Assembly (NCBI GenBank): GCA_963808235.1
Contig: CAWEEQ010000004.1
Location: 1,568,001 to 1,632,000 of the forward strand
Source of the DNA: an uncultured delta proteobacterium
Lineage (GTDB): Bacteria > Desulfobacterota > Binatia > Binatales > Binataceae
DNA: 64,000 nucleotides
Direction of reading: 5' to 3'
Part shown: positions 1 to 64,000 of the stretch, piece after piece
Layout of the letters: each line of letters opens with the position of its first letter
Numbering within the stretch: the first letter of the stretch is position 1
Notes under the pieces: generated by a model
What the model saw: only the letters and a program-made list of their open reading frames with translations
What the model was told of the DNA's origin: nothing
The model's database searches: none
Position numbers and translations under genes: made by a program

Positions 1-754
1 TCAGCTCAGCGTCGCCGCCAGAGAAATGCACGCGCGCACCCGACGCGATTCGACGAAAGAAATTCAAGCCGTCCGAGCCAGCGCCCAACGCCACGCGCGG
101 CTCGTAGCCGCGAACGTCCGGCTGCAGATCGGCGAGCGATTGATCTTCGACGTAGGGCGGATTCGAGACGATCAGGTCGAAAGATCCAAGCGGCGCGCCG
201 TCATCGCGCGCGTCGAAGCAATCGGCGTGGCGAAATGTGACGCGATCGGCGACTCGATGGCGGGCGGCATTGCGCGCGGCGATCGCGAGTGCGTCGGCAG
301 AGATGTCCGTGGCCGTGACGCGCGCAGCGTGGGCATTGGCGGCGACTGCGATCGCGATCGCGCCGGATCCAGTGCCGATATCAAGCACGCGAGGATCCCG
401 TCGGCGCTGAACCGTCTCGAGTGCGGCCGCGACCGCTATTTCAGTCTCGGGTCGCGGAATGAGAACGGAGGGGCTGACCTCGAACTCCAGCGAATAGAAT
501 TCCTTGTGACCGACAATGTAAGCGAGCGGCTCGCGTTTCTCGCGGCGAACAATCATCGCTTCGAATCGCGCCAGTGCTTCGTCAGACAGCGACGCTCCGC
601 CTGCAAGAATTTCCGCGCGAGTGACACCGGCCGCCGCAGCCAACAGGAGTTCCGCGTCGAGCCACGCCGACTCGACCCCCGATGCGGCGAGTCTCCGCGC
701 GGCGCGGTCGATCGCGTCGAATCCGCGGCCCTGTCCCGTCATCTCGTGAGTCAC
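1..754 (-). CDS. prmC: Release factor glutamine methyltransferase (PrmC/HemK), 3' end runs off the window
   Basis: Manual minus-strand translation gives 'DAELLLA' and 'FDLIVSNPPYVED' (NPPY motif near 150-180). Directly downstream of prfA. Start GTG 754 or ATG 742. Missing from the ORF track. Confidence 0.9.
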   Translation of the reverse strand, partial: MTHEMTGQGRGFDAIDRAARRLAASGVESAWLDAELLLAAAAGVTRAEILAGGASLSDEALARFEAMIVRREKREPLAYIVGHKEFYSLEFEVSPSVLIPRPETEIAVAAALETVQRRRDPRVLDIGTGSGAIAIAVAANAHAARVTATDISADALAIAARNAARHRVADRVTFRHADCFDARDDGAPLGSFDLIVSNPPYVEDQSLADLQPDVRGYEPRVALGAGSDGLNFFRRIASGARVHFSGGDAEL

Positions 755-762
755 GACGGCGC

Positions 763-1824
763 TCAAGTTTTCAGTGACTGCTCGCGGTCGTAGGCCGCAA
801 GCGCGTCGATTACGGGGTCGATTGCGCCGTCGAGAAAATTGTCGAGCTGATGGATGGTCACGTTGACGCGATGATCGGTGACCCGCGACTGAGGAAAATT
901 GTAGGTGCGGATGCGCTCGGAGCGGTCGCCAGTGCCGACCATCGAGCGCCGGGTCTCGGCGATTTTCGCCTGCTGCTCTTCCTGTGCGGCTTCGAGCAGC
1001 CGCGCGCGCAGAATTTTGAGCGCCCGCGCTTTGTTCTTATGCTGCGATTTTTCGTCGCGGCAGATTATCACCATCCCGCTCGGAATATGCGTGATGCGTA
1101 CCGCGGAGTCGGTGGTGTTGACGCTCTGCCCGCCGGGCCCCGACGCGCGCATCACGTCGATCCGCAAATCCTTGGCCTCGTTGATGTTGACTTCGACTTC
1201 GTCGGCTTCGGGCATCACCGCGACGGTCACCGCGGAAGTGTGGATGCGCCCGGAGCCTTCGGTTTCAGGCACGCGCTGGACGCGATGCACTCCGCCTTCA
1301 TATTTCAGACGCGAGTAGGCTCCGCGGCCGGTGACCAGCGCGATGACTTCCTTGAGTCCGCCCAGGCCGGTGTCGCTCAAACTGAGCGCCTCGATCTTGA
1401 ATCCGTGACGTTCGGCGTAGCGGGTGTACATCCGGTACAGATCGCCGGCGAACAGCGAGGCCTCTTCGCCGCCGGTGCCGGCGCGAATTTCGAGGATTAC
1501 GTTTTTGTCGTCATTGGGATCGCGAGGAGTGAGCAGCTCTTTGAGCTTCTCTTCGACGGCGGACAGATTCTTTTGCAGCGTCGGCAGTTCGGCTTTGGCG
1601 AGCTCGCGCAAATCGGCGTCGTCGCCGTCGAGGATCGCTTTGTGACCGGCGATCTCGTCGGCAATCCGGATGTACTCGCGAGCGCATTGGGCGGCCTCGG
1701 AGAGCTGCGAGCGCTCCTTGGCGAGTTTTGCGTATTCGCGCTGATTGCCGAGCGTCGCGGGATCACTCAGTTTGCGCTCGAGTTCGGCGACTCGCTCTTC
1801 GATAGCGCTTGCCTTATCGAGCAT
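763..1824 (-). CDS. prfA: Peptide chain release factor 1
   Basis: GGQ motif (SGPGGQSVN), PxT tripeptide (VQRVPETE), EIRAGTGG; rpmE-prfA-prmC order. Confidence 0.97.
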   Translation of the reverse strand: MLDKASAIEERVAELERKLSDPATLGNQREYAKLAKERSQLSEAAQCAREYIRIADEIAGHKAILDGDDADLRELAKAELPTLQKNLSAVEEKLKELLTPRDPNDDKNVILEIRAGTGGEEASLFAGDLYRMYTRYAERHGFKIEALSLSDTGLGGLKEVIALVTGRGAYSRLKYEGGVHRVQRVPETEGSGRIHTSAVTVAVMPEADEVEVNINEAKDLRIDVMRASGPGGQSVNTTDSAVRITHIPSGMVIICRDEKSQHKNKARALKILRARLLEAAQEEQQAKIAETRRSMVGTGDRSERIRTYNFPQSRVTDHRVNVTIHQLDNFLDGAIDPVIDALAAYDREQSLKT

Positions 1825-1875
1825 CGCAGTTCCTATTCAGCACCAGGAAATCCCCCGGACCGACGCGTTGCGTTG

Positions 1876-1910
1876 AAACAAAAACGGCGCGGCCGCAATC
1901 GACCGTGCCG
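1876..1910 (-). terminator. Probable rho-independent terminator downstream of rpmE
   Basis: Minus strand reads CGGCACGGTC-GATTGC-GGCCGCGCCG followed by TTTTTGTTT. Confidence 0.6.
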
Positions 1911-1970
1911 ATATATTCTCCCCCGCGCACCCGGGTGCATCGTGCACCGCAGGCGGCGGGAGTTGCAATG

Positions 1971-2219
1971 CTACTTGGTGGCAGTCTTGTCCGCGCTCTT
2001 GTCGGCGGTCTCGCCGGGCTTCTTGATGCCGTACTTGCGATTGAAGCGCTCAACGCGGCCGGCGGTATCGACGAGGCGCTGGGTGCCGGTGTAAAAGGGA
2101 TGGCACTTCGAGCAAACCTCGACATGAAGCTCTTTCAAAGTCGAGCGGGTTTCAAAGGTGTTGCCGCAGGCGCAGGTTACGACGCAGCGGCGGTATTCGG
2201 GATGGATTCCAGGTTTCAT
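1971..2219 (-). CDS. rpmE: 50S ribosomal protein L31 (Zn-binding C+ type)
   Basis: [33 protein letters not shown]; true start is the ATG at 2219. Confidence 0.96.
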
Positions 2220-2315
2220 TTTTGCTTCTCGATCTCGCGGGCCTCTTGCGAAACAGGATATCATCGCGAGCGAACTCAAACAATTCGCCAATCACGGCGG
2301 TCGATTCGGTTTCTT

Positions 2316-3818
2316 TTGACCCTTAAAATCGCCTCGTTAGCAGCAATTCTAATCACGATCGGCACGATTTCCAGTGCTGCCGATTTGCGTGCGCCGGCCC
2401 CCGGATTTGCTCCGGAAACGCAGACGCTTTTCGCCCCGATAGTCGAGCTCGCGCCGCCCGGCCCGGAGCGCGCGGCTCGAGCAATCGCAATCATGGACCG
2501 GCAACTCGCTTTTCAGCGCAAGCTCTCGTTTCATCCGGCGCTTGGGCCGTCGCTGCAGAAAGTCGTCGATGAACTTCCGCCACGGCAATCGACACTGATT
2601 CGCGCCGCCGCGCTTTACTCGAAGCCGGAGGTCCCATGGAGCGATAAGCCCGACGGAACTCATCAGATAAGCGTCTCCGGAGAGCCGCGCGGGACCGATT
2701 TTTTTTATTCGCTGGCGACCGACTACCACAGTCCCGAGGAGCCGGCATCCTTTTCGGGAGTGTTCGGCCTAAAGCCCGCGCCGGGATCGACTCCGGCGAA
2801 CATTTCGAGCGTGAACGGAACTCTCGCCGGTGAGTTGACCGTCGATACCTACGGGATGGGAGCGCTGGTCGACGTGGTCGCCGGCATCATCCGTGAGCTC
2901 TATGGCGATCTGAAACCGCCGTGGGACAGCGCGGCGGGGGTTTTCAATCGTCACGACAAAGCGGCGCTGGACAGGTTCCATCGCCAAATGCCTCATCTCG
3001 CGGCGAAAGTCGATCAATATTTTAAATTCGACAACGTGCTTGACGAGTTCAATTCGGCGTCGGGACCGGTTGTGTTGTTCAATATCGACACCGAGCTACG
3101 CCAGGACGCGCTCAAAAAATATCCGAAGCTTTACGACTTTTATCGCAAGCTCAAGCCGGCGGTGGGCGAAGACTCGGCGCTTTTGGACGCTCACGGAAAT
3201 TGTTGGATGCTGACCGGCTTCCATCGCGGCCATATCCGTATGACCCTGATGGTTCGCAATGGCCGGCTCACGCCGTTCAACGCGTTATTGAAACCGGCCG
3301 GCGAGAGTATCGCGCTCGACGCGATCGAGCGCGGGCACTATCGCACCGTCTCGTCGATTGAGATCAACAGTCTGAAAATGCACTTCGGCCTCGACCACTT
3401 GAGCTTTGCGACCGACTATAGCCGCGACGCAAACGTCGTGACCTTCGCCAACCAGATGGATTCGGTCCCGGAACTGGTAGCGCCGCCGGGTATCCATAAG
3501 ATGATGGACTTGATCGCGGGCGAGTTCCTGCGCGTGCTGGCGACCGGAAATGGCGGAATGAAGACAGAGCTCGCGTGCCGCCGGCTGCCAAGCGGCTACT
3601 ACGATTTCGCCGCCGGCTTCACCGCCCAGCTCAACTACTCACCGGCGCTCGAATTCCTCGCGCGGGTCGGCGACGCTTTTGCGAAAGCGCACGACGAGGA
3701 AGTCCGCAAAGAAGAGCGCGCGTTCGGCGAGGAATTGTTCGACGCGTTCGTCGCTGACTACAATGACGCGCGTCCGGCGATCCGTGCTTTGGATAGTGTC
3801 CAGGAAACGGCTCGGTGA
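2316..3818 (+). CDS. Hypothetical exported protein (~500 aa)
   Basis: 3' part of ORF 1809..3818. Signal-peptide-like 'LKIASLAAILITIGTISSAA'. Start uncertain; the upstream part overlaps rpmE antisense. Confidence 0.65.
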   Translation: MTLKIASLAAILITIGTISSAADLRAPAPGFAPETQTLFAPIVELAPPGPERAARAIAIMDRQLAFQRKLSFHPALGPSLQKVVDELPPRQSTLIRAAALYSKPEVPWSDKPDGTHQISVSGEPRGTDFFYSLATDYHSPEEPASFSGVFGLKPAPGSTPANISSVNGTLAGELTVDTYGMGALVDVVAGIIRELYGDLKPPWDSAAGVFNRHDKAALDRFHRQMPHLAAKVDQYFKFDNVLDEFNSASGPVVLFNIDTELRQDALKKYPKLYDFYRKLKPAVGEDSALLDAHGNCWMLTGFHRGHIRMTLMVRNGRLTPFNALLKPAGESIALDAIERGHYRTVSSIEINSLKMHFGLDHLSFATDYSRDANVVTFANQMDSVPELVAPPGIHKMMDLIAGEFLRVLATGNGGMKTELACRRLPSGYYDFAAGFTAQLNYSPALEFLARVGDAFAKAHDEEVRKEERAFGEELFDAFVADYNDARPAIRALDSVQETAR

Positions 3819-4528
3819 AAAGTAACGATCAGATGAAACTGTTAACTCAGATCGGCCTCGGCGGATTGTTCGCATTCGCGCTTGCGATCGCGGGATGCGC
3901 CGGCCAGGACACACCGCCCGAGCCGGCACCCGGAGCAGCTCCGGCCGCGAAGATGGTTACCGACCTGTCGTCGGTCTCGAGCACGCCGATCGATCCGCTC
4001 GGTACTCATGCCGTTCCTAAGCGCGGAGAAGGACTGTTGCGCGACGAGGGCGGAGACTCATCGTCGCCGCGGACGTTTGGCGCGGAGCCGGGAATCTCGC
4101 GAACGATGGGCAGCGACGCGAATCCCGGCGAGGAGCGCCTACTCAATGCGAAGGCGGCCCAGTTCGCCAACTTTTCGCAAGTGATTCTCGATCGCATCTT
4201 CGCGCATCTCCAAATCGCGGAGAAAGAGGAAGAGATATCGCGCACCAGGTTGCCGACCGACATTAAGCCTGTCGTGATCACCGCGATCATGGACAAGAAC
4301 GGCAAGCTGACCGAACTGATTCTCGAACAGCATTCGGGCAAGGCCAGGATCGATCAGATGATGATCGCGGTGTGCAAGAAGGCGATTTGGTACCGCAATC
4401 CGCCGCTGGAAGCGCTCTCGGGAGACGGAAATTACAAGCTTACGATCCAATGCCGGCTCGAAAACTTCGCCTCGAAGGATGAGGCGCACTGGAGCTTCAT
4501 CACGCGGATTGGGCTCGGACTCGGCTAG
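3815..4528 (+). CDS. Lipoprotein with possible TonB C-terminal-like domain
   Basis: Lipobox IAGC; 'VVITAIMDKNGKLTELILEQHSGKARID' resembles TonB_C. Confidence 0.6.
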   Translation: MKSNDQMKLLTQIGLGGLFAFALAIAGCAGQDTPPEPAPGAAPAAKMVTDLSSVSSTPIDPLGTHAVPKRGEGLLRDEGGDSSSPRTFGAEPGISRTMGSDANPGEERLLNAKAAQFANFSQVILDRIFAHLQIAEKEEEISRTRLPTDIKPVVITAIMDKNGKLTELILEQHSGKARIDQMMIAVCKKAIWYRNPPLEALSGDGNYKLTIQCRLENFASKDEAHWSFITRIGLGLG

Positions 4529-4583
4529 AAGCGAAAGCTCGCGCGCGCAGCAGATGCTGTCCGGTTCTGCTAGAATCGCCGCG

Positions 4584-5720
4584 GTGCAAACGCTCGACGA
4601 ATACATCCCGCGACCCGGCCTGTCGGTCCCGATCGTGACGATTCTCGACGCCGAGGGCCGGATTCTCGAAGATCAGCAGCGCGCTGCCGTGCGCTTTGCG
4701 ATCCAGGACGGCTCGGGCGCGGACATTATTTTCGCCGCGGGCACTACCGGCGAGTGGGATCGCGTCGACAATCCGCGCAGACAAGCGGTGGTACGAATCG
4801 CGATCGACGAATGCCGTCGTGCGCGCGCAACGGCGGCAAAGAAGATCGAAGCGTGGGCGGGAGTCACCGGACATACCCGAGCCGAGACACTTGCGAATCT
4901 GGCCAGCGCGATCGAAGCCGGCGCCGATGCGGCAGTGCTCGCACCGCTGTCGGTCAGGGACGTCGAGCATCCCGCGAAGTTCGTCGAGCGTGACGTCGGC
5001 GCGGTCTACAATCGCGCGGGTCGGGCAATTCCGCTGTTCCTCTACGACAACGCCGAGATTGCCGCGGCTGGCAACGCGCCGCATCTCCATACCAGCGACG
5101 TCAAGCAGATGAGCCGGCTCGAATACGTGCGCGGGATCAAAGTTACCGCGAGCAAGTCCGTGATCGGCAACTACACGCGCGCCGCTTCGCATTTCAAAGC
5201 GAGTCATGAGTTCGCGATCTATGCCGGCAACGCGTACCTGATTTTCGATTTGTTCGCACCGCCTGAGGGAGTCGCCGACCGGATGCGGCATCATTGGAAT
5301 CGCTACTTGACCCAACGCACGCGGCCTTATGGCGTCGTCGCGGGACCGGCCAATGCGATGCCGCGCGAATGGCAGCGGGCATGGCAGGTTTGTCGATCGG
5401 CCGACCGCGAGCTGATGCAACTTTATGAAAAGGCAATCGAGGAGTTTCGCATCGCGTGTACGTTTAAGCGCGGGCGCAAGCCCTATCGCCCGACCATCGC
5501 GTGCCTGAAGGCCGCGCTCAAAGATCTCGGCGTGATCGACAGCGACGCGCTTGCCCCGGGTACGCCGGCAATGAGCGACATCGAGCGGCGCGAATTCAGC
5601 ACGCGATTCGGAATGTTGCGCGAGCTGTGCGCCGAAACGCTCGAGCACGGATGGGTCAGCGAATTCGACGGGCACGCGCACGGCGCCGCGTCGCGCAAGA
5701 TGGCTACCCGCAATGGTTGA
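4584..5720 (+). CDS. Dihydrodipicolinate synthase-family (class I aldolase) protein
   Basis: GTTGE motif, 'GADAAVLAP', 'LFLYDN', Schiff-base 'GIK'; start uncertain. Confidence 0.8.
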   Translation: MQTLDEYIPRPGLSVPIVTILDAEGRILEDQQRAAVRFAIQDGSGADIIFAAGTTGEWDRVDNPRRQAVVRIAIDECRRARATAAKKIEAWAGVTGHTRAETLANLASAIEAGADAAVLAPLSVRDVEHPAKFVERDVGAVYNRAGRAIPLFLYDNAEIAAAGNAPHLHTSDVKQMSRLEYVRGIKVTASKSVIGNYTRAASHFKASHEFAIYAGNAYLIFDLFAPPEGVADRMRHHWNRYLTQRTRPYGVVAGPANAMPREWQRAWQVCRSADRELMQLYEKAIEEFRIACTFKRGRKPYRPTIACLKAALKDLGVIDSDALAPGTPAMSDIERREFSTRFGMLRELCAETLEHGWVSEFDGHAHGAASRKMATRNG

Positions 5721-7372
5721 AGCGAAACTCGATGTCGTCGGATGCGGGAGCATGGTCGTCGACCTGTTCTATCGGACCCCGCGAATAATCCGCGCCGACG
5801 AAAAAATCCTGCTGCGATCGCATACCGCGAGCGCCGCGATCGAACGCACCGAGGTCGGCGGCCTGGTCCTCAATCATCTTGGATGGGGCCGGGTTCTCGG
5901 GCTTACGACCGGCATTTTCGGCAAGCTCGGCGACGATCGCAACGGCGAGTTCCTGCGCGAGGGAATGGATCGCCTGGGGATTCGGCATCATCTGACGTTT
6001 GACGGAAGCGCAAGCGCGTTCGCAACTATCTTCGTCGACGCAGCCGGCGATCGCGCAATCTATATGGCGCGTGGAGCGACCGGCGAGCTCACCCCGGCCG
6101 AAGTGCGCAATCGCCACGGCGCATTCATCCGCCGCGCCCGCCTGGTCTCGACCGAGATTTCGCAGCTTCCGCTCCGCACCGTGCTTGCGATCCTTCTGTT
6201 CGCGCGGACCCACTCGATTCCCACGATTCTCGACGTCGATGTGCCTCCGTCGGACGTGATCGGATCGCTTGGGAGCCGCGCCGAACTCGAGCGCGCATTG
6301 AAGCTGGCGACTTATCTGAAGCCCGCGAAAGCGGCGGCGCGTGAAATCGTCACCGGCAACGGACGCGATCCACTAAAAATGGCGGAAGCGATTCGCGGCC
6401 GATATGGAAATCGCGCGGTCATAATCACCGAAGGCGACAAGGGATGCTCGATCGCGGCGCGCGAGACCACGGTTCGAGTGCCCGCATTCAAGGTCAAGCA
6501 GATTGATTCGACCGGGGCCGGCGATTCATTTTTGGCGGGAGTGTTCGCGGGTTTGCGGCTAGGGCTCCCGTGGGAAAAGATCGGACGCCTTGCGAACGCG
6601 GCCGGAGCGGTCGGCGTTACCCGGCTTGGCGCGTTTCCAGCCGGATTCGAAGTGCGTGAGCAAATCCTCGACTTGTATGGCGAAGCGATCGCGCTGCCCA
6701 GCCCGCATACCGACACGGAGCCGCGCGAAACGGCGATCGGCGATTCGAGCGGCGAAGTCGGCGAGTTTTTTGACGTGGCACTCAAGGAACTCGGCGAGCT
6801 GCGCGGCGGTTTGAACCTCGCGGCGATTTCGCGCACCGTCGAGATAATTCGCACCGCGCTCGGCCGTGGCGGGCGAGTTCATGTAACTGGAGTCGGGAAG
6901 CCCGAACACGTCGCGCGTTACGCGGCCAGTCTCTTCTGCTCGGTCGGCACGCCCGCGACGTTTTCTGCACGCGACCGAAACCTTGCACGGCAGTCTCGGC
7001 CAGGTGCATCCGCGCGACGTTGTGATTGCGATCTCGAACAGCGGGAACACCGACGAGCTGCTTTCGACCGCGACCGCAATCCGCGAACAGGGCGCGCAAC
7101 TGATCGCGATAACCGGCAACAAAGATTCCGGCCTCGCGCAAGTCGCGGACCTGGTGATCCACGCGCCGGTTACACAAGAAGGCGGCGGACTCGGGCTGGC
7201 GCCGCGAATCAGCGTGCTCGGCGAAGTCTTCGTGCTGGCGGGATTGTCGGTGGCGCTCGAAGTCGCGCACGGGCTGACAGTCGAGGAATACAGCCGATGG
7301 CATCGCGCGGGCGCGATCGGCGAAGCGGCGCGGCGCCTCGCAGAGACGCGCACCTCCGGCCGCCGCGCCTGA
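5713..7372 (+). pseudogene. PfkB-family sugar kinase fused to SIS (KpsF/GutQ-like isomerase) domain, split by a 1-nt frameshift
   Basis: PfkB anion hole 'DSTGAGDSF'. SIS 'VHVTGVGK'. Removing one T from TTTT at 6961-6964 restores 'TFLHATETLHGSLG' in frame with ORF 6983..7372 ('ISNSGNT'). May be a sequencing error. Confidence 0.75.
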
Positions 7373-7373
7373 T

Positions 7374-8147
7374 TTATTTTCCCTGAAATTTTGGCGCGCG
7401 CTTTTGCTGGAAGGCGGTGATGCCCTCCTTGTAGTCGGCGGTCCGGCCGGCGGCGCCTTGCGCTTGCGCCTCGCATTTCAGAACCGCAAACAGTCCGAGC
7501 GCTTCCTCGTCGATTCTGCGCACCAAATGCTTCGATTGCATGAACGCCGCGGTCGGGCCTTGCGCGACCTGCGCGGCTATCTTGCGCGCGTGCGCGACAA
7601 GCGAATCGCGCGGCATGCTCTGGTTCACCAATCCAAGCGCCGCAGCTTCGGCGCCCGAGAGCAACCGCCCCGTATAGATGAGTTCGAGCGCGCGATGAGC
7701 TCCCAGGCGCGAGACGAAAAACGAATGGCCTCCCGAATCGAGCACCGCGCCGATTCGCGCGAACGGAGAGCCGATCTTCGCGTCGTCGGCAATGTAAACA
7801 ACGTCGCAGGCGAGCGCGACGCCGAGTCCTGCGCCAAGGCATGCGCCATGCACGGCTGCGAACGTCGGCGCCGGAAACGCCGCGATTCGTTTGATCAGTG
7901 GATTGAAGGTGGTCTCGATTATCGCTTCGGCATCTTCGTTGCCCGGGTCAGCATCGGCGAGATCTCGTCCAGCCGAAAATGCCGGTCCCTCTCCGCGAAT
8001 CAGCAGCGCGCGTGCGGCTTGCGACGCGGCGCGATCGAGACATTCGTTGAGACCCGCGACCATCGCGTCGTTGAGCGCATTTAGCTTCTCGGGCCGATTG
8101 AGAACAATTTCCGCAAGCCCGCCTTCGACGGACAAATCGACGCTCAT
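7374..8147 (-). CDS. Enoyl-CoA hydratase/isomerase (PaaG-like)
   Basis: LNRPEKLNA, FSAGRDL, 'GAGLGVALACD', 'AFQQKRAPKF'. Confidence 0.9.
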   Translation of the reverse strand: MSVDLSVEGGLAEIVLNRPEKLNALNDAMVAGLNECLDRAASQAARALLIRGEGPAFSAGRDLADADPGNEDAEAIIETTFNPLIKRIAAFPAPTFAAVHGACLGAGLGVALACDVVYIADDAKIGSPFARIGAVLDSGGHSFFVSRLGAHRALELIYTGRLLSGAEAAALGLVNQSMPRDSLVAHARKIAAQVAQGPTAAFMQSKHLVRRIDEEALGLFAVLKCEAQAQGAAGRTADYKEGITAFQQKRAPKFQGK

Positions 8148-8186
8148 ATTCTTTGCCTCCGCTTCGACCCTGAAATGTTGGCCTAT

Positions 8187-9209
8187 TTAAAAGACCGGGA
8201 TGATGTCGTCGGCGGTGATATCTCCGACGTCAACGCCTTCGATATCAAGTTCGGGTATCGCGGGAAACTGGATGTCCCAGCGCTCGACCAGCTTGCGCAC
8301 GCGCGCGATTGCAAGCCGCCAGTTATCGGCCTGCTGCTCGAAGGTCAGGATGCCGAGGCCGGCCTCCCGCGCGATGCGGAGCAGTATTCGATGGTTATGC
8401 AGGAAGTAGCCCGGCAGATCCCAGAACTGTCCTGGTGGTTCCCAGAGCACCATGGAGAGGAATACGAATCCGGCGCGGAGCTGTTTGGTGATGAACGTCT
8501 TGTGCTCGTCGGTGAGGCCCGGCCACTCCTTCTCGAGCAGGTTGATGCAAATCTGAAGATGGCGCGCCTCGTCGCGGCCGATTTTCGTAAAGATGTCGCG
8601 GAAGGTCGGATGAGTCGTCGCATGCGCCATCCCGTGGAACAGCGTCGACGATGCGACCTCGCCCATCATGAAAGAGGTGAAGATGACCGCGAGCGGATAG
8701 CGATCGATCGCGCGATTATATCCGGTCCAGTAGCGGCCGCCGTTATGGTAAAGCCAGCCGATATTGTTTAGCGCGACCCGCTGCAACTCGCTGTTGGGCT
8801 TGAATCCTTGCGGGCCATTCGGCACCAGGCGCTGAATAACGCGCTGGCAGGTCTCTTCGTGATTGGTCTCGTCGCGGGTTATCGAGAAGAAGCATTTGCG
8901 GACCGGATCTTCCTCGTGCATTTCCCACGCATGAATGGTCGCGCGCGCGAACACCGCCGGACCCGACGAATCGAAATTGGAGAGCAGCGCCCACCAGTAC
9001 ATGATCGCGACCTTTTCATCGTCGCTCCATGCCTCGGGCGAGAGAGCGCTCCAGTTTATATCTGCCGGATTGTAGCCCTCGCGCTTCGCGCGCTCATAAA
9101 TTTCCGCAAGCTTGGGCGTGTCGCAGCGCCATTCCATTGGAAAGATATTCGGCTGCGCTACCGGAGGCGCCTCGACCAACCCGCCCTTGGGAATTTCGAA
9201 TTCGCTCAT
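8187..9209 (-). CDS. Ferritin-like diiron protein
   Basis: Two DExxH motifs (DETNH, DEARH) about 100 aa apart; start MSEFEIP at 9209. Confidence 0.8.
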   Translation of the reverse strand: MSEFEIPKGGLVEAPPVAQPNIFPMEWRCDTPKLAEIYERAKREGYNPADINWSALSPEAWSDDEKVAIMYWWALLSNFDSSGPAVFARATIHAWEMHEEDPVRKCFFSITRDETNHEETCQRVIQRLVPNGPQGFKPNSELQRVALNNIGWLYHNGGRYWTGYNRAIDRYPLAVIFTSFMMGEVASSTLFHGMAHATTHPTFRDIFTKIGRDEARHLQICINLLEKEWPGLTDEHKTFITKQLRAGFVFLSMVLWEPPGQFWDLPGYFLHNHRILLRIAREAGLGILTFEQQADNWRLAIARVRKLVERWDIQFPAIPELDIEGVDVGDITADDIIPVF

Positions 9210-9331
9210 TGAACGCACGCTCCTGTCGTCAATCCTAAAATACACCAATCGCGGGTAAGTTTGACTGGGTGCGCCGACGCTTGCCAGTCTCGTTAAGGTG
9301 CCTGGCTGCTCGGGTATTGGAGAAATTCTCG

Positions 9332-10159
9332 ATGAAATTTGCAATCGCAATCCGCAACATGGGTCCGCAGTCGAACCGCACGACGATCCGAGCCTGTGCG
9401 CGAATCGCGGAACGAGCCGGTTTCGACGCGCTGTTTGTATCGGATCATTTGTGCATCCCGGTTGACCAGACCGAAGGCTCCGGCGGCCGCTATCTCGACG
9501 TGCTCGCGACTCTTGCGTTCCTCGCCGGCGCGACTGAAAAGATTCGGCTCGGCGTTTCGGTGCTGGTCGTCCCGTATCGGCCGGCCGTGCTGACCGCGAA
9601 GCAGGTCGCGACCATCCAGGAATTATCGGGCGAGCGTTTGATTCTTGGCATCGGAGTCGGATGGATGAAGCCGGAGTTCGCCGCACTCGGCGCTGACATC
9701 CGCAAACGCGGCGCGGTCACCAACGAGACGCTCGCGGTGATTCATCATCTGTTCAATGCCGATGCGCCGGGCGCCTATGACGGACGCGACGTCAAATTTC
9801 CGCCGTTCGTATTTCTGCCGCGACCGAAACGCCCGCCGATCTGGATTGGCGGCAACAGTCCGGCCGCTATGAACCGAGTACTTAAATTCGGCGACGGATG
9901 GCATCCGATGCTGCCCGCTTCGGAACTTAAAGTAAAAGTTGAAGAGTTGATCGCGCGTGCACGCGCGGCCGGTCGTCCCGACCCGGAGATCGTGGTCCGG
10001 CGCGGACTCAAGCTCGACGACCTCGGCGCCGCGCGGACAAAGATTGCCGCTGAGCAGGATGCGGGCGCGACGTACTTCATTTTGGATTTGGGCCGCTACT
10101 CCGATGAAGCGTCGTTCGCCAAATCGGCCGAGACCTTTATCTCCAAAGTCGCTAAATGA
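9332..10159 (+). CDS. LLM-class (probably F420-dependent) oxidoreductase
   Basis: 'GFDALFVSDH', 'LGVSVLVVPYRP', 'GIGVGW', 'PPIWIGG', 'GDGWHP'. Confidence 0.88.
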   Translation: MKFAIAIRNMGPQSNRTTIRACARIAERAGFDALFVSDHLCIPVDQTEGSGGRYLDVLATLAFLAGATEKIRLGVSVLVVPYRPAVLTAKQVATIQELSGERLILGIGVGWMKPEFAALGADIRKRGAVTNETLAVIHHLFNADAPGAYDGRDVKFPPFVFLPRPKRPPIWIGGNSPAAMNRVLKFGDGWHPMLPASELKVKVEELIARARAAGRPDPEIVVRRGLKLDDLGAARTKIAAEQDAGATYFILDLGRYSDEASFAKSAETFISKVAK

Positions 10160-11393
10160 TTTTTTCGCGGCGCAACGATTCAATCTCGTCGGCGCCGACG
10201 CCCAGCACCTCGCGATACACGCGCTCGTTGTCGTGGCCGACTGCCACCGACCCGCGCACGATCTTTCCCGGGGTCAGAGAAAATTTCGGCGCCACGCCGA
10301 TACCCTTGACCCGGCCGACCTGCTCATCGTTCCATTCGACGTGCATCCCGCGCGCGCGATATTGCGAGTCCTCGGCCATGTCCTTGCTGGACATGATCGG
10401 CGAGCACGGCACGGCACCCTCGGCCATCTGGTCGACAACTTCCTTCACGGTGCGCTCCGAGATCCATCCGCGGAGAATCGCGTCGAACTCGATTCCCTCG
10501 ATCGACTCGAGCTGCGTGCGTGCGGTCTCCCACTTCGTATCTGCGGGGTCGAGCCCGATGACCTTGAGCATGCGCCCGTACACGTCGCCGAGCGCGCCCA
10601 TCACGACCCATCCGTCGCTCGCCTGAAACGTGTCGAGCGGCTGGAAACCCTGCGCGCGATTGCCCGAGCGCTCGCGAACCACGCCGTTCTGAAAATATTC
10701 GAGCATCGTACCGCCCATCGTTTTGTGAATCGCTTCGTACTGCGCAACGTCGATCGCCTGCCCTATCCCGGTCGCGCGCGCGTAGGTGAGCCCGGCCAGC
10801 GACGACCACATCGTGAATAGCGCGGTCACGTAATCGCCGGTCCATGGCGCGGCGCGAGTCGGCGGGGTCGGATCGGGAAACCCGGTCTGATACATCATTC
10901 CGCCGGCTGCCTGTCCGACCACATCATATGATGCGCGATGCACGTAGCTCGGATCGCCGGTTTGCCCGAATCCGGAAACGTGCGCGATCACGAGTCGCGG
11001 ATTGACCTTCCACATCGCGGCGTCATCGAGCCCCCATTTCGGATAGGTGCCCGGCCTCGAGCTTTCCATCCAGATGTCGGCGCGCGCGGCGAGCTTTAGG
11101 AACAGTTCGCGGCCGCGCGGCTTGGAGAGATCGAGCGTGATGCAGAACACATTGCGCCGTTCCTGGATCCAGCTGGTCGCGACCGCCGACTTGGCGTCTT
11201 TGCTGACCAGCTTTATCCCGATGTTGCGCCATCCCACGTCGCCCGGACCGGGACGCTCGATCTGGATGACCTCCGCACCCATTTCTGCCGCGAGCTCGGC
11301 CGCAAACGGTTGCGCGATAAGGGTCCCGGTGGAAAGGATCTTCACGCCTTGCAGAGGGCCGAATTTCTCGGTGACAAGATTCTCGATGCTCAT
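10152..11393 (-). CDS. Family III CoA-transferase (CaiB/BaiF)
   Basis: 'GPLQGVKIL', 'GAEVIQIERPGPGD', 'SGFGQTG', 'GDYVTA'. Confidence 0.9.
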   Translation of the reverse strand: MSIENLVTEKFGPLQGVKILSTGTLIAQPFAAELAAEMGAEVIQIERPGPGDVGWRNIGIKLVSKDAKSAVATSWIQERRNVFCITLDLSKPRGRELFLKLAARADIWMESSRPGTYPKWGLDDAAMWKVNPRLVIAHVSGFGQTGDPSYVHRASYDVVGQAAGGMMYQTGFPDPTPPTRAAPWTGDYVTALFTMWSSLAGLTYARATGIGQAIDVAQYEAIHKTMGGTMLEYFQNGVVRERSGNRAQGFQPLDTFQASDGWVVMGALGDVYGRMLKVIGLDPADTKWETARTQLESIEGIEFDAILRGWISERTVKEVVDQMAEGAVPCSPIMSSKDMAEDSQYRARGMHVEWNDEQVGRVKGIGVAPKFSLTPGKIVRGSVAVGHDNERVYREVLGVGADEIESLRREKII

Positions 11394-11577
11394 CGCTTCT
11401 CCAGGTCTGTAAAGAAATCACTTACTGAAAATTACACGCGATGATGCCCTTTTTTTCACGAGATGGAAACTTGCGCGCTTGCAGCAGTCCGTTCATTGCA
11501 CCTGACAGACGGCGTTTTGCGCCGCTTCGCTGCCCGCTATTATATTCTGGAGTGCGTATCCGGAGCCGAGACCAAGC

Positions 11578-12909
11578 TTGAATTCTCTTCAAGACCTTTT
11601 CAAAGTCGATTCGCTCAATCGGCGCGAACTCATGTTCAAGGCGTTGGCCGGATTGGCCGGCGGCGCGATCGGATGGATTCCCGTCGAGTTGGCATCGCAC
11701 AACTCGCATCTCGGCCAGGCCCAGACGACTTTCTCCGTCGTCGCGTACTACCTGACGGCAGCATTGGCGGCAGGATTGATCGGCGGGCTGATCACTGCCG
11801 TTGAGGGCTCAGAACTTCGGGTCACGCCGCAGGCGCAGCAAAGATTCATCCGCGGCTTCGTTCTATGCGCCGGGCTGTCACTGTTCGCCACGTACTTTGC
11901 CAACAGCGTATTCAACGCGATTCTGAACTTTGGCGGCGCTAAGTTCAGCACCAGCGGCGAGATGGTCGCGGGCTCGATGGCGATTCTTATTTTCGCGCGA
12001 ATAATCGGATGGGCTATCGATGGGATGCTAGTCGGCCTCGGAGTGGGACTCTCGACCGGAGTCGGCGCGAACATCGTGAAGGGATTGCTCGGCGGGCTTG
12101 CGGGTGGCGCAGTCGGCGGAATCTTCTTTGATTTGATCGGCGCGATCACCGGCGGTGGAATGGCGGCCCGATTTTTCGGCGAAGCGGTTATCGGCTTCGC
12201 GATCGGACTCTTCATCGGATTGGTGCAGGAACTGACCAAGGCCGCGTGGGTGACGGTTGAGCAGGGACGGCTGCGCGGACGCCAGTACCGAATCGAAGGC
12301 CCGCGCGCTTCGATCGGCCGCGCCGAAGAAAATCCGGTCGGCTTGTTCGGCGACCCGAGTGTGCACGCGCGTCATGCGCTGATCGAACGGCGCGGCAGCG
12401 ACTACGTGATCAAGAATCTCGCGGTGCAGGACGGCACCTTCGTCAACGGAAATCGAATCGAGACGGTCGACCTGCACGACGGCGACCGGATCAATATCGG
12501 CGGCTACGAGATGATGTTCCACTTGCGCGGAACTTCTCAGTCGGCGCGTGAACAGGCCTCGCTCGCGACCGATAGAGTTAATCCGGCTCATATCGCGAGC
12601 CGGCTGGCGGGCGCCAATGCGAACGTCGACACTCCCTGCTTGATCGACGCGACCGGGCAGCGATTTCCGCTCCGCGCCGGCGCCGCCACGCGTATCGGGC
12701 GCGCGCTCGACAACGAAATCGTGGTCAGCCATTCGTCGGTCTCGCGCCATCACGCGAGCATCGAGACCAGCAACGGCTCGGTCATGGTCAAGGATCTCAA
12801 CAGCCAGAACGGCACCTTCGTGGGCAACCTGCGAGTGACCGGAGGCATACCTTTGAGCGACGGCGATGCCGTCAGGTTCGGCGACGCGCCGTTTATCTTC
12901 CGTGCCTGA
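11578..12909 (+). CDS. Multi-TM membrane protein with two C-terminal FHA domains
   Basis: Gly-rich TM helices, then 'IGRAEEN..HARHA..DGTFVNG' and 'IGRALDN..VSRHHA..DLNSQNGTFV'. Confidence 0.88.
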   Translation: MNSLQDLFKVDSLNRRELMFKALAGLAGGAIGWIPVELASHNSHLGQAQTTFSVVAYYLTAALAAGLIGGLITAVEGSELRVTPQAQQRFIRGFVLCAGLSLFATYFANSVFNAILNFGGAKFSTSGEMVAGSMAILIFARIIGWAIDGMLVGLGVGLSTGVGANIVKGLLGGLAGGAVGGIFFDLIGAITGGGMAARFFGEAVIGFAIGLFIGLVQELTKAAWVTVEQGRLRGRQYRIEGPRASIGRAEENPVGLFGDPSVHARHALIERRGSDYVIKNLAVQDGTFVNGNRIETVDLHDGDRINIGGYEMMFHLRGTSQSAREQASLATDRVNPAHIASRLAGANANVDTPCLIDATGQRFPLRAGAATRIGRALDNEIVVSHSSVSRHHASIETSNGSVMVKDLNSQNGTFVGNLRVTGGIPLSDGDAVRFGDAPFIFRA

Positions 12910-13243
12910 AACCGAGCTCGAGGCACCCAGGTTTTGTGCGCGATGCGGTCAGCCGATCGTCGTCGCCGACGCTAGCTTCTGCAAATCATGTGGCGCACCA
13001 CTCACGCGATACCCTCTGCTCCGCAGCGATCATGGATTCAACCCTCTGCTTGCGCTCGTGCTAAGCATCGTGCCCGGGGTCGGACACATTTATCGCGGCA
13101 AGCCGTTCAAAGGAGTCATGTGGTTTTTCGGAGTGGGATTTGCGTGGGCGATTGCACCGGCGATGGGTATCCTGATTCACATCATTTGTGCGGCGAATGC
13201 GGCTTTCTCCGGCGTGATCGACGAGGATGCGCTGGCGCGATGA
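12902..13243 (+). CDS. Zinc-ribbon plus TM2-like membrane protein
   Basis: CARCG...FCKSCG double CxxC; 'LSIVPGVGHIY'. Confidence 0.75.
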   Translation: MPETELEAPRFCARCGQPIVVADASFCKSCGAPLTRYPLLRSDHGFNPLLALVLSIVPGVGHIYRGKPFKGVMWFFGVGFAWAIAPAMGILIHIICAANAAFSGVIDEDALAR

Positions 13244-13301
13244 ATCCGAACCGCCACCGCGCCATCTAATTAATGATTACATTTGTATATGACATGACCG
13301 G

Positions 13302-14822
13302 ATGATTCAGGAGAACACAATCATCGGCGGGCGTTACCGCGTCATGAAACCGCTCGGCGGCGGCGGGATGAAGCTCGTGTATCTCGCCGAGGATCTACGT
13401 CTCGCGGCGCGGCCCTGTGCGCTCGCGGAGATGGTCGATAGCTTCACCAGCCCCGATACGCAGAAGCAGGCGGTCGCGGCCTTTCAGCGCGAGGCCGACA
13501 TGCTCGCGCAGCTCAGCAACGAACACATCCCGCGAGTCTTCGATCGCTTCAGCGCCGAGAACCATCACTACCTGGTGATGGAATTCATCGACGGCATCAC
13601 GCTCGAACAGAAGATCAAAGACGCGGGCGGAAAACTTCCCGAACACGACGTCATCGAATTCGCACTCCAGGTGCTCGACACACTCGAGTACCTGCACAAT
13701 CTCGAACCGCCGGTGATCTACCGCGACTTGAAGCCGTCGAACGTGATGCTCACGCCGTCGGGACAGGTAAAGCTGATCGATTTCGGAATCGCGCGACTCT
13801 TTCAGCCGCTCAGCAACGCGACCATGATCGGAACCCAGGGCTACGCGCCGCCCGAACAGTATCGCGGCAAGGTCGAGTTCCGCTCCGACCTGTATGCGCT
13901 GGGCGCCACGATGCATCACGCGCTTTCGGGGCGCGACCCCGCGCTCGAGCCTCCGTTCAGCTTTCCACCGCTGCGATCGCTGTGTCCCGACGTGACTCCG
14001 GCGCTCGCCGATTTGATCGATCAGGCCCTCAAATATGACGTCATCCTGCGCGTCGCCGATGCCGCCGAGTTTAGAGAGCGGCTGCTCGCGATCAAATCCG
14101 GCGTAGCGCCTGTACCGACATCGGCGCGCGGCCGCGCCTCCGGATCGTCGCCGCGTCCGCAGCTTAAGCTGCCGCTCGGAGGCATTCAGTCCCGACCGGC
14201 GTCAGCATCGGCGCCGACGATGCTCAGCAATCAGGTCGGCACTGCGTGCCCGCGATGTGGCCGCACGATTCCCGTGGATTCTAACTTCTGCTCGTTCTGT
14301 GCCGCCGACGTAACCGGACGTTTGCGCCCGCTCGATCGCTCCGAGCCCGAGGCGCAGACGATCGTACTCGACGACGTAGCCGAGCCGATGAGATTTCCGG
14401 GCCCAATTTTTCTTCCTCGGCATCGCCGTCGGCGCCGACCCGCGCGCACGATGATGTTCGTGGTCGCCGCGATGTTCTTCCTCGGATACGTGGCGTTTCG
14501 TTCTTCGGCACCGCAGCCGTCGACCGGCGATGACACTGCGCCTCCCTTCGGCGGCGCTCCGGCGGTTCCGGGTTACGGCAGCGCCCCCGAGGCGCCCGAA
14601 CCGGCGCATACCGATCCGCGCGAAATCGAGCTTCGCCAGGCGCTCAACGCGCAAGGCTACCAGTCGGTTCATTTCAGGATCGAAGGCGACACGATGCTTT
14701 TGTGGGGCACCGTGCCATCCGAGGCCGATCGGATCATGGTGCAGACCCAGGTCTTTCTTATCGCGCGAATTTTCTCCCTCGAAGACCATATTCAGGTTCG
14801 CGACACCTTCGCCGAGCCATAA
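13302..14822 (+). CDS. Hanks-type Ser/Thr protein kinase (atypical Lys position) with zinc ribbon, TM helix and BON-like C-terminal domain
   Basis: YRDLKPSN, DFG, GYAPPEQ, SDLYALG; CPRC..FCSFC; TM 'MMFVVAAMFFLGYVAF'; C-terminal 'LLWGTVPS..LEDHIQV'. Confidence 0.9.
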   Translation: MIQENTIIGGRYRVMKPLGGGGMKLVYLAEDLRLAARPCALAEMVDSFTSPDTQKQAVAAFQREADMLAQLSNEHIPRVFDRFSAENHHYLVMEFIDGITLEQKIKDAGGKLPEHDVIEFALQVLDTLEYLHNLEPPVIYRDLKPSNVMLTPSGQVKLIDFGIARLFQPLSNATMIGTQGYAPPEQYRGKVEFRSDLYALGATMHHALSGRDPALEPPFSFPPLRSLCPDVTPALADLIDQALKYDVILRVADAAEFRERLLAIKSGVAPVPTSARGRASGSSPRPQLKLPLGGIQSRPASASAPTMLSNQVGTACPRCGRTIPVDSNFCSFCAADVTGRLRPLDRSEPEAQTIVLDDVAEPMRFPGPIFLPRHRRRRRPARTMMFVVAAMFFLGYVAFRSSAPQPSTGDDTAPPFGGAPAVPGYGSAPEAPEPAHTDPREIELRQALNAQGYQSVHFRIEGDTMLLWGTVPSEADRIMVQTQVFLIARIFSLEDHIQVRDTFAEP

Positions 14823-14838
14823 CAGGAACTCTCCCCGC

Positions 14839-15495
14839 ATGATTGTCGATCTGCACGTGCACACGAATCTCTCGGCCGACTCAAACGTATCACCCGAGAA
14901 ATATCTCGAATTCGCCGCGAGCCAGGAACGCCGTCTCGACGCGATTTGTTTCACCGAGCATCGGCTCTTCCCGGCCGATCCCGAAATCGATCGAATCTAC
15001 GCGGAACTCGGCGAGCGATTTGGGATTGCCATCTTCAAGGGTATCGAGGCCGACACCGATCTCGGCCATCTGCTGATGTTCGGCGTGAACAAGGAAATCG
15101 TCCGCCGGTTCGATCTGACTTCGCGGATGCTGCGCAGCGAGCATCTCATCGATGTGCTTCATCATGAAGGCGGCGTCGCGATCCCGGCGCATCCGTTCCG
15201 CGATTCAGGATTCGGTGCGCGGCTCGATTCGCTGCTGAGCCGGCACGGCACTGCGCTCGGCGCGGTCGAAGTATTGAACGGACAGAATTCAGACGATCAG
15301 AATCAGCGCGCGCAGGATGCCGCGCTCAAGCTCGGGTTAACCGCGGTCGGCGGCAGCGACGCGCATTTCGCCACCGCGAAATGGTTCATGACGGTCGCGA
15401 CCGAGCTCGAACGCGAAGTCAAAACGGTCGAGGATCTGTGCACGGAATTGCGCGCGGGCCGCGCTCGTCCCTACGTCTTTCCCGGCGCCGGCTGA
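14839..15495 (+). CDS. PHP-domain metal-dependent phosphoesterase
   Basis: DLHVHT, FTEH, GIE, AHPFR, GGSDAH. Confidence 0.88.
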   Translation: MIVDLHVHTNLSADSNVSPEKYLEFAASQERRLDAICFTEHRLFPADPEIDRIYAELGERFGIAIFKGIEADTDLGHLLMFGVNKEIVRRFDLTSRMLRSEHLIDVLHHEGGVAIPAHPFRDSGFGARLDSLLSRHGTALGAVEVLNGQNSDDQNQRAQDAALKLGLTAVGGSDAHFATAKWFMTVATELEREVKTVEDLCTELRAGRARPYVFPGAG

Positions 15496-17531
15496 GCCAC
15501 CTGACCGCCGACTCCGGTCCCGCCACCGCTCTCCAGCGCGCGCATGAATTGCCTGATGTCCTGCGAACGGCCCGCCACCACCAGTTCGTCGCCTTCCTTC
15601 AGCTTGCGGTCGGGAGCGATCGGCGCAAATCCCGCTTCCGGATTACCCGCCTCCTGCACCGCCAGCACCGTCACACTGAATCGCGCCCGCGGATCGAGTT
15701 CGCGGATCGTCTTGCCGGCGGCGTTCGCTGGCACTGCGATCCTCGTCACCCGGTAGCCGGTCGCCCAGTAGATATTCTGGTCGCGCGTCGCAAGCGTCGA
15801 GAGCGAAACCGTGACCCGATTGAGCGCCTGCGCAATATGTTGGCGCGTCACCAGTCCGAGAAAACGCCCGCCCGGCCGATCGACAACCGGAATCTCGTCG
15901 AGTCCGTCGTGCTCCATCGACTGGCTCGCCTCGTCGAGATTCGCGTCCGGGGTTACCGTCGCGCAATGCGTATTCGAGATGTCGAAAGCATTGACCAGCG
16001 GCCCAACCTCCTGGCCGCCGGCGAGCATCGAGAGCAGGTCGCGCGTAACGATCAAGCCCGCGAGCTCGCCGTCGCTGTTGACCACCGGCAGCGTGGATTG
16101 CGCGGTCTCCCCGGCCGTTCGTAACACCTCCGACAACGAGGTGTTCTCATGCACTATCGTCACGTTCTTGGTCACCACGGCGCTGACTGGAATCAGGGTG
16201 AGCGCCAGCCGCTCGCTTCCGATCTGGAGCTTCTTGCCTTCGCGCGCGAGCCGGAATTCGTCGATCGATTCGGTTTCGATCGCGCGCGCGACCACCAGCG
16301 CGGTGATCGTCGCGATCATCGCCGGCATCGCGATCGTATCGCTTCGCGTCATCTCCCATAGCAGGAACAACGCGGTCAGCGGAGCGTGGGTAGTTCCTGC
16401 CAGGAACGCGCCCAACCCGACGATTGCGTACGAGCCGCGCGGGCCCGTCAGAGTAGGGATCAACATCGCCGACAGACGCTGAAACGTCCCACCCGCCATC
16501 GTGCCGATAAAAAACGTCGGACCGAAGACGCCGCCCGGCGCACCGCATCCGAGCGAAACGCTGCTCGCAAAAAACTTCGCGCACAGCAGCGCCGCCAACA
16601 GTCCGAGTTCGTATTCGCCCGCCATTGCGCGGTTGATAATCGGATATCCGTCCGACAGGTTTTGCGGCAGCCAGATCGCAATCACGCCGACCACCGCGAG
16701 TCCGGCTTCGAGTTTCAGCCAGACCGGCGCGTCGAGCCGCCGGAACCATCCTGCGGTTCCGTTGAAAAACCGTATGTAGCCTGCCGCCAGCGCGCCTAGC
16801 GCCGCCCCCATGACGGCGTACGTCGCCATCTCCCAATAGCTGCGCAGCACAAATTCGGGAACCACGAAGACCGACGCGTTGCCCAAAACCGCGCGCGATG
16901 TGATCACCGCGGTAAAGGTCGCGATGATGAGCAGGGTCAGGTTCGCGATTTCAGTATGCCCGAGAAGCACGATCTCTTGCGCGAACATCAGGCCGCCGAT
17001 CGGCGCGTTGAAGGTCGTCGCGATTCCCGCGCCGGCGCCCGCCGCGATCAGCACTTTGGCGCGATCGGGCGACAACTTCCTCAGCTGCGCTACCGCCGAC
17101 CCAATCGCTCCGCCGACCTGCGCGATCGGACCTTCGCGCCCTACTGACGCGCCCGCGCCCAGCGACAGCGCAGCACCCGCAGCCTTGACGAAAATCCACC
17201 GGCGCTTTATCCGCGCGCTGCCCAGGTTGACCATCTCGAGAAAGTTCGGGAATCCGTAACCGAGCACGTCTTCGGGAAAGAGGCGGTCAAGCGCGAGAAT
17301 CGCGGCGCCGCCGCTCATCAGGATCAGCACGATGAACCCGCGATGCCATCCGCCGAGTCCAATTCCAAACACGTTCCACTCGACGACCCGAAATAGCCAC
17401 GAGAAGAATTCGATCAGTTTGCGAAAGCCGAGATTGCCGAGCGCGGCGAGCACTCCGACGATCACGGCGAGCAGAATCAGTTGTACGTATTCGAACTGAT
17501 CGGTTCGAAGCCAAAGTGCGGGTCGTCGCAT
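15471..17531 (-). CDS. ClC-family channel/transporter with CBS pair and C-terminal RCK_C (TrkA-C)
   Basis: GREGP, FNAPIGG, GGVFGP; CBS 'LPVVNSDGELAGLIV'; RCK_C 'GKTIRELD..LKEGDELVV'. Confidence 0.92.
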   Translation of the reverse strand: MRRPALWLRTDQFEYVQLILLAVIVGVLAALGNLGFRKLIEFFSWLFRVVEWNVFGIGLGGWHRGFIVLILMSGGAAILALDRLFPEDVLGYGFPNFLEMVNLGSARIKRRWIFVKAAGAALSLGAGASVGREGPIAQVGGAIGSAVAQLRKLSPDRAKVLIAAGAGAGIATTFNAPIGGLMFAQEIVLLGHTEIANLTLLIIATFTAVITSRAVLGNASVFVVPEFVLRSYWEMATYAVMGAALGALAAGYIRFFNGTAGWFRRLDAPVWLKLEAGLAVVGVIAIWLPQNLSDGYPIINRAMAGEYELGLLAALLCAKFFASSVSLGCGAPGGVFGPTFFIGTMAGGTFQRLSAMLIPTLTGPRGSYAIVGLGAFLAGTTHAPLTALFLLWEMTRSDTIAMPAMIATITALVVARAIETESIDEFRLAREGKKLQIGSERLALTLIPVSAVVTKNVTIVHENTSLSEVLRTAGETAQSTLPVVNSDGELAGLIVTRDLLSMLAGGQEVGPLVNAFDISNTHCATVTPDANLDEASQSMEHDGLDEIPVVDRPGGRFLGLVTRQHIAQALNRVTVSLSTLATRDQNIYWATGYRVTRIAVPANAAGKTIRELDPRARFSVTVLAVQEAGNPEAGFAPIAPDRKLKEGDELVVAGRSQDIRQFMRALESGGGTGVGGQVAQPAPGKT

Positions 17532-17564
17532 GACTTTGGGCCTCGCCGCAACCTGGCTGCGCCG

Positions 17565-18437
17565 TCACACACCCAGGAAGCGGCGCGCCACGGCGAGGAA
17601 TTCGTCGAGGCGATCGTGATGCACCCAGTGGCCGGCCTTGTCGACGGTGACCGATTCCGCGCTCTTGAAAGCCTGGATGCGCCCGTCCTTGACCCAATCG
17701 CCCGCCCACGATTCGGTGCCGCGAATCAGCAGCGTCGGGCAGGTGATGCGCCCCCAAATTTCGCGCGCGTCGCGGTTGTTAAACATGTACGGCGAAGTTG
17801 CGTGAACGTAGTTGTCGAACTTCCACGAGTAGGTGCCGTTCTCGTTGCGGCGAATTCCCCAAATGGTCAGATGACGCGCCTGCTCGCGGGTAAGATGCGG
17901 GTTCGCTTCGATCATGCGCGCGAGCGCTTCTTCGATCGACGGATACTCGCGCACCTTGCGCCGCGCCAGCGTCTGCATCTGGCCAATCCAGTTGTTCATG
18001 CGGTCGTACGCAGGCGATTCCTTGATCATTCCCGGCGGCGGTCCCATCCCTTCGATCGAGACTACGCGCTTGACCGCGTCGGGATGCGTGCCGGTGTATT
18101 GCAAAACGATTCCGCCCCCGAGCGAGTGACCGATCAGCGTCGCCGGTTCGTTTGCGACCGCACTCATCAGTTGCGCCAGATCGAGCACGTAGTCGATCAT
18201 CGAATAGCCGCTGCCCACCGCCCAGTCGGAATCGCCGTGCCCGCGCAGGTCGGGCGCGATGATGTGATAGTGCCTGCGCAAATCGAGTGCGACCCAATCC
18301 CAGTTGCGGCAGTGGTCGCGGCCGCCATGCACCAGGACCAGGAGGGGCTTGTCGGGATTGCCCCAATCGACGTAGTGCAGCTTCAAGCGCTGCGAATAAA
18401 AATAATGTGAAGTCGGCCCGATGATGCTATCGGCCAT
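17565..18437 (-). CDS. Alpha/beta hydrolase
   Basis: VHGG, DLRGHGDS, GHSLGG, AGHWVH. Confidence 0.9.
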   Translation of the reverse strand: MADSIIGPTSHYFYSQRLKLHYVDWGNPDKPLLVLVHGGRDHCRNWDWVALDLRRHYHIIAPDLRGHGDSDWAVGSGYSMIDYVLDLAQLMSAVANEPATLIGHSLGGGIVLQYTGTHPDAVKRVVSIEGMGPPPGMIKESPAYDRMNNWIGQMQTLARRKVREYPSIEEALARMIEANPHLTREQARHLTIWGIRRNENGTYSWKFDNYVHATSPYMFNNRDAREIWGRITCPTLLIRGTESWAGDWVKDGRIQAFKSAESVTVDKAGHWVHHDRLDEFLAVARRFLGV

Positions 18438-18481
18438 GCGCCGGTTTCTCCCAAAAACTCAAAATGCGTTCCGAGACGAGG

Positions 18482-19804
18482 CTACAGGCTTGGATGAATC
18501 TCGTCGAGCGCCGCGCGTGCGATCCGGATGATGTATTCGATCTCGGCGTCACCGATGATAAACGGCGGCGTGATCATCATCGCATCGCCGCCCGCCTTCC
18601 CCGCCATCCCGCTCGCCGGATAAAAGAACAGCCCTTTCCGGACCGCCGCGCCGAGCACGCGATTGGTCACCTTTTTTTCCGGCGCAAATGGGATCCTCGT
18701 CGCCTTGTCATGCACCAGCTCGATTCCCCAGAACATCCCGATGCCGCGGATGTCGCCGACCATCGGATGCCCCGACAGTTCTTCCTTCAGCGTCGCGCCG
18801 AGCCGCGCCCCGACTTCTGCCGACCGCTCCACGAGCCGTTCGCGCTCCATGATCGCGAGCACCTCGTCGGCGACCGCGCATGCAACCGGATGCGAGCTGT
18901 AGGTGTAGAACATGAAGTCGGCCTTGGCGCGCTCGACTTCTTCGACGATCGATTCTTTGACCGCGATCATGCCCATCGGCATGTAGCCGCCGGTCAGACC
19001 CTTGCCGCCGATCAGGATGTCAGGCACCACGTTCCAGTGATCGACCGCGAAGCGCCGGCCGGTGCGGCCGAACCCGGTCATCACTTCATCGGCTATCAGC
19101 AACACGTCGTAGCGATCGCAGATCTCGCGAATCTTCGGCCAATACTCCTTGACCGGCGGGACCACTCCGCCGCTCGATCCCATCATCGGCTCGGCGATAA
19201 ACGCAGCGATCGAATCGGCGCCGTTGGCTAGGATTTCTTTCTCGAGTGCGGCGGCGCAGTCGATATCGCAAGACGGGTACGTCTTTCCCCATGGACATCG
19301 ATAGCAGTAAGTCGGATCGATCTTCGGCCAGTCGAGCAAGATGTGTTCGTAGTCGGCGCGCCGTCCACTGCCGCCCACCGAGAGCGCAGCGATGCTGTTG
19401 CCGTGATACGAAAATCGCCGCCCGATTATTTTCTTCTTCGATACCTTGCCGCGGACTTTGTGATAAAGAATCGCAAACTTCAGCGCCGCTTCGACCGCTT
19501 CCGATCCCCCACTGGTGAAATAGAAACGCGTCAACCTCGGCGGAGTCCATCGCGTCAGCCGCTCGACCAGCCGCTCGCGCTGCGGCGAGCTCCACACCGG
19601 CACGATATAATCGAGACTCTCGATCGTACGCGCCGCCACCTCGGCGATTTCCTTGCGCCCCTGCCCGATATTGACGACCACCGCGCCCCCGCCCGCGTCG
19701 AGAATCTTGTTGCCGTCGCTGGCGTAGAGCCATGGCCCTTCGGCGCGCTCGATGCGAATCGGATCGTGCGGCCCGCGCATGAACATCGATGGCTGCTGTG
19801 ACAT
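18482..19804 (-). CDS. Class III PLP-dependent aminotransferase
   Basis: SGGSEAVE, SYHG, AEP, ADEVMTGFGRTG, 'GKGLTGG'. Confidence 0.92.
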   Translation of the reverse strand: MSQQPSMFMRGPHDPIRIERAEGPWLYASDGNKILDAGGGAVVVNIGQGRKEIAEVAARTIESLDYIVPVWSSPQRERLVERLTRWTPPRLTRFYFTSGGSEAVEAALKFAILYHKVRGKVSKKKIIGRRFSYHGNSIAALSVGGSGRRADYEHILLDWPKIDPTYCYRCPWGKTYPSCDIDCAAALEKEILANGADSIAAFIAEPMMGSSGGVVPPVKEYWPKIREICDRYDVLLIADEVMTGFGRTGRRFAVDHWNVVPDILIGGKGLTGGYMPMGMIAVKESIVEEVERAKADFMFYTYSSHPVACAVADEVLAIMERERLVERSAEVGARLGATLKEELSGHPMVGDIRGIGMFWGIELVHDKATRIPFAPEKKVTNRVLGAAVRKGLFFYPASGMAGKAGGDAMMITPPFIIGDAEIEYIIRIARAALDEIHPSL

Positions 19805-19941
19805 GCCTCGAATCTTAACTGTCTTGACGCATAGCGAGCAACGAAGTTTGCGGGTTTACCAGTCTCCTAATCCGCGGCGAAAACGTTATATGTAGATGGG
19901 GACGGTCTCGAATTACGCAAAACCCGAGAGGAGATTATCGC

Positions 19942-20226
19942 ATGAAGACACCGAGGGTAGCAGGAGCGATGCTCGCGACGGCGGTCGCGTTGGCCTTCGC
20001 CGCGAGTGCGGCACATGCCGCGGATACGTCGAGTCCTGCGACGCAGGCGCAAATCAAGTGCCTGGGCGCAAACGCGTGCAAAGGTCAGAGCGCGTGCAAG
20101 ACGGTTAGCAACGATTGCCAGGGCAAGAATTCGTGTAAGGGCAAAGGTTACATCATCACGACCGACGCCAAATCTTGCGACGCCAAGGGCGGTCACGTCG
20201 GCAAGAAAGCCCCGATGAACATGTAG
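19942..20226 (+). CDS. Secreted Cys-rich peptide, BufA2-like bufferin (metal-binding RiPP) precursor
   Basis: Signal peptide ending AHA; core 'KCLGANACKGQSACKTVSNDCQGKNSCKGKG...SC'; SD GAGGAG. Confidence 0.75.
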   Translation: MKTPRVAGAMLATAVALAFAASAAHAADTSSPATQAQIKCLGANACKGQSACKTVSNDCQGKNSCKGKGYIITTDAKSCDAKGGHVGKKAPMNM

Positions 20227-20245
20227 CACCGGCAGCGATCCTATA

Positions 20246-20275
20246 GTCCGGCGCGTCGATTCGGACGCGTCGGAC
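20246..20275 (+). terminator. Hairpin downstream of the Cys-rich peptide gene
   Basis: GTCCGGCGCGTC-gattcg-GACGCGTCGGAC; no U-tract. Confidence 0.4.
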
Positions 20276-20382
20276 CGAATATATCCGAGGAGTCTCGATC
20301 ATGTGTTCACTTTCGGGGATTCACGCCTGGCGGCGACATCGTCGCCGCGCCTCCTGACTCAGGTGCAGGGGCTAGCCCCTGC

Positions 20383-21588
20383 CTATTTGATCGCGCCCTC
20401 TTCGCGCCATCGATTGATCTCGTCCTGGCTGTAGCCCAGTCCACCGAGGATTTCGTCGGTATGCTCGCCGAGTTGCGGCGCTAGCGATCTGATCGATCCC
20501 GGCGTATCCGACAGCTTCACCGACACGCCGATCTGCTTGACCTTCTGTCCGTTCGGCCCGTCAACCTCGACGATCATCTTGCGCGCCAGCACCTGCGGAT
20601 CGTTCGGCACTTCGTCAAGCGTAAGCATCCGGCCCGCGCAGATATCGCTCTTGCTCAGTATCTCGAACCATTCGTCGCGGGTCTTGGTCTTGAAACTGTC
20701 GGTAAAGAACTTTCCAATCTCGTCGCGCTTTTCCGGATTGAATTCGTGCGGGATCAGGTCCTCGCGGCCTAAAGTCCGGCACAGGTTGGCGAAGAACCAC
20801 GGCTCCAGCGATCCGATCGTCAGATATTTGCCATCCTTGGTCAGGTACACGTTGTAGTTCGGGATGCCCCCGTCGAGCATCGTCTCGCCGCGCTTGGGCA
20901 CCTGCCCGCCGGCGAAGAACGTCGAGAACGCCTGCGCGAGCAGCGCGACGCTCCCGTCCATCATAGAGATGTCCACGTATTGCCCACGGCCCGTCTGCTG
21001 CCGCGCGACAATCGCCGCGAGCACTCCGATCGCGCCATGCATCCCACCGCCCGCATAGTCCGCGACGATATTGTGCGGAATCGTCGGCGGCTGCCCCGGC
21101 CGTCCGAAAAGCGAGAGCACGCCCGCGGTCCCTATATAGTTGAGATCGTGACCGACCAGGTCGCGATACGGGCCGGTCTGCCCGAAGCCTGTGATCGCGC
21201 AATAGATGAGCCGCGTGTTGCGCATCGCGAGCTTTTCGTAATCGATCCCCAGCCGTTTGGCGACCCCGGGTCGGTATTCCTCGACGATCACGTCAGTGCG
21301 CTGCGCGAGGCGATTGTAAATTTCCTTGCCGGCGCCGCTCTTCAGATTGATCCCGATAGACTTCTTGTTGCGGTTGAGCGCGTTGAACGGCGAGCCGCTG
21401 AAACCCGCGCCCGGACCCTGCGTGCCGGCCGGCCCGGCCTGCGCCGCGCGCCTCCCGGTCGGCGGTCCCGGCTCTTCGATCTTGATCACCTCGGCCCCAA
21501 GGTCCGCCAGGATCATCGTGCAGAAGGGTCCCGGCGCAAGCTTGGTCAGGTCAAGCACTTTTATCCCGCTGAGCGGCGGATTCGCCAT
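20383..21588 (-). CDS. Family III CoA-transferase (CaiB/BaiF, AMACR-like)
   Basis: 'PLSGIKVLDL', 'LADLGAEVIKIE', 'LNRNKKS', 'GHDLNY', 'ADYAGG'. Confidence 0.92.
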   Translation of the reverse strand: MANPPLSGIKVLDLTKLAPGPFCTMILADLGAEVIKIEEPGPPTGRRAAQAGPAGTQGPGAGFSGSPFNALNRNKKSIGINLKSGAGKEIYNRLAQRTDVIVEEYRPGVAKRLGIDYEKLAMRNTRLIYCAITGFGQTGPYRDLVGHDLNYIGTAGVLSLFGRPGQPPTIPHNIVADYAGGGMHGAIGVLAAIVARQQTGRGQYVDISMMDGSVALLAQAFSTFFAGGQVPKRGETMLDGGIPNYNVYLTKDGKYLTIGSLEPWFFANLCRTLGREDLIPHEFNPEKRDEIGKFFTDSFKTKTRDEWFEILSKSDICAGRMLTLDEVPNDPQVLARKMIVEVDGPNGQKVKQIGVSVKLSDTPGSIRSLAPQLGEHTDEILGGLGYSQDEINRWREEGAIK

Positions 21589-21684
21589 CTTAATTCTCCT
21601 TGCTGATCAAGCGGTGCTGCCGCTTTGATGATGAGCCGGGCTCCCGTGCCTATCAGTTAAAAGTAAAACAGGCGCGCCACGGAG

Positions 21685-22071
21685 TTATTGATTCGGATTC
21701 ACCTGCCCCGGGTAAGAGTTCAATGGCAGTTGATCTGCTTCTCCCGCATTCGGATCGGGTACGGCTTGCTGATTTCCGGCGCTCTGCTGCTCCATCTGAT
21801 CGCTGTCAGCGCCCTGATCGTTGCCGCCATTTTGATTGTCGCTGGCGGAGTCATTCGAGTCGCTGTCGCTATCGCTGTCGGCACTGTCGTCCGACGGAGC
21901 GGCTTGCGCAACGACGCTAGCGGGCGCCCGATCGAGCGGCACCGAAGTATGCGCTGGCATTATCGTAACCGGCGGCGAGCACTCGGATGCTCCCGCGAGC
22001 GGCGTGCTCACCGTCAACGCCATCATCAGTAGCGATGCGGCGGTCAAACTGAGACTCACTCTTACGAACAT
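21685..22071 (-). CDS. Small secreted low-complexity (Asp/Ser/Gln-rich) protein
   Basis: Hydrophobic N-terminus, DSDSDS tract, SD AGGGAG. Confidence 0.6.
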   Translation of the reverse strand: MFVRVSLSLTAASLLMMALTVSTPLAGASECSPPVTIMPAHTSVPLDRAPASVVAQAAPSDDSADSDSDSDSNDSASDNQNGGNDQGADSDQMEQQSAGNQQAVPDPNAGEADQLPLNSYPGQVNPNQ

Positions 22072-22099
22072 GCTGATCTCCCCTGGTCCAGATCGATGA

Positions 22100-22957
22100 C
22101 TATATGACTGCTGCGCGCACCCGCGCCATTCTCTCCGCGAGCGACTTGAGCCCGTTAACCATGTGAACGCCGTACCAATGCAGATCGCGCCCGCTGACTA
22201 TCAAGACCCTGCGACCCAGTGCCGGCGGCAACATACCCTTCAGCTCGACAACGTCGGATTCGTCAAACGCATACGGCTCGTCGGGCAGTATCACGATATC
22301 AGGCCGGCGCTCGACTGCCTCCTCGAGCGTCACCGTCGGATAGCGCTCGCCCGCAGAAGCATAAACGTTGTTGTAGCCGAGCATCCTGAGCACGTCATGC
22401 GCGTAAGTGTCGGCGTTGAACGACATCCACGGCTTCTTCCATATCGGGCAGAAGACCCGCAGTCGCAGTTTGCTCCATACTCCGAGCGCCGCCTCGATTC
22501 CGCTCACCGCGAGCGTGATCTCCTTGGCCAGCGCCGCCGCTCCGGCCTCGCGCCCGAGCGCCCGACCCATCCGCAATATCGATTCCACCGCTCCCGGCAC
22601 GGTGCGCGGATAGGTGGTGAACACCGGGATCCCGCCCGCGCGCAGCCGCTCGATATCCTCGCGCCGATTCTCCTCGGCGTTGGCGATTACCAGCTCGGGT
22701 TCGAGCTTCATGATCGCGCGCACGTCGGGATTCTTGGTGCCGCCCACTTTTGTAATCGACGCGACTGCCGCCACCGGCTCGACACAAAATTTTGTTATGC
22801 CGACGATTTCGGAATCGAAGCCGAGCGCGAACAGCGTCTCGGTCCAGCTCGGCACCAGGGATACGATTCGAGCCGGCGGGCGCGCGAGCTCGACTCGAAA
22901 TCCCATGTCATCCGCTATCTGCATCGCCGCGCCCATCGCTTTCACCAACACCGGCAC
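22100..22957 (-). CDS. Helical-backbone (BtuF/FepB-like) substrate-binding protein
   Basis: 'RIVSLVPSWTETL', 'VGGTKNPD', 'LPDEPY'; no signal peptide evident. Confidence 0.85.
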   Translation of the reverse strand: MPVLVKAMGAAMQIADDMGFRVELARPPARIVSLVPSWTETLFALGFDSEIVGITKFCVEPVAAVASITKVGGTKNPDVRAIMKLEPELVIANAEENRREDIERLRAGGIPVFTTYPRTVPGAVESILRMGRALGREAGAAALAKEITLAVSGIEAALGVWSKLRLRVFCPIWKKPWMSFNADTYAHDVLRMLGYNNVYASAGERYPTVTLEEAVERRPDIVILPDEPYAFDESDVVELKGMLPPALGRRVLIVSGRDLHWYGVHMVNGLKSLAERMARVRAAVI

Positions 22958-22970
22958 ATATTCCGAGGAG

Positions 22971-23309
22971 TCACTTGCCCTTGCGCTTGACGATCGCGTC
23001 CAGTTCCCGCCGATCGCTGGTGCTCAGATGCTCCGAATCGGAGCGCTCGTCCTGACTCGCATCCCCGTTGCGCTCTGCGCTGTCGTCAGTCGTCGCCGGA
23101 CGCTCACCGTCGTTCACCGACTGCGGCTGATCGGCCGGGCGATAGGCCAAATAGTGCACCGCGGACGGAATCATCACGCGGCGCGTGAGAAATCCCAGGA
23201 TCAGCACCGCAAGAAAGGCCAGCCCAATGAATCCAAGCCGCCGCGAGCGCGCGCGCCTGGTCTTCTTCACTGTCCGCTTCGCGCCGCCGCGCTTTCGCGA
23301 AGCCGCCAC
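22971..23309 (-). CDS. Hypothetical single-TM protein
   Basis: Basic N-terminus, TM 'LGFIGLAFLAVLILGFL'; start uncertain. Confidence 0.55.
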   Translation of the reverse strand: MAASRKRGGAKRTVKKTRRARSRRLGFIGLAFLAVLILGFLTRRVMIPSAVHYLAYRPADQPQSVNDGERPATTDDSAERNGDASQDERSDSEHLSTSDRRELDAIVKRKGK

Positions 23310-23359
23310 TCGTACTCGATCCGCCACCTTATCCGTACCTCTTGGAATCTTCGAGGATG

Positions 23360-24613
23360 CTACCGCACAGGAGCACCTAATAGAACCGCGCGCATCCATC
23401 GCGCGACCAGGCGGCGCGTCGGCAGTTCGTCGAGATGACCCGCGCCGTTGTACCAGTCGACGCCAATCTCATGCGCACGCCGGCTCACTCGCGCAAGTCT
23501 GAACCAGAGCCGATAATGCGCGCCGTAAAAATGACGCGCGGCGAATGCGAGCTTGTTGAGCTTTCGCCCGACCGCGCTTTCGTGCAGCGAATGATCGTAG
23601 GCGCCAAGCGCGTCGCCACCACCGTCGAGATACGCGCCGATGGCTCCTGCGGCCAGTTTGCCGTGCTCGAACGCGCACGAGATGCCCTCGCCCATCAGCG
23701 GATCCACCCCTGCCGCGTCGCCGGCGACGATCACCCGGCCGCGCGCGTATCGGTCCGCCGCGTCGAACCATCGAATCGGAAACGAGTTCCACTTCATGGT
23801 TCGCCGAGTCATCGCATCCAGTGGCAGTTCCGGGAACGCCGCGGCGAGCTCGGCGAGCATCCGCGACTGTTCACTTTTCTCAGTTGAATCGCGAAGCCGC
23901 TCATTGAATTCGCGCGGAAGCTGATCGTAGATGCCTACATTGAGATACGGCCGGCCACCGATCATGCATGGGAACGACCAGCTGTAACCGCTGATTCCGC
24001 CGCTTACGCAGCGGAAATCGAATCGATAGCGTCGCTCGCGAAACTCGACCGCCGATTCCGGACTCACCGCGATATCCGTCATCAGCGCGCGGCCAGTCGT
24101 CTCTTTGCGCTCGCCAAACACGGCGCGGCGCACGCGGCTTCCCGATCCATCCGCGCCGACCAGCACCATGCTCTCGAAGCAGCCGCGATCGGTGATGACC
24201 CGAACCCGGTCCGCCTCCTGCGCGACCTCGACCACTCGCTCATTCTCGACAATCTCCAGTCCCGCGCGCACCGCCGCCCGCGCGAGCATCGCGTCGAATC
24301 TGTCGCGCCGGATGATCGTGCATAGCACCTCGCCTCCGCGCGAAAGATCGACGTCGCCGGCCGGCGTACGCGCCGCGCCGCGGACCACTTCGACCGCCGG
24401 CGCATCGAGCGCAATTCCAAGCTCGTCGAGGGCAAGCATGGTCTTGGGAATCAAGCCGCCGGCGCAAACCTTGAATCGCGGATGCGCCGATTTCTCGACC
24501 GCGACGATCCGCCCCGCGAGTTCTGGCCGGCGCTTCAGCAGATAGAGCGCGGTCGCCAGTCCCGCGGGACCGGCGCCTGCGATCAGCACCTCACATTTTC
24601 GCGTGATCCCCAT
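23360..24613 (-). CDS. FAD-dependent oxidoreductase (geranylgeranyl reductase-like)
   Basis: GAGPAG, 'KVCAGG', GADG, 'AGDAAGVDPLMGEGI'. Confidence 0.88.
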   Translation of the reverse strand: MGITRKCEVLIAGAGPAGLATALYLLKRRPELAGRIVAVEKSAHPRFKVCAGGLIPKTMLALDELGIALDAPAVEVVRGAARTPAGDVDLSRGGEVLCTIIRRDRFDAMLARAAVRAGLEIVENERVVEVAQEADRVRVITDRGCFESMVLVGADGSGSRVRRAVFGERKETTGRALMTDIAVSPESAVEFRERRYRFDFRCVSGGISGYSWSFPCMIGGRPYLNVGIYDQLPREFNERLRDSTEKSEQSRMLAELAAAFPELPLDAMTRRTMKWNSFPIRWFDAADRYARGRVIVAGDAAGVDPLMGEGISCAFEHGKLAAGAIGAYLDGGGDALGAYDHSLHESAVGRKLNKLAFAARHFYGAHYRLWFRLARVSRRAHEIGVDWYNGAGHLDELPTRRLVARWMRAVLLGAPVR

Positions 24614-24690
24614 AAAGATGCGCGGCGCATCGAGCATGCCCGAAAAGCATCCCCAATGCACCGCGCATTGCTAAGCTGCGCGCCTGGCGA

Positions 24691-26376
24691 TCAGCCCTGT
24701 GCTTCTCCGGCGGGCTTGATCACTGTGTATATCGTCGCGCCCTGCCGCTGCACCAGCAGCAGCGCCGACTTTTTGTTCTTTTGCGCGTCCTTGGCCTTGG
24801 CTACGAATTCCGCCACCGACCCGATTTTGTCGTGATTAACTTCCAGCACCACGTCGCCCGGCTGCAATGCGGCTTCAGCCGCCGGACTGTCCGGCGACAC
24901 TCGCCGGACCACGACGCCCTTGGTGGTCTCCAGATGGAACTGCTGGGCGATTTCCGGCGTGATATCGCCGACCTGCATCCCCCAGTTTCCGCCCGGCTCC
25001 TCGCTCTTGGCGGACGCTACCTGCGGCTCCTTGCGCTCGCCGATCGTGACGTCGAGGTTCATGTGCTTGCCGTTGCGGATCACCTCGACCGGCACCTTCT
25101 GATTGATCGGCGTCTGCGCCACCAGCGCCGGCAGCTCATGCTCGTCGTTCACCGGATGCCCGTTGAAACTCAGCACGATATCGCCGCGCTCGATTCCGCC
25201 CTTGCTCGCCGGCCCTTCTTTGTCCGCGCTCGCGACCAGCGCGCCCTCCGGCTTCGGCAATCCGAACGACTGCGCGAGGTCCGGCGTCACTTCCTGGATT
25301 TCCACTCCGAGCCATCCGCGGACCACCCGCCCATGCGCCTTCAGTTGGTCCATCACGTTGCGAGCCATGTCGATCGGAATTGCGAATCCGATACCGTTGT
25401 TGGCGCCGGTGCGGCTGTAAATAGCAGTGTTGATGCCGATGACTTCGCCTCTCGTATTAATCAGCGGTCCGCCTGAGTTGCCGGGGTTAATCGACGCGTC
25501 GGTCTGGATAAAATCGTCGTAATCGCCGCCGAGCGCGCGTCCCTCGGCGCTCACAATTCCCGCGGTGACCGTCATTCCGACGTTGAACGGATTACCGATT
25601 GCGATCACCCAGTCGCCAACCTGGGTCGAATTTGAATCGCCGAGCGTCGCGACCGGCAGCGCGTCCTTGGTGTCGATTTTGATCAACCCGAGATCGGTCT
25701 TCGCGTCCTTGCCGATTACCTTCGCGGTAAATTCCCGCTTGTCCATCAGCGTGACGTGGATTTCGTCGGCATTACCGACCACGTGATTATTGGTCAGGAT
25801 ATATCCATCAGCCGAGACGATTACGCCCGAGCCGAGTCCATGCTGTTTGTAGTCGCGCGGCGCACCCTGTCCGAAGTAGCGGCGCAACTGATCGAATGGA
25901 TCGCCCGGCGCTGACGGCGGGCCTCCGCCGCCGTTGCCGTTGTCGTCACCCCCGCTGCCCCCGCCATTGCCGCCGCCCTCGTCGTCGCCCTCGCCCGGGC
26001 CGCCCGGAACCATACCGAAAGGCGAACCCGAAACTTTGATGTCCTGGACGACATTCACGCTCACGACCGCCGGAATCATGCGCTTGACCAGCGGCGCAAA
26101 CGAAGTAACCACGCCGACCTTCTCGTTCGGCTCCGGCGTATTGGGCTGCGCCGGCTCCGGCGGAGGCGCCACGTGCACGCCGGGCACCGGAGGCGCCGGA
26201 AGCGGAGCTGCCGGAGCGACGGGTGCCGCCGGAGCAGCTTGCGCTTGCTGAGTCGCCGCCGGCGCTTTCGGGGCGTCGGAACCGGAACCCCAGAAGGGAA
26301 ACGCGCCGGCGCGCGCAAAGGCGATTACAAGGCCGATAAAAACGCCGCCGGCCACGGCGGCGATCTTCTTAAGCAT
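24691..26376 (-). CDS. HtrA/DegQ serine protease with two PDZ domains
   Basis: [19 protein letters not shown]; long Pro/Gly-rich N-terminal linker. Confidence 0.95.
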
Positions 26377-26625
26377 GCATTCCTCCTGGAATGTATCGGA
26401 ACTGTTGCGTCATCAGGCAGGCTAGATGCGAGGCCATTCAACTATCGGACGATAAATTTCGCCCGAAATTCAGCCGCCCGCCTAAGCATATCGCCCTCGA
26501 TAACGACCAATAGCCCGCACAATAGACTATCAAATCAAATCGGCGCGCATAAGCAAACGTGTAATTTCGGAGCGGATTCGCCCCGCTTGGAGCGTTACTG
26601 TCCGGCGCGACTCGCTCGTTTGTCT

Positions 26626-26715
26626 CTCTCCCGCGGCTGGCGACTCCGTCACCAGCCGCAAGCCGGGAGAGGTCGCGCGACGACATTTACGTCGCCGCGC
26701 GGGTGAGGGCGCTGG
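26626..26715. repeat. REP-like palindromic element (CTCTCCCG...CGGGAGAGG...GGGTGAGGG family)
   Basis: Homologous copy at 32257-32346; partial copies near 36094-36195, 41350-41490, 45805-45850, 47043-47109 and 48417-48483. Confidence 0.75.
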
Positions 26716-26739
26716 CATCTGCCTCGGCGCTCTTCGTTC

Positions 26740-27204
26740 CTACTTCTGCGCCTTCATTGCCTTGATATCGTCGAGCAGCACCTTCTCGTGCCCGTTCGGA
26801 TTCACTTTCTCGTAGACCTTGCGCAGATTCCCCTTCGGATCGATCACGAAACTGGTGCGGTTCCAGTACTTCGTCCCGTTATAGTCGGTCTGCCCGATAC
26901 CCGCGCTCTTGAGTAGCTCGGCCAGGGGATCGGCGAGCAGATCGATCGTAAAGGCAAACTTGTTGCAGAAGTTCTTGTGCGAGGCGACGTCGTCCGCGCT
27001 CACCCCGACCACCTTGATTCCGGCCGCGTCGAAGTCCGCCTTGCTCGCGGTGAACGACTTACCCTGGATCGTGCATCCCGGAGTGTCGTCCTTGGGATAC
27101 ACGTACACCACCAGCCACTTGCCGGCAAAATCGGCAAGCTTCATCTGCTTGCCGTCCTGGTTGGGGAGACTGAAATTCGGAAACGGTTTACCTGTTTCAA
27201 GCAT
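26740..27204 (-). CDS. bcp: Peroxiredoxin, Bcp/PrxQ family
   Basis: 'VYVYPKDDTPGCT', 'GVSADD', 'RTSFVIDPKG'. Confidence 0.88.
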   Translation of the reverse strand: MLETGKPFPNFSLPNQDGKQMKLADFAGKWLVVYVYPKDDTPGCTIQGKSFTASKADFDAAGIKVVGVSADDVASHKNFCNKFAFTIDLLADPLAELLKSAGIGQTDYNGTKYWNRTSFVIDPKGNLRKVYEKVNPNGHEKVLLDDIKAMKAQK

Positions 27205-27339
27205 GATTTTTTCCTTCCGCCGCGCACGACGGTTGATTTTGTTTCCTTCTCTGCCTGGGCCAACTCCGCACCGGAGCGGGATGCGTTCGTGCCAACTCTA
27301 TCAAGTCTTAAGCGAAGCCGCGTGGCAACCACAACGTGG

Positions 27340-27388
27340 GCGGCCTGCACGTTCACTTAAAAAGCGGCCTGCACGTTCACTTAAAAAA
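27340..27388 (-). repeat. Two tandem copies of TTTTTAAGTGAACGTGCAGGCCGC
   Basis: Further copies at 27929-27953 (-) and 48295-48315 (+). Confidence 0.85.
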
Positions 27389-27862
27389 TTACTTCGTCTT
27401 GTACCCCGCCGCCGCGCCGATCTTCTTCATCTCCGCCGCCGACAGCTCTCGCTTGAGCGTCGCAATAAACCACGTATGCCCGAACGGATCCTTCAACTTG
27501 CCCGATCGCATCCCGTACTCCTCATCTTTCACCGGCCTGATTTCTTTCGCGCCCGCCGCGAGCGCCCGGCTGAAGGTCGCGTCCGCGTCTTCGACCATCA
27601 GATGAAGTCCCACCGCTGAGCCGCCGAGCGTCTCAGGACTCAGCACTTCGATCTCCGGATGCTCATCGCTGAGAAAAACCGGCGTTCCGCTGATCTCGAT
27701 CTCCGCGTGCCCGATTCTTCCGTCCGGCCCGGTCCAGCGCATCGTCTCGACCGCGCCAAACGCACGTTTGTAAAAGTCGATTCCTTTCGCCGCACCCTTG
27801 ACGGTCAGGTAGGGCGTAATCGCGCGCGGCCCATTCGGAATTGCATTCACTTTGTTCGCCAT
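27389..27862 (-). CDS. VOC/glyoxalase (PhnB-like) protein
   Basis: 'ITPYLTVKGAAKGIDFYKRAFGA', 'DPFGHTW'; start MANKV. Confidence 0.9.
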   Translation of the reverse strand: MANKVNAIPNGPRAITPYLTVKGAAKGIDFYKRAFGAVETMRWTGPDGRIGHAEIEISGTPVFLSDEHPEIEVLSPETLGGSAVGLHLMVEDADATFSRALAAGAKEIRPVKDEEYGMRSGKLKDPFGHTWFIATLKRELSAAEMKKIGAAAGYKTK

Positions 27863-27953
27863 GATCTCTCTCCTGGAACATGAAAGTGATCGGTAAGTTG
27901 CCAAAGCCGTGCGCCAACAACAACGTCGGCGGCCTGCACGTTCACTTAAAAAA

Positions 27954-29525
27954 CTAAAACATGAAAGTGATCGGACTCGACGCCGCGAACGCCCACGCGA
28001 AAAACAGGCTCTCCGCCGCCGCGATCAACACCAGGTTGCGCGACGCGCTGTACGCCGCCGCGGCGAAGATCTCCATGATCGCCAGGTTGAGCACCTGGAT
28101 CGGCAAGACCAGCATCAACACGAACGGCAGAATATGGAAGTGCACGCCCACGACCATCAGGAGCAGGATCAGCACCCGCCCGATCGACGCGATGAAGGTC
28201 GAAAAAGCGAGACCGCCCCGGCGCAGAATAAATTCAAAGCCCATCCAGAACGGAAATAGCAACACGCTCCCAATCGCCAGCGCCGTCACCCGCTCCGGCG
28301 AAAGCGACAGGTTGTGCAGCGCCGGAGAGATCGCGACCATGCACACATAGATGATTGCGAAGCCAAACGCACCGGCAAGAAAAGCGGGGCCGAAGCCTTC
28401 GCGAATTCGGTTCCAGTCGATCGGCCACCAAACAGCCAGCGCTATGATCGCAATAAGACCCGCGACCCAGAACCACGAGATCTGGATATCTCCGATCACC
28501 AGCTCTACAAACGCCGCCGGCGTAGCAGTCGAGATCAGCGGCATCGCCGCGATCAGCGCGACGCCAACGATAAGCAGCCCGATCCACCAGCTCACGCCGG
28601 CGCGATCTTCCGGCCACGCCGGCACTATCGATCCCGCCAGCCGCCCGATCGGCACCAGCAGAAGCACGAACAGTATCAGCGCGATTCTCGCGGTCTTTAC
28701 TCGCGGTTCGGACACGTTGATCGCGCCGCTGCGAGTGGTTCCAAACGTGCTGTCGAGCCATTTCACGATCGTCGTCGCCGCATCGGGAGAAAAAATGATT
28801 CCGGCATGATCGACGCCCGGAACTCGCACCGCTTCGATCGCGTTACCCTGCGCGAAATCGCCGTACAGTTTGCCCGGTTCGACTTGCGCCACGCCCGCCA
28901 GATGAGCCGCGAGCGCGAGCGAAGGCCCCTGGATCGCATCGGCCGGGTCATGTTCCGCGAAAATAAACAACGCGTTCTTCGGGCGCTCCGGTCCGAGCGT
29001 CCATCCGCCCGAAATCATCACCGCGCCCTTGAGATTCGGATCGTTAGTCGCGTAGTCGAGCGCGGCGCCCGCGCCCATCGAATGCCCCATCACCACGATT
29101 CGCGATCCGTCGACCTGCTCGTACCGGCGGAGAAATTCCACCGCGGTCTTGACGTTGTCGCGCAGCTTGCCCTCTCCGGGGCCTTCGTTGTTGAACGGAT
29201 TGCGATTCTCACCGTGCCCGTTCACGTCGATCGCAAGCACCGCGTATCCGTTTTCCGTTATCCGCCGCGCGAGCGCGCTCATCGTCTCCCGATCCGCGCT
29301 GAAGCCATGCACCAGCACCACCGCGGCCGGTCGCTCGGCCGGCGGCTTGGGGAACTGATTGAAAAATGGATACCCGCCACCCGGCAGATAAATCGTCGCC
29401 GGCTCCATCCCCGGCAGCAGCATGTCCGCATGCGCCGGGCCGCCTTCGTTGAGACGCCCAAGCCGCGCGACCACAAGCACGAACAGCACCGCCAGCACGA
29501 TTGCGATGATGCGCCAAATTTTCAT
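27954..29525 (-). CDS. Alpha/beta hydrolase with C-terminal multi-TM domain
   Basis: LVHGF, GHSMG, 'GVDH', followed by about 7 TM helices. Confidence 0.85.
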   Translation of the reverse strand: MKIWRIIAIVLAVLFVLVVARLGRLNEGGPAHADMLLPGMEPATIYLPGGGYPFFNQFPKPPAERPAAVVLVHGFSADRETMSALARRITENGYAVLAIDVNGHGENRNPFNNEGPGEGKLRDNVKTAVEFLRRYEQVDGSRIVVMGHSMGAGAALDYATNDPNLKGAVMISGGWTLGPERPKNALFIFAEHDPADAIQGPSLALAAHLAGVAQVEPGKLYGDFAQGNAIEAVRVPGVDHAGIIFSPDAATTIVKWLDSTFGTTRSGAINVSEPRVKTARIALILFVLLLVPIGRLAGSIVPAWPEDRAGVSWWIGLLIVGVALIAAMPLISTATPAAFVELVIGDIQISWFWVAGLIAIIALAVWWPIDWNRIREGFGPAFLAGAFGFAIIYVCMVAISPALHNLSLSPERVTALAIGSVLLFPFWMGFEFILRRGGLAFSTFIASIGRVLILLLMVVGVHFHILPFVLMLVLPIQVLNLAIMEIFAAAAYSASRNLVLIAAAESLFFAWAFAASSPITFMF

Positions 29526-30025
29526 CGCGCACTCACCGCGCGGCTGGATGCGGCATGATGCTTCGCAACTTTCTCAATCGGTACGTCTTTCTTGTGCGTC
29601 GCAACCATCCAGATATGGCCGAACGGATCTGTCAGCGCGCCAATTCTGTCGCCCCATTCCTTGTCCGCCACCGGCTCCATCACTTTCGCGCCCGCGGCGA
29701 CAGCGCGTTTGAACACCGCGTCCGAGTCGTCGACGTAAACATAAAAATGCACCGGCGTGCCGCCCAGCGAGTCCGGACTGCGCGACCAACCCTTGGCCGC
29801 CCACTCGGCGACATGTTTCGAGCTGTCGTCGGAAATTCTGATCAGCGAATCGCCGATCTTCAGCACCGAGTGATTAACCTTCCCGTCCGGCTCCGCCATC
29901 CGTTCCAACTCGGTCGCGCCGAACGCCTGGCGATAAAACTCGACCGCGCGCGCCGCGTCCTTGACGCTCAGAAAAGGGGTCACGCTATGCCATCCCGCCG
30001 GAATCTTTTTCACTTTGCCAGCCAT
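29522..30025 (-). CDS. VOC/glyoxalase (PhnB-like) protein
   Basis: 'VTPFLSVKDAARAVEFYRQAFGA', 'WGDR..DPFGHIW'. Confidence 0.9.
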   Translation of the reverse strand: MAGKVKKIPAGWHSVTPFLSVKDAARAVEFYRQAFGATELERMAEPDGKVNHSVLKIGDSLIRISDDSSKHVAEWAAKGWSRSPDSLGGTPVHFYVYVDDSDAVFKRAVAAGAKVMEPVADKEWGDRIGALTDPFGHIWMVATHKKDVPIEKVAKHHAASSRAVSAR

Positions 30026-30042
30026 AATTGTTCTCCCCGTTG

Positions 30043-31572
30043 CTAGTTCGAGTTCTTCGGCGGCAGATCCCTAAGCGACGTCGCCACGAACCACACATGA
30101 CCAAACGGATCTTCGATTCCTCCGCATCGATCGCCCCAGTCCTTGTCCGCCAGCGGATCGATCACTTTCGCGCCGGCTTCGATCGCGCGCTTCACGACAT
30201 CGTCCACATTCGCGACGTGTACATAAAGATGCACCGGCGAGCCGCCGTACGAGTGCGGCGCGCGCGACAAGTCTCTCGAATCACTCTCGACGATATGGCG
30301 CGCGGTCGGATCCGAAAGCATGACCATCGTATCGCCGATCTTTAACTGCGCGTGACTTACAATCCCATCCTCATCAATTTCGCGATGCAACTCGGTCGCG
30401 CCGAATACCTGCTTGTAAAAATCCGCCGCCCGACCCGCACCCTCGACATACATGAACGGCATGATTCCGCGCCGCGCCACCGTAATCGGCTCGTCGGTCG
30501 CCTTGGATTGTTTCGCGACTTCCGCAACTCGAGGATCATCTGCCATCGAGATCTCCGAAGTCTCGGTCGCCGTCCCGTACAGCATCGATACCGATTTCCG
30601 CGCGAGCTGCCGATGCCACAGTCCCTGCGGGCACACGAACGCCGATCCCGCGCGGATCGTTTCGTGAACCGGCCCGTCGTCGGTCAATACCGTCACCTCG
30701 ACTTCGCCGTCGAGTGCGTAGAGCAACTCGTCGCCGTCCGGATGACGCTCCCACGGCGTCAGCCCCGAGTAACTCATCACGCCGAGCGACAAGTTATCGA
30801 GCTTCGCGACTGTGCGCACCGCCGCGTCAGCTTCCTCTCCGGTAGTGCTCGCGGTGATATTGAGATGCGGCACCTCGCGCAGCGCCGCGCGCAGATCATG
30901 CACCTCGAGGCGTGGCGCGCGCTTCCGCCCGCCTTTCGCCCGAAATTTTCCCTCACGGCGAGGATCTTTCCGCGAGTTCTCGGTCCCCTCGCCCGGCGTC
31001 AGGTAAAGCGCCGCGATCGCCGGCTGCGGGATCGTCTGATGCCAGAGTCCCTGCGGACAGACAAAAAGCGAACCCTCGCGCACCTTCGATCGAACCGGCC
31101 CGCCATCGGTCAGCGTTAGTATTTCCGCCGCCCCTTCGACGACGTAGATCATCTCGTCGCCGCCCGGATGACGCTCCCAACTGGCACCCGTCGCGCGCGA
31201 TACCACCAGCGTGGTGCGGTTCGCCTGCGCAAGGAACTTCATCGACCTATCAGGCAGTCCGACCAGCGCCGCGCGCACGTCATGCGCGACGAGTTGCGGT
31301 TCGTCCGCCATCTCTTTTATCCGCGCGTCAATATCCTCGTGAGTTAATAGCGGCTTGCCGCCAACCGGCTTCGACGCTACCGCCGGAACGCTCGACGCAA
31401 GCTCCGCCTTCAGACTCGATTTGAACTCCGCGCGCGGCATCTCGCGAAGCTCGCCCGCAATTCGAAGTATCGCCCGAAGGCGCGGGTCGAGAGATCGAAG
31501 CGGCGCGTCCGGCCTGGCCATGATCGCCTCCACCGCCTCGTCGAGTTGATCGATTAATTTCCCCTTAGCCAT
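30043..31572 (-). CDS. Putative anti-sigma-like N-terminus + two cupin domains + VOC domain fusion
   Basis: Repeated 'WERHPxGDE..VCPQGLWH' cupin motifs; C-terminal 'WGDRCGGIEDPFGHVW'. Confidence 0.8.
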   Translation of the reverse strand: MAKGKLIDQLDEAVEAIMARPDAPLRSLDPRLRAILRIAGELREMPRAEFKSSLKAELASSVPAVASKPVGGKPLLTHEDIDARIKEMADEPQLVAHDVRAALVGLPDRSMKFLAQANRTTLVVSRATGASWERHPGGDEMIYVVEGAAEILTLTDGGPVRSKVREGSLFVCPQGLWHQTIPQPAIAALYLTPGEGTENSRKDPRREGKFRAKGGRKRAPRLEVHDLRAALREVPHLNITASTTGEEADAAVRTVAKLDNLSLGVMSYSGLTPWERHPDGDELLYALDGEVEVTVLTDDGPVHETIRAGSAFVCPQGLWHRQLARKSVSMLYGTATETSEISMADDPRVAEVAKQSKATDEPITVARRGIMPFMYVEGAGRAADFYKQVFGATELHREIDEDGIVSHAQLKIGDTMVMLSDPTARHIVESDSRDLSRAPHSYGGSPVHLYVHVANVDDVVKRAIEAGAKVIDPLADKDWGDRCGGIEDPFGHVWFVATSLRDLPPKNSN

Positions 31573-32191
31573 TCGTATCACCTAACCGCACCCGCAAATT
31601 CTGCAGGCCGCGGAATTGAAGCTGCTTTATCGCTCCCTCCGTCCGCTTGAGCGCCGTCGCGATTTCGCGAATCGATTTCTGCTCCGTAAATCGCATCACG
31701 ATTACCCGCGATTGATCGATCGGAAGCCGCTCGACCAGCTTGAACAGCCGCGCGCGCCGTTCGATCTCGTCGAAGTCGGGCCCATGCTCCCCTCGATCGG
31801 GCAGATCCTCGACTTCGACTTCATTTGCGATCCGACGATCCGTGGACTTCGAACGATCGACGATCGCATTTGCCGCGATTCGATATAGCCACGCCGAAAA
31901 CGGCGCCCCGCGCCATTCGAAACGCGCGAGGTTCTTGAGCGCACTGTGAAATACGTCGGCGGTGAGATCCTGCGCGACATCCCGATCGCGAACCCGTCGC
32001 GCGATATACGCGTACACCCGCTCGAAGTTGTTCTCGTACAGCTCCGCGAATCGACTCCGATCGCGCTGCGCCGCCTCGATCAACTCCCGCTCCGCACCGT
32101 CGGGCGCGCACTTCGCACTCCGCACGGACGTCTTCAACGCCACGGATTCCGATTCTCGCCGCTCGGGCTTCAATGCGGGATCTCCAGACAC
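31565..32191 (-). CDS. ECF sigma-70 factor
   Basis: 'AQDLTADVF', 'FSAWLYRIAAN', region 4 'SIREIATALKRTEGAIKQLQFRG'. Confidence 0.93.
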   Translation of the reverse strand: MSGDPALKPERRESESVALKTSVRSAKCAPDGAERELIEAAQRDRSRFAELYENNFERVYAYIARRVRDRDVAQDLTADVFHSALKNLARFEWRGAPFSAWLYRIAANAIVDRSKSTDRRIANEVEVEDLPDRGEHGPDFDEIERRARLFKLVERLPIDQSRVIVMRFTEQKSIREIATALKRTEGAIKQLQFRGLQNLRVRLGDTNG

Positions 32192-32210
32192 ACTCGCCTC
32201 TACCTACATG

Positions 32211-32236
32211 AAACCCCGCGCCCCCGGAAAGGTTAC
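32211..32236 (-). promoter_or_regulatory. Possible ECF-type autoregulatory promoter
   Basis: GTAACC-N16-GTTT about 20 nt upstream of the sigma start. Confidence 0.35.
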
Positions 32237-32256
32237 GGTCTGATCCTGGTCATAGC

Positions 32257-32346
32257 CTCTCCCGCAGCTGTCGGCGATGTCGCCAGCCGCAAACCGGGAG
32301 AGGCCATCCGGCGACATCTATGTTGTCGGACGGGTGAGGGCGCTGG
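32257..32346. repeat. REP-like palindromic element, homolog of 26626-26715
   Basis: Same CTCTCCCGC..CCAGCCGCAA.CCGGGAGAGG..GACAT..GGGTGAGGGCGCTGG layout. Confidence 0.75.
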
Positions 32347-32366
32347 ATAAGGCGTTGTACTGAGAT

Positions 32367-32942
32367 CTAGCTGGTCGAGCCTTTATCGTTGGGCAGATTC
32401 ACGAACACCGCCGCCGTGACCACCGTGGTCCACAGCCCGTCGCGATCGCCCATCGCCGACTGCGTGATATTCCGCGTCTGCACGATCTTGTCCGACAGCT
32501 TCCACACGTCCTTGCGTTCGTCGTAACTCACGTTGGGATCGAAATCGACGCCGAGCGCCGTCGCCAGCATCGTCGCCGCGAGGTCCTCCGCGTAGTCGCC
32601 CGCCTTCTCGTCGGTCTGCCCGAAGCTCTTGTGCTCGCTGAGGTAGCCGTATTGATCGCGCTCGGCCGGGATCGCCAGGCCGACCGACGCCGCGACCAGC
32701 CGATGCGGTTCGTTGGTCGAGTTGTCGTACATCACCGCATAGACGATCTGCCCGGGAGTCAGCGTCTTGAGCCCGTCCTGAATCGAGATCACTTTGCATC
32801 CCGGCGGGAAGATCGAGCTGACCCGCACCAGGTTGAACTCCGCGATTCTCGCGTCGCGCAGCGCCAGCTCGAACGAGGTGAGTTTCTCGCGATGCTTCCC
32901 GACTCCCTTGGTCAGAAAAATTGCCTTCCCTATCGGCCCCAT
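32367..32942 (-). CDS. Pyruvoyl-dependent arginine decarboxylase
   Basis: '[26 protein letters not shown]' (Ser-Ser autocleavage site), 'YGYLSEH'. Confidence 0.9.
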
Positions 32943-33110
32943 CTATTGTCCCCGCAAATCGCGCCCCCGGCGCATTTTGATCACTGTGAAAAGTGAAAAG
33001 GTGAAAATCAACAATAGACAGGATTTCAGTTCCACGAATCAAGCGCCACCCCCGCAAGACCGGCAAATGTGACGGCCCCCGGATCCCGACCCCACGCGCA
33101 CCAATCCCCC

Positions 33111-33147
33111 GAAACGACCGCGCCGCCGAATTCCTTCGGCGGCGCGG
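33111..33147 (-). terminator. Hairpin terminator of small secreted protein 1
   Basis: 13-bp perfect stem CCGCGCCGCCGAA/TTCGGCGGCGCGG; near-identical copy at 33706-33743. Confidence 0.7.
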
Positions 33148-33168
33148 CAAACTGGCAAGCTTCAGTCT

Positions 33169-33480
33169 TTACCGATTGTCGTCGTCACTGTGGCGATCAC
33201 CATAGTTATGATTCGCCACGTCGTTGTTCAGATCGTTCTTCTGATCCTGCATGTCGGCACGATGCGCCTGGATTTCTTCTTTCTCACGAGACGCCGCGCC
33301 GTACCTTCCTTGATCCATGTCCTCGCGCTTCTCCTGCTTGTCGTGCTGGATAGCGGCGTGCTCCTGGTCGATCGACTGAGCATCGTGGTTCATGTCCTGA
33401 TAGCTCTGCGCATATGCCATCGGAAGCGCCATTAGCGTCCCCAATGCGCCTGCTGCCAACGTGAGTACAAGTCGCTTCAT
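33169..33480 (-). CDS. Small secreted hydrophilic protein (paralog 1)
   Basis: Start MKRLVLTLAAGALG with SD AGGAGG; AYA cleavage site; Asp/Gln/His-rich mature part. Confidence 0.8.
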   Translation of the reverse strand: MKRLVLTLAAGALGTLMALPMAYAQSYQDMNHDAQSIDQEHAAIQHDKQEKREDMDQGRYGAASREKEEIQAHRADMQDQKNDLNNDVANHNYGDRHSDDDNR

Positions 33481-33605
33481 AATAGGAGGCCCTCCTGGCC
33501 AGTTTGTCGCAATGTAGCCGTGGGGCAGTGAAAAGCGAGGATCACGGCATTTGATCGATTGCCATTTGCCAGAGGCACCGTGCCAGTGGCGCTTCACCTA
33601 ATTCA

Positions 33606-33621
33606 TGCAGCGGCTATGCCA
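33606..33621 (-). promoter_or_regulatory. Sigma54 (-24/-12) promoter
   Basis: TGGCATAGCCGCTGCA (GG-N10-GC); matching site upstream of paralog 2. Confidence 0.65.
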
Positions 33622-33705
33622 CAAACAAATGCAGCGCCTGCGGGATAGACTTTCCGGCGTACAGTCAGCGCAGAGTCGGCGATCGGTAAAATGTTTCGCC
33701 GCGCC

Positions 33706-33743
33706 CGAAACGACCGCGCCGCCGAATTACTTCGGCGGCGCGG
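33706..33743 (-). terminator. Hairpin terminator of small secreted protein 2
   Basis: Same 13-bp stem as 33118-33147. Confidence 0.7.
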
Positions 33744-33770
33744 ATCGTTAACTTGCTAACCCTTCAGCTC

Positions 33771-34091
33771 TTAGTCGTCGCTGTCGTGATTGCGCCATCG
33801 GTCACCGTAGTAACGATTCGCCATGTCGTTGTTCAGATCATCCTTCGTGGCCCGCTTGTCCTCACGACGCTGCTCGATTTCCGCCTGCTCACGAGCCGCC
33901 GCGCCGTATCGCCCTTGCTCCATGTCCTCGCGCTGCTCTTCGCGATCATGCTGGATACCGGCGTTATCGTGCTGAATCCTCGCCGCGTCGCCGTTCATGT
34001 CCTCCCAGCTCTGCGCATGTGCGATCGGAATCACCAGCAGGGATCCCAATGCGCCTGCTGCCAACGTGACTAGTAGTCGCTTCATAAACAC
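33771..34091 (-). CDS. Small secreted hydrophilic protein (paralog 2)
   Basis: 'MKRLLVTLAAGALG..AHAQSWEDMN..REDMEQGRYGAAARE..DLNND' closely matches paralog 1. Confidence 0.8.
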   Translation of the reverse strand: MFMKRLLVTLAAGALGSLLVIPIAHAQSWEDMNGDAARIQHDNAGIQHDREEQREDMEQGRYGAAAREQAEIEQRREDKRATKDDLNNDMANRYYGDRWRNHDSDD

Positions 34092-34187
34092 GATCTCCTT
34101 GCATGAGTTATCGCAAGTTCACGAGAGCACCCGTGAGTGCCAGGTAAATTTTGCGATTGGTGCCACGCAGCACCTACTCTCTGTGGA

Positions 34188-34203
34188 TGCAGACCCTATG
34201 CCA
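34188..34203 (-). promoter_or_regulatory. Sigma54 (-24/-12) promoter
   Basis: TGGCATAGGGTCTGCA (GG-N10-GC). Confidence 0.65.
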
Positions 34204-34674
34204 GAAATAATCGCGCGATTGCGAAATAAAAGTTTCGCAGCCGGATCCCCGCGACAAGTAAAAAGTAAAAAAGTAAATGTTTCGCCGCACCCACCCAAAA
34301 TCTTACCGCGATGTTATTACCCCTCTCCCTATCAGGAAATCTCTGCACAACGGGCCGCAGCTTCTTCCCCTCTCCCGATGGGAGAGGATTGAAGGCGAGG
34401 GACCTTATCCAGCGCGCGCTTCGCGCGATTCAAAGATTCTGCTCGGCTCCGAAACCTCGCGGAGGTTACGCAAAGCTCTCCCTCAGGAGAGACCAACGAA
34501 GCAGACAAAAATCTAGGCAGCGCATTATTTTCGAAGGACCAATCTCCCAGACGGCCGAGAGCAAAAGACCGTCCTCGGGATTTTGCGATTGATACTGGGT
34601 GCAGGGGTCACCCCTGCCGCCAGCCGCGCAGGCGTGACTAAGATTCTTATTCTCCCTCCTACCGCTTCTCCCCC

Positions 34675-35601
34675 CTACTTCGCCCCCTTCTCCCCCGCCG
34701 GCGCGATTGCGCCCTCCGTCTCCCCCGATCTCCTCCGCGCATTCCCCCGCTCTTTGCGCCGCGCGTACTTCCGCTTCCCTTCCGCCACCCGCGCATCTTC
34801 CATCGCACCATATTTGACGGGGTCGAATGGAATCAGCGGCTTCAAGCCGGCTCTCATACTGACCTTCGGGAACAGCGCCCGGTTCCGCTCGATCTCCCCA
34901 AGCGCCCAGTCGCACCAGCGGATATTCTCTTCCATCCAGTCGATTCCGCGCTTGAGCGTGAACCACGTAAACATCGTGTTCACATCGCGATATGCGTCAT
35001 CGCCCGCGAAATAGTTCTGCTCCATTTCCCGATACCGCTTCAGATAGAGCTGCCACGAGAGCCGCTCTTCGGCGATTACCTCGCGCGCACCGTCGGCCCC
35101 CAGATGACCTAGAAACCGGCACCGCAAAAGTGGCGGATGCTTCAGTCTCAACCCTTCGAATGGACCCTCGAGCCATTCGACCAGCAGCCGCTCGCCCGAG
35201 GGCGTGATCGTGTACACCTGCTTGTTGGGCCGCTTGCGCTGCGTGACCCTGCGCCTGTGGATCACCCCGAATTCTTCCATCCGTTCCAGGGTCGAGTAGA
35301 TCTGCGTGGGATGCGCATGCCAGTAATGCGCCATCGAAATATCGAACAGCTTGACCAGGTCGTATCCCGACACCCCCGGCGTCTCCGCGATAAGCCCGAG
35401 CAACGCCAAATCCAGCGTCGCCGTCCTCCCCGGCGACCGCGTAAACCGCGGAACTTCGTCGTCTTCGATATCCTCGATCTCCTCAAACGAAACCCGCCGC
35501 GGAACAACGGAATCCGCCTCACGCCCCCGCCCAATTCTTTCCTTCTTCACGACACCTAACTTTATCCGCGCCGAACCGAGGTTTCCATCGACTCCCAACA
35601 A
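34675..35601 (-). CDS. PadR-family transcriptional regulator (true start probably downstream)
   Basis: 'LALLGLIAE..SGYDL..QIYSTL..KQVYTITPSG'. Confidence 0.85.
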   Translation of the reverse strand: MLGVDGNLGSARIKLGVVKKERIGRGREADSVVPRRVSFEEIEDIEDDEVPRFTRSPGRTATLDLALLGLIAETPGVSGYDLVKLFDISMAHYWHAHPTQIYSTLERMEEFGVIHRRRVTQRKRPNKQVYTITPSGERLLVEWLEGPFEGLRLKHPPLLRCRFLGHLGADGAREVIAEERLSWQLYLKRYREMEQNYFAGDDAYRDVNTMFTWFTLKRGIDWMEENIRWCDWALGEIERNRALFPKVSMRAGLKPLIPFDPVKYGAMEDARVAEGKRKYARRKERGNARRRSGETEGAIAPAGEKGAK

Positions 35602-35678
35602 CCCGCGCTGCCCCTTATTTTTGTGTCATTGCCAGAGCCGCAGCCCAAGAATCCCGAATCCAATGACTGCAATCTTTG

Positions 35679-36300
35679 TGTCATTCTAGAGCGAAGCGAA
35701 AGCCTGCCCTGAGCGAAGCCGAACGGGAATCCCGATTCCTTTTCCGAGATCGTCCCCCTCCGTCATCCTGAACGCCGCCTATGTCATCCTGACCGAAGCC
35801 AGCAACGCGGCGCAGTGGAACTGGCTTCTGGCCTCCGGACAGCTTCGCGCCAGCGAAGCCGGTTCCGGTTTCGAGTCGCCGCGTCCAGTCGTGCACCCTG
35901 AGTATTCGCGAAGAGCCTGCCCCGAGTATTCCCGAGGGGGCGAAGCGATGCTCCTTGTTCTTCTTCAGCTCCTCATCAGAAATTCCCTCCCACCAGTTAG
36001 GATGTCGCGTTCCGCGCCACTTCTTAGCCAAGAGCTAGTGGCACGGGCGTCCCTGCCCGTGATCGATCGCGTTCCGCGCCACTTGTTATTCGCCTCTCCC
36101 GCTTAGTCGCGGGAGAGGCCGCGCCTTCGGCGCGGGTGAGGGTGCTTTTTCACGGGAGAGGCGGCCGGTCGCTTCCGCGGTCGGTAGGTGAGGGTGCAGC
36201 CGACCCAAGCAACCCGCCCAACAACGCACACGCCATCCTATCTCTGTCATTCTAGAGCGCAGCGAAAGCCTGCCCTGAGCGAAGCCGAACGGGAATCCCG
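35679..36300. repeat. Cluster of REP-like palindromes with a 56-bp direct repeat (35679-35734 and 36245-36300)
   Basis: TGTCATTCTAGAGCG(A/C)AGCGAAAGCCTGCCCTGAGCGAAGCCGAACGGGAATCCCG twice, one mismatch; GTGGCACGGGCGTCCCTGCCCGTG hairpin; GGGAGAGG/GGTGAGGG units. Confidence 0.8.
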
Positions 36301-36368
36301 GATCTTTATTCCATGATCTCGGCGCTACGCGCCTGCTAGAAGTTTGAGTGAAGATTAAGCACAGCTCA

Positions 36369-39041
36369 CTAGGGTTCACGCAATTTGAGTTTTAGTTGCG
36401 GGCTGTGCGAATCGGGAGACTCAGAACGCGTAAACTCGGAGCGCAATGAGATGACTCCGCGAATCCTGGATCTCTCTCTAACGAGCTGCACACCGAGTTC
36501 AAATTCCTTTGCAGTGCCTTCGCTCAGAGGCATCTCGAATATATAGGATTGACGGCCGCTCTCGTCGAGTTGGTTCACCGGCAATTCGAACGTGATCAAC
36601 TTTTCCACTTCGTGGTCGGATGGGTACCGCAGATCAGGGCGACGATACAACTGATCGCTGGGAAGCTGTTGAGGGTTCGAAATAACAGCGGCAGGCTGAC
36701 CACGCGTCTTTAAATCTAGCCTGCTAGATTTACCCGAGAGCTGCTCCTTCCGAAGAGAGTGCAGAGTTGCGGTTTTTACGAGCATCAATCTCTTGGTAAA
36801 CCCGCCCCGGCGTCGTAACTTCTTTCTGCGCTCAACTTCTAGCTCTGACACAGAAGAGTCTATTACTTTGATCAAGGCCAAGACGACCTCTTGCAGATCC
36901 GCCAGTTCAGAGACGACATCTGCGCCAGATCGAGCGTCTAGTGCCTCATACGCTTCCTCAACGAGCTTTCGTCTAAGAGCGAGGACTAGCGCTTCGCCTT
37001 TCAGCTCAATACTCTCTGCTCTTTCGCCGCGGCCTTCGATCTGCCTTGGAATCAGGTCGCGCACAATCTTATTATACTCGACAACGTCCTCGTCCACCCC
37101 AAACAGGTCAACACATTCCACGTCGGCTCCTAGTCGTTGTAGGATGTAGTAGGCGTGCGACAAGATGCCACCAGCGAGTTCGATTACAAATCTCTTTTCC
37201 GATGCGAGCTTCCCGAGCTCTTCAGCAAAACTGCGATTTCTGATTAGTTCAGGATCGACCGGTTCGACTATAACTCGTTCGATCCTTTTTCCACTGTATA
37301 GTGCGTTCTTGAAGTCCGTCCAGTCTTTACTAGTTCCAATTCTATGGTCGCCCGCAGAGCGATATTTGTGCCGAGGCGCCGCGGCCTTGAGGACTCCAGA
37401 TAATTCTGACTTCTGGTGATACCAAGGCAAGATAGCATGCGGGCTTATCTCGCGCTGATTGTCCAAGAACCACATGACACTCACTGGGTGCTGTTCTCTC
37501 TCGGCAATTCGCCTTGTTGTTTCAGCGATCTCGAAGAGCCAGTCTTCCTTCGTTACGCTTTTACCCCAGTCGTACGGAGGCTTTGTAAAATGTGAACGCC
37601 ATTTGCCATCCTCATCAGATGCAATGAAAAGGCCTTTATATCGTAAGCGCTTCCTATATGTATATCTTCTCTTTCGAAGAGACCGGCTGAAATTGATCTT
37701 AGTCTCCTTCGTGTCGATTTCGAATGTGTCGTGGGAAAACCAATAGAGACCTTCAGGAAGACCCCATAGCGCCTCTATTCTGACAATGCGATTACCGGGC
37801 TCCGCGCGTGCCCACGCAGAGGCGACCGACGGGATGAAGTGATGCGCGATCAAGCACACGCCTGAAGTCCAGAGGTCATTCTGCTGAATCTTCCAGCTAA
37901 AGTCTCCGAGAAGCCATTCCGTTGCTTGACTGGAAGACCTAAGATCGTCACTTCGCGGCAACATCTCTCGCTTGTTCTGAGGGATCGCCTCGCCGTCAGT
38001 ACGTATTACCAGAGGCCGTTTTGTAAGCGCTTCCAAATCACCGAGACATGCAGAAGGCACAACTCCCTCGCGGATAGATTTCAGAACCGCCGCATCGTCG
38101 AGCACATAAAAGACCGGCATCGCGTAACCGAGACTCCTGTACATCTTTGCATTGTGCAACTTTCTGTAGCGATCATAGTCACGCGAGTTAGCTTTTCTGA
38201 ACACCCGAAAAAGATCGCCCTCGATCTCAGGTATTCTGCCTTGCAGAAGCGATTTTGGGGCGGTTCCACGACGGTGTTCCTCGGCGTCAGCTTGAACGAT
38301 CATAATGGTGCGGCCGTCCCATACCCATTCGAAGTGAATTCGCGAGGCTAAGGGCGCCGCCCACAACGCCACGCTCTTCAACGAGTTACTGATCCCTGTC
38401 TCAGAGCTGCATGTCAGCAACGAAATTGACCTATTTCCGGCATCTCGCCAGTTTCTTACGGCGATTCGAGCAGTATCTCCGGGCTGAACAGATTCTGGCT
38501 CGATCTCCACGATCCAGTCCCGTCCCTCGTGACTCAATCGCCGGACATTTGAGAGGTGTCCCTTTCGAACCGTAGTGACCGCCTCTTGAATGACCCAGTG
38601 CAATTGCTCTGCATCATTTCGACTTAGATGAGATAGCATCTTCCGAATCTCATCCGCCACGTCGCGGGGCGCGCATCGAGTCGAATCCAAGCGACCTCGT
38701 TGATCCAGCGTCTCTTCAGTTCCGCTAGATCGTACAAACACTTCTTTCTCGGCCCAAAGATCCAACTTTCGCAAACAGTCGTCTAACCATTCTTCAAAAG
38801 ATGAATCGTTTAGCTGCGCCTGCATCGAAGAAGCCGCGACCACGAAGAAACGCGGCACCCAACGTTGGGGCAGGCAGCAAAGGCCATATGCTTTCCAGCC
38901 TATCTGCTTTACGGAAATCTCAGCTGCGTCAAGGAGGATCGGACCCTCTCGCGAGAGACAAAGTACAGAACAAATCGGAACTAGCATGCGGCGAACTCGC
39001 CGCCGCCGTTGCTTCTTATCCTCCTTCTCTTTAGACGCCAC
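36369..39041 (-). CDS. Fusion of PEP-synthase/PPDK-like ATP-grasp domains, phospho-His domain and MazG-like NTP pyrophosphohydrolase (COG4997-like)
   Basis: IGWKAYGL, VRSSGTEE, WVIQE, IRTD, IEALWGLPEGL, GGILSHA; then 'YNKIVRDLIP..KLVEEAYE..ELADLQEV..KLRRRGGF'. Confidence 0.8.
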   Translation of the reverse strand: MASKEKEDKKQRRRRVRRMLVPICSVLCLSREGPILLDAAEISVKQIGWKAYGLCCLPQRWVPRFFVVAASSMQAQLNDSSFEEWLDDCLRKLDLWAEKEVFVRSSGTEETLDQRGRLDSTRCAPRDVADEIRKMLSHLSRNDAEQLHWVIQEAVTTVRKGHLSNVRRLSHEGRDWIVEIEPESVQPGDTARIAVRNWRDAGNRSISLLTCSSETGISNSLKSVALWAAPLASRIHFEWVWDGRTIMIVQADAEEHRRGTAPKSLLQGRIPEIEGDLFRVFRKANSRDYDRYRKLHNAKMYRSLGYAMPVFYVLDDAAVLKSIREGVVPSACLGDLEALTKRPLVIRTDGEAIPQNKREMLPRSDDLRSSSQATEWLLGDFSWKIQQNDLWTSGVCLIAHHFIPSVASAWARAEPGNRIVRIEALWGLPEGLYWFSHDTFEIDTKETKINFSRSLRKRRYTYRKRLRYKGLFIASDEDGKWRSHFTKPPYDWGKSVTKEDWLFEIAETTRRIAEREQHPVSVMWFLDNQREISPHAILPWYHQKSELSGVLKAAAPRHKYRSAGDHRIGTSKDWTDFKNALYSGKRIERVIVEPVDPELIRNRSFAEELGKLASEKRFVIELAGGILSHAYYILQRLGADVECVDLFGVDEDVVEYNKIVRDLIPRQIEGRGERAESIELKGEALVLALRRKLVEEAYEALDARSGADVVSELADLQEVVLALIKVIDSSVSELEVERRKKLRRRGGFTKRLMLVKTATLHSLRKEQLSGKSSRLDLKTRGQPAAVISNPQQLPSDQLYRRPDLRYPSDHEVEKLITFELPVNQLDESGRQSYIFEMPLSEGTAKEFELGVQLVRERSRIRGVISLRSEFTRSESPDSHSPQLKLKLREP

Positions 39042-39077
39042 AGGTTATTTTAGCAACCGCGCTTGCTCGGGAATCTG

Positions 39078-39908
39078 TCAGACCCACTTCGGGATGCGAA
39101 GGAGAGACGAGAAGTAGAGGATCTCGGCACCTTTATGAGCCGAGCTAGCCGTATGCATGAGCGCAAGATGTTTACAGCGTATGCCTCTGTACAGTTTTCT
39201 AATTTCATTCACGTCGTCGTAAGACACAATCCAAGGACAGGCGAGCTTTTCAACGCTCTTTCTAACTGCGACGTGATCTTCAGGCTCGTAGTCGTTGAGA
39301 TACAAGTGCCTTCCTGGACGGTAGTAGGGAGGGTCAAGATAGACTAAGGTTTTCCGCGACGAGCGACAATCTTTGAGAACATCGAGAGCATCTCGTTTAG
39401 AAATGAATATCCGGTTCTTAGAGGAGGAAATGCGCGATATCCGCCGCGCCAGTTCGGTTCGGTTAAATCGAGCATCCAGCTTCCACGTTCCTTTTTGCTC
39501 TTTCCCCCCTATCATACCTCCGTTGAGAATCCCGGAATGACTTGTGCGGTTCAAAAAGAACTTCGCGAATCCAAGTGCAAGCGTACCCGACCGTGTACCT
39601 TCCGCGTAGATAGCCTTTTGTCTGTACCACTCGTCTGGTGTGACAGATACCTCTCGGATTAGTTCCAAGAGTTCACGCGTTTTCGTTAATACACTTCGCC
39701 AGAAAGCGTAGACCGCGGAATCGAGATCGTTGAGGTGAATCTCGGTTACGAGGCCGTCGAACAGCAGGCTAAGAGCCAGACTGGCGCCTCCCGCATACGG
39801 TTCTATGTAGATCGGTTCGTCTAGGCGGTTAATTTCGATCACACGTCGGAGGAATGGTGCAATTCTCCACTTACCTCCAGGGTAGCGAAGAGGAGAGGCG
39901 CTTCTCAC
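39078..39908 (-). CDS. DNA adenine methyltransferase (Dam/D12 class)
   Basis: SPLRYPGGK, EPYAGG, NDLD, FFLNRT, YLDPPYY, WIVSYD. Confidence 0.93.
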   Translation of the reverse strand: MRSASPLRYPGGKWRIAPFLRRVIEINRLDEPIYIEPYAGGASLALSLLFDGLVTEIHLNDLDSAVYAFWRSVLTKTRELLELIREVSVTPDEWYRQKAIYAEGTRSGTLALGFAKFFLNRTSHSGILNGGMIGGKEQKGTWKLDARFNRTELARRISRISSSKNRIFISKRDALDVLKDCRSSRKTLVYLDPPYYRPGRHLYLNDYEPEDHVAVRKSVEKLACPWIVSYDDVNEIRKLYRGIRCKHLALMHTASSAHKGAEILYFSSLLRIPKWV

Positions 39909-40531
39909 AGGCTGTCAGCACCGTCCGCGCTAGGTGGCTTAGGTTGTTCGCCTGCTTTTCCCTTTCCACTCATCGTACCGAATAGAATGTCAGCTATCTC
40001 GGTAAGCTTAGCGATGGCGCTATCAGAGAAGTAACCGACCAAAAAAGAGACGGCTACGATCACCGAACAGGATCTAGTCGCGGTCGCGTCGAAAACCCGA
40101 AACAAGCCAGAGGAAATCAGAGCTATCATCGCGAAAGCGAGTCCTCCCGAGATGTGTGGTGTAAAGAAACGCCACAACCTCCGATCGAGATGCCACCATT
40201 GTTTTGCTACGGAATGATAGAGCCACTTGAGATCGAATAGCGTTCCCCCAAGAGTTCCGCCTAGCCAGGCCAAGCCGTACTTTAGGACGGAGCTATACCT
40301 CTGCTGACTGAGGCCCATCCACTTGTTCGGGAGTTCAAGCCAGAGAGCCAGCATAAGAAGAGGTGCAGCAACGAGGAGAACTCCCAAGTATGCAGATTCG
40401 AGCAAGATACCGCGGCGAGCTTCTGGGTCTGAGTACTTGGACTTCCAGTCGAGAGGATTTCGTTTGTCAGTCAGGTCGGCGGGCGCGAAACCAAGGACCT
40501 GCTCCGACTCCGGTGTGTCCGATTTTTTCAG
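39905..40531 (-). CDS. Membrane protein with about 4 TM segments; probable CTG start at 40531 (TTG 40405 in ORF track)
   Basis: 'GGTLGGTLFDLKWLYHSV', 'FLVGYFSDSAIAKL'; frame is open up to a TAA at 40544-40546. Confidence 0.75.
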   Translation of the reverse strand: MKKSDTPESEQVLGFAPADLTDKRNPLDWKSKYSDPEARRGILLESAYLGVLLVAAPLLMLALWLELPNKWMGLSQQRYSSVLKYGLAWLGGTLGGTLFDLKWLYHSVAKQWWHLDRRLWRFFTPHISGGLAFAMIALISSGLFRVFDATATRSCSVIVAVSFLVGYFSDSAIAKLTEIADILFGTMSGKGKAGEQPKPPSADGADSL

Positions 40532-41184
40532 GCCGCAACTCGCTTAAACTCGCCCAACGCATCGAGGTTGGCAGCCCATGTTCTGGCCTGATGGATGGTT
40601 GCCGATACGTTAGATAACTGTGGATGTTCGCGCCAGCTGAATTGATCAGGCAACCCGATTTGTGAAGCGATCGCGCGCCTGAACAACTGACTACCAAACT
40701 CACCGTGGCTAGCAATGCGTCCTAATCCGATCGGTTGTTCAAGATACAGGTAGTCATCGCCCCTGCTATGAGCAGTCTGGCATTCGGCAAGAGAGGCGGG
40801 AGACCAACGGACATCTTTCGGCAAGAATGGCTGAACGGCAGGAAGCAGATCGAACTTCAACGCGACAATGTGCAAGTGCGCATGATCCACTCCACAGCCT
40901 ATCAAGGAATTAGCCTTGCTTGGACCGTGTTCGAAGGCGCAAACCGAGGAGTAGGTTCGCGTCATCTGCGAGACCAGCGCATTCTTTACGTGTTTCGCCT
41001 CGGCGATCAGATCGCTGTCTAACGCACCCAACGAAACAGCATGCTTCTTCGGCAAAACGAGCAACCAACTTTCAACGAGCGCCCCGAGTGACGGTAACAC
41101 AAGAAAATTGGCTGACTCGAAGAGCGGCTCGTTCCAAAACTCGGGCTGTTTCGAGGAAAGATCAATACATATTTTGCATGCCAT
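40528..41184 (-). CDS. HIT-superfamily nucleotide hydrolase/transferase
   Basis: N-terminal CxxC, 'LLVLPKKH', 'FEHG', 'GCGVDHAHLHIV'; SD AGGAGG. Confidence 0.85.
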   Translation of the reverse strand: MACKICIDLSSKQPEFWNEPLFESANFLVLPSLGALVESWLLVLPKKHAVSLGALDSDLIAEAKHVKNALVSQMTRTYSSVCAFEHGPSKANSLIGCGVDHAHLHIVALKFDLLPAVQPFLPKDVRWSPASLAECQTAHSRGDDYLYLEQPIGLGRIASHGEFGSQLFRRAIASQIGLPDQFSWREHPQLSNVSATIHQARTWAANLDALGEFKRVAA

Positions 41185-41329
41185 TGTTTTCGTCCTCCTT
41201 CCTCCTGCCGACCTGATTTTAGGACAGAACTACCTATTTTCAAAGGCCCCTGCGGACAACAAAATTTATGTTTTGTCTAGGGGAGCCCTTTAGGCGGGAG
41301 CGGCCGATTGGCGCTGGGCAACGGGCGTG

Positions 41330-42130
41330 ATTCTCGCCCGTCGGCCCGCACCCTCACCTACCCCCGTCGCTCTGCGACGAGGCCTCCTCTCCCGTAACCT
41401 AACGGGCGAGGTGACAAACCGAAGCCCGGAATGCGGCGCAACAGACAATCGCGCCGGAAAATGTCCCCCACCCTCACCCTCCCCCGACGAACGTGGGAGG
41501 GAATTTGACGAGGGCCCAAATAAAAAGGAGCATCGCTTCGCGGAGATCCTTCGACTTCGCTCAGGATGACAGAAGAAGGCGATCCGCATGGAGGAGAAAC
41601 TGTGTGGGCGAGGGAACCAGCACTCTCCGCCCCTAAACTTCTAACAGGCGCGCCGCGCCGCATCCGATTTTTTTCTCCCACCAGAGGAAGCGCGAAACCC
41701 ACTATGGGTTTCGCATGTCCGGGTCCCGCATCTCTTCTCTTGGCCTCCCCCCAGTCACACTTCAGGCGCGCAGCGCCGCATCCTGTCTTTGTTTAGACGA
41801 ACGGGAAGGTGTGAAAAACGAAACCCGTACGGGGTTTCGTGATTGCTTCGTCCTGCGCGCGCGATACTCGATGGGTGTGTCAAGGTTAACCTTGACACAC
41901 ACGCTCCACTTCTGACCCGTGCGTAGGGCCCGAATCGTGTCTCGTATGGACAGACGGGAAGCAGTGAAAAACGAAAGCAGCGGCCATCGCTCCACGCACC
42001 CGAGGTTCGGCACCCAAGCACGAAACACGGCCGCTTGTTGAAAGTTCTAACAGGCGCAGCGCCGCATCCTGTTTTTGTTTAGACGCAAGGGGAAGCGTGA
42101 AACCTGCGTGAGGTTTCACATATTCTCTCC
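41330..42130. repeat. Dense cluster of REP/MITE-like palindromes
   Basis: Perfect 26-bp palindrome at 41875-41900; three units of CAGGCGC..GCGCCGCATCC plus GAAACC-Nx-GGTTTC hairpin; GAGATCCTTCGACTTCGCTCAGGATGACA at 41543-41571. Confidence 0.8.
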
Positions 42131-42166
42131 CGCTTCCCTTTTGCGCACGCGCGATGCGCGCGACGG

Positions 42167-43537
42167 TCACGCGGCGGCGGGCACCCAGTTGCCGTGGAAG
42201 CCCCAGGGCACTCGATGCTGCAATTTCACGCGTGCTACTGGCTTGCGCGCGAAGTCTTGCGCGTCGAGGACGACCATCTCGCTGCGATTCTGATGCTCGT
42301 CGTACCAGACTGCCAGGATCCATCCGTCGTCTTCGGCGGATTTTGCGGCGCGCGGCACGAACACCGGCTCTCCGGGCATAAAGCCTGCCCCCAGCGCGTG
42401 CGTTTCGAGCTTGTTGGTCTGATAGTCGCGCTTCAGGATCGCATTGAAGGGAGCGTCGGTGTCGAGCGACGAATGTTTCCCGCCGACGAAGTATCCGTAG
42501 CGATGCTTCCTTCCGGCGAGTCGTTCGTCGAGCCGCGGAAACTCGTTGCTGACCTCGTCAATCTGGTTCTGCTTGAGCGAGCCGTCGCGCAAGTTCAGGT
42601 TCCATCGCCACGGCAGCGGCGGATTTCCGCCAAACGTGTTGCCGGTCATGTCGAGCGCCGCCATCCGGCATCCATCGACAATCAGCGATCCGTTTTCCTC
42701 GTACGCATTGAGAAAATGAAACACGTAGAACGCTTCGTCCTGGAACCATTTCACCTCACCGGTCGCGCGATTCATCGCGCCGATTTTGGTCCCATGCTGC
42801 GGCTCCCACATCACGAGCGGCTTTCCCTGCGATGCGTTCTCGATACGGAACACTGACGGACAGACAAAAAAGATCGCGTAGTTATCGGTCGCGATAAAAT
42901 CATGCATCATCGCCGGCAGTCCGGTGTCGATCGCGCGCGACTCGATCATCGTTCCGTCGCGCCCGGCTCGATACCACGTCACGTACGGCGGCATCGCCGA
43001 GTACCCGAAGAACAGAATGTCGCCGGTCGCCGCATCGAACTTCGGATGCGCCGTCATGGGCCCGTTCAGTTTCCCGCCGAAGTCGAACAGGCCGATCGTC
43101 TCGAGCGTCTCGGGCTTCAGCTCATGCGGCAGCCCCGCCTCCCACAGCGCGAGCATCCGATTCGCATAGCCGATGATGTTGGTATTCGCCGCGTTCTTGA
43201 ACGGCGGGATGTTCGGCGGCAACTCGCGCGGCTGCTCGATCAACCCGCCGTAAAGCGCCCGCCCCACTTTCATCTCCGCCTTCAACCCGTCCGTCCGCAC
43301 GTAGCGATTGCGATACGCCGCGCGCCCGTCGCGCAGCATGAACGCATGCACCATCCCGTCCCCGTCGAACCAGTGATACCGCCCCGGCGGATTGAAATGC
43401 GGATTCGGCCCGATTCGATACAGCGCACCGTTGAGTTCACGCGGCAGCTCGCCCTCGATCTCGAGATCATAGGCGTCGCCCTCTTCGCGCCACGGCGCAT
43501 AGTTTCCGCTCAGGAATGGGTTGGTCGAGTCGTACAT
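42167..43537 (-). CDS. Carotenoid oxygenase (RPE65/lignostilbene dioxygenase) family
   Basis: 'RIGPNP..HWFDGDGMVH', Fe ligands TAHPK, MHDF, FHF, GFHG; EFPR; EPVF. Confidence 0.93.
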   Translation of the reverse strand: MYDSTNPFLSGNYAPWREEGDAYDLEIEGELPRELNGALYRIGPNPHFNPPGRYHWFDGDGMVHAFMLRDGRAAYRNRYVRTDGLKAEMKVGRALYGGLIEQPRELPPNIPPFKNAANTNIIGYANRMLALWEAGLPHELKPETLETIGLFDFGGKLNGPMTAHPKFDAATGDILFFGYSAMPPYVTWYRAGRDGTMIESRAIDTGLPAMMHDFIATDNYAIFFVCPSVFRIENASQGKPLVMWEPQHGTKIGAMNRATGEVKWFQDEAFYVFHFLNAYEENGSLIVDGCRMAALDMTGNTFGGNPPLPWRWNLNLRDGSLKQNQIDEVSNEFPRLDERLAGRKHRYGYFVGGKHSSLDTDAPFNAILKRDYQTNKLETHALGAGFMPGEPVFVPRAAKSAEDDGWILAVWYDEHQNRSEMVVLDAQDFARKPVARVKLQHRVPWGFHGNWVPAAA

Positions 43538-43588
43538 TGAAAAACCTCCGGGGTCGCTATATAGTAGAATACACTATTATTGTAATAC

Positions 43589-43605
43589 TTGACTAGACGA
43601 GTCAA
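43589..43605. promoter_or_regulatory. Inverted repeat between divergent genes (possible operator)
   Basis: TTGACT-agacg-AGTCAA in an AT-rich intergenic region. Confidence 0.4.
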
Positions 43606-43671
43606 CCGGTGCCGGTGCGCAATCGGAACGCTGCATTGCGAACTTTCTGACGGCGACTTACGATCTTCGTC

Positions 43672-44205
43672 ATGCTCGCCGATGCGCTTTGGTTCGGGGC
43701 CGGATTGTTTGCGTGGACGTTTGTCGAGTACCTGATTCATGGGGTGCTCGGGCATGCGCATCGGACGGTCGTCAGCCGGATGCACTGGGTGCATCATAGC
43801 GATCCTAGTGCGGTGTTTGCACTGGGGGCATGGATTCCGGTGACAGTGGTGCTGGTCGGCGGGTGGGTGATTTGGGGGGCGGCGCCATCGGTGATCTTGT
43901 TCGGTGGGGTGGCGGCGGGATTTGCCGGTTACGAGTTGATTCATTACCGGATTCATTTTGCGCGGCCGGCTTGCGCGCTGGAAGAGCGGCTGCGGGCGCG
44001 GCATCTGGCGCATCATTTTGCACAGCCCGATGCGATCTTCGGGGTGACCTCGCGGTTTTGGGATGTGGTATTCGGGACCGAGCCTGAAGCGTCGCGCATG
44101 CGGGAGCTGGCGGAGGCTGGTTCCGCGATCGCGCCGCACGAAGGTGCGAGCAATCTTGACCGGATGATTGGCCGGGTGATCGGCCGGAGCATCCCAGCCC
44201 GTTGA
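43672..44205 (+). CDS. Fatty acid hydroxylase/sterol desaturase family
   Basis: His boxes 'EYLIH..GH', 'HWVHH', 'HYRIH', 'HLAHH', 'FGVTS.FWD.VFGT'. Confidence 0.88.
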   Translation: MLADALWFGAGLFAWTFVEYLIHGVLGHAHRTVVSRMHWVHHSDPSAVFALGAWIPVTVVLVGGWVIWGAAPSVILFGGVAAGFAGYELIHYRIHFARPACALEERLRARHLAHHFAQPDAIFGVTSRFWDVVFGTEPEASRMRELAEAGSAIAPHEGASNLDRMIGRVIGRSIPAR

Positions 44206-44227
44206 CACATAGCTCAAGTCGAGCTAT
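44202..44227 (+). promoter_or_regulatory. -35 TTGACA next to a palindromic operator (likely PadR autoregulation)
   Basis: TTGACA at 44202, then ATAGCTC-aagtc-GAGCTAT at 44209-44227. Confidence 0.55.
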
Positions 44228-44324
44228 TGGCTTGATAGGTATGACTCAGGGATCGATCAGGACGCGGACGGCGCCGCTGTTCGCGGGCGGAGCGGCGTTC
44301 GAGATCGAGCAGACGCCGCCGCGG

Positions 44325-44936
44325 ATGGATGTGAAGTTTCCGATCCTGGGGTTTTTGAAGGAGGCGGAAGCGACCGGCTACGATCTGAAGAATCGTTTTC
44401 AGGATCCGGTCGGGTTCTTTTACCGGGTCAGTGACGGATCGATCTATCCGGCGCTCAAGAAGCTTGCGCGCGACGGGCTGGTTACGCTGCGGAGCGAACG
44501 CAACGGGCGCCGGACGCGGAAGGTATATGCAATCACGGCCAGGGGCCGGGAGCATTTTGGACGCATGCTGCGCGAGCCGGCGCAGCCCCTGTTCGTCTTC
44601 GACGAATCGCAGGTGAAGATCTATTTCGCGGACCAGGAACCGGAGATTGCGCTTGAGCATATGGAGCGCTCGCGCCGCGACGATGAAATGCGGACCGCGA
44701 TCCTGGCGCGGATGGTCGGCGATATGCGCCGCGTCGGGGTGAGCCCGGTGCGAATAGTCACGGCCGAACTCGGACGAGCTATCACGAAGGCGAAGGCGCG
44801 CGTGCTGGCCAGGCTTTGCGCGCAATTGAAACGCGAACTACAAGGGAAGCGCCGCGCGAAATCGCCGCTCAAACCGCGCGCTATGGCGACCGTCGGTGTG
44901 GCGGGGAAAATCAATCGGAGCCGGCTCACAGGATAA
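44325..44936 (+). CDS. PadR-family transcriptional regulator
   Basis: 'ILGFL..TGYDL..GSIYPALKKL..RKVYAITARG'. Confidence 0.9.
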   Translation: MDVKFPILGFLKEAEATGYDLKNRFQDPVGFFYRVSDGSIYPALKKLARDGLVTLRSERNGRRTRKVYAITARGREHFGRMLREPAQPLFVFDESQVKIYFADQEPEIALEHMERSRRDDEMRTAILARMVGDMRRVGVSPVRIVTAELGRAITKAKARVLARLCAQLKRELQGKRRAKSPLKPRAMATVGVAGKINRSRLTG

Positions 44937-44942
44937 AGGGTT

Positions 44943-45668
<726 letters not shown>

Positions 45669-45702
45669 CGGGAGAGAAGAGGAGAAAGAGAATAGAGGAA
45701 AC

Positions 45703-45850
45703 CGAAACCTCACGCAGGTTTCAGACTTCCCGTGGCGGGAGAAAAAGATCAGGATGCGGCGCGGAGCGCCGGTTAGAAGTTTTATGAGTGAGGAGAGATC
45801 TTGCCTCTCCCGCGGGTGGCGATTGTCGCCAGCTGCATGCCGGGAGAGGC
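45703..45850. repeat. Inverted copy of the 41.6-42.1 kb repeat unit plus a CTCTCCCG/CGGGAGAG hairpin
   Basis: GAAACCTCACGCAGGTTTC ... GGATGCGGCGCGGAGCGCCGGTTAGAAGTT. Confidence 0.65.
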
Positions 45851-45897
45851 GATTTGGAAAGGACTTGGCGCGCTGAGCAGTAGGTAGTGACTGAGTC

Positions 45898-47037
45898 ATG
45901 AAGTACTTTGCGTTGGTCTTTAAGAATTTGCTGCGGAGTAAGCGGCGCACCTTTTTGACGGTGGTTTCGATTGCGGTTTCGCTGTTTATTTTTTCGGCGC
46001 TGGTCAGTATGCCTACCGTGGCCAATCAGATACTTGGCGATAGCGTGTCGTCGACCCGGATTGCCACTCACAACAAGGCCGGCCTGGCCTATTCTATTCC
46101 GGTTGCTTACAAGCAGAAGATCGTGATCGTGCCGCATGTCGAAGCGGCGATGGCGCAGAGCTGGTTCGGCGGAATTCTGCATGATGTGAACGATCAGTTT
46201 CCGAACTTCGCGGTCGATCACGAAGTCGTGGACAAGGTTTATTCCGATTGGAATATCTCGCCGGAGTCGGTCGCGCAGTTCAAAAAGATTCGCACCGCGT
46301 GCCTGGTCGGGAGCGAGACGATGAAGCGTTTCAATCTTCATGTCGGCCAGCAGATCGTGCTCAAGGGTGGAATCTATCCGTTCAACGTCACGCTCAATAT
46401 CGTCGGGACGATCGGAGGCAAGGCGCCGCCGAATTTCCTGATTTTCCGCCGCGACTACCTGGAAGAGGCGGCCGGACGGCCGGGCTTCGTCGATGTGATC
46501 TGGGTCAAAGTCGACACGGCGAGCAACGTGCCGCAGGTGATCGCCGCTATAGATGAAGGTTTCGCCAACTCGTCGGCGGAGACGGTGTCGGAATCGGAAT
46601 CGGCGTTTATCGGCGGCTTTCTGCAGATGTATCGGACCTTCTTCAGGATGGCGGAAATTCTGGGCTTCATAGTCGTGATGACTATAGGACTGGTTGCGGC
46701 GAACACGGCGGCGATGTCGATTCGCGAGCGGCGCGGCGAAATCGCGGTGATGAGATCGATTGGGTTCAGGTCGCGGACGATTCTGGCGCTGCTGCTTTCG
46801 GAGTCGCTGCTAATAGGACTTATCGGCGGCTTGATTGGATGCGGCGCGGCGTTTTTCGTGCTCAAGATTTTTTCGATTGGCAATGTCGGCGGGCCGCTCG
46901 GAACGATCAGCATGCCGCCGGTGGTGCTGGCGGAGACGCTGGTGATGGCGGCGTTGATTGGGCTGTTCAGCGCGCTGGTGCCGGCGAGTTCGGCTGCGCG
47001 CAGGAATATTGTGGATGCGTTGAGAACGGTCGCGTGA
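45898..47037 (+). CDS. ABC transporter permease (MacB/FtsX family), copy 1
   Basis: 'KNLLRSKRRTFLT', 'SIRERRGEIAVMRSIGF', 'VDALR'. Confidence 0.92.
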   Translation: MKYFALVFKNLLRSKRRTFLTVVSIAVSLFIFSALVSMPTVANQILGDSVSSTRIATHNKAGLAYSIPVAYKQKIVIVPHVEAAMAQSWFGGILHDVNDQFPNFAVDHEVVDKVYSDWNISPESVAQFKKIRTACLVGSETMKRFNLHVGQQIVLKGGIYPFNVTLNIVGTIGGKAPPNFLIFRRDYLEEAAGRPGFVDVIWVKVDTASNVPQVIAAIDEGFANSSAETVSESESAFIGGFLQMYRTFFRMAEILGFIVVMTIGLVAANTAAMSIRERRGEIAVMRSIGFRSRTILALLLSESLLIGLIGGLIGCGAAFFVLKIFSIGNVGGPLGTISMPPVVLAETLVMAALIGLFSALVPASSAARRNIVDALRTVA

Positions 47038-47042
47038 GTCGA

Positions 47043-47109
47043 GATGGCATTGAGCTCGATGTTTGCGCCCTCACCCGACGCGGCGTCGGCCTCTCCCGAA
47101 GGGAGAGGC
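47043..47109 (+). repeat. 67-bp exact direct repeat (second copy 48417-48483)
   Basis: GATGGCATTGAGCTCGATGTTTGCGCCCTCACCCG...GAAGGGAGAGGC identical in both places. Confidence 0.9.
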
Positions 47110-47154
47110 AGGATCGGACTGGAATCGGAAGCGGCAGAGGTTAGTGAGTAAGTC

Positions 47155-48294
47155 GTGAAGTACTTTGCGCTGGTGTTCAAGAATTTGATGCGGAGTAAGC
47201 GGCGGACCTTTTTGACCGTGGTTTCGATTGCGGTGTCGCTGTTTATTTTTTCGGCGCTGGTCAGCATCCCGACTGTGGCTAACGAGATACTCGGTGATAC
47301 TGCGTCGTCGACCCGGATTGCGACGCATAACAAGGCCGGGCTCAGTTACAATATCCCGATTGCATACAAGCAGCGGGTCGCTACGACTCCGCATGTCGAG
47401 GCGGTGGTCGCGGAGAGCTGGTTTGGCGGGGTCTATCACGAGGTTTACGATCAGTTTCCCAACCTGGCGGTCGATTCGGAGCAGATCGATATAATGTGGC
47501 CGGATTGGGGAATCAGCAAAGAGCAGTTCGATCAGTTCAAGAAAATTCGCACCGCGTGCCTGGTGGGCGGCGGAACGATGAAGCGCTTCAACCTGCATCT
47601 GGGGCAGCAGATTCAGCTCAAAGGTACCGCGTATCCGTTCAACGTGACGCTGACGATCGTCGGCAGGATCGGCGGCAAGGCGCCGCCCGACTTCCTGTTG
47701 TTCCGGCGCGACTACCTTGAAGAGGCGGCCGGGCGGCCCGGTTTCGTGGGCAACATGTGGGTCCGGGTCGACAAGCCGGAGAATGTGCCCCAGGTGATCG
47801 CGGCGATTGACGAAGGCTTCGCCAACTCGTCCTACGAAACGCTGTCGGAATCCGAAGCGGCGTTTCTCGGCAACTTCATGCAGATGTATCGGACCTTCTT
47901 CAAGATCGCCGAGCTGCTGGGTTTTATCGTGGTGCTGACGATCGGACTGGTCGCGGCGAATACGGCGGCGATGTCGATTCGAGAGCGGCGCGGCGAAATC
48001 GCGGTGATGAGATCGATCGGATTCAGGGCGCGCACGATTCTCGCGCTGCTGCTCGCGGAGTCACTGCTGATTGGGCTTAGCGGCGGGCTTATCGGATGCG
48101 GGACGGCATTTGTCGTGCTCAAGGTTTTTGCGGTCGGCAATCTGGGCGGACCGCTCGGATCGATCAGCATGCCGCCGCTGGTGCTGGTCGAGGCGCTGGT
48201 CGTGGCGGTGTTGATTGGGATCTTCAGCGCGCTGGTGCCGGCGAGTTCGGCGGCGCGGAGGAATATTGTGGATGCGTTGAGGACGGTGGCTTAG
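47155..48294 (+). CDS. ABC transporter permease (MacB/FtsX family), copy 2
   Basis: Same length (379 aa) as copy 1, with near-identical termini. Confidence 0.92.
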   Translation: MKYFALVFKNLMRSKRRTFLTVVSIAVSLFIFSALVSIPTVANEILGDTASSTRIATHNKAGLSYNIPIAYKQRVATTPHVEAVVAESWFGGVYHEVYDQFPNLAVDSEQIDIMWPDWGISKEQFDQFKKIRTACLVGGGTMKRFNLHLGQQIQLKGTAYPFNVTLTIVGRIGGKAPPDFLLFRRDYLEEAAGRPGFVGNMWVRVDKPENVPQVIAAIDEGFANSSYETLSESEAAFLGNFMQMYRTFFKIAELLGFIVVLTIGLVAANTAAMSIRERRGEIAVMRSIGFRARTILALLLAESLLIGLSGGLIGCGTAFVVLKVFAVGNLGGPLGSISMPPLVLVEALVVAVLIGIFSALVPASSAARRNIVDALRTVA

Positions 48295-48496
48295 TTTTTT
48301 CAGTGAACGTGCAGGAGGCGTGCGTGGTTACGTCAATACAAGGAGAGTGCACACCGCTGGGCGTGAAACCTCACCCTAACCCTCTCCTTGGAACGGAGAG
48401 GAAAAATAGAGTCGAGGATGGCATTGAGCTCGATGTTTGCGCCCTCACCCGACGCGGCGTCGGCCTCTCCCGAAGGGAGAGGCGTAGGAATTAGAG

Positions 48497-49660
48497 ATGG
48501 CTATTCCGATTAAATATAATGTGCGCTCCTTGCTGGTGCGGCGGATCTCTACTGCCATGACTGGCGGGGGGATTGCGCTGGTCGTGGCGGTGTTTGTGAT
48601 CGTGATGGCGCTGGTGGCGGGGCTTAACTCGGCGATTTCAGATACGGGGGATCCCGACAACCTGATCGTGTTGCGCAAGGGTGCAACCACGGAGACTTAC
48701 TCGGCGGTCCAGATCGATCAGTTCGACGCTCTTAAATTTCTGCCCCAGATCCGGCGCGAGCCCGACGGCTCGGCCGATGCGTCGCCGGAGCTGCCGGTGC
48801 AGGCGCTGATGGAACGTATCGGCGGCGGACGCGACAATATAGTGATTCGAGGAGTGCTGCCGGTCGCGCTGAAAGTGCATCAGAAAGTGCACATCGTGGA
48901 AGGCCGGATGTTCAATCCCTCGGTCAATGAAGTTGTGGTCGGCAAGGGCCTGACGGGTCATTACAAGAACATGGAGATCGGCTCGACGCTTCATTTCGGG
49001 CGCGGCAACTGGAAGGTGGTCGGAATCATGGCGGCCGACGGCGGATCGTTCGAGTCGGAAGTCTGGGGCGATATTCATAATGTGCAGGACGATGCGCAAC
49101 GCGGCGCCTACTATGCCGACGCGCGCTTGAAACTGGCGCCCGGCGCCGACGCGCAGGCGCTGATTCATCGGTTGGCCGACGATCCGCGGATAAATCTGCA
49201 AGGCGAGACCGAGTCCGAGTACTACAAGGACCAGGCGGTAGTCGCCAACCAGATGCGGATCCTCGGAATGATCGTTGCGATAATCATGGCGGTCGGTGCG
49301 ATCTTTGGCGCGATGAATACGATGTACGCGGCAGTCTCCTCGCGGACCACGGAAATCGGCACCTTGCGCGCGCTCGGGTTCGCGCCGCTGGCGGTGATGA
49401 CGTCGTTCCTGCTCGAGTCGCTGGTGCTGGCTCTGGCGGCGGGTGTGGTCGGGATCATCCTGGCGATGCCGATCAACGGGCTGTCGACCACGTTCGGCAA
49501 CTTCGTGACCTTCTCGACGCTCGCGTTCAGCTTTCACGTGACGTTCGCGATTGTGATCGAGGCGATGATATTCGCGGCGGTGATGGGCGTGGTTGGCGGA
49601 TGGCTGCCGGCGCGGCAGGCGATGAAGATGGCGGTGGTGGATGCATTGAGGAGTGTATGA
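48497..49660 (+). CDS. ABC transporter permease (MacB/FtsX family), partner type
   Basis: 'EGRMF..EVVVG', 'RTTEIGTLRALGF', 'VVDALR'. Confidence 0.92.
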   Translation: MAIPIKYNVRSLLVRRISTAMTGGGIALVVAVFVIVMALVAGLNSAISDTGDPDNLIVLRKGATTETYSAVQIDQFDALKFLPQIRREPDGSADASPELPVQALMERIGGGRDNIVIRGVLPVALKVHQKVHIVEGRMFNPSVNEVVVGKGLTGHYKNMEIGSTLHFGRGNWKVVGIMAADGGSFESEVWGDIHNVQDDAQRGAYYADARLKLAPGADAQALIHRLADDPRINLQGETESEYYKDQAVVANQMRILGMIVAIIMAVGAIFGAMNTMYAAVSSRTTEIGTLRALGFAPLAVMTSFLLESLVLALAAGVVGIILAMPINGLSTTFGNFVTFSTLAFSFHVTFAIVIEAMIFAAVMGVVGGWLPARQAMKMAVVDALRSV

Positions 49661-49811
49661 GGGTTGTAAGTAATGATCTAACTACTTGGACCGAGTAACC
49701 TAACCCCTAGCCCCTTCCCTTGAGGGAATCGCCCCCGGCGCGTGGGGAACAAGTGATCTAGCCAAGCGATCCAACTAAACGAATTTTGATAACGATCTAA
49801 CTATACGAACT

Positions 49812-51020
49812 ATGCCGACGGAGACGCCCAGGGGGCCGAATATTCGCGAGCTTGAGTCGCTGCGCATTGCGCGCAGCGCGGAGCCGAAGCGCCCGAGCCG
49901 GATAATTCCGGCTGCGATTATCGTCGCGGCGATCGCGGTGCTGGGCGGCGTGGGTTGGGCGGTCTATCAGCGGACGATCGGCCGGCCGCCGGAAGTGCAG
50001 ACCGCAGTGGTGATGGTGAAGCAGGCGGGACAGGCGGGAACGGTGCTGACCGGCAGCGGATATATCGTCACGGAACACAAATATATTGTGATCGGGACCA
50101 AGATTCTCGGGCAAATCGTCGAGGAGCCGATAGAGGAAGGCAAACGGGTGAAGGTCGGCGACCTGCTGGCGCGGATCGACGATCGCGACTACCAGGCGCA
50201 ACTAAGGCAGGCGTATGCGGATCGGGACCTGGCGGAAGCCAACGTGGTGCTGAAGCAGGCGCGCGCGGAGCGACTGCGTGCACTATACAAAGAGCGTATC
50301 GAGTCCAAGGACTCGCTCGACGACGCGGAGAATCAGCTCTCGGTCGCCGAGGCGGAGCTCAAGAAGGCGGTCGGCGCGATCGATTTCGCGAAGTTCAACG
50401 TAAGTCAGACGGTGATCACCTCTCCGATCAACGGCGTGGTGCTGCAGAAGTATCGCGAAGTCGGCGACACGATTAACTATGGCGGCGTGATTCAGACCGG
50501 CGGGGGCGCGACCGATATCGCGCAACTGGCGGATCTGAGCGATCTGCGCTGCGAAGTCGATATCAACGAAAGCGATATCGCGAAGGTCACGATGGGAACG
50601 CCGGCGACGGTGATCCCCGATGCTTATCCCGATAACGAGTTCCCCGCGCAGGTGGTGAAGATTTATCCGGAGGCGGATCGGCAGAAGGGCACGGTCAAGG
50701 TCGAGGTCAGAATCCTGCAGCCGGATCTGAAAATTATCAAGCCGGAGATGAGCGCGAAGGTCACCTTCCAATCGATCACGACAACGAAGGCGGCGGCGCC
50801 GATGGTGCTGGTGCCCAAGAAAGCGATCGTCACTGAGGGCAGCGCGAATTCGGTGTGGGTGGTGCGCAATGACGCGGCGCGCTCGACCCCGGTGGTGTTG
50901 GGGCGCGAGTTCCAGGACGGCGTCGAAGTGCGGCAGGGACTCAGTGGCGGAGAGACGGTGATCGTGGTGCCGCCGCCGACGATGCGCGATGGGCAGGCGG
51001 TGACGCCAGTGGCGTCGTAG
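49812..51020 (+). CDS. Periplasmic adaptor (membrane fusion protein, MacA-like)
   Basis: TM anchor, 'VKVGDLLARID', 'SPINGVV', 'KPEMSAKV', 'GLSGGETVIV'. Confidence 0.92.
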   Translation: MPTETPRGPNIRELESLRIARSAEPKRPSRIIPAAIIVAAIAVLGGVGWAVYQRTIGRPPEVQTAVVMVKQAGQAGTVLTGSGYIVTEHKYIVIGTKILGQIVEEPIEEGKRVKVGDLLARIDDRDYQAQLRQAYADRDLAEANVVLKQARAERLRALYKERIESKDSLDDAENQLSVAEAELKKAVGAIDFAKFNVSQTVITSPINGVVLQKYREVGDTINYGGVIQTGGGATDIAQLADLSDLRCEVDINESDIAKVTMGTPATVIPDAYPDNEFPAQVVKIYPEADRQKGTVKVEVRILQPDLKIIKPEMSAKVTFQSITTTKAAAPMVLVPKKAIVTEGSANSVWVVRNDAARSTPVVLGREFQDGVEVRQGLSGGETVIVVPPPTMRDGQAVTPVAS

Positions 51021-51047
51021 GGGGAAGGGTAAATCACTTAATTTACT

Positions 51048-51146
51048 GTGAAACCCGCGGTGGGTTTCACACTTCCTTCGGCAGGGGTGATCCCTGCACC
51101 CAGTACTAAAAGAAAGATGCGGCGCTACGCGCCTGTTCGAAGTTTG
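51048..51146. repeat. Inverted copy of the dispersed REP/MITE-like unit
   Basis: GTGAAACCCGCGGTGGGTTTCAC; CGGCAGGGGTGATCCCTGCACCC (near reverse complement of 34597-34619); GATGCGGCGCTACGCGCCTGTTCGAAGTT. Confidence 0.65.
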
Positions 51147-51210
51147 AGGGCCGGAATTACCTCTCCTTGTCCGAGGAGAAGTCGTAGGATTCGAAAAAGA
51201 GGTAGAAAAA

Positions 51211-51939
51211 ATGGCGGAGACTTTTGTGCTGGTGCATGGCGCGTGGCATGGGGCTTGGTGTTGGGCGGCGGTGATCAATCACCTGGAACGACTGGGCGAT
51301 AGAGCATACGCAGTCGACCTGCCGGGGCATGGGATGAATCGCGCCGATCGCGCGAGCGTGACGCTCGACAGCTACGTGAACAGCGTCGCGGATTTTATCG
51401 AGCGACACGATTTGAAGAACGTGGTGCTCGCGGGGCATAGCCTCGGCGGGCTCACGATACCGGGCGTTGCGGCGAAGATTCCGGCGCGAATCAAACGCGT
51501 GGTGTGGGTGACGGCGATGGTCGCGCTCGACAATGAGACGATTATCGATGTCGAAAACTCTCCGCTCGCGGCGGCGGCGGATACTTTGCCGGAGCGTTCG
51601 ACACTGATCGAAAATATGGGACCGGATTTTCTGAACGGGCTCGCCAACGACATGGCGCCGGCGCTGCGCGAATACGTGCTGTCGGCATTATGCCCGCAGC
51701 CGATTGCGCCGCTCCTGGCAAAGGTGAAGATGGCGCCCTACTTCGCGACCAGGATTCCGAGCAGCTACATAGTTTGCGAGGACGATCAGACGCCGGTCGC
51801 AGGCGCACCTAATTGGCATCCGCACTTTTCGTCGCGGCTGAAAAATCCGACGCTCAAGTTTATCAAGAGCGGCCATGAAGTGATGTTTACGCATCCGGTG
51901 GAATGCGCGTGGGCGCTCCACGAGCTGGCGACGGAGTGA
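51211..51939 (+). CDS. Alpha/beta hydrolase (methylesterase-like)
   Basis: 'FVLVHGAWHGAWCW', GHSLGG, SGH. Confidence 0.9.
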   Translation: MAETFVLVHGAWHGAWCWAAVINHLERLGDRAYAVDLPGHGMNRADRASVTLDSYVNSVADFIERHDLKNVVLAGHSLGGLTIPGVAAKIPARIKRVVWVTAMVALDNETIIDVENSPLAAAADTLPERSTLIENMGPDFLNGLANDMAPALREYVLSALCPQPIAPLLAKVKMAPYFATRIPSSYIVCEDDQTPVAGAPNWHPHFSSRLKNPTLKFIKSGHEVMFTHPVECAWALHELATE

Positions 51940-51943
51940 CCGC

Positions 51944-53092
51944 CTAAATCCGGTAGCGGGCGAGCAAGCCGCGGGCGATCACTAGCGCCTGGATTTCGTT
52001 GGTGCCCTCGCCGATCATCATCAGCGGTGCGTCGCGGTAGAATCTTTCCACCGGGAAGTCGGCCATGAAGCCGTAGCCGCCAAGTACGCGCATCGCGTCG
52101 AGCGAGATTTTCGCGCACGCCTCGGATGCAAACAGCTTCGCCATCCCGGCCTCAACGTCGCATCGCTCGCCCGCATCTTTTTTGCGCGCGGCGTTGGCGA
52201 CCAGGAGTCGCGCGGCCTCGAGGCGGGTGCCCATGTCCGCGAGCATCAGCTGGACCGCCTGATGCTGGCAGATGGGCTTGCCGAATGCGATGCGTTGTTG
52301 CGAATAACGAATCGCGGTTTCGAAGGCGGCCTGCCCTACTCCGACGGCGCGCGCGGCGACATTGATTCGGCCGACCTCGAGCGCGCTCATCACCTGTTTG
52401 AAGCCGTTGCCCTCGACGCCGCCGATCAGATGTGACGCAGGGACGGCGAGATCGTCGAACAGAACCTCGCAAGTGTCGATTCCTTTGTAGCCGAGCTTGT
52501 CGAGATTGCGGCTGACGGTTGGGCCACGATCACTTTTTTCGACGGCGAACATACTGATGCCGGAGTAAGTGGGCTCGGCGCGGGGGTTGGTCTTGGCGGC
52601 GACCGCGAGCATCGTGCCATGGCGAGCGTTGGTGATGAACATCTTGTCGCCGGACAGCACGTACTCGTCTCCGCGGCGAGTCGCGGTGGTGCGAATCGAT
52701 TGCACGTCGCTGCCGGCATGCGGCTCGGTGAGAGCGAGACCGCCGCGTTTTTCGCCGGTGGCCATCGCGGACAGGAAGTATTTTCGCTGCGCGTCGGTGC
52801 CGTGATGCGCGATGACGTAGGCCATGATGAGGTGGCTGTTGATCACGCCGGCGAGACTCATCCATCCGCGCGACAATTCTTCCATCACGCGCGCGTAGGT
52901 GAGGAAACTGAGGCCGAGGCCGCCGAACTCAGCGGGGATGGTGGCGCCGAAGAGGCCGAGCTGACGCATCGTAGCGACCATGCGATGCGGGTACTCGTCG
53001 CGATGCTCGAGTTCGGAAGCGTGTGGGATGACGTCGCGCTCGATGAAGGCGCGAACGGCAGCGACGATGTCGCGATCTGGAAGTTCATCCAT
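51944..53092 (-). CDS. Acyl-CoA dehydrogenase
   Basis: LTEPHAGSD, KMFITN, 'RIAFGKPI', GGYGF, GEGTNEIQ. Confidence 0.94.
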   Translation of the reverse strand: MDELPDRDIVAAVRAFIERDVIPHASELEHRDEYPHRMVATMRQLGLFGATIPAEFGGLGLSFLTYARVMEELSRGWMSLAGVINSHLIMAYVIAHHGTDAQRKYFLSAMATGEKRGGLALTEPHAGSDVQSIRTTATRRGDEYVLSGDKMFITNARHGTMLAVAAKTNPRAEPTYSGISMFAVEKSDRGPTVSRNLDKLGYKGIDTCEVLFDDLAVPASHLIGGVEGNGFKQVMSALEVGRINVAARAVGVGQAAFETAIRYSQQRIAFGKPICQHQAVQLMLADMGTRLEAARLLVANAARKKDAGERCDVEAGMAKLFASEACAKISLDAMRVLGGYGFMADFPVERFYRDAPLMMIGEGTNEIQALVIARGLLARYRI

Positions 53093-53221
53093 TACATCAA
53101 CTCCTAAGAATCGGCATCCGCGAGTATAGCTGGCACTGGTTTAGCAAACGGCTGCGCCGATGCGCCATCGCGGGCGTGGTGCTCGAGGCTGTCTTGCATC
53201 GGGGGGCGAGGCGTTCTAGAG

Positions 53222-53242
53222 TAAGTGTCAGATTGACGCAAA
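53222..53242 (+). promoter_or_regulatory. Candidate NrtR operator
   Basis: TAAGTGTCAGATTGACGCAAA, a 21-bp imperfect palindrome with GT-N7-AC core, upstream of nadA-nrtR. Confidence 0.65.
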
Positions 53243-53278
53243 GTAGGGCAATTCGAGAAGTCGTGCGTATTTAGAGGA

Positions 53279-54298
53279 TTGGTTATGGACGTATCAACAG
53301 AAAGCGCGGTGACCGGAGCGGGGTTGCATCGGAAGCTCGAGGCGCTTGGAAACGAGAGTTATACGATCGAGGCATGCGAGCGTTATGCGGGCATGATCGA
53401 CGAGATCAGGCGGCTGAAGGTGCAGCGGCGGGCGGTGGTGCTCGCGCACAATTATCAGCGGCCGGAGATTTTCGAGGTTGCGGATTTTATCGGCGATTCG
53501 CTGGAGCTGGCGCGCAATGCTCGCGATGTGCGCGACGCGGAGGTGATCGTTTTCTGCGGAGTTCACTTCATGGCGGAGACGGCGAAGGTCTTCAATCCGG
53601 GGCGCAAGGTGCTGCTGCCCGACATGAAGGCGGGATGCTCGCTTGCGGACAGCGTGACGGCCGATGCGCTGGCGGAGCGCAAGGAAGAGCTGCTCAAGAT
53701 TTATCCCGATCTCAAAGTTGTTTCGTACGTCAACTGCACCGCCGACGTGAAGGCGCTTTCCGATGCGTGCTGCACCTCGGCCAACGCGACGAAGATCGTG
53801 GAGCGGATCGACTCGAACAACGTGCTGTTCGTGCCGGATCAGAATCTCGCCAACTACGTGCAAGGGCAGACGAGCAAACGGATAATTTCATGGGACGGAA
53901 ACTGTTACGTTCATCATCAGATAACTCCGGAGGAAGTAAACAAGGTCAAGCGCGCGATTCCGGGAATCAAGGTGATCGCGCATCCGGAGTGCCGGCGCGA
54001 CGTGCTCGCGATTGCGGACGCGGTGTTGTCGACCAGCGCGATGGTCCGCTATGCGAAAGAAAGCGACGCGGACAAATTCCTGGTGGTGACGGAATGCGGG
54101 CTGTCGGATCGGCTCCTGATGGAGATTCCGGACAAGCATTTTTACAAGGCGTGCAAACTATGCCGGTTCATGAAGATGATCACGCTCGAGGGGACGCTCG
54201 ATTCGCTGCGGCATCTGCGCTACGAAATCGAACTCAGCGAAGAAGTGCGCGAGGGCGCGAAACGTGCGCTCGAGAAGATGCTCGAGCTGAGCGCCTAG
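53279..54298 (+). CDS. nadA: Quinolinate synthase
   Basis: LAHNYQ, GDSLEL, FCGVHFMAE, GCSLA, YVN, CTSAN, CYVH, AHPEC. Confidence 0.96.
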   Translation: MVMDVSTESAVTGAGLHRKLEALGNESYTIEACERYAGMIDEIRRLKVQRRAVVLAHNYQRPEIFEVADFIGDSLELARNARDVRDAEVIVFCGVHFMAETAKVFNPGRKVLLPDMKAGCSLADSVTADALAERKEELLKIYPDLKVVSYVNCTADVKALSDACCTSANATKIVERIDSNNVLFVPDQNLANYVQGQTSKRIISWDGNCYVHHQITPEEVNKVKRAIPGIKVIAHPECRRDVLAIADAVLSTSAMVRYAKESDADKFLVVTECGLSDRLLMEIPDKHFYKACKLCRFMKMITLEGTLDSLRHLRYEIELSEEVREGAKRALEKMLELSA

Positions 54299-54318
54299 GC
54301 GGGAATGCGCGGGCAATC

Positions 54319-54981
54319 GTGAGCGGCGAATTGGCGCGGCCGATGGTCGCGGTCGATACGGTGCTGTTCGCGATCAACGAAGCCCGCCTGCAGACCTACC
54401 TGGTGGAGCTGAGGCGCGGGCCGGGGCGCGGGCGATGGGCGTTTCCGGGCGGCTTGGTGCGGCGCGGCGAAATGCTCGACGATGCGGCGCGGCGCGAGCT
54501 GCACGAGTCGACCGGACTTCGCGGCGCGTACCTGGAGCAGCTCTTCACGTTTGGAGATCCTTCGCGCGATCCTCGCGCGCACGTGGTATCGGTCGCGTAC
54601 ATGGCGCTGATCCCGGTGGCAGAAGCGGTCAAGGCGCCGTGCGACAAGTATGCGAACGGACGATGGTACAACGTGACGCAATTGCCGGAGCTGGCTTACG
54701 ACCATTCGCTGATGGCGGCGTACGCGGTGAAGCGGCTCAAGTCGAAGCTCGAGTACACCAATATCGCCAACGCGCTCTTGCCGCGCGAATTCACGTTTGC
54801 GGAGTTCGAGGAGCTGTATGCGCTGATCCTCGGACGTCCGCTCGATCGACGAAACTTCCGGCGGCGGATTTTGGCGATGAATATCCTGAAACGACTGCCG
54901 CACACGCGACGGGGACCTCATCGGCCGGCCGCGCTATATAGTTTTGCGCAGCAAAGCCTTAGATTCATCGAGATGCTATAA
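54319..54981 (+). CDS. nrtR: NrtR-type Nudix/wHTH regulator
   Basis: 'WAFPGG..AARRELHE', 'LEQLFTFGDPSRDPR', 'LAYDH', 'DRRNFRRRI', 'HRPAALY'. Confidence 0.88.
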   Translation: MSGELARPMVAVDTVLFAINEARLQTYLVELRRGPGRGRWAFPGGLVRRGEMLDDAARRELHESTGLRGAYLEQLFTFGDPSRDPRAHVVSVAYMALIPVAEAVKAPCDKYANGRWYNVTQLPELAYDHSLMAAYAVKRLKSKLEYTNIANALLPREFTFAEFEELYALILGRPLDRRNFRRRILAMNILKRLPHTRRGPHRPAALYSFAQQSLRFIEML

Positions 54982-55002
54982 TTTCGGGCGCGGGAGTAAT
55001 TC

Positions 55003-55419
55003 ATGTTCAAGGGTTTCAAGGGAATAACTGTGCTCGTGGTGGGCGCGGTTTTGGTGGTCGCGGTGGCATATGGCGGCTACGTCTCGACCCAGGAGACGGC
55101 GCCGGGGATGGTGGAAGTAGCGGATCCGGTGCGGCAATTGCGGGTGACGCTCGATCCGAAAAATTTCCAGGGCCAGGTGCGGGAGGCGTACGAAGCCGCC
55201 GAGCGCGACCCCGCGCTGCTCGCGCAATTGCATTGCTACTGCGGCTGCGACAAGACCGACGGGCATAAGAACCTGCTCGACTGTTTCCGCGATAACCATG
55301 GCAGCACCTGTCCCATCTGCACGGGCGAGGCGCGCGATGCGGAGGCGATGGCGAACCGGGGCGTTCCAGTCGAACAAATCCGCGACGCGCTGCGTGCGCG
55401 CTACGCTCACGGGGGCTGA
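55003..55419 (+). CDS. PCYCGC/CYCxC-motif exported protein
   Basis: 'LHCYCGC..GHKNLLDCF..HGSTCPIC'. Confidence 0.8.
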   Translation: MFKGFKGITVLVVGAVLVVAVAYGGYVSTQETAPGMVEVADPVRQLRVTLDPKNFQGQVREAYEAAERDPALLAQLHCYCGCDKTDGHKNLLDCFRDNHGSTCPICTGEARDAEAMANRGVPVEQIRDALRARYAHGG

Positions 55420-55422
55420 GGT

Positions 55423-56037
55423 TTGGTCGGGCTGATATCGGCGTATATCGAACACTTCACGTATCTCGGATTGTTCGTGGTCTTGATGCTGTGCGGACTT
55501 GGGCTGCCCATTCCGGAGGATGTCGCGTTGCTGGCGGGTGGCTACATGGTGCATCGCGGGGTCACGCGGTATCCGATCACGCTGGCGGTGGCGTTTGTCG
55601 GCGTGGTTGCGGGCGACAACTCGCTGTTTTTTATGGGGCGGCGCTTCGGCACGGGATGGGTGCGGTATTTTGGAATTGGGCGGCCGGGGCGGCAGATCCA
55701 AATCGAGCGGATTCAGAAATTCATGCAGCGCCATGGGCATCGCGCGATTTTCTATGCGCGGTTCCTGGCGGGTCTGCGCGCGTTGATTTACCTGTCGGCG
55801 GGATCTTTCGGGGTGCGGCCGGGGGTGTTTTTAATTTACGATTTGCTGGGCGCGCTGATCTCGGTGCCGATAGTGGTGACGCTCGGCTATGTCTTCGGCA
55901 AGCAGCTTGAGATGGTGGTCCGATACGTGGGCGGCTTCGAGCGGCTGATCGTGATCGTTGCCGTGCTGAGCGCGCTGGTATACGGCACGCGGATGTTCGT
56001 GATGAGAAAAACGCCGACTGATGTGAAGGCCGGATAG
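55423..56037 (+). CDS. DedA family membrane protein
   Basis: 'GLPIPEDV', 'AGDNSLFFMGR', 'ARFLAGLR'. Confidence 0.92.
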   Translation: MVGLISAYIEHFTYLGLFVVLMLCGLGLPIPEDVALLAGGYMVHRGVTRYPITLAVAFVGVVAGDNSLFFMGRRFGTGWVRYFGIGRPGRQIQIERIQKFMQRHGHRAIFYARFLAGLRALIYLSAGSFGVRPGVFLIYDLLGALISVPIVVTLGYVFGKQLEMVVRYVGGFERLIVIVAVLSALVYGTRMFVMRKTPTDVKAG

Positions 56038-56135
56038 CGGAAACTTAACCCCTCTACCGCGACGCCTATAAGGGCGTGGTGCTCAACTTGAAAGCGCTGC
56101 CAATGACGGTTTGGTTTCAGATATAAATATAGGCG

Positions 56136-57641
56136 TTGAATCTTACTGCGCTAAAGTTGCCTGCGCTTAATCTCAAGGCGAAGCTGATCGTGTTGATGGT
56201 CGGGCTGCTAGGCCTGACGCTTGGCGCCGAGGTGTGGATCAGTCTCGGGACGCAGGAAGCGATCGTCGCGGAGACGCAAGAGAAGGTCAAAGATCTTGCG
56301 CGGGTGATCCAGATCAGCGTGCAGGAACTGACTGCGGTTGGAGACACCGATCGCGACCGGCTTAACAGCTACGTAAAGAATCTGCACACGATGGGACTCG
56401 AAGTATCGATCGCGTCGAGTCAGAACCTGATCATCAACAGTTCGAATCCGCATCTGATCGGGGCGGCGCTCCGGCCCAAGCAGGCCGAGTGGCTGACCCC
56501 CGAGCAACTGAAGCATCCCGACGCCCTGGTGACGATTCCGGCCGGCAAGCTGGGGCCGCTCGCGCCGGAGACGACGGTGTACCTGATCCCGGTCGAGGTC
56601 GAGGATCATCTGCTGGGCTACGTGCAGGTGGTCGCGAATTTTGCGGACTTCGCGCAGCCGCTGGCGGAGAATCGCACCCGGCAACTGATGATCGCGTTTG
56701 CGATTTTCACGATCGGGCTGGTGTTCGCGTATATCCTTGCCGATCGATACGTGAAGCCGATTCATGCGGTCGCGAACGCGGCGCAGAATATTGCCGCGCG
56801 CGGACTGGAGCCGGTGCCGGAGGCGCATCGGCGCGACGAAATCGGGCTCCTGACGCGAAGCTTCAACGACATGGTTGGGCAGTTGCGGCATGCGCGCGAG
56901 CGGGAGCATGAGCTTAACCGGCTCGAGCGATTTACCGCACTCGGGCAGCTGGCCGGCGGTCTCGCGCATGAGATCAAGAACCCGCTGAATTTTATCAGTC
57001 TGGCGCTCGACCAGTTGCGCGCGCGTTATGCGCCGCAGCAAGCGCCGGATCGCGAAGCGTTTCTGCATCAGCTGGTGATCATGAAGGACGAGATGCGTCG
57101 CCTGTCGGAGCTGGTGCAGAGCTTTCTGCATTACGGCCGCCCAATTGAAATTTTTCCGGCGCCCATCGATGTGCATCTGCTGGTCGATGGGGTGGTCGCG
57201 CTGTCGGAATCGAAAATGAAGAGCCAGGGGATCGATCTCGTCGAAGAGGGCAAGGACGTGCCCGGGATAATGAACGCGGACGCGGAAAAACTGCGCACCT
57301 GTTTTATCAACGTGGTCGCCAACGCAATCCAGGCGATGCCGGACGGCGGGACGATGCGAATCTCGTTTCGGCGCGTCGACAACGCGATGATGATAACCTT
57401 CTCGGACACGGGAGCGGGAATCGAGGCGGAGGTGGTGAATCATGTTTTCGAGCCATTCTTCACCACCAAGCGCGAGGGAATCGGGCTTGGGCTTTTTCTT
57501 TCGCGCGCGATCGTCGAGTCGCACGGCGGCTCGATCGTGATCGGGCCGAATTCCGACGGACCGGGAACGATGGTAAGTTTCAGCTTCCCGCTCAGCGCGG
57601 TGCAGGAACATCATGACGCAGGCATCAGTACTGGTCGTTGA
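56136..57641 (+). CDS. Sensor histidine kinase (HAMP)
   Basis: 2 TM, HAMP 'DEIGLL..FNDM', AHEIKNPL, NAIQA, DTGAG, FFTTK, GLGL. Confidence 0.95.
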   Translation: MNLTALKLPALNLKAKLIVLMVGLLGLTLGAEVWISLGTQEAIVAETQEKVKDLARVIQISVQELTAVGDTDRDRLNSYVKNLHTMGLEVSIASSQNLIINSSNPHLIGAALRPKQAEWLTPEQLKHPDALVTIPAGKLGPLAPETTVYLIPVEVEDHLLGYVQVVANFADFAQPLAENRTRQLMIAFAIFTIGLVFAYILADRYVKPIHAVANAAQNIAARGLEPVPEAHRRDEIGLLTRSFNDMVGQLRHAREREHELNRLERFTALGQLAGGLAHEIKNPLNFISLALDQLRARYAPQQAPDREAFLHQLVIMKDEMRRLSELVQSFLHYGRPIEIFPAPIDVHLLVDGVVALSESKMKSQGIDLVEEGKDVPGIMNADAEKLRTCFINVVANAIQAMPDGGTMRISFRRVDNAMMITFSDTGAGIEAEVVNHVFEPFFTTKREGIGLGLFLSRAIVESHGGSIVIGPNSDGPGTMVSFSFPLSAVQEHHDAGISTGR

Positions 57642-59031
57642 AGATAACGACCTCGAACGGCAGATAACCGCGGACACGCTGCGCGAAGAAGGCTTCGCGG
57701 TCGAGGAAGCGGCGGTGGGAAAGCGGGCGATGGAGCTGCTCGCGCTGTCGCGCTTCGACGTGGTGTTGACCGACCTGATGATGCCGGGAATGTCGGGCGA
57801 GGAGCTGCTGGCGAAAGTTCGCGGCGCATATCCGGGCAGCCAGGTGGTGGTGCTGACGGCGCACGGAACGATCGACAGCGCGGTGCAGTCGATGAAGACC
57901 GGCGCCTTCTACTACCTGACCAAGCCGACCGATCGCGAGACGCTGGTGATGACGGTGGCGAAGGCGGCGGAGCTCGCGAATCTGCAGGCGGAGAATCAAC
58001 TGCTGAAGCGGCGGCTCGAAGGCAAGTTCGAGATCGAGGGAATTATCGGGCAAGACCCGGCGATCCAGGAAGTGATCCGGCTGGTGCGCCGGGTCGCGCC
58101 GTCCAATTCGACGGTATTGATCCAGGGCGAGAGCGGAACCGGAAAGGAAGTCGTGGCGAAGGCGATCCATCGGTTGTCGCCGCGTGCGGCGCGTCAGTTC
58201 GTGGCGATCAATTGCTCGGCGATTCCCGACAGTCTGATCGAGAACGAGCTGTTCGGGCATGAGCGGGGAGCCTTTACCGGAGCCAACGAGCGCAAGATCG
58301 GTCTTTTCGAGAGTGCCGACAAGTCGACGCTCTTTCTCGACGAGATCGCGGATTTGCCGCAGGCTCTGCAGGCGAAAATTTTGCGCGTGCTGCAGGAAAA
58401 AGAACTGCGCCGGGTCGGCGGCAACGATTCCTTTCGTATCGACGTGCGGCTGGTGGCGGCGAGCAATCGCAACCTTGCCGAGGAGGTCGGTGAGGGCCGC
58501 TTCCGGGAGGATCTCTATTACCGGGTGAATGTGGTGACGGTGACACTGCCGCCGCTGCGCGATCGGCGCGGCGATATTCCGCTGCTGGCGAATCACGCGC
58601 TGGCGAAGTTTGGGCATCTGGCGGAAGAACGGGTCAAGGAAATCAGCCGCGAGGCGATGGAAGTGCTGCTCGATTACTCGTGGCCGGGAAACGTGCGGCA
58701 ACTCGAGTCGGCAATCGAGCGCGCGATTCTGCTCTGCGAGGGCGACAGAGTGATGCCGCGAGATTTGCCGCAGGAAGTCCTCTCGCGTAAGACGCCGGCG
58801 AAGCCCGGCGACCGTCAACGCGGCGACAAGTTCGAGATTCCGAGCGAGGGCTTCAATTTCGAGACGTTCGAGCGCGACGCAATCGTGCAGGCGCTCGAGC
58901 GCAACGACTGGGTGATCGCGAAGGCGGCCAAGATGCTCACGATGAGTTATCGGACGTTGCAATACCGGATCGAAAAGTTCGGCCTCAAGCGCGGGGAGCA
59001 GCCCAAGCCGCCGTCGGCGGAAGCGAAGTGA
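57613..59031 (+). CDS. Sigma54-dependent response regulator (NtrC/AtoC family)
   Basis: Receiver domain, GESGTGKE, GAFTGA, WPGNVRQL, Fis-type HTH. Confidence 0.96.
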   Translation: MTQASVLVVEDNDLERQITADTLREEGFAVEEAAVGKRAMELLALSRFDVVLTDLMMPGMSGEELLAKVRGAYPGSQVVVLTAHGTIDSAVQSMKTGAFYYLTKPTDRETLVMTVAKAAELANLQAENQLLKRRLEGKFEIEGIIGQDPAIQEVIRLVRRVAPSNSTVLIQGESGTGKEVVAKAIHRLSPRAARQFVAINCSAIPDSLIENELFGHERGAFTGANERKIGLFESADKSTLFLDEIADLPQALQAKILRVLQEKELRRVGGNDSFRIDVRLVAASNRNLAEEVGEGRFREDLYYRVNVVTVTLPPLRDRRGDIPLLANHALAKFGHLAEERVKEISREAMEVLLDYSWPGNVRQLESAIERAILLCEGDRVMPRDLPQEVLSRKTPAKPGDRQRGDKFEIPSEGFNFETFERDAIVQALERNDWVIAKAAKMLTMSYRTLQYRIEKFGLKRGEQPKPPSAEAK

Positions 59032-59081
59032 CGCAGGCGGACGAGGTCATTATTCCCGCTTCCCGTTTCACTTTTCATTTT

Positions 59082-59426
59082 TCATTTTTCACTTTTCACG
59101 TTCGCCCATTCGGTCGGTAGATAAGTCCAGCATTCGAGCCGGCTCGAGTCGGCGGTGAGCACCTCGATCCGCTCGCGGGTGTAGAGGCGCGGCACTTCCT
59201 CGTAAGCGTCCAGGATGGCGAGGTCGCGCGAACCGAGGCCTTCGAGGATTGCGCCGTCGGTGATCGCGCCCCCTTGAGCGACGACGAAATGATAACGCTT
59301 CTGCCCGCGCCGGTAGCCATGGAGCCATGCCGGGGAAGCTTCGATCGGGCGGCCGAGCAGTTCGACGCGCTTGGCCGGATTCATCAGCGAGCCGTACACA
59401 AAGAGGATTTGTTCGTCGTCATGCAT
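59082..59426 (-). CDS. Gamma-glutamylcyclotransferase-like protein
   Basis: 'LFVYGSLM', 'LDAYE...LYTR'. Confidence 0.85.
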   Translation of the reverse strand: MHDDEQILFVYGSLMNPAKRVELLGRPIEASPAWLHGYRRGQKRYHFVVAQGGAITDGAILEGLGSRDLAILDAYEEVPRLYTRERIEVLTADSSRLECWTYLPTEWANVKSEK

Positions 59427-59531
59427 AGTCGCCATGTCACCATGCGGCGGCGTAAGTGGAAAGAATATGCATTCCAGTATTGCCGCAAATGTCGGTAGTA
59501 TGTTAGCTCCACAGTGAGGTTGGAGAATCTG

Positions 59532-59996
59532 ATGATGACGCCGAGAATTTTTATGGCGCGAACGGTTTTGGGCGTGTTGATGCTTTCCGCGGTCGCGTGC
59601 TCGACCACAAAAAGCGGGACCTTGAGCGCCGGTATGACGCCCGATCAGACGGTTCAGGCGATGGGCCAGCCCGATCTGAAGGACAACATCGCAGATCCAA
59701 ATCATAGCGGCGCGAGCGTGTTGCGCTACGTATGGCTCGATACGGGCAAGGCCGCGATTTTCGGCTCCGACGAGCGGGTCGCGAGTATCCAGGACGTCGA
59801 AACCAATACCAAGCAGCACGTCGAGCAGCAGGCGCGGGCGCAGGCTGCTCCGCAGGAATTCGATCCGATTAACACTCCGCTCAACTACATGTTTTTTCCG
59901 TTCAAAGCGGGGCTGACTTACCTGGGTGCGGGCGTGAACTGCGTAGGAGGCGGTGGCTGTCAGAGGCCGGAGCTTCCTCCGCCGTCGGCCAGTTAG
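59532..59996 (+). CDS. Lipoprotein (BamE/SmpA-like N-terminal motif)
   Basis: Lipobox VAC; 'GMTPDQTVQAMGQPD'. Confidence 0.65.
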   Translation: MMTPRIFMARTVLGVLMLSAVACSTTKSGTLSAGMTPDQTVQAMGQPDLKDNIADPNHSGASVLRYVWLDTGKAAIFGSDERVASIQDVETNTKQHVEQQARAQAAPQEFDPINTPLNYMFFPFKAGLTYLGAGVNCVGGGGCQRPELPPPSAS

Positions 59997-60409
59997 ATTT
60001 GGCTAGATGGATTCGGCGAGCCGGATTCGCCGGACGGAACGAACCTGGAACGGGAAAAGGCGAAGGCCCCCCTTCACCTTCACCATTCGAGAGTCATTTC
60101 ATGTGAGAACCAGAGCCGGGCGGCGGTTCAGAAGATACGCGGCCTGGTGAAATCTTCACACTTGCCGCCTTTTGGGACGTTCGCAGATGACGATTCCGTG
60201 CCACATTTCGACCACCAGATGTGAGCATAATCAAGTCAATCTGTTAATACAAGATAACAAGCCGACGGATCACGCCGTCAAGGCTTGCAACTCGCACGGC
60301 CGTCATCCTACACTACTTGTTCATAACGGCCGTTTGGTCCAGCCGAACGATTGTTAGACAGAACCTTCAACCAACACTCCGACAAACGGGACGAGCGGAA
60401 AAATCAACC

Positions 60410-60844
60410 ATGAAAAAAGAGACTCTCGGACAGGTACTCAAACAACGCCGCGAGGCATACGCGCTTACCCAACGCGAACTCGCGCGCAAGCTCGGGGTCA
60501 AGGCCAGCCACGTCGCATACCTGGAGAACGGCCGGCGGCGACCGTCGCTATCGCTGCTGGCCCGGCTCGCCGATACGCTCGAACTCAACAAGCAACGCCT
60601 GTTCCTGCTCACCCATCCCGAGGCGGAAGGAATTATCGGGGCGCGGGCCGAGGCTTCGCCGGCCAAACGGTCGGACAACGCGTGGCGCAGGTTTATCTCC
60701 AACCGCGGCGTGCTCGCGCGTCACAAAGTTACCGACCAGGAACTCAAGGTGCTGCAGAAAGTCAACATGCTCGGCCGCGTATCGGCGCCGAGCCAATTTT
60801 TGTTCATCTTGAATTCGATCCGGCAAGCCGTCGAAGAAGAGTAG
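60410..60844 (+). CDS. XRE-family HTH regulator
   Basis: 'LKQRREAYALTQRELARKLGV..LENGRRRPS'. Confidence 0.88.
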   Translation: MKKETLGQVLKQRREAYALTQRELARKLGVKASHVAYLENGRRRPSLSLLARLADTLELNKQRLFLLTHPEAEGIIGARAEASPAKRSDNAWRRFISNRGVLARHKVTDQELKVLQKVNMLGRVSAPSQFLFILNSIRQAVEEE

Positions 60845-60976
60845 CGTCCATCTTCTTCGCAGGCGGCATTCCGGGGCTCGGACGCAAAGAGTCCGCAAAA
60901 CTCGAGTCCACAAAGTCGAACCGGTTGAGCATACGGAGGCGATGGTCTAGGCTCAGAGGCGGAATTTCCGCGTGCG

Positions 60977-61240
60977 ATGAAGATCGATATCGACCTCAAG
61001 TCAGGGTTTCTGCAAAACCTCAAGCGCGAGGTGCTCGATTCTCTCAGCGTCGAGGAACGCGCGATCATCGAGGTTTCCACCGGTGAGATGGGCAACAAGC
61101 CCGACGCGGTGAAGCTCGGATGGCTCAAGATGCGGACCAAGGAACCCTGGACCAAGCAGCGCTACACCAAGGCGCTCGCGCGGACGATGGAAAAGCTGCG
61201 CGAAGCTGTGGCACTGGCGGAGAAGAATCGAAAAGATTGA
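60977..61240 (+). CDS. Hypothetical protein (87 aa)
   Basis: Host-like codon usage; fills the gap between the XRE gene and tyrS. Confidence 0.65.
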   Translation: MKIDIDLKSGFLQNLKREVLDSLSVEERAIIEVSTGEMGNKPDAVKLGWLKMRTKEPWTKQRYTKALARTMEKLREAVALAEKNRKD

Positions 61241-61269
61241 TCGAGCAGCGAGTGCGGCGCGCGCCGTCG

Positions 61270-62469
61270 TCACGGCTCAATTCGAGCGACTCGCCGTTTT
61301 CCCACTTCGAGCACCTTGTGCTCGCCCGGCACGAAGCGAAAATTCACGTCGGTAATTGTGCGGCCGTCGACGCGCACCGCGCCCTGGCTCAAGAGTCGGC
61401 GAGCCTCGCTGGTGGAGGCGGTGAACTGCAATTGTTTCATCAGTTCGCAAATCCACAGATCCTCGGCGATTCGATAGACCTGGGCGTTGGGCGGAACCTC
61501 GCGGCGCTGATGCTTGCTTTCGAAGTACTCACGGGCGCGAAGCGCCGCGTCCTCACCGCGATATTCCCTGACGATCGTTTCCGCGAGTTTCTTTTTCGCT
61601 TCCATCGGATGAATCGAGCCTGACTTCACCGCCGCGACCTCCTCCGGCCGGGCGCTGGTCAGCAATTCGTAATATCGAACGGTCAGCGAGTCGGGTATCG
61701 ACATGAGCTTGCCGTACATGTCCTCGGGTTTGTCGGTCAGGCCGACGTAGTTGCCGTACGACTTGGACATTTTGCGCACGCCGTCGAGGCCTTCGAGCAG
61801 CGGCATCGTCATCACGACTTGCGGGGTCTGTCCGAAATGTCGTTGCAGCTCGCGGCCAAGCAGCATGTTGAACTTCTGGTCGGTGCCGCCGATCTCGAGG
61901 TCAGCTTCGAGCGCGACGGAATCGTAACCCTGGACGAGCGGGTAGAGCAGTTCGTGCAGGAAGAGCGGCTCCTGGTCGGCGAGCCGTTTCTCGAAGTCGT
62001 CACGCTCGAGGAGACGCGCGACGCTGATGTGCGCGGCAATTTCGATTAACTTCCGCACCCCTAGCTCGTCCATCCATTCGCTGTTGAATCGCACCTCTGT
62101 GCGATCGGGATCGAGAATCTGAAACGCCTGGGTGCGATAGGTTTCGGCGTTGCGCGTGATCTGTTCCCGTTTCAGGGGCGGGCGGGTCTCGGAGCGGCCG
62201 GTAGGATCTCCGATCTTCGCGGTGAAGTCGCCGACCAGAAAGATGACGGTGTGTCCGGCGCGCTGGAAATCGCGCAGCTTTTTCAGAGTCAGGCTGTGGC
62301 CGAGATGGAGATCGGGCGCAGTCGGATCCATCCCGAGCTTGATTCTCAGCGGTCGTTCCAGCGCGACCTTCGCCGCGAACTCAGCGGGCGAGATAACCTC
62401 TGCGGCGCCATGGGCAAGCGCGCCAGGCTGCTGGTTCGTCTGATCTTCGCTCACGGCTGGTTTCTTCAC
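61270..62469 (-). CDS. tyrS: Tyrosine-tRNA ligase
   Basis: 'GMDPTAPDLHLGH', GGTDQ, KMSKS, C-terminal S4 domain. Confidence 0.97.
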   Translation of the reverse strand: MKKPAVSEDQTNQQPGALAHGAAEVISPAEFAAKVALERPLRIKLGMDPTAPDLHLGHSLTLKKLRDFQRAGHTVIFLVGDFTAKIGDPTGRSETRPPLKREQITRNAETYRTQAFQILDPDRTEVRFNSEWMDELGVRKLIEIAAHISVARLLERDDFEKRLADQEPLFLHELLYPLVQGYDSVALEADLEIGGTDQKFNMLLGRELQRHFGQTPQVVMTMPLLEGLDGVRKMSKSYGNYVGLTDKPEDMYGKLMSIPDSLTVRYYELLTSARPEEVAAVKSGSIHPMEAKKKLAETIVREYRGEDAALRAREYFESKHQRREVPPNAQVYRIAEDLWICELMKQLQFTASTSEARRLLSQGAVRVDGRTITDVNFRFVPGEHKVLEVGKRRVARIEP

Positions 62470-62555
62470 TTCGCTTCGTCAGTGTCCTTGTGGACCTAAA
62501 GGTACAGGATTTTTTACGCAGCGGAAGAGCCCGCGCGTTGTCGACTGGACACCGG

Positions 62556-63044
62556 TCATTGATTAGCGGCGTGGTTGCCAGGGACGCGTGCTTGTTCTTC
62601 CGCGGCTCTCAGCCGGCGGCGGACTAGTGCGGCCAGCATGATTTGCGGCTGCGGAATCATGCCCAAGCCGCTCAAGCGCCGGCTCACCACCCCGAGCGCG
62701 TGATGATGGATCAGGCCGATCTGCCGCAAACGCAACTTGCGGTTGGGGAACTCGAACACGCCCGCTTTACGCGCGTGGGAAAGGGTTCGCCGGTGTACTC
62801 CGAAACATGTTGGCCCGTAGACCTCGCTCAGCAACCACAGATCAAGCTCGCCGAGTCCTCTCATGCACCAGCCGATGCACTGATAGTCGTCGATCGCATT
62901 TGCAGCGCTCGGACAGGCGACCGTCGGCAGTTCATCGGCGACCAGACGCGTGGCGCGGCCTCGATGCAGCAACTCGCGCAGACGAAAATAGAAGCGCAGA
63001 GCGTCCTCCGCTCTTTTAAAGCGGGTTTTGTTTTCGTAAAGCAT
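62556..63044 (-). CDS. Hypothetical protein
   Basis: ATG preceded by GGGAGGGG SD; no recognised family. Confidence 0.55.
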   Translation of the reverse strand: MLYENKTRFKRAEDALRFYFRLRELLHRGRATRLVADELPTVACPSAANAIDDYQCIGWCMRGLGELDLWLLSEVYGPTCFGVHRRTLSHARKAGVFEFPNRKLRLRQIGLIHHHALGVVSRRLSGLGMIPQPQIMLAALVRRRLRAAEEQARVPGNHAANQ

Positions 63045-63291
63045 TCGCAGCCCCTCCCCACGAGGTTTACGAGGACCGCGCGCTATGCGGGTGGCCGATG
63101 GGGTGAAACCCTATCCGGTTCTCTTTCGTCTTGGAGCGACAAAGCAGCCGAACGGAGCGCCAAACGTACCCGCCGTCACGCGACGAGAGCCCCAATGCAA
63201 ACTGCTCTAGCGCGACACGAGTCACTAAGTCAACAGATTGATTATACTTTCCCACATTTTGTTATTACGGTTCAACGACCCACCGTGCAAT

Positions 63292-63957
63292 CTATCCGCG
63301 CTGATTGTAACGGTTCATCGCGCGTTCCAGTCCCGACTCTGCGATCGCCTCGACCGCGTTCGCGGCGCGGTCGAGATTGGCGGCAAGCGCCTGGCGTTCG
63401 ACGGAGTTCATCGATCTCAGCAGGTAGTCCTTGTTCTCATCCTGATCCGGGGGGCGGCCAATTCCGATTCGTACGCGGATGAATTCAGTCGTTCCCAGAG
63501 CCTCCGCGATCGAATGAACGCCGCGATTGCCTGCGTCGCCACCACCGCGTTTGATTTGCAGCCGGCCCGCCTCGAGATCGAGTTCATCATGCACCACAAT
63601 CAGGCGCTCGGGTGCGATTTTGAAGTATCCGAGCAGGTCTGCCACGCACTCGCCGCTCAGATTGTAAAAGGTCTGCGGCTTCACCAGCAGCGCGGATTTG
63701 CCGGCCAGGACGACTTCAGCGATGAGGCCCTTGAACTTGCGGCGACCAAGCTCGACGCCATTGGCTTTGGCGATTCGATCGATAGTCATGAATCCGGAGT
63801 TGTGCCGCGAGCGCGCGTATTCATCGCCGGGGTTTCCGAGACCGGCGACAACCCACTCAATGGATGAACGCGTTTCGGAATCGGACTTTTTGCTGGATTC
63901 GCGCGACGATCGGAATGCTCCGAACAGGCGCTTGACTGCCGCCATCAGGTTTCCCAC
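63292..63957 (-). CDS. pth: Peptidyl-tRNA hydrolase
   Basis: 'GLGNPG..Y..SRHN', 'KPQTFYNLSG', 'VHDELDL', 'RVRIGIGRP'. Confidence 0.95.
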   Translation of the reverse strand: MGNLMAAVKRLFGAFRSSRESSKKSDSETRSSIEWVVAGLGNPGDEYARSRHNSGFMTIDRIAKANGVELGRRKFKGLIAEVVLAGKSALLVKPQTFYNLSGECVADLLGYFKIAPERLIVVHDELDLEAGRLQIKRGGGDAGNRGVHSIAEALGTTEFIRVRIGIGRPPDQDENKDYLLRSMNSVERQALAANLDRAANAVEAIAESGLERAMNRYNQRG

Positions 63958-64000
63958 GTGCTCACGTCCGCACGCGACGCCGCGACGGAGCCGCGCGGAC

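Follow-up and report, generated by a model that had tools for sequence, protein, structure and literature searches.

A tandem ATP-grasp protein with a MazG-like domain in a mobile, methyltransferase-linked gene cassette, a candidate anti-phage system

Introduction

What does a protein act on when it joins dikinase-like ATP-grasp domains and a putative phosphohistidine domain to a MazG-like domain, and why is its gene found beside a DNA methyltransferase? The question is raised by a single 890-residue open reading frame with a GTG start (36369..39041, minus strand). It lies in a 64,000-nt window, the whole stretch of DNA analysed here, from an uncultured delta proteobacterium (GTDB Desulfobacterota; Binatia; Binatales; Binataceae; GCA_963808235.1, contig CAWEEQ010000004.1, positions 1,568,001 to 1,632,000, forward strand). 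We estimate a probability of about one half that its product is the large catalytic subunit of a horizontally transferred cassette of four genes, which is most likely a hitherto undescribed, methylation-linked defence against phages or mobile elements.

Overall architecture of the large protein

From the N to the C terminus, the protein is arranged as ATP-grasp domain 1, ATP-grasp domain 2, the domain of His 629, a MazG-like domain and a β-rich C-terminal domain, as derived from its translation, a 32-sequence alignment, an AF2 model (mean pLDDT 70.3) and matches by Foldseek and VIA. An original prediction had read this frame as a domain fusion of that kind, and the present analysis supports it in part. 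All of the motif strings it quoted are present in the translation, where we find IGWKAYGL at residues 47-54, VRSSGTEE at 103-110, WVIQE at 149-153, IRTD at 346-349, IEALWGLPEGL at 422-432, GGILSHA at 624-630, YNKIVRD at 656-662, LVEEAYEALD at 693-702, ELAD at 712-715 and RGGF at 745-748.

These motifs go beyond chance. Across 32 full-length homologues that share 46-73% identity, the invariant positions are K50, R104-S105-S106-G107, E110, R347-T348-G350, W426-G427 and E430-G431 in the ATP-grasp regions, G624 and H629 in the His domain, and K658, R661-D662, E695-E696, E699, D702, E712, D715 and E718 in the MazG region. The family comprises 638 proteins with E<=1e-3 in a word-indexed search and at least 497 cluster representatives (50% clustering) with E<=1e-30 in an exhaustive search. 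No fused or split forms were found and no longer relative either; variants of 950-1024 residues exist within the family. Shorter matches are fragments on 1-5 kb contigs, except for one 273-residue protein on a 21-kb contig.

Two tandem ATP-grasp domains

ATP-grasp domain 1 (residues ~20-262; 38256..38984, minus strand) is marked by GWKAxGL, VRSSG, HWIVQE and FEWVWDG..IVQAD, the last of which aligns with the PPDK motif 'DiEFtie..LQtR'. ATP-grasp domain 2 (residues ~275-550; 37392..38219, minus strand) contains IRTDG, HHFIPS, IExLWGxPEG and HDTFExDT. The protein has a PPDK_N-type ATP-grasp nucleotide-binding domain, as in the dikinase class, and Foldseek matches the model to RPH (5hv2, E 1.5e-7), HpeI (2.8e-7) and PEP synthase (4.8e-5), RPH and HpeI being the nearest structural matches of domain 2; at the level of sequence, however, domain 2 does not match PPDK_N by hhalign (P 0.25). 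A Pfam scan of the window's protein likewise returned no PPDK_N, PEP-utilizers or PEP-utilizers_C match. The large protein possesses two tandem ATP-grasp domains of the PPDK/PEPS/RPH type, whereas RPH-Lm (PDB 5fbs, 5hv1) and the two-component HpeHI (PDB 9goj) have one. Dikinases of the RPH/HpeHI type combine ATP-grasp, swivel-His and acceptor domains, according to the available text of PMC12167813.

The putative phosphohistidine domain

The next region (residues ~560-650; 37092..37364, minus strand) is a putative swivelling phospho-histidine domain. His 629 lies in GGILSHAYY, and its codon is at 37155-37157, as originally placed. The histidine of the GGxLSHA motif is invariant, in 32/32 and 59/59 homologues. 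Alignment with hhalign against 12 PEP-utilizer domains sets GGxLSHAYY in register with GGxTSHAA (P 0.0014, probability 17.6%), a deeper alignment gives P 0.0044, and the AF2 model predicts the order strand-helix-strand-helix(His)-strand. A search with Pfam PF00391 did not detect the domain, though it found the genome's own PPDK and PpsA, and in being too divergent for this model the domain differs from those of RPH and HpeHI. HMM searches of the PDB with full-length, C-terminal-half and His-domain profiles retrieved no PEP-utilizer; they gave only weak or spurious rows, such as eS7 (E 0.012) and synoviolin (0.056).

The MazG-like and C-terminal domains

Following the His domain, residues ~655-760 (36762..37079, minus strand) form a predicted all-α NTP pyrophosphohydrolase domain of the MazG/PRA-PH kind. 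Among 59 homologues, Pfam detects PRA-PH in 41 (best E 6e-7), MazG-like in 22 (1.1e-7) and MazG in 15 (5.4e-4), while the window copy itself falls below the cut-off (E 0.073; 13.9 bits versus 21.3). Profile matches and the EExxE...ExxD acidic motifs together place the domain, at the family level, in the MazG/PRA-PH superfamily, and judged by sequence its invariant acidic residues are metal-binding. The weak PDB profile matches are to MazG-type enzymes in 8 of 9 rows (E 0.36-1.3), and the AF2 model predicts helices at 683-700, 706-726 and 731-745, with pLDDT of 39-52. Public databases annotate the family as 'nucleoside triphosphate pyrophosphohydrolase' or 'house-cleaning noncanonical NTP pyrophosphatase (MazG superfamily)'. 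The EExxE...D and ExxD motifs are shared with MazG/PRA-PH (HisE) enzymes (PDB 7yh5; DR2231, 2yeu). Unlike in those enzymes, the domain here is an internal segment of ~100 residues in an 890-residue protein, with KxVRDKIP before it and KxxRRGGF after it. A search for stand-alone forms yielded nothing but fragments on short contigs.

A MazG-like domain in place of the pyruvate-binding barrel had been predicted. There is no PEP-utilizers_C match, and the region after the His domain gives the MazG/PRA-PH family matches. The protein differs from PPDK and PEP synthase (PDB 1dik, 2dik, 1kbl, 2ols) in lacking the PEP/pyruvate TIM barrel, and from RPH and HpeHI in that its acceptor domain is MazG/PRA-PH-like and not rifampin- or phenol-binding; Pfam finds neither kind of dikinase acceptor domain in it. 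Ordinary PPDK and PpsA are encoded elsewhere in the same genome.

The C-terminal β-rich domain (residues ~795-870; 36432..36659, minus strand; strands predicted at 804-868 in the AF2 model) has no assigned family and is the most variable part of the protein (mean pairwise distance 0.78 versus 0.60 for the core). When 25 longer (950-1024 residues) or divergent C-terminal variants were submitted to Pfam, 23 had no match and two gave only MazG-type matches outside this domain. We considered, and rejected, the idea that it confers specificity in step with the methyltransferase: in a partial Mantel test with core divergence removed, r was 0.09, a value reached by 83 of 2000 permutations, which argues against a methylase-matched target-recognition role. 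Its variation instead tracks that of the membrane protein (0.45) and of the HIT protein (0.37), values reached by 0 of 2000 permutations each; this is a hint only, because shared ancestry inflates the test.

A conserved and mobile cassette

Immediately upstream of the large gene, a 276-residue D12-class (Dam-like) N6-adenine DNA methyltransferase is encoded at 39078..39908 (minus strand). It matches MethyltransfD12 (PF02086; E 3.7e-17 over residues 9-243), the PADLOC models PD-Lambda-5_B (8.5e-109) and MTase_II (2.9e-95) and the adenine methyltransferase 7m6b in the PDB (2e-14), and it carries the DPPY catalytic motif (LDPPYY) and the AdoMet-binding glycine motif EPYAGG (EPYAGGAS). The original prediction overlooked this gene context.

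The next gene (39905..40531, minus strand) encodes a membrane protein with 3-4 TM segments predicted from hydropathy and, in a 55-sequence alignment, the motifs KWLYH..WHxDRRLWR and GYFxDSAxAK; it has no relative in Pfam or the PDB. Its start is probably non-canonical: the first canonical start, TTG at 40405, would leave out the invariant D23, R25 and Y34, which are encoded before it, and a CTG at 40531 overlaps the stop codon of the HIT gene. That gene (40528..41184, minus strand) encodes a 218-residue HIT-superfamily protein with an H-A-H-L-H-I-V histidine triad, an N-terminal CxxC and a CwfJ-like C-terminal extension of ~100 residues. In the triad, H103 and H105 never vary and H101 hardly does. 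Its family profile matches HIT proteins in the PDB (E 5.1e-6 for 3l7x to 3.3e-5) and CWF19L1 across residues 35-209, and in Pfam 28 of 54 members match HIT (best 2.7e-7) and 21 of 54 CwfJ_C_1.

Our survey covered 73 loci, namely the window and 72 from GTDB genomes. The methyltransferase occurs in 66, the membrane protein in 65 and the HIT protein in 63, and no other gene cluster is common to more than five. Of the 64 loci in which the upstream DNA exceeds 2.5 kb, 61 have the HIT and membrane-protein genes directly upstream of the large one. The position of the methyltransferase gene shifts; it is found between the membrane-protein and large genes in 22 loci, adjacent upstream of the HIT gene in 22 and adjacent downstream on the other strand in nine, and in one locus (L015) it is exchanged for another class (N6_N4_Mtase). 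On a Caulobacter plasmid the large protein is 23% identical, the HIT and membrane homologues are kept (hhalign E 1.5e-28 and 5.2e-30), and the cassette adjoins a 618-residue class I SAM methyltransferase.

The large gene is present in 1 of 41 related genomes, yet the family is scattered over many phyla, with Paraburkholderia, Achromobacter, Acinetobacter, Nitrosomonas and Candidimonas as culturable carriers. GC content is 0.47-0.55 within the cassette versus ~0.58-0.64 outside, and one group of loci is flanked by an ArdC/polyvalent-protein gene. The cassette is thus conserved, mobile and tied to a DNA methyltransferase. A search of 72,556 plasmid records yielded one distant match to the large protein; 50,697 phage records and a pattern scan of viral contigs yielded none. 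The large gene is broken in eight loci (L039, L050, L056, L058, L062, L065, L066, L069). We did not retain decay of a toxic gene as the explanation, since seven of these loci come from assemblies of uncultured genomes, in which frameshift errors are possible.

Defence genes in the flanks

Defence genes are modestly enriched around the cassette. With PADLOC at E<1e-15, 14 of 130 flanking proteins matched, versus 3 of 123 in a control selected in the same way from 40 random genomic regions of one bacterial class only (Fisher p 0.010). The matches include Kiwa KwaA and KwaB, a type I REase, Shedu, MzaA, DrmC and PD-Lambda-5_A; without PD-Lambda-5_A the counts are 10 of 126 versus 3 of 123 (p 0.084). 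None of 5027 PADLOC models matches the HIT, membrane or large protein, which counts against the defence reading. Searches of the three with Pfam, PADLOC and PDB profiles detected neither a nuclease domain, as a classical R-M partner of the methyltransferase would have, nor a DNA-binding or known sensor domain; the C-terminal domain and the membrane protein have no assigned fold.

The cassette resembles PD-Lambda-5 (Vassallo et al. 2022; PADLOC models) in that its methyltransferase is closely related to PD-Lambda-5_B. It differs in that PD-Lambda-5_A is absent from the window, just 5 of 73 loci have A-like genes, and the other three proteins match no PD-Lambda-5 model. Another parallel is the PUA-Calcineurin-HAD system, for which the available text of a preprint (bioRxiv 10.64898/2026.01.15.699771) describes nuclease-free targeting of nucleotides tied to N6-adenine methylation by methyltransferases without restriction enzymes, with a MazG-like effector in rare variants. 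The two share no homologous parts, the cassette having no PUA, calcineurin or HAD domain; moreover, that system, as described there, uses the host Dam, whereas the cassette carries its own methyltransferase. Full-text literature searches found no description of the large-protein family.

Proposed mechanism and alternatives

The cassette comprises a HIT-family hydrolase/transferase, a membrane protein with 3-4 predicted TM segments, an N6-adenine DNA methyltransferase and the 890-residue protein, a setting that sets the large protein apart from RPH and HpeHI. From its domains we infer that the large protein relays (pyro)phosphate to a nucleotide, working like the small-molecule dikinases rifampin phosphotransferase, HpeHI and PEP synthase. 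Enzymes of that class convert ATP to AMP by way of a phospho- or pyrophospho-His and pass a phosphoryl group to an acceptor. Here, an ATP-grasp domain would bind the ATP that charges His 629 with pyrophosphate or phosphate, and the His domain would then swing to the MazG-like pocket, which would stand in for the pyruvate or rifampin site. There the charged domain may phosphorylate or pyrophosphorylate a bound nucleotide, or gate NTP hydrolysis. More speculatively, the output could be a nucleotide product or nucleotide depletion, the membrane protein an effector or sensor, and the HIT enzyme, of the phosphoramidase/nucleotide hydrolase type, could reset the signal or the phospho-His; the methyltransferase could mark self DNA such that the system spares the host or takes its trigger from the mark.

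To our knowledge, phosphohistidine-swivel dikinases are so far known for pyruvate, rifampin, glucans and phenols. If our reading is correct, nucleotides bound by a MazG fold would be a new class of acceptor for them, and the cassette would be a new nuclease-free, methylation-linked immune system, in which a DNA methyltransferase is coupled to dikinase/MazG and HIT nucleotide chemistry and a membrane protein with no endonuclease. With 497 or more representatives, some of them in culturable genera, the family lends itself directly to experimental test.

Some HIT enzymes, such as aprataxin, act on DNA ends. This activity lends some weight to an alternative, unlikely on balance, in which the HIT, membrane and large proteins form, as in BREX, a nuclease-free restriction half that acts directly on unmethylated incoming DNA with no nucleotide signal, for example by keeping it from replicating or by altering DNA ends chemically or de-adenylating them. 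The obligatory but exchangeable methyltransferase, with its shifting position, is reminiscent of R-M modules, and a PD-Lambda-5_A homologue adjoins the methyltransferase gene in five loci, PD-Lambda-5 being a compacted RM+Abi system in the available text of Vassallo et al. (PMC9519451). Against it stand the lack of a detected DNA-binding or nuclease domain in the three proteins and the variable C-terminal domain, whose variation does not track that of the methyltransferase after correction for core divergence.

We also regard as improbable a metabolic role, in which the large protein and HIT enzyme would remove or reuse (d)NTPs and NMPs, N6-methylated or otherwise non-canonical, that come from the turnover of methylated DNA, making the cassette an accessory of the methyltransferase and not immune. 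The public house-cleaning annotation, the invariant MazG catalytic residues and the nature of HIT enzymes as nucleotide hydrolases agree with such a role. A conserved membrane protein fits a cytosolic sanitizing pathway poorly, however, as do the rare, patchy, island-like distribution (1 of 41 relatives) and the defence genes in the flanks, and simple hydrolysis needs neither two ATP-grasp domains nor a His relay.

A bolder version of the signalling reading, which we consider a long shot as a whole, makes the large protein a new kind of nucleotide pyrophosphokinase in a self-written danger-signal system. His 629 would carry the pyrophosphate of ATP and the MazG-like pocket would run synthetically, turning a monophosphate into a triphosphate or alarmone-like product. 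The preferred acceptor would be N6-methyl-dAMP, freed as a phage degrades the chromosome marked by the cassette methyltransferase; the product would open the membrane protein and lead to abortive infection. Hydrolysis of this product by the HIT enzyme would keep the system quiet. A danger signal written into host DNA would in this way be read back through a phosphohistidine relay.

Very improbable is a xenobiotic or antibiotic phosphotransferase like rifampin phosphotransferase or HpeHI, with the MazG-like and C-terminal domains binding a non-nucleotide substrate: ATP-grasp domain 2 is structurally nearest to RPH and HpeI, and HpeHI-type dikinases phosphorylate phenolic compounds (available text of PMC12167813), but the acceptor domain belongs to a nucleotide-binding superfamily with its metal-binding acidic residues kept, and constant DNA methyltransferase and HIT partners are unexpected for xenobiotic catabolism or drug resistance.

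Surroundings of the cassette in the window

Around the cassette, the window holds genes of ordinary kinds (cupin/glyoxalase, ECF sigma factor, PadR, RPE65, ABC transporter) that do not form a defence island, a point against the immune reading. Just upstream of the HIT gene lies a sigma-70-like sequence, TTGAAA-16-TAAAAT (41216..41243, minus strand), which is a promoter candidate only, because such sites occur in the region at chance level (3 found, 3.1 expected). Repeat analysis reveals a repeat-rich flank on either side, at 35679..36345 and 41280..41660, with elements of the first recurring in inverted orientation at 41280-41660; the repeats comprise inverted pairs I1-I3, I5, I7, I11-I13 and I16-I18 and direct repeat D2. 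A 63-nt repeat unit of the flank has 17 matches in the genome.

Domain organization of the large protein

The large gene is one long ORF on the minus strand (36369–39041; 890 residues, GTG start), and every motif string on which the original prediction was built is present in its translation where it had been placed, with the codon of His629 at 37155–37157 on the same strand. Across 32 aligned full-length members (46–73% identity), these motifs are built of invariant residues, H629 included. The large protein itself has no significant Pfam domain (the top relevant row is PRA-PH, E 0.32, residues 688–724) and no match in NCBIfam or PADLOC. Of 7,999 candidates scored in a search for its family, 638 proteins reached E ≤ 1e-3. 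Those listed, 120 of the 638, span 713–916 residues, have no precomputed Pfam domain and bear source names such as ‘nucleoside triphosphate pyrophosphohydrolase’ or ‘house-cleaning noncanonical NTP pyrophosphatase (MazG superfamily)’. An exhaustive search gave 3,453 cluster representatives at E ≤ 1e-3, with 497 at E ≤ 1e-30. Judged by sequence, the large protein is a member of a large, length-conserved family.

An AlphaFold2 model built on the 32-member alignment (mean pLDDT 70.3) is mostly confident over residues ~20–640 and poor over residues 644–813. The top ranks of a Foldseek search of the PDB are rifampin phosphotransferase (5hv2, E 1.5e-7), HpeI (9goj, 2.8e-7) and PEP synthase (2ols, 4.8e-5), and VIA-align splits the dikinase similarity of the model into two separate domains. 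Local profile comparison aligns ATP-grasp domain 1 with domain 2 (P 0.0004), setting VRSSG opposite IRTDG and HWIVQE opposite HHFIPS, which supports an internal duplication. Domain 1 also aligns with PPDK N-terminal sequences (P 0.0048), its FEWVWDG..IVQAD falling on the PPDK segment ‘DiEFtie..LQtR’; no sequence match of domain 2 to PPDK_N was seen in the profile comparison (P 0.25). The structural searches and profile comparisons thus support, at the level of structure prediction, the tandem dikinase-type ATP-grasp domains originally proposed.

The ~90-residue segment that follows ATP-grasp 2 is predicted to run strand, helix, strand, helix and strand, with the second helix starting at GGILSH. 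H629, on whose conservation the original prediction hung, is present in every member of two sets, of 32 and of 59 sequences. For comparison, 12 bona fide PEP-utilizer domains were drawn from the PPDK, PpsA and enzyme-I-like genes of related genomes, and hhalign brought GGxLSHAYY of the family segment into register with their GGxTSHAA (P 0.0014, probability 17.6%); a 246-sequence version of the comparison gave P 0.0044. Pfam PF00391 detects the ordinary PPDK and PpsA of the genome but not the large ORF, and HMM searches of the PDB with family profiles found no PEP-utilizer. A putative phospho-His domain around H629 is likely.

Residues ~655–760 carry invariant KxVRD, EExxE..D and ExxD..E motifs and a nearly invariant RGGF. 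A Pfam scan of the C-terminal half of 59 homologues matched PRA-PH in 41 (best E 6e-7), MazG-like in 22 (best E 1.1e-7) and MazG in 15 (best E 5.4e-4), placing the predicted MazG-like domain in the all-alpha NTP pyrophosphohydrolase superfamily at family level; the window's own copy lies below the Pfam threshold (E 0.073). Against the PDB, the family profile gave weak matches (E 0.36–1.3), with MazG-type enzymes in 8 of 9 rows. That the metal-binding acidic residues are conserved speaks for a working nucleotide site. A beta-rich domain makes up the final ~130 residues; it varies more than any other region of the protein and has no known relative, and Pfam domains are likewise absent from the C-terminal region of longer variants (950–1024 residues).

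The large gene resides in a conserved cassette

ORFs were called and clustered in 72 loci from one-genome-per-species contigs plus the window. Besides the large gene, three clusters are widely shared among the 73 loci: a D12-class N6-adenine DNA methyltransferase of ~285 residues (39078–39908 in the window; 66 loci), a membrane protein of ~206 residues without family (39905 to ~40531; 65 loci) and a HIT-like protein of ~223 residues (40528–41184; 63 loci). Further recurrent clusters are mostly shadow ORFs inside the cassette genes, and every other cluster occurs in at most five loci. The original prediction was made without this context; its interpretation as a whole is supported in part, and the conserved methyltransferase, membrane-protein and HIT partners extend it.

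The methyltransferase has a DPPY motif and matches PADLOC PD-Lambda-5_B at 8.5e-109. The HIT protein carries the HAHLHIV triad in translation, and its family profile finds PDB HIT proteins at E 5e-6, with CWF19L1 aligned across the C-terminal extension; Pfam HIT was found in 28 of 54 family members. The membrane protein has three to four hydrophobic segments by family-averaged hydropathy and a conserved arginine-rich motif, WHxDRRLWR, and Pfam and PDB searches returned no relative. In the window (40405–40534, minus strand), its gene has no canonical start upstream of the conserved N-terminal motif: the first ATG/GTG/TTG, a TTG at 40405, comes only after the invariant residues D23, R25 and Y34. 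At 40531, a CTG shares bases with the TGA stop of the HIT gene (cCTGA), which suggests translational coupling with a near-cognate start, and a 78% identical locus (L001) has the same 123-nt gap.

The order HIT, membrane-protein and large gene is fixed, with both partners directly upstream in 61 of the 64 loci that have >2.5 kb of upstream DNA (exceptions L057, L062 and L066). The methyltransferase gene lies between the membrane-protein and large genes, as in the window, in 22 loci, adjacent and upstream of the HIT gene in another 22, adjacent downstream on the opposite strand in 9, and elsewhere in the remainder. A methyltransferase of another class can also take its place. At locus L015 it is swapped for an N6_N4 methylase, and a Caulobacter plasmid relative with only 23% identity has clear HIT and membrane-protein homologues (hhalign E 1.5e-28 and 5.2e-30) next to a 618-aa class I SAM methyltransferase. 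A partner so constantly present, yet exchangeable and positionally mobile, is the signature of functional R-M-like coupling.

One well-flanked locus, L057 from a Desulfovibrio MAG, lacks the HIT, membrane-protein and methyltransferase genes; upstream of its large-protein homologue lies a gene (4885–7173) for a 763-aa protein with Pfam PPDK_N (4.7e-15), a different pairing that is possibly paralogous. The large gene is broken into two or three ORFs in eight loci (L039, L050, L056, L058, L062, L065, L066 and L069), some of which also have split partner genes. Seven of these loci come from metagenome-assembled genomes, so real decay and assembly frameshifts are indistinguishable.

Proposed mechanism and relation to known systems

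The best explanation, to which we give about an even chance, is a methylation-linked defence cassette built around a phospho-His-to-nucleotide relay enzyme. Dikinases of the RPH, HpeHI and PEPS types, as described in PMC12167813, supply the family mechanism used as the model. By analogy, ATP in an ATP-grasp domain would charge His629, and the His domain would take pyrophosphate or phosphate to an acceptor site formed by the MazG-type pocket. The intact metal ligands of this pocket make a nucleotide the most likely acceptor; in an alternative reading, the His629 relay would gate NTP hydrolysis.

HIT superfamily proteins cleave P-N and nucleotidyl bonds, so the HIT partner of the proposed relay could reset either its product or phospho-His. 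The membrane protein is plausibly an effector or sensor. After removal of core divergence, the C-terminal domain co-varies with the membrane protein (partial r 0.45) and HIT (0.37) and not with the methyltransferase (0.09), in a test inflated by shared ancestry; this hints at physical contact within the HIT, membrane and large-protein triad.

A recent preprint (10.64898/2026.01.15.699771) describes a nuclease-free system triggered by Dam-derived m6-dAMP. MazG-like effectors are mentioned there, and so are N6-adenine methylases linked ‘independently of restriction enzymes’. This precedent for methylation-linked nucleotide immunity motivates the boldest reading, of low probability, in which a His629 pyrophosphokinase would make a nucleotide signal from N6-methyl-dAMP of methylase-marked DNA and this signal would open the membrane protein.

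The large protein is likened in proposed mechanism to known dikinases but departs from them in the acceptor domain, one of their defining features. Another, membership in PF00391, has the in-register alignment of GGxLSHAYY in its favour and the missing Pfam match against it. The cassette as a whole is not PD-Lambda-5, a compacted RM+Abi system according to Vassallo et al. (PMC9519451): only its methyltransferase matches, and PD-Lambda-5_A homologues occur in just 5 of 73 loci. In DefensePredictor (PMC13092281), the predicted but unvalidated defence domains include MazG and others that modify nucleotides. No description of the architecture or cassette was found in the full-text literature searched, outside subscription journals. 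We regard the large protein as a predicted dikinase with a new acceptor module within a new methylase-linked cassette.

Mobility and genomic neighbourhood

The cassette is a low-GC island (0.47–0.55 inside versus ~0.58–0.64 around) bounded on both sides by repeat-rich stretches, 35679–36345 and 41280–42102, that are inverted relative to each other, with many inverted matches between them. A 63-nt unit occurs at 35679 and 36245 (94% identity), and its 17 genomic matches cluster near C4:2.935 Mb; a 49-nt unit is present in three copies at 41768–42102. Small ORFs inside the repeats (35681–36031, 36086–36379 and 41290–41589) have no Pfam match and so may not be genes.

Among 41 genomes of the same genus and class, only the window's own has the large gene. 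By record titles, the family spreads over Acidobacteriota, several Proteobacteria classes, Nitrospirota, Bacillota, Bacteroidota, Planctomycetota, Verrucomicrobiota, Patescibacteria and others. It went undetected in the phage records and viral contigs searched, and the plasmid records searched gave one match. About 1.2 kb downstream of the cassette at L064 (11790–14678), and also at L046 and L048, lies a 956–963-aa protein; the L064 copy, the only one scanned, has ArdC-N, zincin-like MPTase-PolyVal and DUF5710 domains, a hallmark of conjugative elements.

PADLOC matches at E ≤ 1e-5 were found for 21 of 130 proteins from cassette flanks (65 loci) versus 8 of 123 selected in the same way from 40 random regions of five related genomes, controls that were not taxonomically matched (Fisher p 0.018). 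At E < 1e-15 the counts are 14/130 and 3/123 (Fisher p 0.010). The strong flank matches include Kiwa KwaA and KwaB, type I REase, Shedu, MzaA, DrmC, HNH, type II methyltransferases and four PD-Lambda-5_A; the three strong control matches resemble housekeeping homologues. With the PD-Lambda-5_A matches set aside, 10/126 compares with 3/123 (p 0.084). The enrichment is real but modest. The immediate neighbours of the cassette in the window are ordinary genes.

At L028, L030, L031, L056 and L071, the methyltransferase gene has a PD-Lambda-5_A homologue close by, immediately adjacent in four of them and ~2 kb off in L031, so that a complete PD-Lambda-5-like pair neighbours the triad there. These A-like proteins gave no Pfam match.

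GC skew in the window is about −0.1 to −0.2 at 14–36 kb and about +0.15 at 44–60 kb, changing sign at ~42000–44500, and the cumulative skew is lowest near 43 kb. The genes also change orientation here, between a divergent pair at 43510–44217 (minus) and 44202–44936 (plus); the site may be an origin or terminus of replication, or a mere strand switch. Unrelated to the cassette, a gene at 30043–31581 (minus) encodes a 512-aa protein with two cupin domains and a C-terminal glyoxalase/dioxygenase domain, and adjoins an ECF-type sigma factor gene (31565–32191).

Follow-up and report, generated by a model that had tools for sequence, protein, structure and literature searches.

A horizontally acquired HIT, membrane protein, methylase and ATP-grasp/MazG-like cassette in an uncultured Binataceae bacterium, possibly acting in phage defence

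ORF calling in the window (the whole stretch of 64,000 nt analysed here) revealed a cassette of four co-oriented minus-strand genes (36369-41184). They encode a HIT-superfamily protein, a small membrane protein (TM), a D12 methylase and a large multidomain enzyme, which we call BIG. The cassette is found as a unit in very distant bacteria too. It was acquired horizontally, as its absence from relatives, its discrete insertion, low GC content and mobile-element neighbours indicate. It is one horizontally mobile functional unit and may represent a self-contained, methylation-coupled anti-phage system of the abortive-infection type which carries its own DNA mark. The anti-phage reading is tentative and falls somewhat short of probable.

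Gene layout and genomic setting

The cassette and its surroundings comprise the following features:

35602..42166, no strand: inserted segment of about 6.5 kb, between a PadR-family gene and an RPE65-family gene
35617..36345, no strand: left REP-like repeat cluster
36369-39041, minus strand: BIG gene, 890-aa multidomain enzyme
39078-39908, minus strand: D12 methylase gene, 276 aa
39905-40405, minus strand: TM gene from the first canonical start (TTG 40405), 166 aa; to CTG 40531, about 208 aa
40528-41184, minus strand: HIT gene, 218 aa
41216..41243, minus strand: promoter-like site TTGAAA-16-TAAAAT (10/12), 32 nt upstream of the HIT gene
41280..42102, no strand: right REP-like repeat cluster, partly an inverted counterpart of the left one

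The ORF coordinates confirm the 4-nt overlap of the TM and methylase genes (39905-39908) and the 36-nt gap between the methylase and BIG genes (39042-39077) given in the original prediction. The overlap of the HIT and TM genes (40528-40531), also predicted, requires a CTG start. The TM reading frame is open upstream of TTG 40405 up to 40543, and the 42 residues ahead of this TTG are conserved in TM homologues and include the invariant D22 and R24. Therefore, the longer TM protein is very likely real. For the promoter-like site the position alone is suggestive, because the 3 such sites counted in the region are no excess over shuffled sequences (mean 2.5).

GC content is 0.48-0.54 inside the cassette and 0.57-0.65 in most flanking 500-nt windows, which bears out the earlier impression of a low-GC block. 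Likewise, REP-like repeat clusters are present on both sides. One 63-nt repeat unit has 17 matches genome-wide and is thus a REP-like dispersed element; for the same reason the repeats were rejected as a terminal repeat of the cassette. As predicted, the surroundings are free of tRNA genes (none in 30000-48000) and of integrase or nuclease families (none among 10 flanking ORFs). Its neighbours in the window, a PadR regulator, an RPE65-family oxygenase and an ABC transporter, are not defence genes, and the ORFs flanking the cassette there do not form an evident defence island.

In all 6 same-genus genomes that were inspected, the PadR and RPE65 orthologues are adjacent, 78-130 nt apart. BIG was found in none of the 40 related genomes searched, 24 of which belong to the same genus. 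Among the 128 nearest flanking ORFs of related loci, the commonest Pfam families are Phage_integrase (5) and RadC (5), followed by DDE transposase (3). Single related loci adjoin integrases, a Mu/Tn7-like transposase or glmS, and the BIG gene is fragmented in 8 of 72 loci. Searches of GenBank phages and IMG/VR gave no match, as would be expected of a host-side function.

Co-occurrence of the four gene families

All ORFs of 72 related loci and of the window were clustered, giving 73 sources. Only four families are recurrent: BIG (72/73), the methylase (MTase, 65), TM (65) and HIT (63). A fifth conserved gene was not found, the next real family occurring in at most 6 of the 73 sources. In 64 loci the upstream sequence extends over at least 1600 nt; of these, 60 have HIT and TM together and 60 have an MTase. 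The co-occurrence in other genomes that the original prediction had proposed to check is clearly present: all four genes are found in 58 of the 64 loci, and the association is therefore more than chance. The gene order HIT-TM-BIG is fixed and the MTase takes five different positions. Identity to the window proteins co-varies over the loci, with rho 0.87 (n=50) for BIG against MTase. Since related loci do not count as independent, this correlation is descriptive only. In one locus (L016) the HIT-TM-BIG triad is intact but a methylase is missing within 8 kb, and another (L058) has BIG alone.

On a Caulobacter plasmid, HIT (E 4e-24), TM (3e-22) and BIG (23% identity) are accompanied by a non-homologous methylase of 618 aa, annotated in the record as a class I SAM methyltransferase. 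In addition, natural MTase-HIT fusion proteins occur in metagenomes. P0125 was verified as such, P0126 was assigned from its listing (length and D12 Pfam family) and P0127 from its length alone. The methylase is thus tied to the HIT protein, and the replacement methylase together with the fusions makes it integral to the cassette.

Predicted proteins of the cassette

The Dam-class assignment of the methylase was correct: it is a D12-class N6-adenine DNA methyltransferase (PF02086, 63.3 bits, cut-off 22). It carries DPPY at 192-195, which is invariant in the family like the N-terminal RYPGGK motif. In PADLOC it matches PD-Lambda-5_B (1.5e-108) and MTase_II (3.7e-95). Since a second D12 methylase is encoded elsewhere in the genome, it is not the sole possible source of m6A. 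A PD-Lambda-5_A-type gene adjoins the cassette or its MTase in 4 loci, with strong matches in L031, L032 and L072 (E 1.7e-63 or better) and a weak one in L029 (7e-8). Two PD-Lambda-5_A models found no such gene in the window or its genome, which is 93% complete.

HIT-superfamily membership of the 218-aa protein also holds. It contains an N-terminal CxxC, FEHG and the histidine triad H101-A-H103-L-H105; triad and CxxC are kept across the family. With Pfam CwfJ_C_1, DcpS_C and HIT the protein reaches E 0.0015-0.005, in each case below the cut-off, and the family profile matches the HIT proteins 3o0m and 1y23 in the PDB at E 1e-4 and CWF19L1 at 0.023.

TM was rightly called a membrane protein: a conserved cytosolic N-terminus is followed by 3-4 hydrophobic helices. 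It matches no Pfam, NCBIfam or PADLOC family, and none of 34 members of its family matches PADLOC. There is a weak match to phrog_22917 in PHROG (1.5e-8), and in the Atlas it falls only into clusters of 'hypothetical protein'.

The description of BIG as a dikinase/MazG fusion stands for its PPDK_N-like and MazG-like parts. Its 'dikinase' part, however, consists of two ATP-grasp modules, and no canonical phosphohistidine swivel domain was detected. The following regions were distinguished:

38268..38996, minus strand: residues 16-258, first ATP-grasp module, by structure match
37389..38213, minus strand: residues 277-551, second ATP-grasp module, PPDK_N / rifampin-phosphotransferase type
37101..37367, minus strand: residues 559-647, small alpha/beta domain with an invariant GGxLSH (H629)
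36807..37016, minus strand: residues 676-745, MazG/PRA-PH-like all-alpha NTP pyrophosphohydrolase core
36438..36647, minus strand: residues ~799-868, C-terminal beta-sheet domain without an assigned fold, differing between homologues

The first module resembles DdlA (8evv, Z 10.3, 160 aligned, rmsd 4.5) as well as the ATP-grasp domains of ATP-citrate lyase and ACD (Z ~10). The second is closest to rifampin phosphotransferase (5hv1, Z 15.8, 247 aligned, rmsd 4.2) and the aromatic-compound kinase subunit HpeI (9goj, Z 15.3), followed by PPDK (1vbg, Z 9.1). Foldseek gave 5hv2 (1.5e-7) and PEP synthase 2ols (1e-5), and 4 of 32 BIG homologues touch Pfam PPDK_N weakly. Residues 559-647 might be a phospho-carrier; structural matches are to generic folds only (Z 6-7), and the swivel family PF00391 gave no match to this region even at E up to 10. 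In the MazG-like core E695, E696, E699, D702, E712, D715 and E718 are invariant. PRA-PH in Pfam matches weakly in 18 of 32 BIG homologues; P0001 itself reaches E 0.32, and the Caulobacter homologue scores 21.6 bits (cut-off 21.3). The structural matches of the core (1yvw Z 8.3, 3c90 6.7, 7ody 6.5, 2q5z 6.4, 2gta 6.1) have Z values within the range reachable by helical bundles by chance. Both the MazG and the 'swivel' assignments thus have grey-zone scores. Many BIG homologues align only to about residue 770, and a subgroup of 950-1024 aa has a different tail. With the HIT triad and CxxC, the acidic MazG residues and DPPY intact, the cassette enzymes look active.

Relation to known systems and possible function

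The cassette had been predicted not to belong to a named system, and no described system in PADLOC or the literature matches it as a whole. The methylase alone matches a model in a PADLOC run on the cassette, HIT, TM and BIG matching none in PADLOC 2.0, and no description of the four-gene cassette was found in the literature. With Pfam, neither HAD nor PUA nor any other known reader of modified bases was detected. Apart from PD-Lambda-5_A and type II methylases, the top 25 neighbour families listed include few that are linked to defence. By family the methylase is a PD-Lambda-5_B protein, but its partners are not PD-lambda-5 parts. PD-lambda-5 is called a compacted RM+Abi system by its authors in the accessible part of their report (Vassallo et al., 2022, PMC9519451).

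BIG shares the fold of residues 277-551 with rifampin phosphotransferase, PEP synthase and PPDK, but its ATP-grasp module is duplicated, no PEP-utilizers swivel or substrate domain was found, and sequence similarity is below the family thresholds. With MazG and PRA-PH it shares the acidic EExxE...D...E..D pattern, but the core is one domain of a much larger protein. The best structural matches of residues 277-551 would suggest a phosphotransferase for small molecules (antibiotics or xenobiotics), like rifampin phosphotransferase or HpeI, working together with an exporter. We regard this as very improbable: the likeness is limited to the ATP-binding domain, the MazG-like domain is left unexplained, no rifampin-binding domain was found, and co-occurrence, replacement methylase and fusions show that methylase and HIT are not incidental, as it would require.

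A restriction-modification-like system, in which the methylase marks self and the triad, in place of PD-lambda-5_A, acts on unmethylated incoming DNA or triggers cell death on sensing it, is unlikely but deserves more weight. It would fit the PD-lambda-5 family and type II MTase match of the methylase and the PD-Lambda-5_A-type gene in 4 loci. Also, the methylase is interchangeable and the triad constant, as in BREX- or DISARM-like systems. However, HIT, TM and BIG yielded neither a nuclease nor a helicase nor any recognisable DNA-binding domain, though the C-terminal domain of BIG, covered only within the whole protein, may still include a DNA-binding module. Moreover, under strict restriction the triad without methylase in L016 would kill the cell if no other methylase stood in. 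Slightly less likely is a non-immune role in DNA or nucleotide hypermodification or sanitation, in which BIG and HIT make, activate or clear N6-modified adenine nucleotides from methylated-DNA turnover and TM exports the product. Annotations class MazG-type enzymes as house-cleaning NTP pyrophosphatases, a name which JGI and NCBI also give to BIG homologues. Both the HIT and MazG families act at the alpha-phosphate of nucleotides, and the MTase-HIT fusions agree with such a role. House-cleaning functions are usually vertically inherited, though, whereas BIG is patchy (0/40 relatives). The cassette sits in a discrete insertion, lies beside integrases or transposases in other genomes and frequently decays. 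Finally, DNA hypermodification pathways are common in phages, yet the cassette was not found in the phage collections searched.

The anti-phage reading gains from the methylase match to PD-Lambda-5_B and the nearby PD-Lambda-5_A genes, which were counted for a defence link. Counted against it were the non-defence neighbours in the window, the lack of a PADLOC match for HIT, TM and BIG and of a modified-base reader, L016, L058 and the second genomic D12 methylase. In an abortive anti-phage system, the Dam-like methylase would, by homology, place m6A on the host chromosome. Degradation of the chromosome by a phage, shown in E. coli for other systems, would then release N6-methyl-deoxyadenosine nucleotides. 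HIT and BIG might act on these nucleotides or on related adenine nucleotides. Removal of the basal signal could fall to the HIT enzyme, much as the HAD phosphatase MisB removes it in Metis; this analogy is loose, since no HIT enzyme is known to be a dAMP phosphatase. BIG may use phosphoryl transfer to convert the signal or, after its activation, deplete (d)NTPs via its MazG-like domain. The small membrane protein would be the killing or arresting effector, perhaps as a pore or channel.

In Metis, according to the accessible part of the report, an NADase or a 3-TM effector responds to m6dAMP that arises when Dam-methylated DNA is degraded, the basal signal is cleared by the phosphatase MisB, and operons with their own methylase are predicted (Osterman et al., 10.1101/2025.11.05.686725). 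Types II and III, as described there, would share their logic with the cassette, with an adenine methylase as the source of the mark, a small 3-helix membrane effector without annotated domain and an accessory nucleotide-degrading enzyme. TM is likened to MisC by description, not by sequence. By Pfam, the cassette has neither a HAD phosphatase (MisB) nor a MisA-type NADase, and for Metis that part of the report mentions neither a HIT enzyme nor an 890-aa ATP-grasp/MazG enzyme. PUA-Calcineurin-CE-HAD (PUA-Cal-HAD) is, in the portion of its report at hand, an m6-dAMP-triggered nucleotide-depleting defence frequently linked to N6-adenine methylases, with rare variants that swap the effector for a MazG-like domain (10.64898/2026.01.15.699771). 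The cassette has no PUA, calcineurin-like or HAD domain by Pfam, and its MazG-like domain shares a polypeptide with two ATP-grasp modules. In our best reading, the logic of the cassette would nevertheless be similar to that of Metis and PUA-Cal-HAD. The writer, eraser and effector circuit of the original prediction appears more plausible since these m6dAMP-sensing systems with membrane or nucleotide-depleting effectors have been described.

Gene organisation and insertion site

The cassette consists of four ORFs arranged head to tail, all on the minus strand, between a PadR-family regulator gene and an RPE65-family oxygenase gene.

Genes of the cassette and its two flanking genes
34675-35601, PadR-family regulator, flanking the cassette
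36369-39041, minus strand, BIG gene, 890-aa ATP-grasp/MazG-type enzyme
39078-39908, minus strand, methylase gene, 276 aa
39905-40405, minus strand, membrane protein (TM) gene, 166 aa counted from the first ATG/GTG/TTG
40528-41184, minus strand, HIT gene, 218 aa
42167-43537, RPE65-family oxygenase, flanking the cassette

The ORF calls bear out the tight packing described in the original prediction, namely the 4-nt overlap at 39905-39908 and the 36-nt gap at 39042-39077. The reading frame of TM is open as far as 40543, and the 42 residues preceding its TTG align with the homologues and include the invariant residues D22 and R24. Judged from its sequence, the TM gene probably extends beyond the canonical ORF and encodes a form of about 208 aa. 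The overlap with the HIT gene at 40528-40531, which had been proposed as probable, depends on a CTG start. A CTG at 40531 is the sole fitting start candidate and overlaps the stop of the upstream HIT gene (CTGA); with this apparent start the TM gene covers 39905-40531 on the minus strand. In the closest related locus (L002), TM likewise has no canonical start, and in another one (L003) an in-frame canonical start is located farther upstream. GC content is lower inside the cassette, as had been noticed by eye, with 0.48-0.54 compared to 0.57-0.65 in most flanking windows. A promoter-like site is located 32 nt upstream of the first gene, and the number of such sites in the region is not above the count expected by chance.

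The cassette is an insertion between the PadR and RPE65 genes. Orthologues of these two genes are 78-130 nt apart in all six same-genus genomes from which the region was fetched, and about 6.5 kb apart here. The BIG gene was found in none of the 40 related genomes searched (24 from the same genus, the other 16 from the same class; the unpublished genome G023 is among the 40). Its closest relatives are those of a Binataceae MAG (78%) and an Acidobacteriaceae MAG (73%). The repeat clusters expected on both sides of the cassette are present. Because the 63-nt unit of the left cluster has 17 matches across the genome, the repeats are regarded as REP-like dispersed elements; transposon ends were rejected as an explanation, the tested unit being scattered genome-wide. 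No tRNA was found in 30000-48000, which agrees with the prediction. Family models detected no nuclease family in the cassette or the 10 flanking ORFs, and restriction enzymes are often missed by such models.

A second variable stretch adjoins the insertion between PadR and the next conserved gene (32383-34392). It contains three ORFs with no counterpart in the six same-genus regions, one of which weakly matches DUF3450. A 49-nt unit occurs in three copies with 133-153-nt spacing immediately beyond the 3' end of RPE65 (41768-42102).

Conservation and mobility of the four genes

For the identification of related loci, a pattern scan was applied to one genome per species, and the 119 pattern matches resulted in 72 loci with a BIG relative. 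They were found in Acidobacteriota, Nitrospirota, Thermodesulfobacteriota, Pseudomonadota, Bacteroidota, Bacillota, Patescibacteria and other phyla. Clustering of the ORFs of these loci and the window revealed four recurrent families, and nothing else occurs in more than six loci except shadow ORFs inside BIG. All four genes are present in 58 of the 64 loci with at least 1600 nt of upstream sequence, and the predicted co-occurrence of homologues thus holds in other genomes. HIT and TM are located directly upstream in 60 of these 64 loci, and the methylase was likewise found in 60. Exceptions to the full set are four decayed loci (L040, L063, L067 and L070), although the TM gene of L040 is present and was counted as missing owing to the distance threshold. 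Another locus (L016) has an intact HIT-TM-BIG triad and no methylase within 8 kb, and BIG stands alone in L058. The BIG gene is fragmented in 8 of the 72 loci.

The order HIT-TM-BIG is constant. Among the 73 sources, which include the window, the methylase occurs in five positions. It precedes HIT in 23 and stands between TM and BIG in 18, among them the window; it is located downstream in convergent orientation in 8 and in the same orientation in 3, and upstream on the opposite strand in 3. Fusions of methylase and HIT protein came to light when longer proteins related to the HIT family were sought. Protein P0125 (510 aa, 12 member sequences) matches residues 5-276 of the window's methylase at 41% identity and shows 32% identity to the window's HIT protein over residues 317-505. 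Two further proteins, P0126 (517 aa, D12 Pfam family) and P0127 (494 aa, no recorded Pfam family), appear from their listing to be fusions of the same type. On a plasmid of Caulobacter rhizosphaerae, HIT-like (E 4e-24) and TM (E 3e-22) genes are followed by a BIG of 23% identity, and the methylase is an unrelated 618-aa protein, annotated as class I SAM methyltransferase. The methylase is linked in function to the HIT protein and can be exchanged for one of another family, and the cassette is a discrete, horizontally acquired four-gene unit with intact catalytic motifs. Only one plasmid in PLSDB carries a relative. Directly downstream of the distant Caulobacter cassette, a 713-aa GNAT acetyltransferase is encoded (L074:9516-11657), which reaches 25 bits with PIN_3 at a cut-off of 27.

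In addition, we surveyed the neighbours of the 72 loci, taking from either side the closest called ORF with a length of at least 110 aa (128 ORFs). Since only these nearest ORFs were covered and the 25 commonest families were displayed, the survey gives no measure of defence-island enrichment. The commonest Pfam families among the 128 flanking ORFs were Phage_integrase (5), RadC (5), DDE transposase (3), resolvase (2) and N6_N4 methylase (2). Tyrosine integrases flank the cassette in three loci (L024, L025 and L042), and a Mu/Tn7-like transposase flanks it in L057. PADLOC detected genes of the PD-Lambda-5_A type, one component of the PD-lambda-5 defence system, in four loci, with strong matches in three (L031, L032 and L072). 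In L031 and L072 this gene directly adjoins the methylase. BIG, TM and HIT have no tblastn match in GenBank phages, and IMG/VR yielded no relative of either the BIG or the HIT family.

In an Acinetobacter sp. (L035) the cassette adjoins glmS, the usual attachment region of Tn7-like elements. A 373-aa RadC-like JAB protein adjoins the cassette in five loci (L047, L048, L049, L062 and L065), the named sources of which are Nitrosomonas and Bacteroidetes MAGs; in L047, L048 and L065 a gene for an APH(6)-type aminoglycoside kinase is located upstream.

Sequence and predicted structure of the proteins

The methylase matches Pfam PF02086 at 63.3 bits (cut-off 22) and contains an invariant DPPY at 192-195. 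By these features it is assigned to the D12-class N6-adenine DNA methyltransferases. In comparison with the 'dam' subfamily model TIGR00571 it scores 57.9 and does not reach the cut-off of 114.85. The best PADLOC models are PD-Lambda-5_B (1.5e-108), followed by a type II MTase (3.7e-95). The window's own genome encodes a second D12-class methyltransferase (G000:C4:2565360-2566040; Pfam E 5.5e-42, 360-aa open frame).

In the HIT protein, the triad HAHLHIV at 101-107 follows the superfamily pattern H-x-H-x-H-x-x, in which x is hydrophobic. Across sets of 61 and 31 homologues, H103 and H105 do not vary, and at least 90% of the sequences have H101. An N-terminal CxxC, an FEHG motif and the triad are all conserved across the 61 homologues. 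The Pfam HIT model reaches 17.9 bits at a cut-off of 21.5, and DcpS_C and CwfJ_C_1 also stay under their cut-offs. A profile of 31 homologues matches solved HIT proteins in the PDB with E 1e-4 over positions 1-107, and CWF19L1 at 0.023 over almost the whole length. Within the superfamily, the window's protein may resemble the GalT branch. A predicted complex of methylase and HIT protein obtained a score of 0.00 against a mark of 0.32, a value which was calculated without controls and has no bearing either way on binding. Two metagenomic HIT relatives are fused to other domains according to precomputed Pfam assignments, P0128 (447 aa) to class I SAM methyltransferase domains and P0129 (431 aa) to a cytidylate-kinase/AAA_18 domain.

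In TM, a conserved N-terminus of about 45 residues precedes a strongly hydrophobic helix and two to three weaker ones. Among its charged residues, K102, D116, R117, R121, D170 and K175 (counted along the 208-aa form) are invariant. Pfam, NCBIfam and PADLOC assign the protein to no family, none of 34 homologues matches PADLOC, and its PHROG match is weak. The PHROG hints for HIT and TM are not traceable to any phage genome.

BIG has no match among Pfam, NCBIfam, PADLOC, PHROGs and PDB sequences. By a word-index search 457 homologues were found, mostly of about 850-900 aa, some of which are named MazG-superfamily NTP pyrophosphohydrolases by JGI and NCBI. In an exhaustive profile search, the cluster representatives numbered 680 at E <=1e-30 and 4133 at E <=1e-10; public data contain no fewer than 680 clusters of the family at 50% identity, and the family occurs in many phyla. 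The AlphaFold model (mean pLDDT 70, high over residues 20-440) contains two ATP-grasp modules. The module at residues 277-551 is similar to the ATP-binding domain of rifampin phosphotransferase (5hv1; Z 15.8, 247 aligned, rmsd 4.2), HpeI (9goj, Z 15.3) and PPDK (Z 9.1), whereas for the one at residues 16-258 the matches are generic ATP-grasp domains at Z ~10. Foldseek detected 5hv2 at 1.5e-7 and PEP synthase 2ols at 1e-5. In the model, BIG carries a PPDK_N-type ATP-grasp domain at the level of the fold only, Pfam PPDK_N having no match to the protein (P0001). Alignment of the BIG family with the genome's own PPDK and MazG by hhalign was insignificant, with a probability below 1%.

Residues 552-890, modelled separately (pLDDT 75), form three parts: a small alpha/beta domain with an invariant GGxLSH (H629), a helical core and a C-terminal beta domain. 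The helical core is most similar to PRA-PH/MazG proteins (1yvw, Z 8.3, 70 residues aligned), followed by 3c90, 7ody, 2q5z, 2a3q and 2gta at Z 6.1-6.7, which is a grey zone for helical bundles. These values agree with a MazG-type acidic metal-binding pattern, which is invariant among the BIG homologues, and with the Pfam PRA-PH matches, which are weak in 18 of 32 homologues and narrowly pass the cut-off in one distant homologue. Foldseek with the C-terminal model gave nothing at E <=0.001. The GGxLSH presumably resembles a phosphohistidine motif. The canonical phosphohistidine (PEP-utilizers) swivel domain was absent from both fold searches of the C-terminal model, and at E <=10 the PF00391 swivel domain matches only two other genes in the genome. 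The description as a 'dikinase/MazG fusion' in the original prediction is therefore right at the fold level and has to be modified in two points, as there are two ATP-grasp modules and only a candidate for the phospho-carrier. A subgroup of the family (P0153, P0154, P0156 and others; 950-1024 aa) is about 100 residues longer. Its members match the profile up to about position 735 and in a second stretch, so that their C-terminal region is different.

Known systems and predicted function

As anticipated, no named system fits the whole cassette, and only the methylase matches a described defence component. A literature search of full article texts revealed no description of this gene combination. 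In PD-lambda-5, the B component is matched by the cassette methylase (1.5e-108), whereas the A component is matched by none of the four proteins, and two PD-Lambda-5_A models found nothing in the whole genome of the window (93% complete). The absence of the A component rules out PD-lambda-5 itself, which its authors describe as a compacted RM+Abi system for which an mrr-deleted host was needed (PMC9519451). CBASS and Pycsar were rejected, as PADLOC models detected no CD-NTase or pyrimidine cyclase at E <=0.1. MADS is described as an eight-gene operon with ATPase-nuclease modules (MAD3/4, MAD7/8; PMC13662399). It was also rejected: the cassette has four genes, and neither a P-loop ATPase nor a Toprim nuclease family was detected in them.

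Two recently described systems respond to methylated nucleotides. In Metis, m6dAMP from Dam-methylated host DNA is freed by phage-induced degradation and activates an NADase or a three-helix membrane protein; the basal signal is removed by a HAD phosphatase, and operons with their own methylase were predicted (10.1101/2025.11.05.686725). Types I and II combine the HAD phosphatase MisB with the NADase MisA or the membrane effector MisC. No HAD or NADase family was found in the cassette. In PUA-Cal-HAD, dNTP depletion is triggered by m6-dAMP, a MazG-like effector occurs in rare variants, and the system is often found next to N6-adenine methylases (10.64898/2026.01.15.699771). The cassette has comparable players of a different make: a methylase of its own, a small membrane protein and a pair of nucleotide enzymes. 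MazG and 'MazG-C' domains are also listed among the predicted, unvalidated defence domains of DefensePredictor (PMC13092281).

The cassette is real, conserved and mobile, and we consider a function in defence to be rather probable. Metis and PUA-Cal-HAD supply the logic and the cassette has the same cast, from which the following roles are proposed. The methylase would write the mark, and the HIT enzyme would keep methylated adenine nucleotides at a low basal level. The ATP-grasp/MazG enzyme may convert the nucleotide by phosphoryl transfer or deplete (d)NTPs, and the membrane protein would execute growth arrest. This particular distribution of roles is less likely than not to be correct; for a methylation-coupled immune system working along these lines, taken together, we see a chance slightly short of even.

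Other explanations are weakened by different observations. The triad could act on unmethylated DNA in the manner of classical restriction-modification, but no nuclease or DNA-binding domain was found. For a pathway of nucleotide modification or sanitation outside immunity, the patchy and mobile distribution is unfavourable, and the tight link of the cassette to a methylase argues against a small-molecule kinase with an exporter. The cassette is best filed under methylation-coupled defence, with new protein families and a predicted function. Within methylation-coupled defence, a self-contained 'mark, release and sense' immunity based on new enzymology can be imagined, which we regard as improbable. 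The cassette would set its own m6A mark on the chromosome, phage degradation would release an N6-methyl-deoxyadenosine nucleotide, and BIG would convert it into a phosphorylated or HIT-derived second messenger that opens TM as a pore. The background signal would be erased by the HIT enzyme, which is fused to the methylase in some bacteria. If true, dikinase-type ATP-grasp and HIT enzymes would here be seen for the first time to process a danger nucleotide in immunity.

Methylation-linked defence has recently been broadened from classical restriction to systems which read methylated mononucleotides as a sign of host-genome degradation. The cassette would add a portable form which carries its own methylase and would therefore not depend on host Dam. 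It would bring to immunity three protein families that are not known to have been linked with it before, a HIT enzyme, a tandem PPDK_N-like ATP-grasp/MazG-like fusion and a small membrane protein. The ATP-grasp/MazG architecture is of enzymological interest of its own, and because the BIG family spans many phyla, a function assigned here would annotate many genomes.
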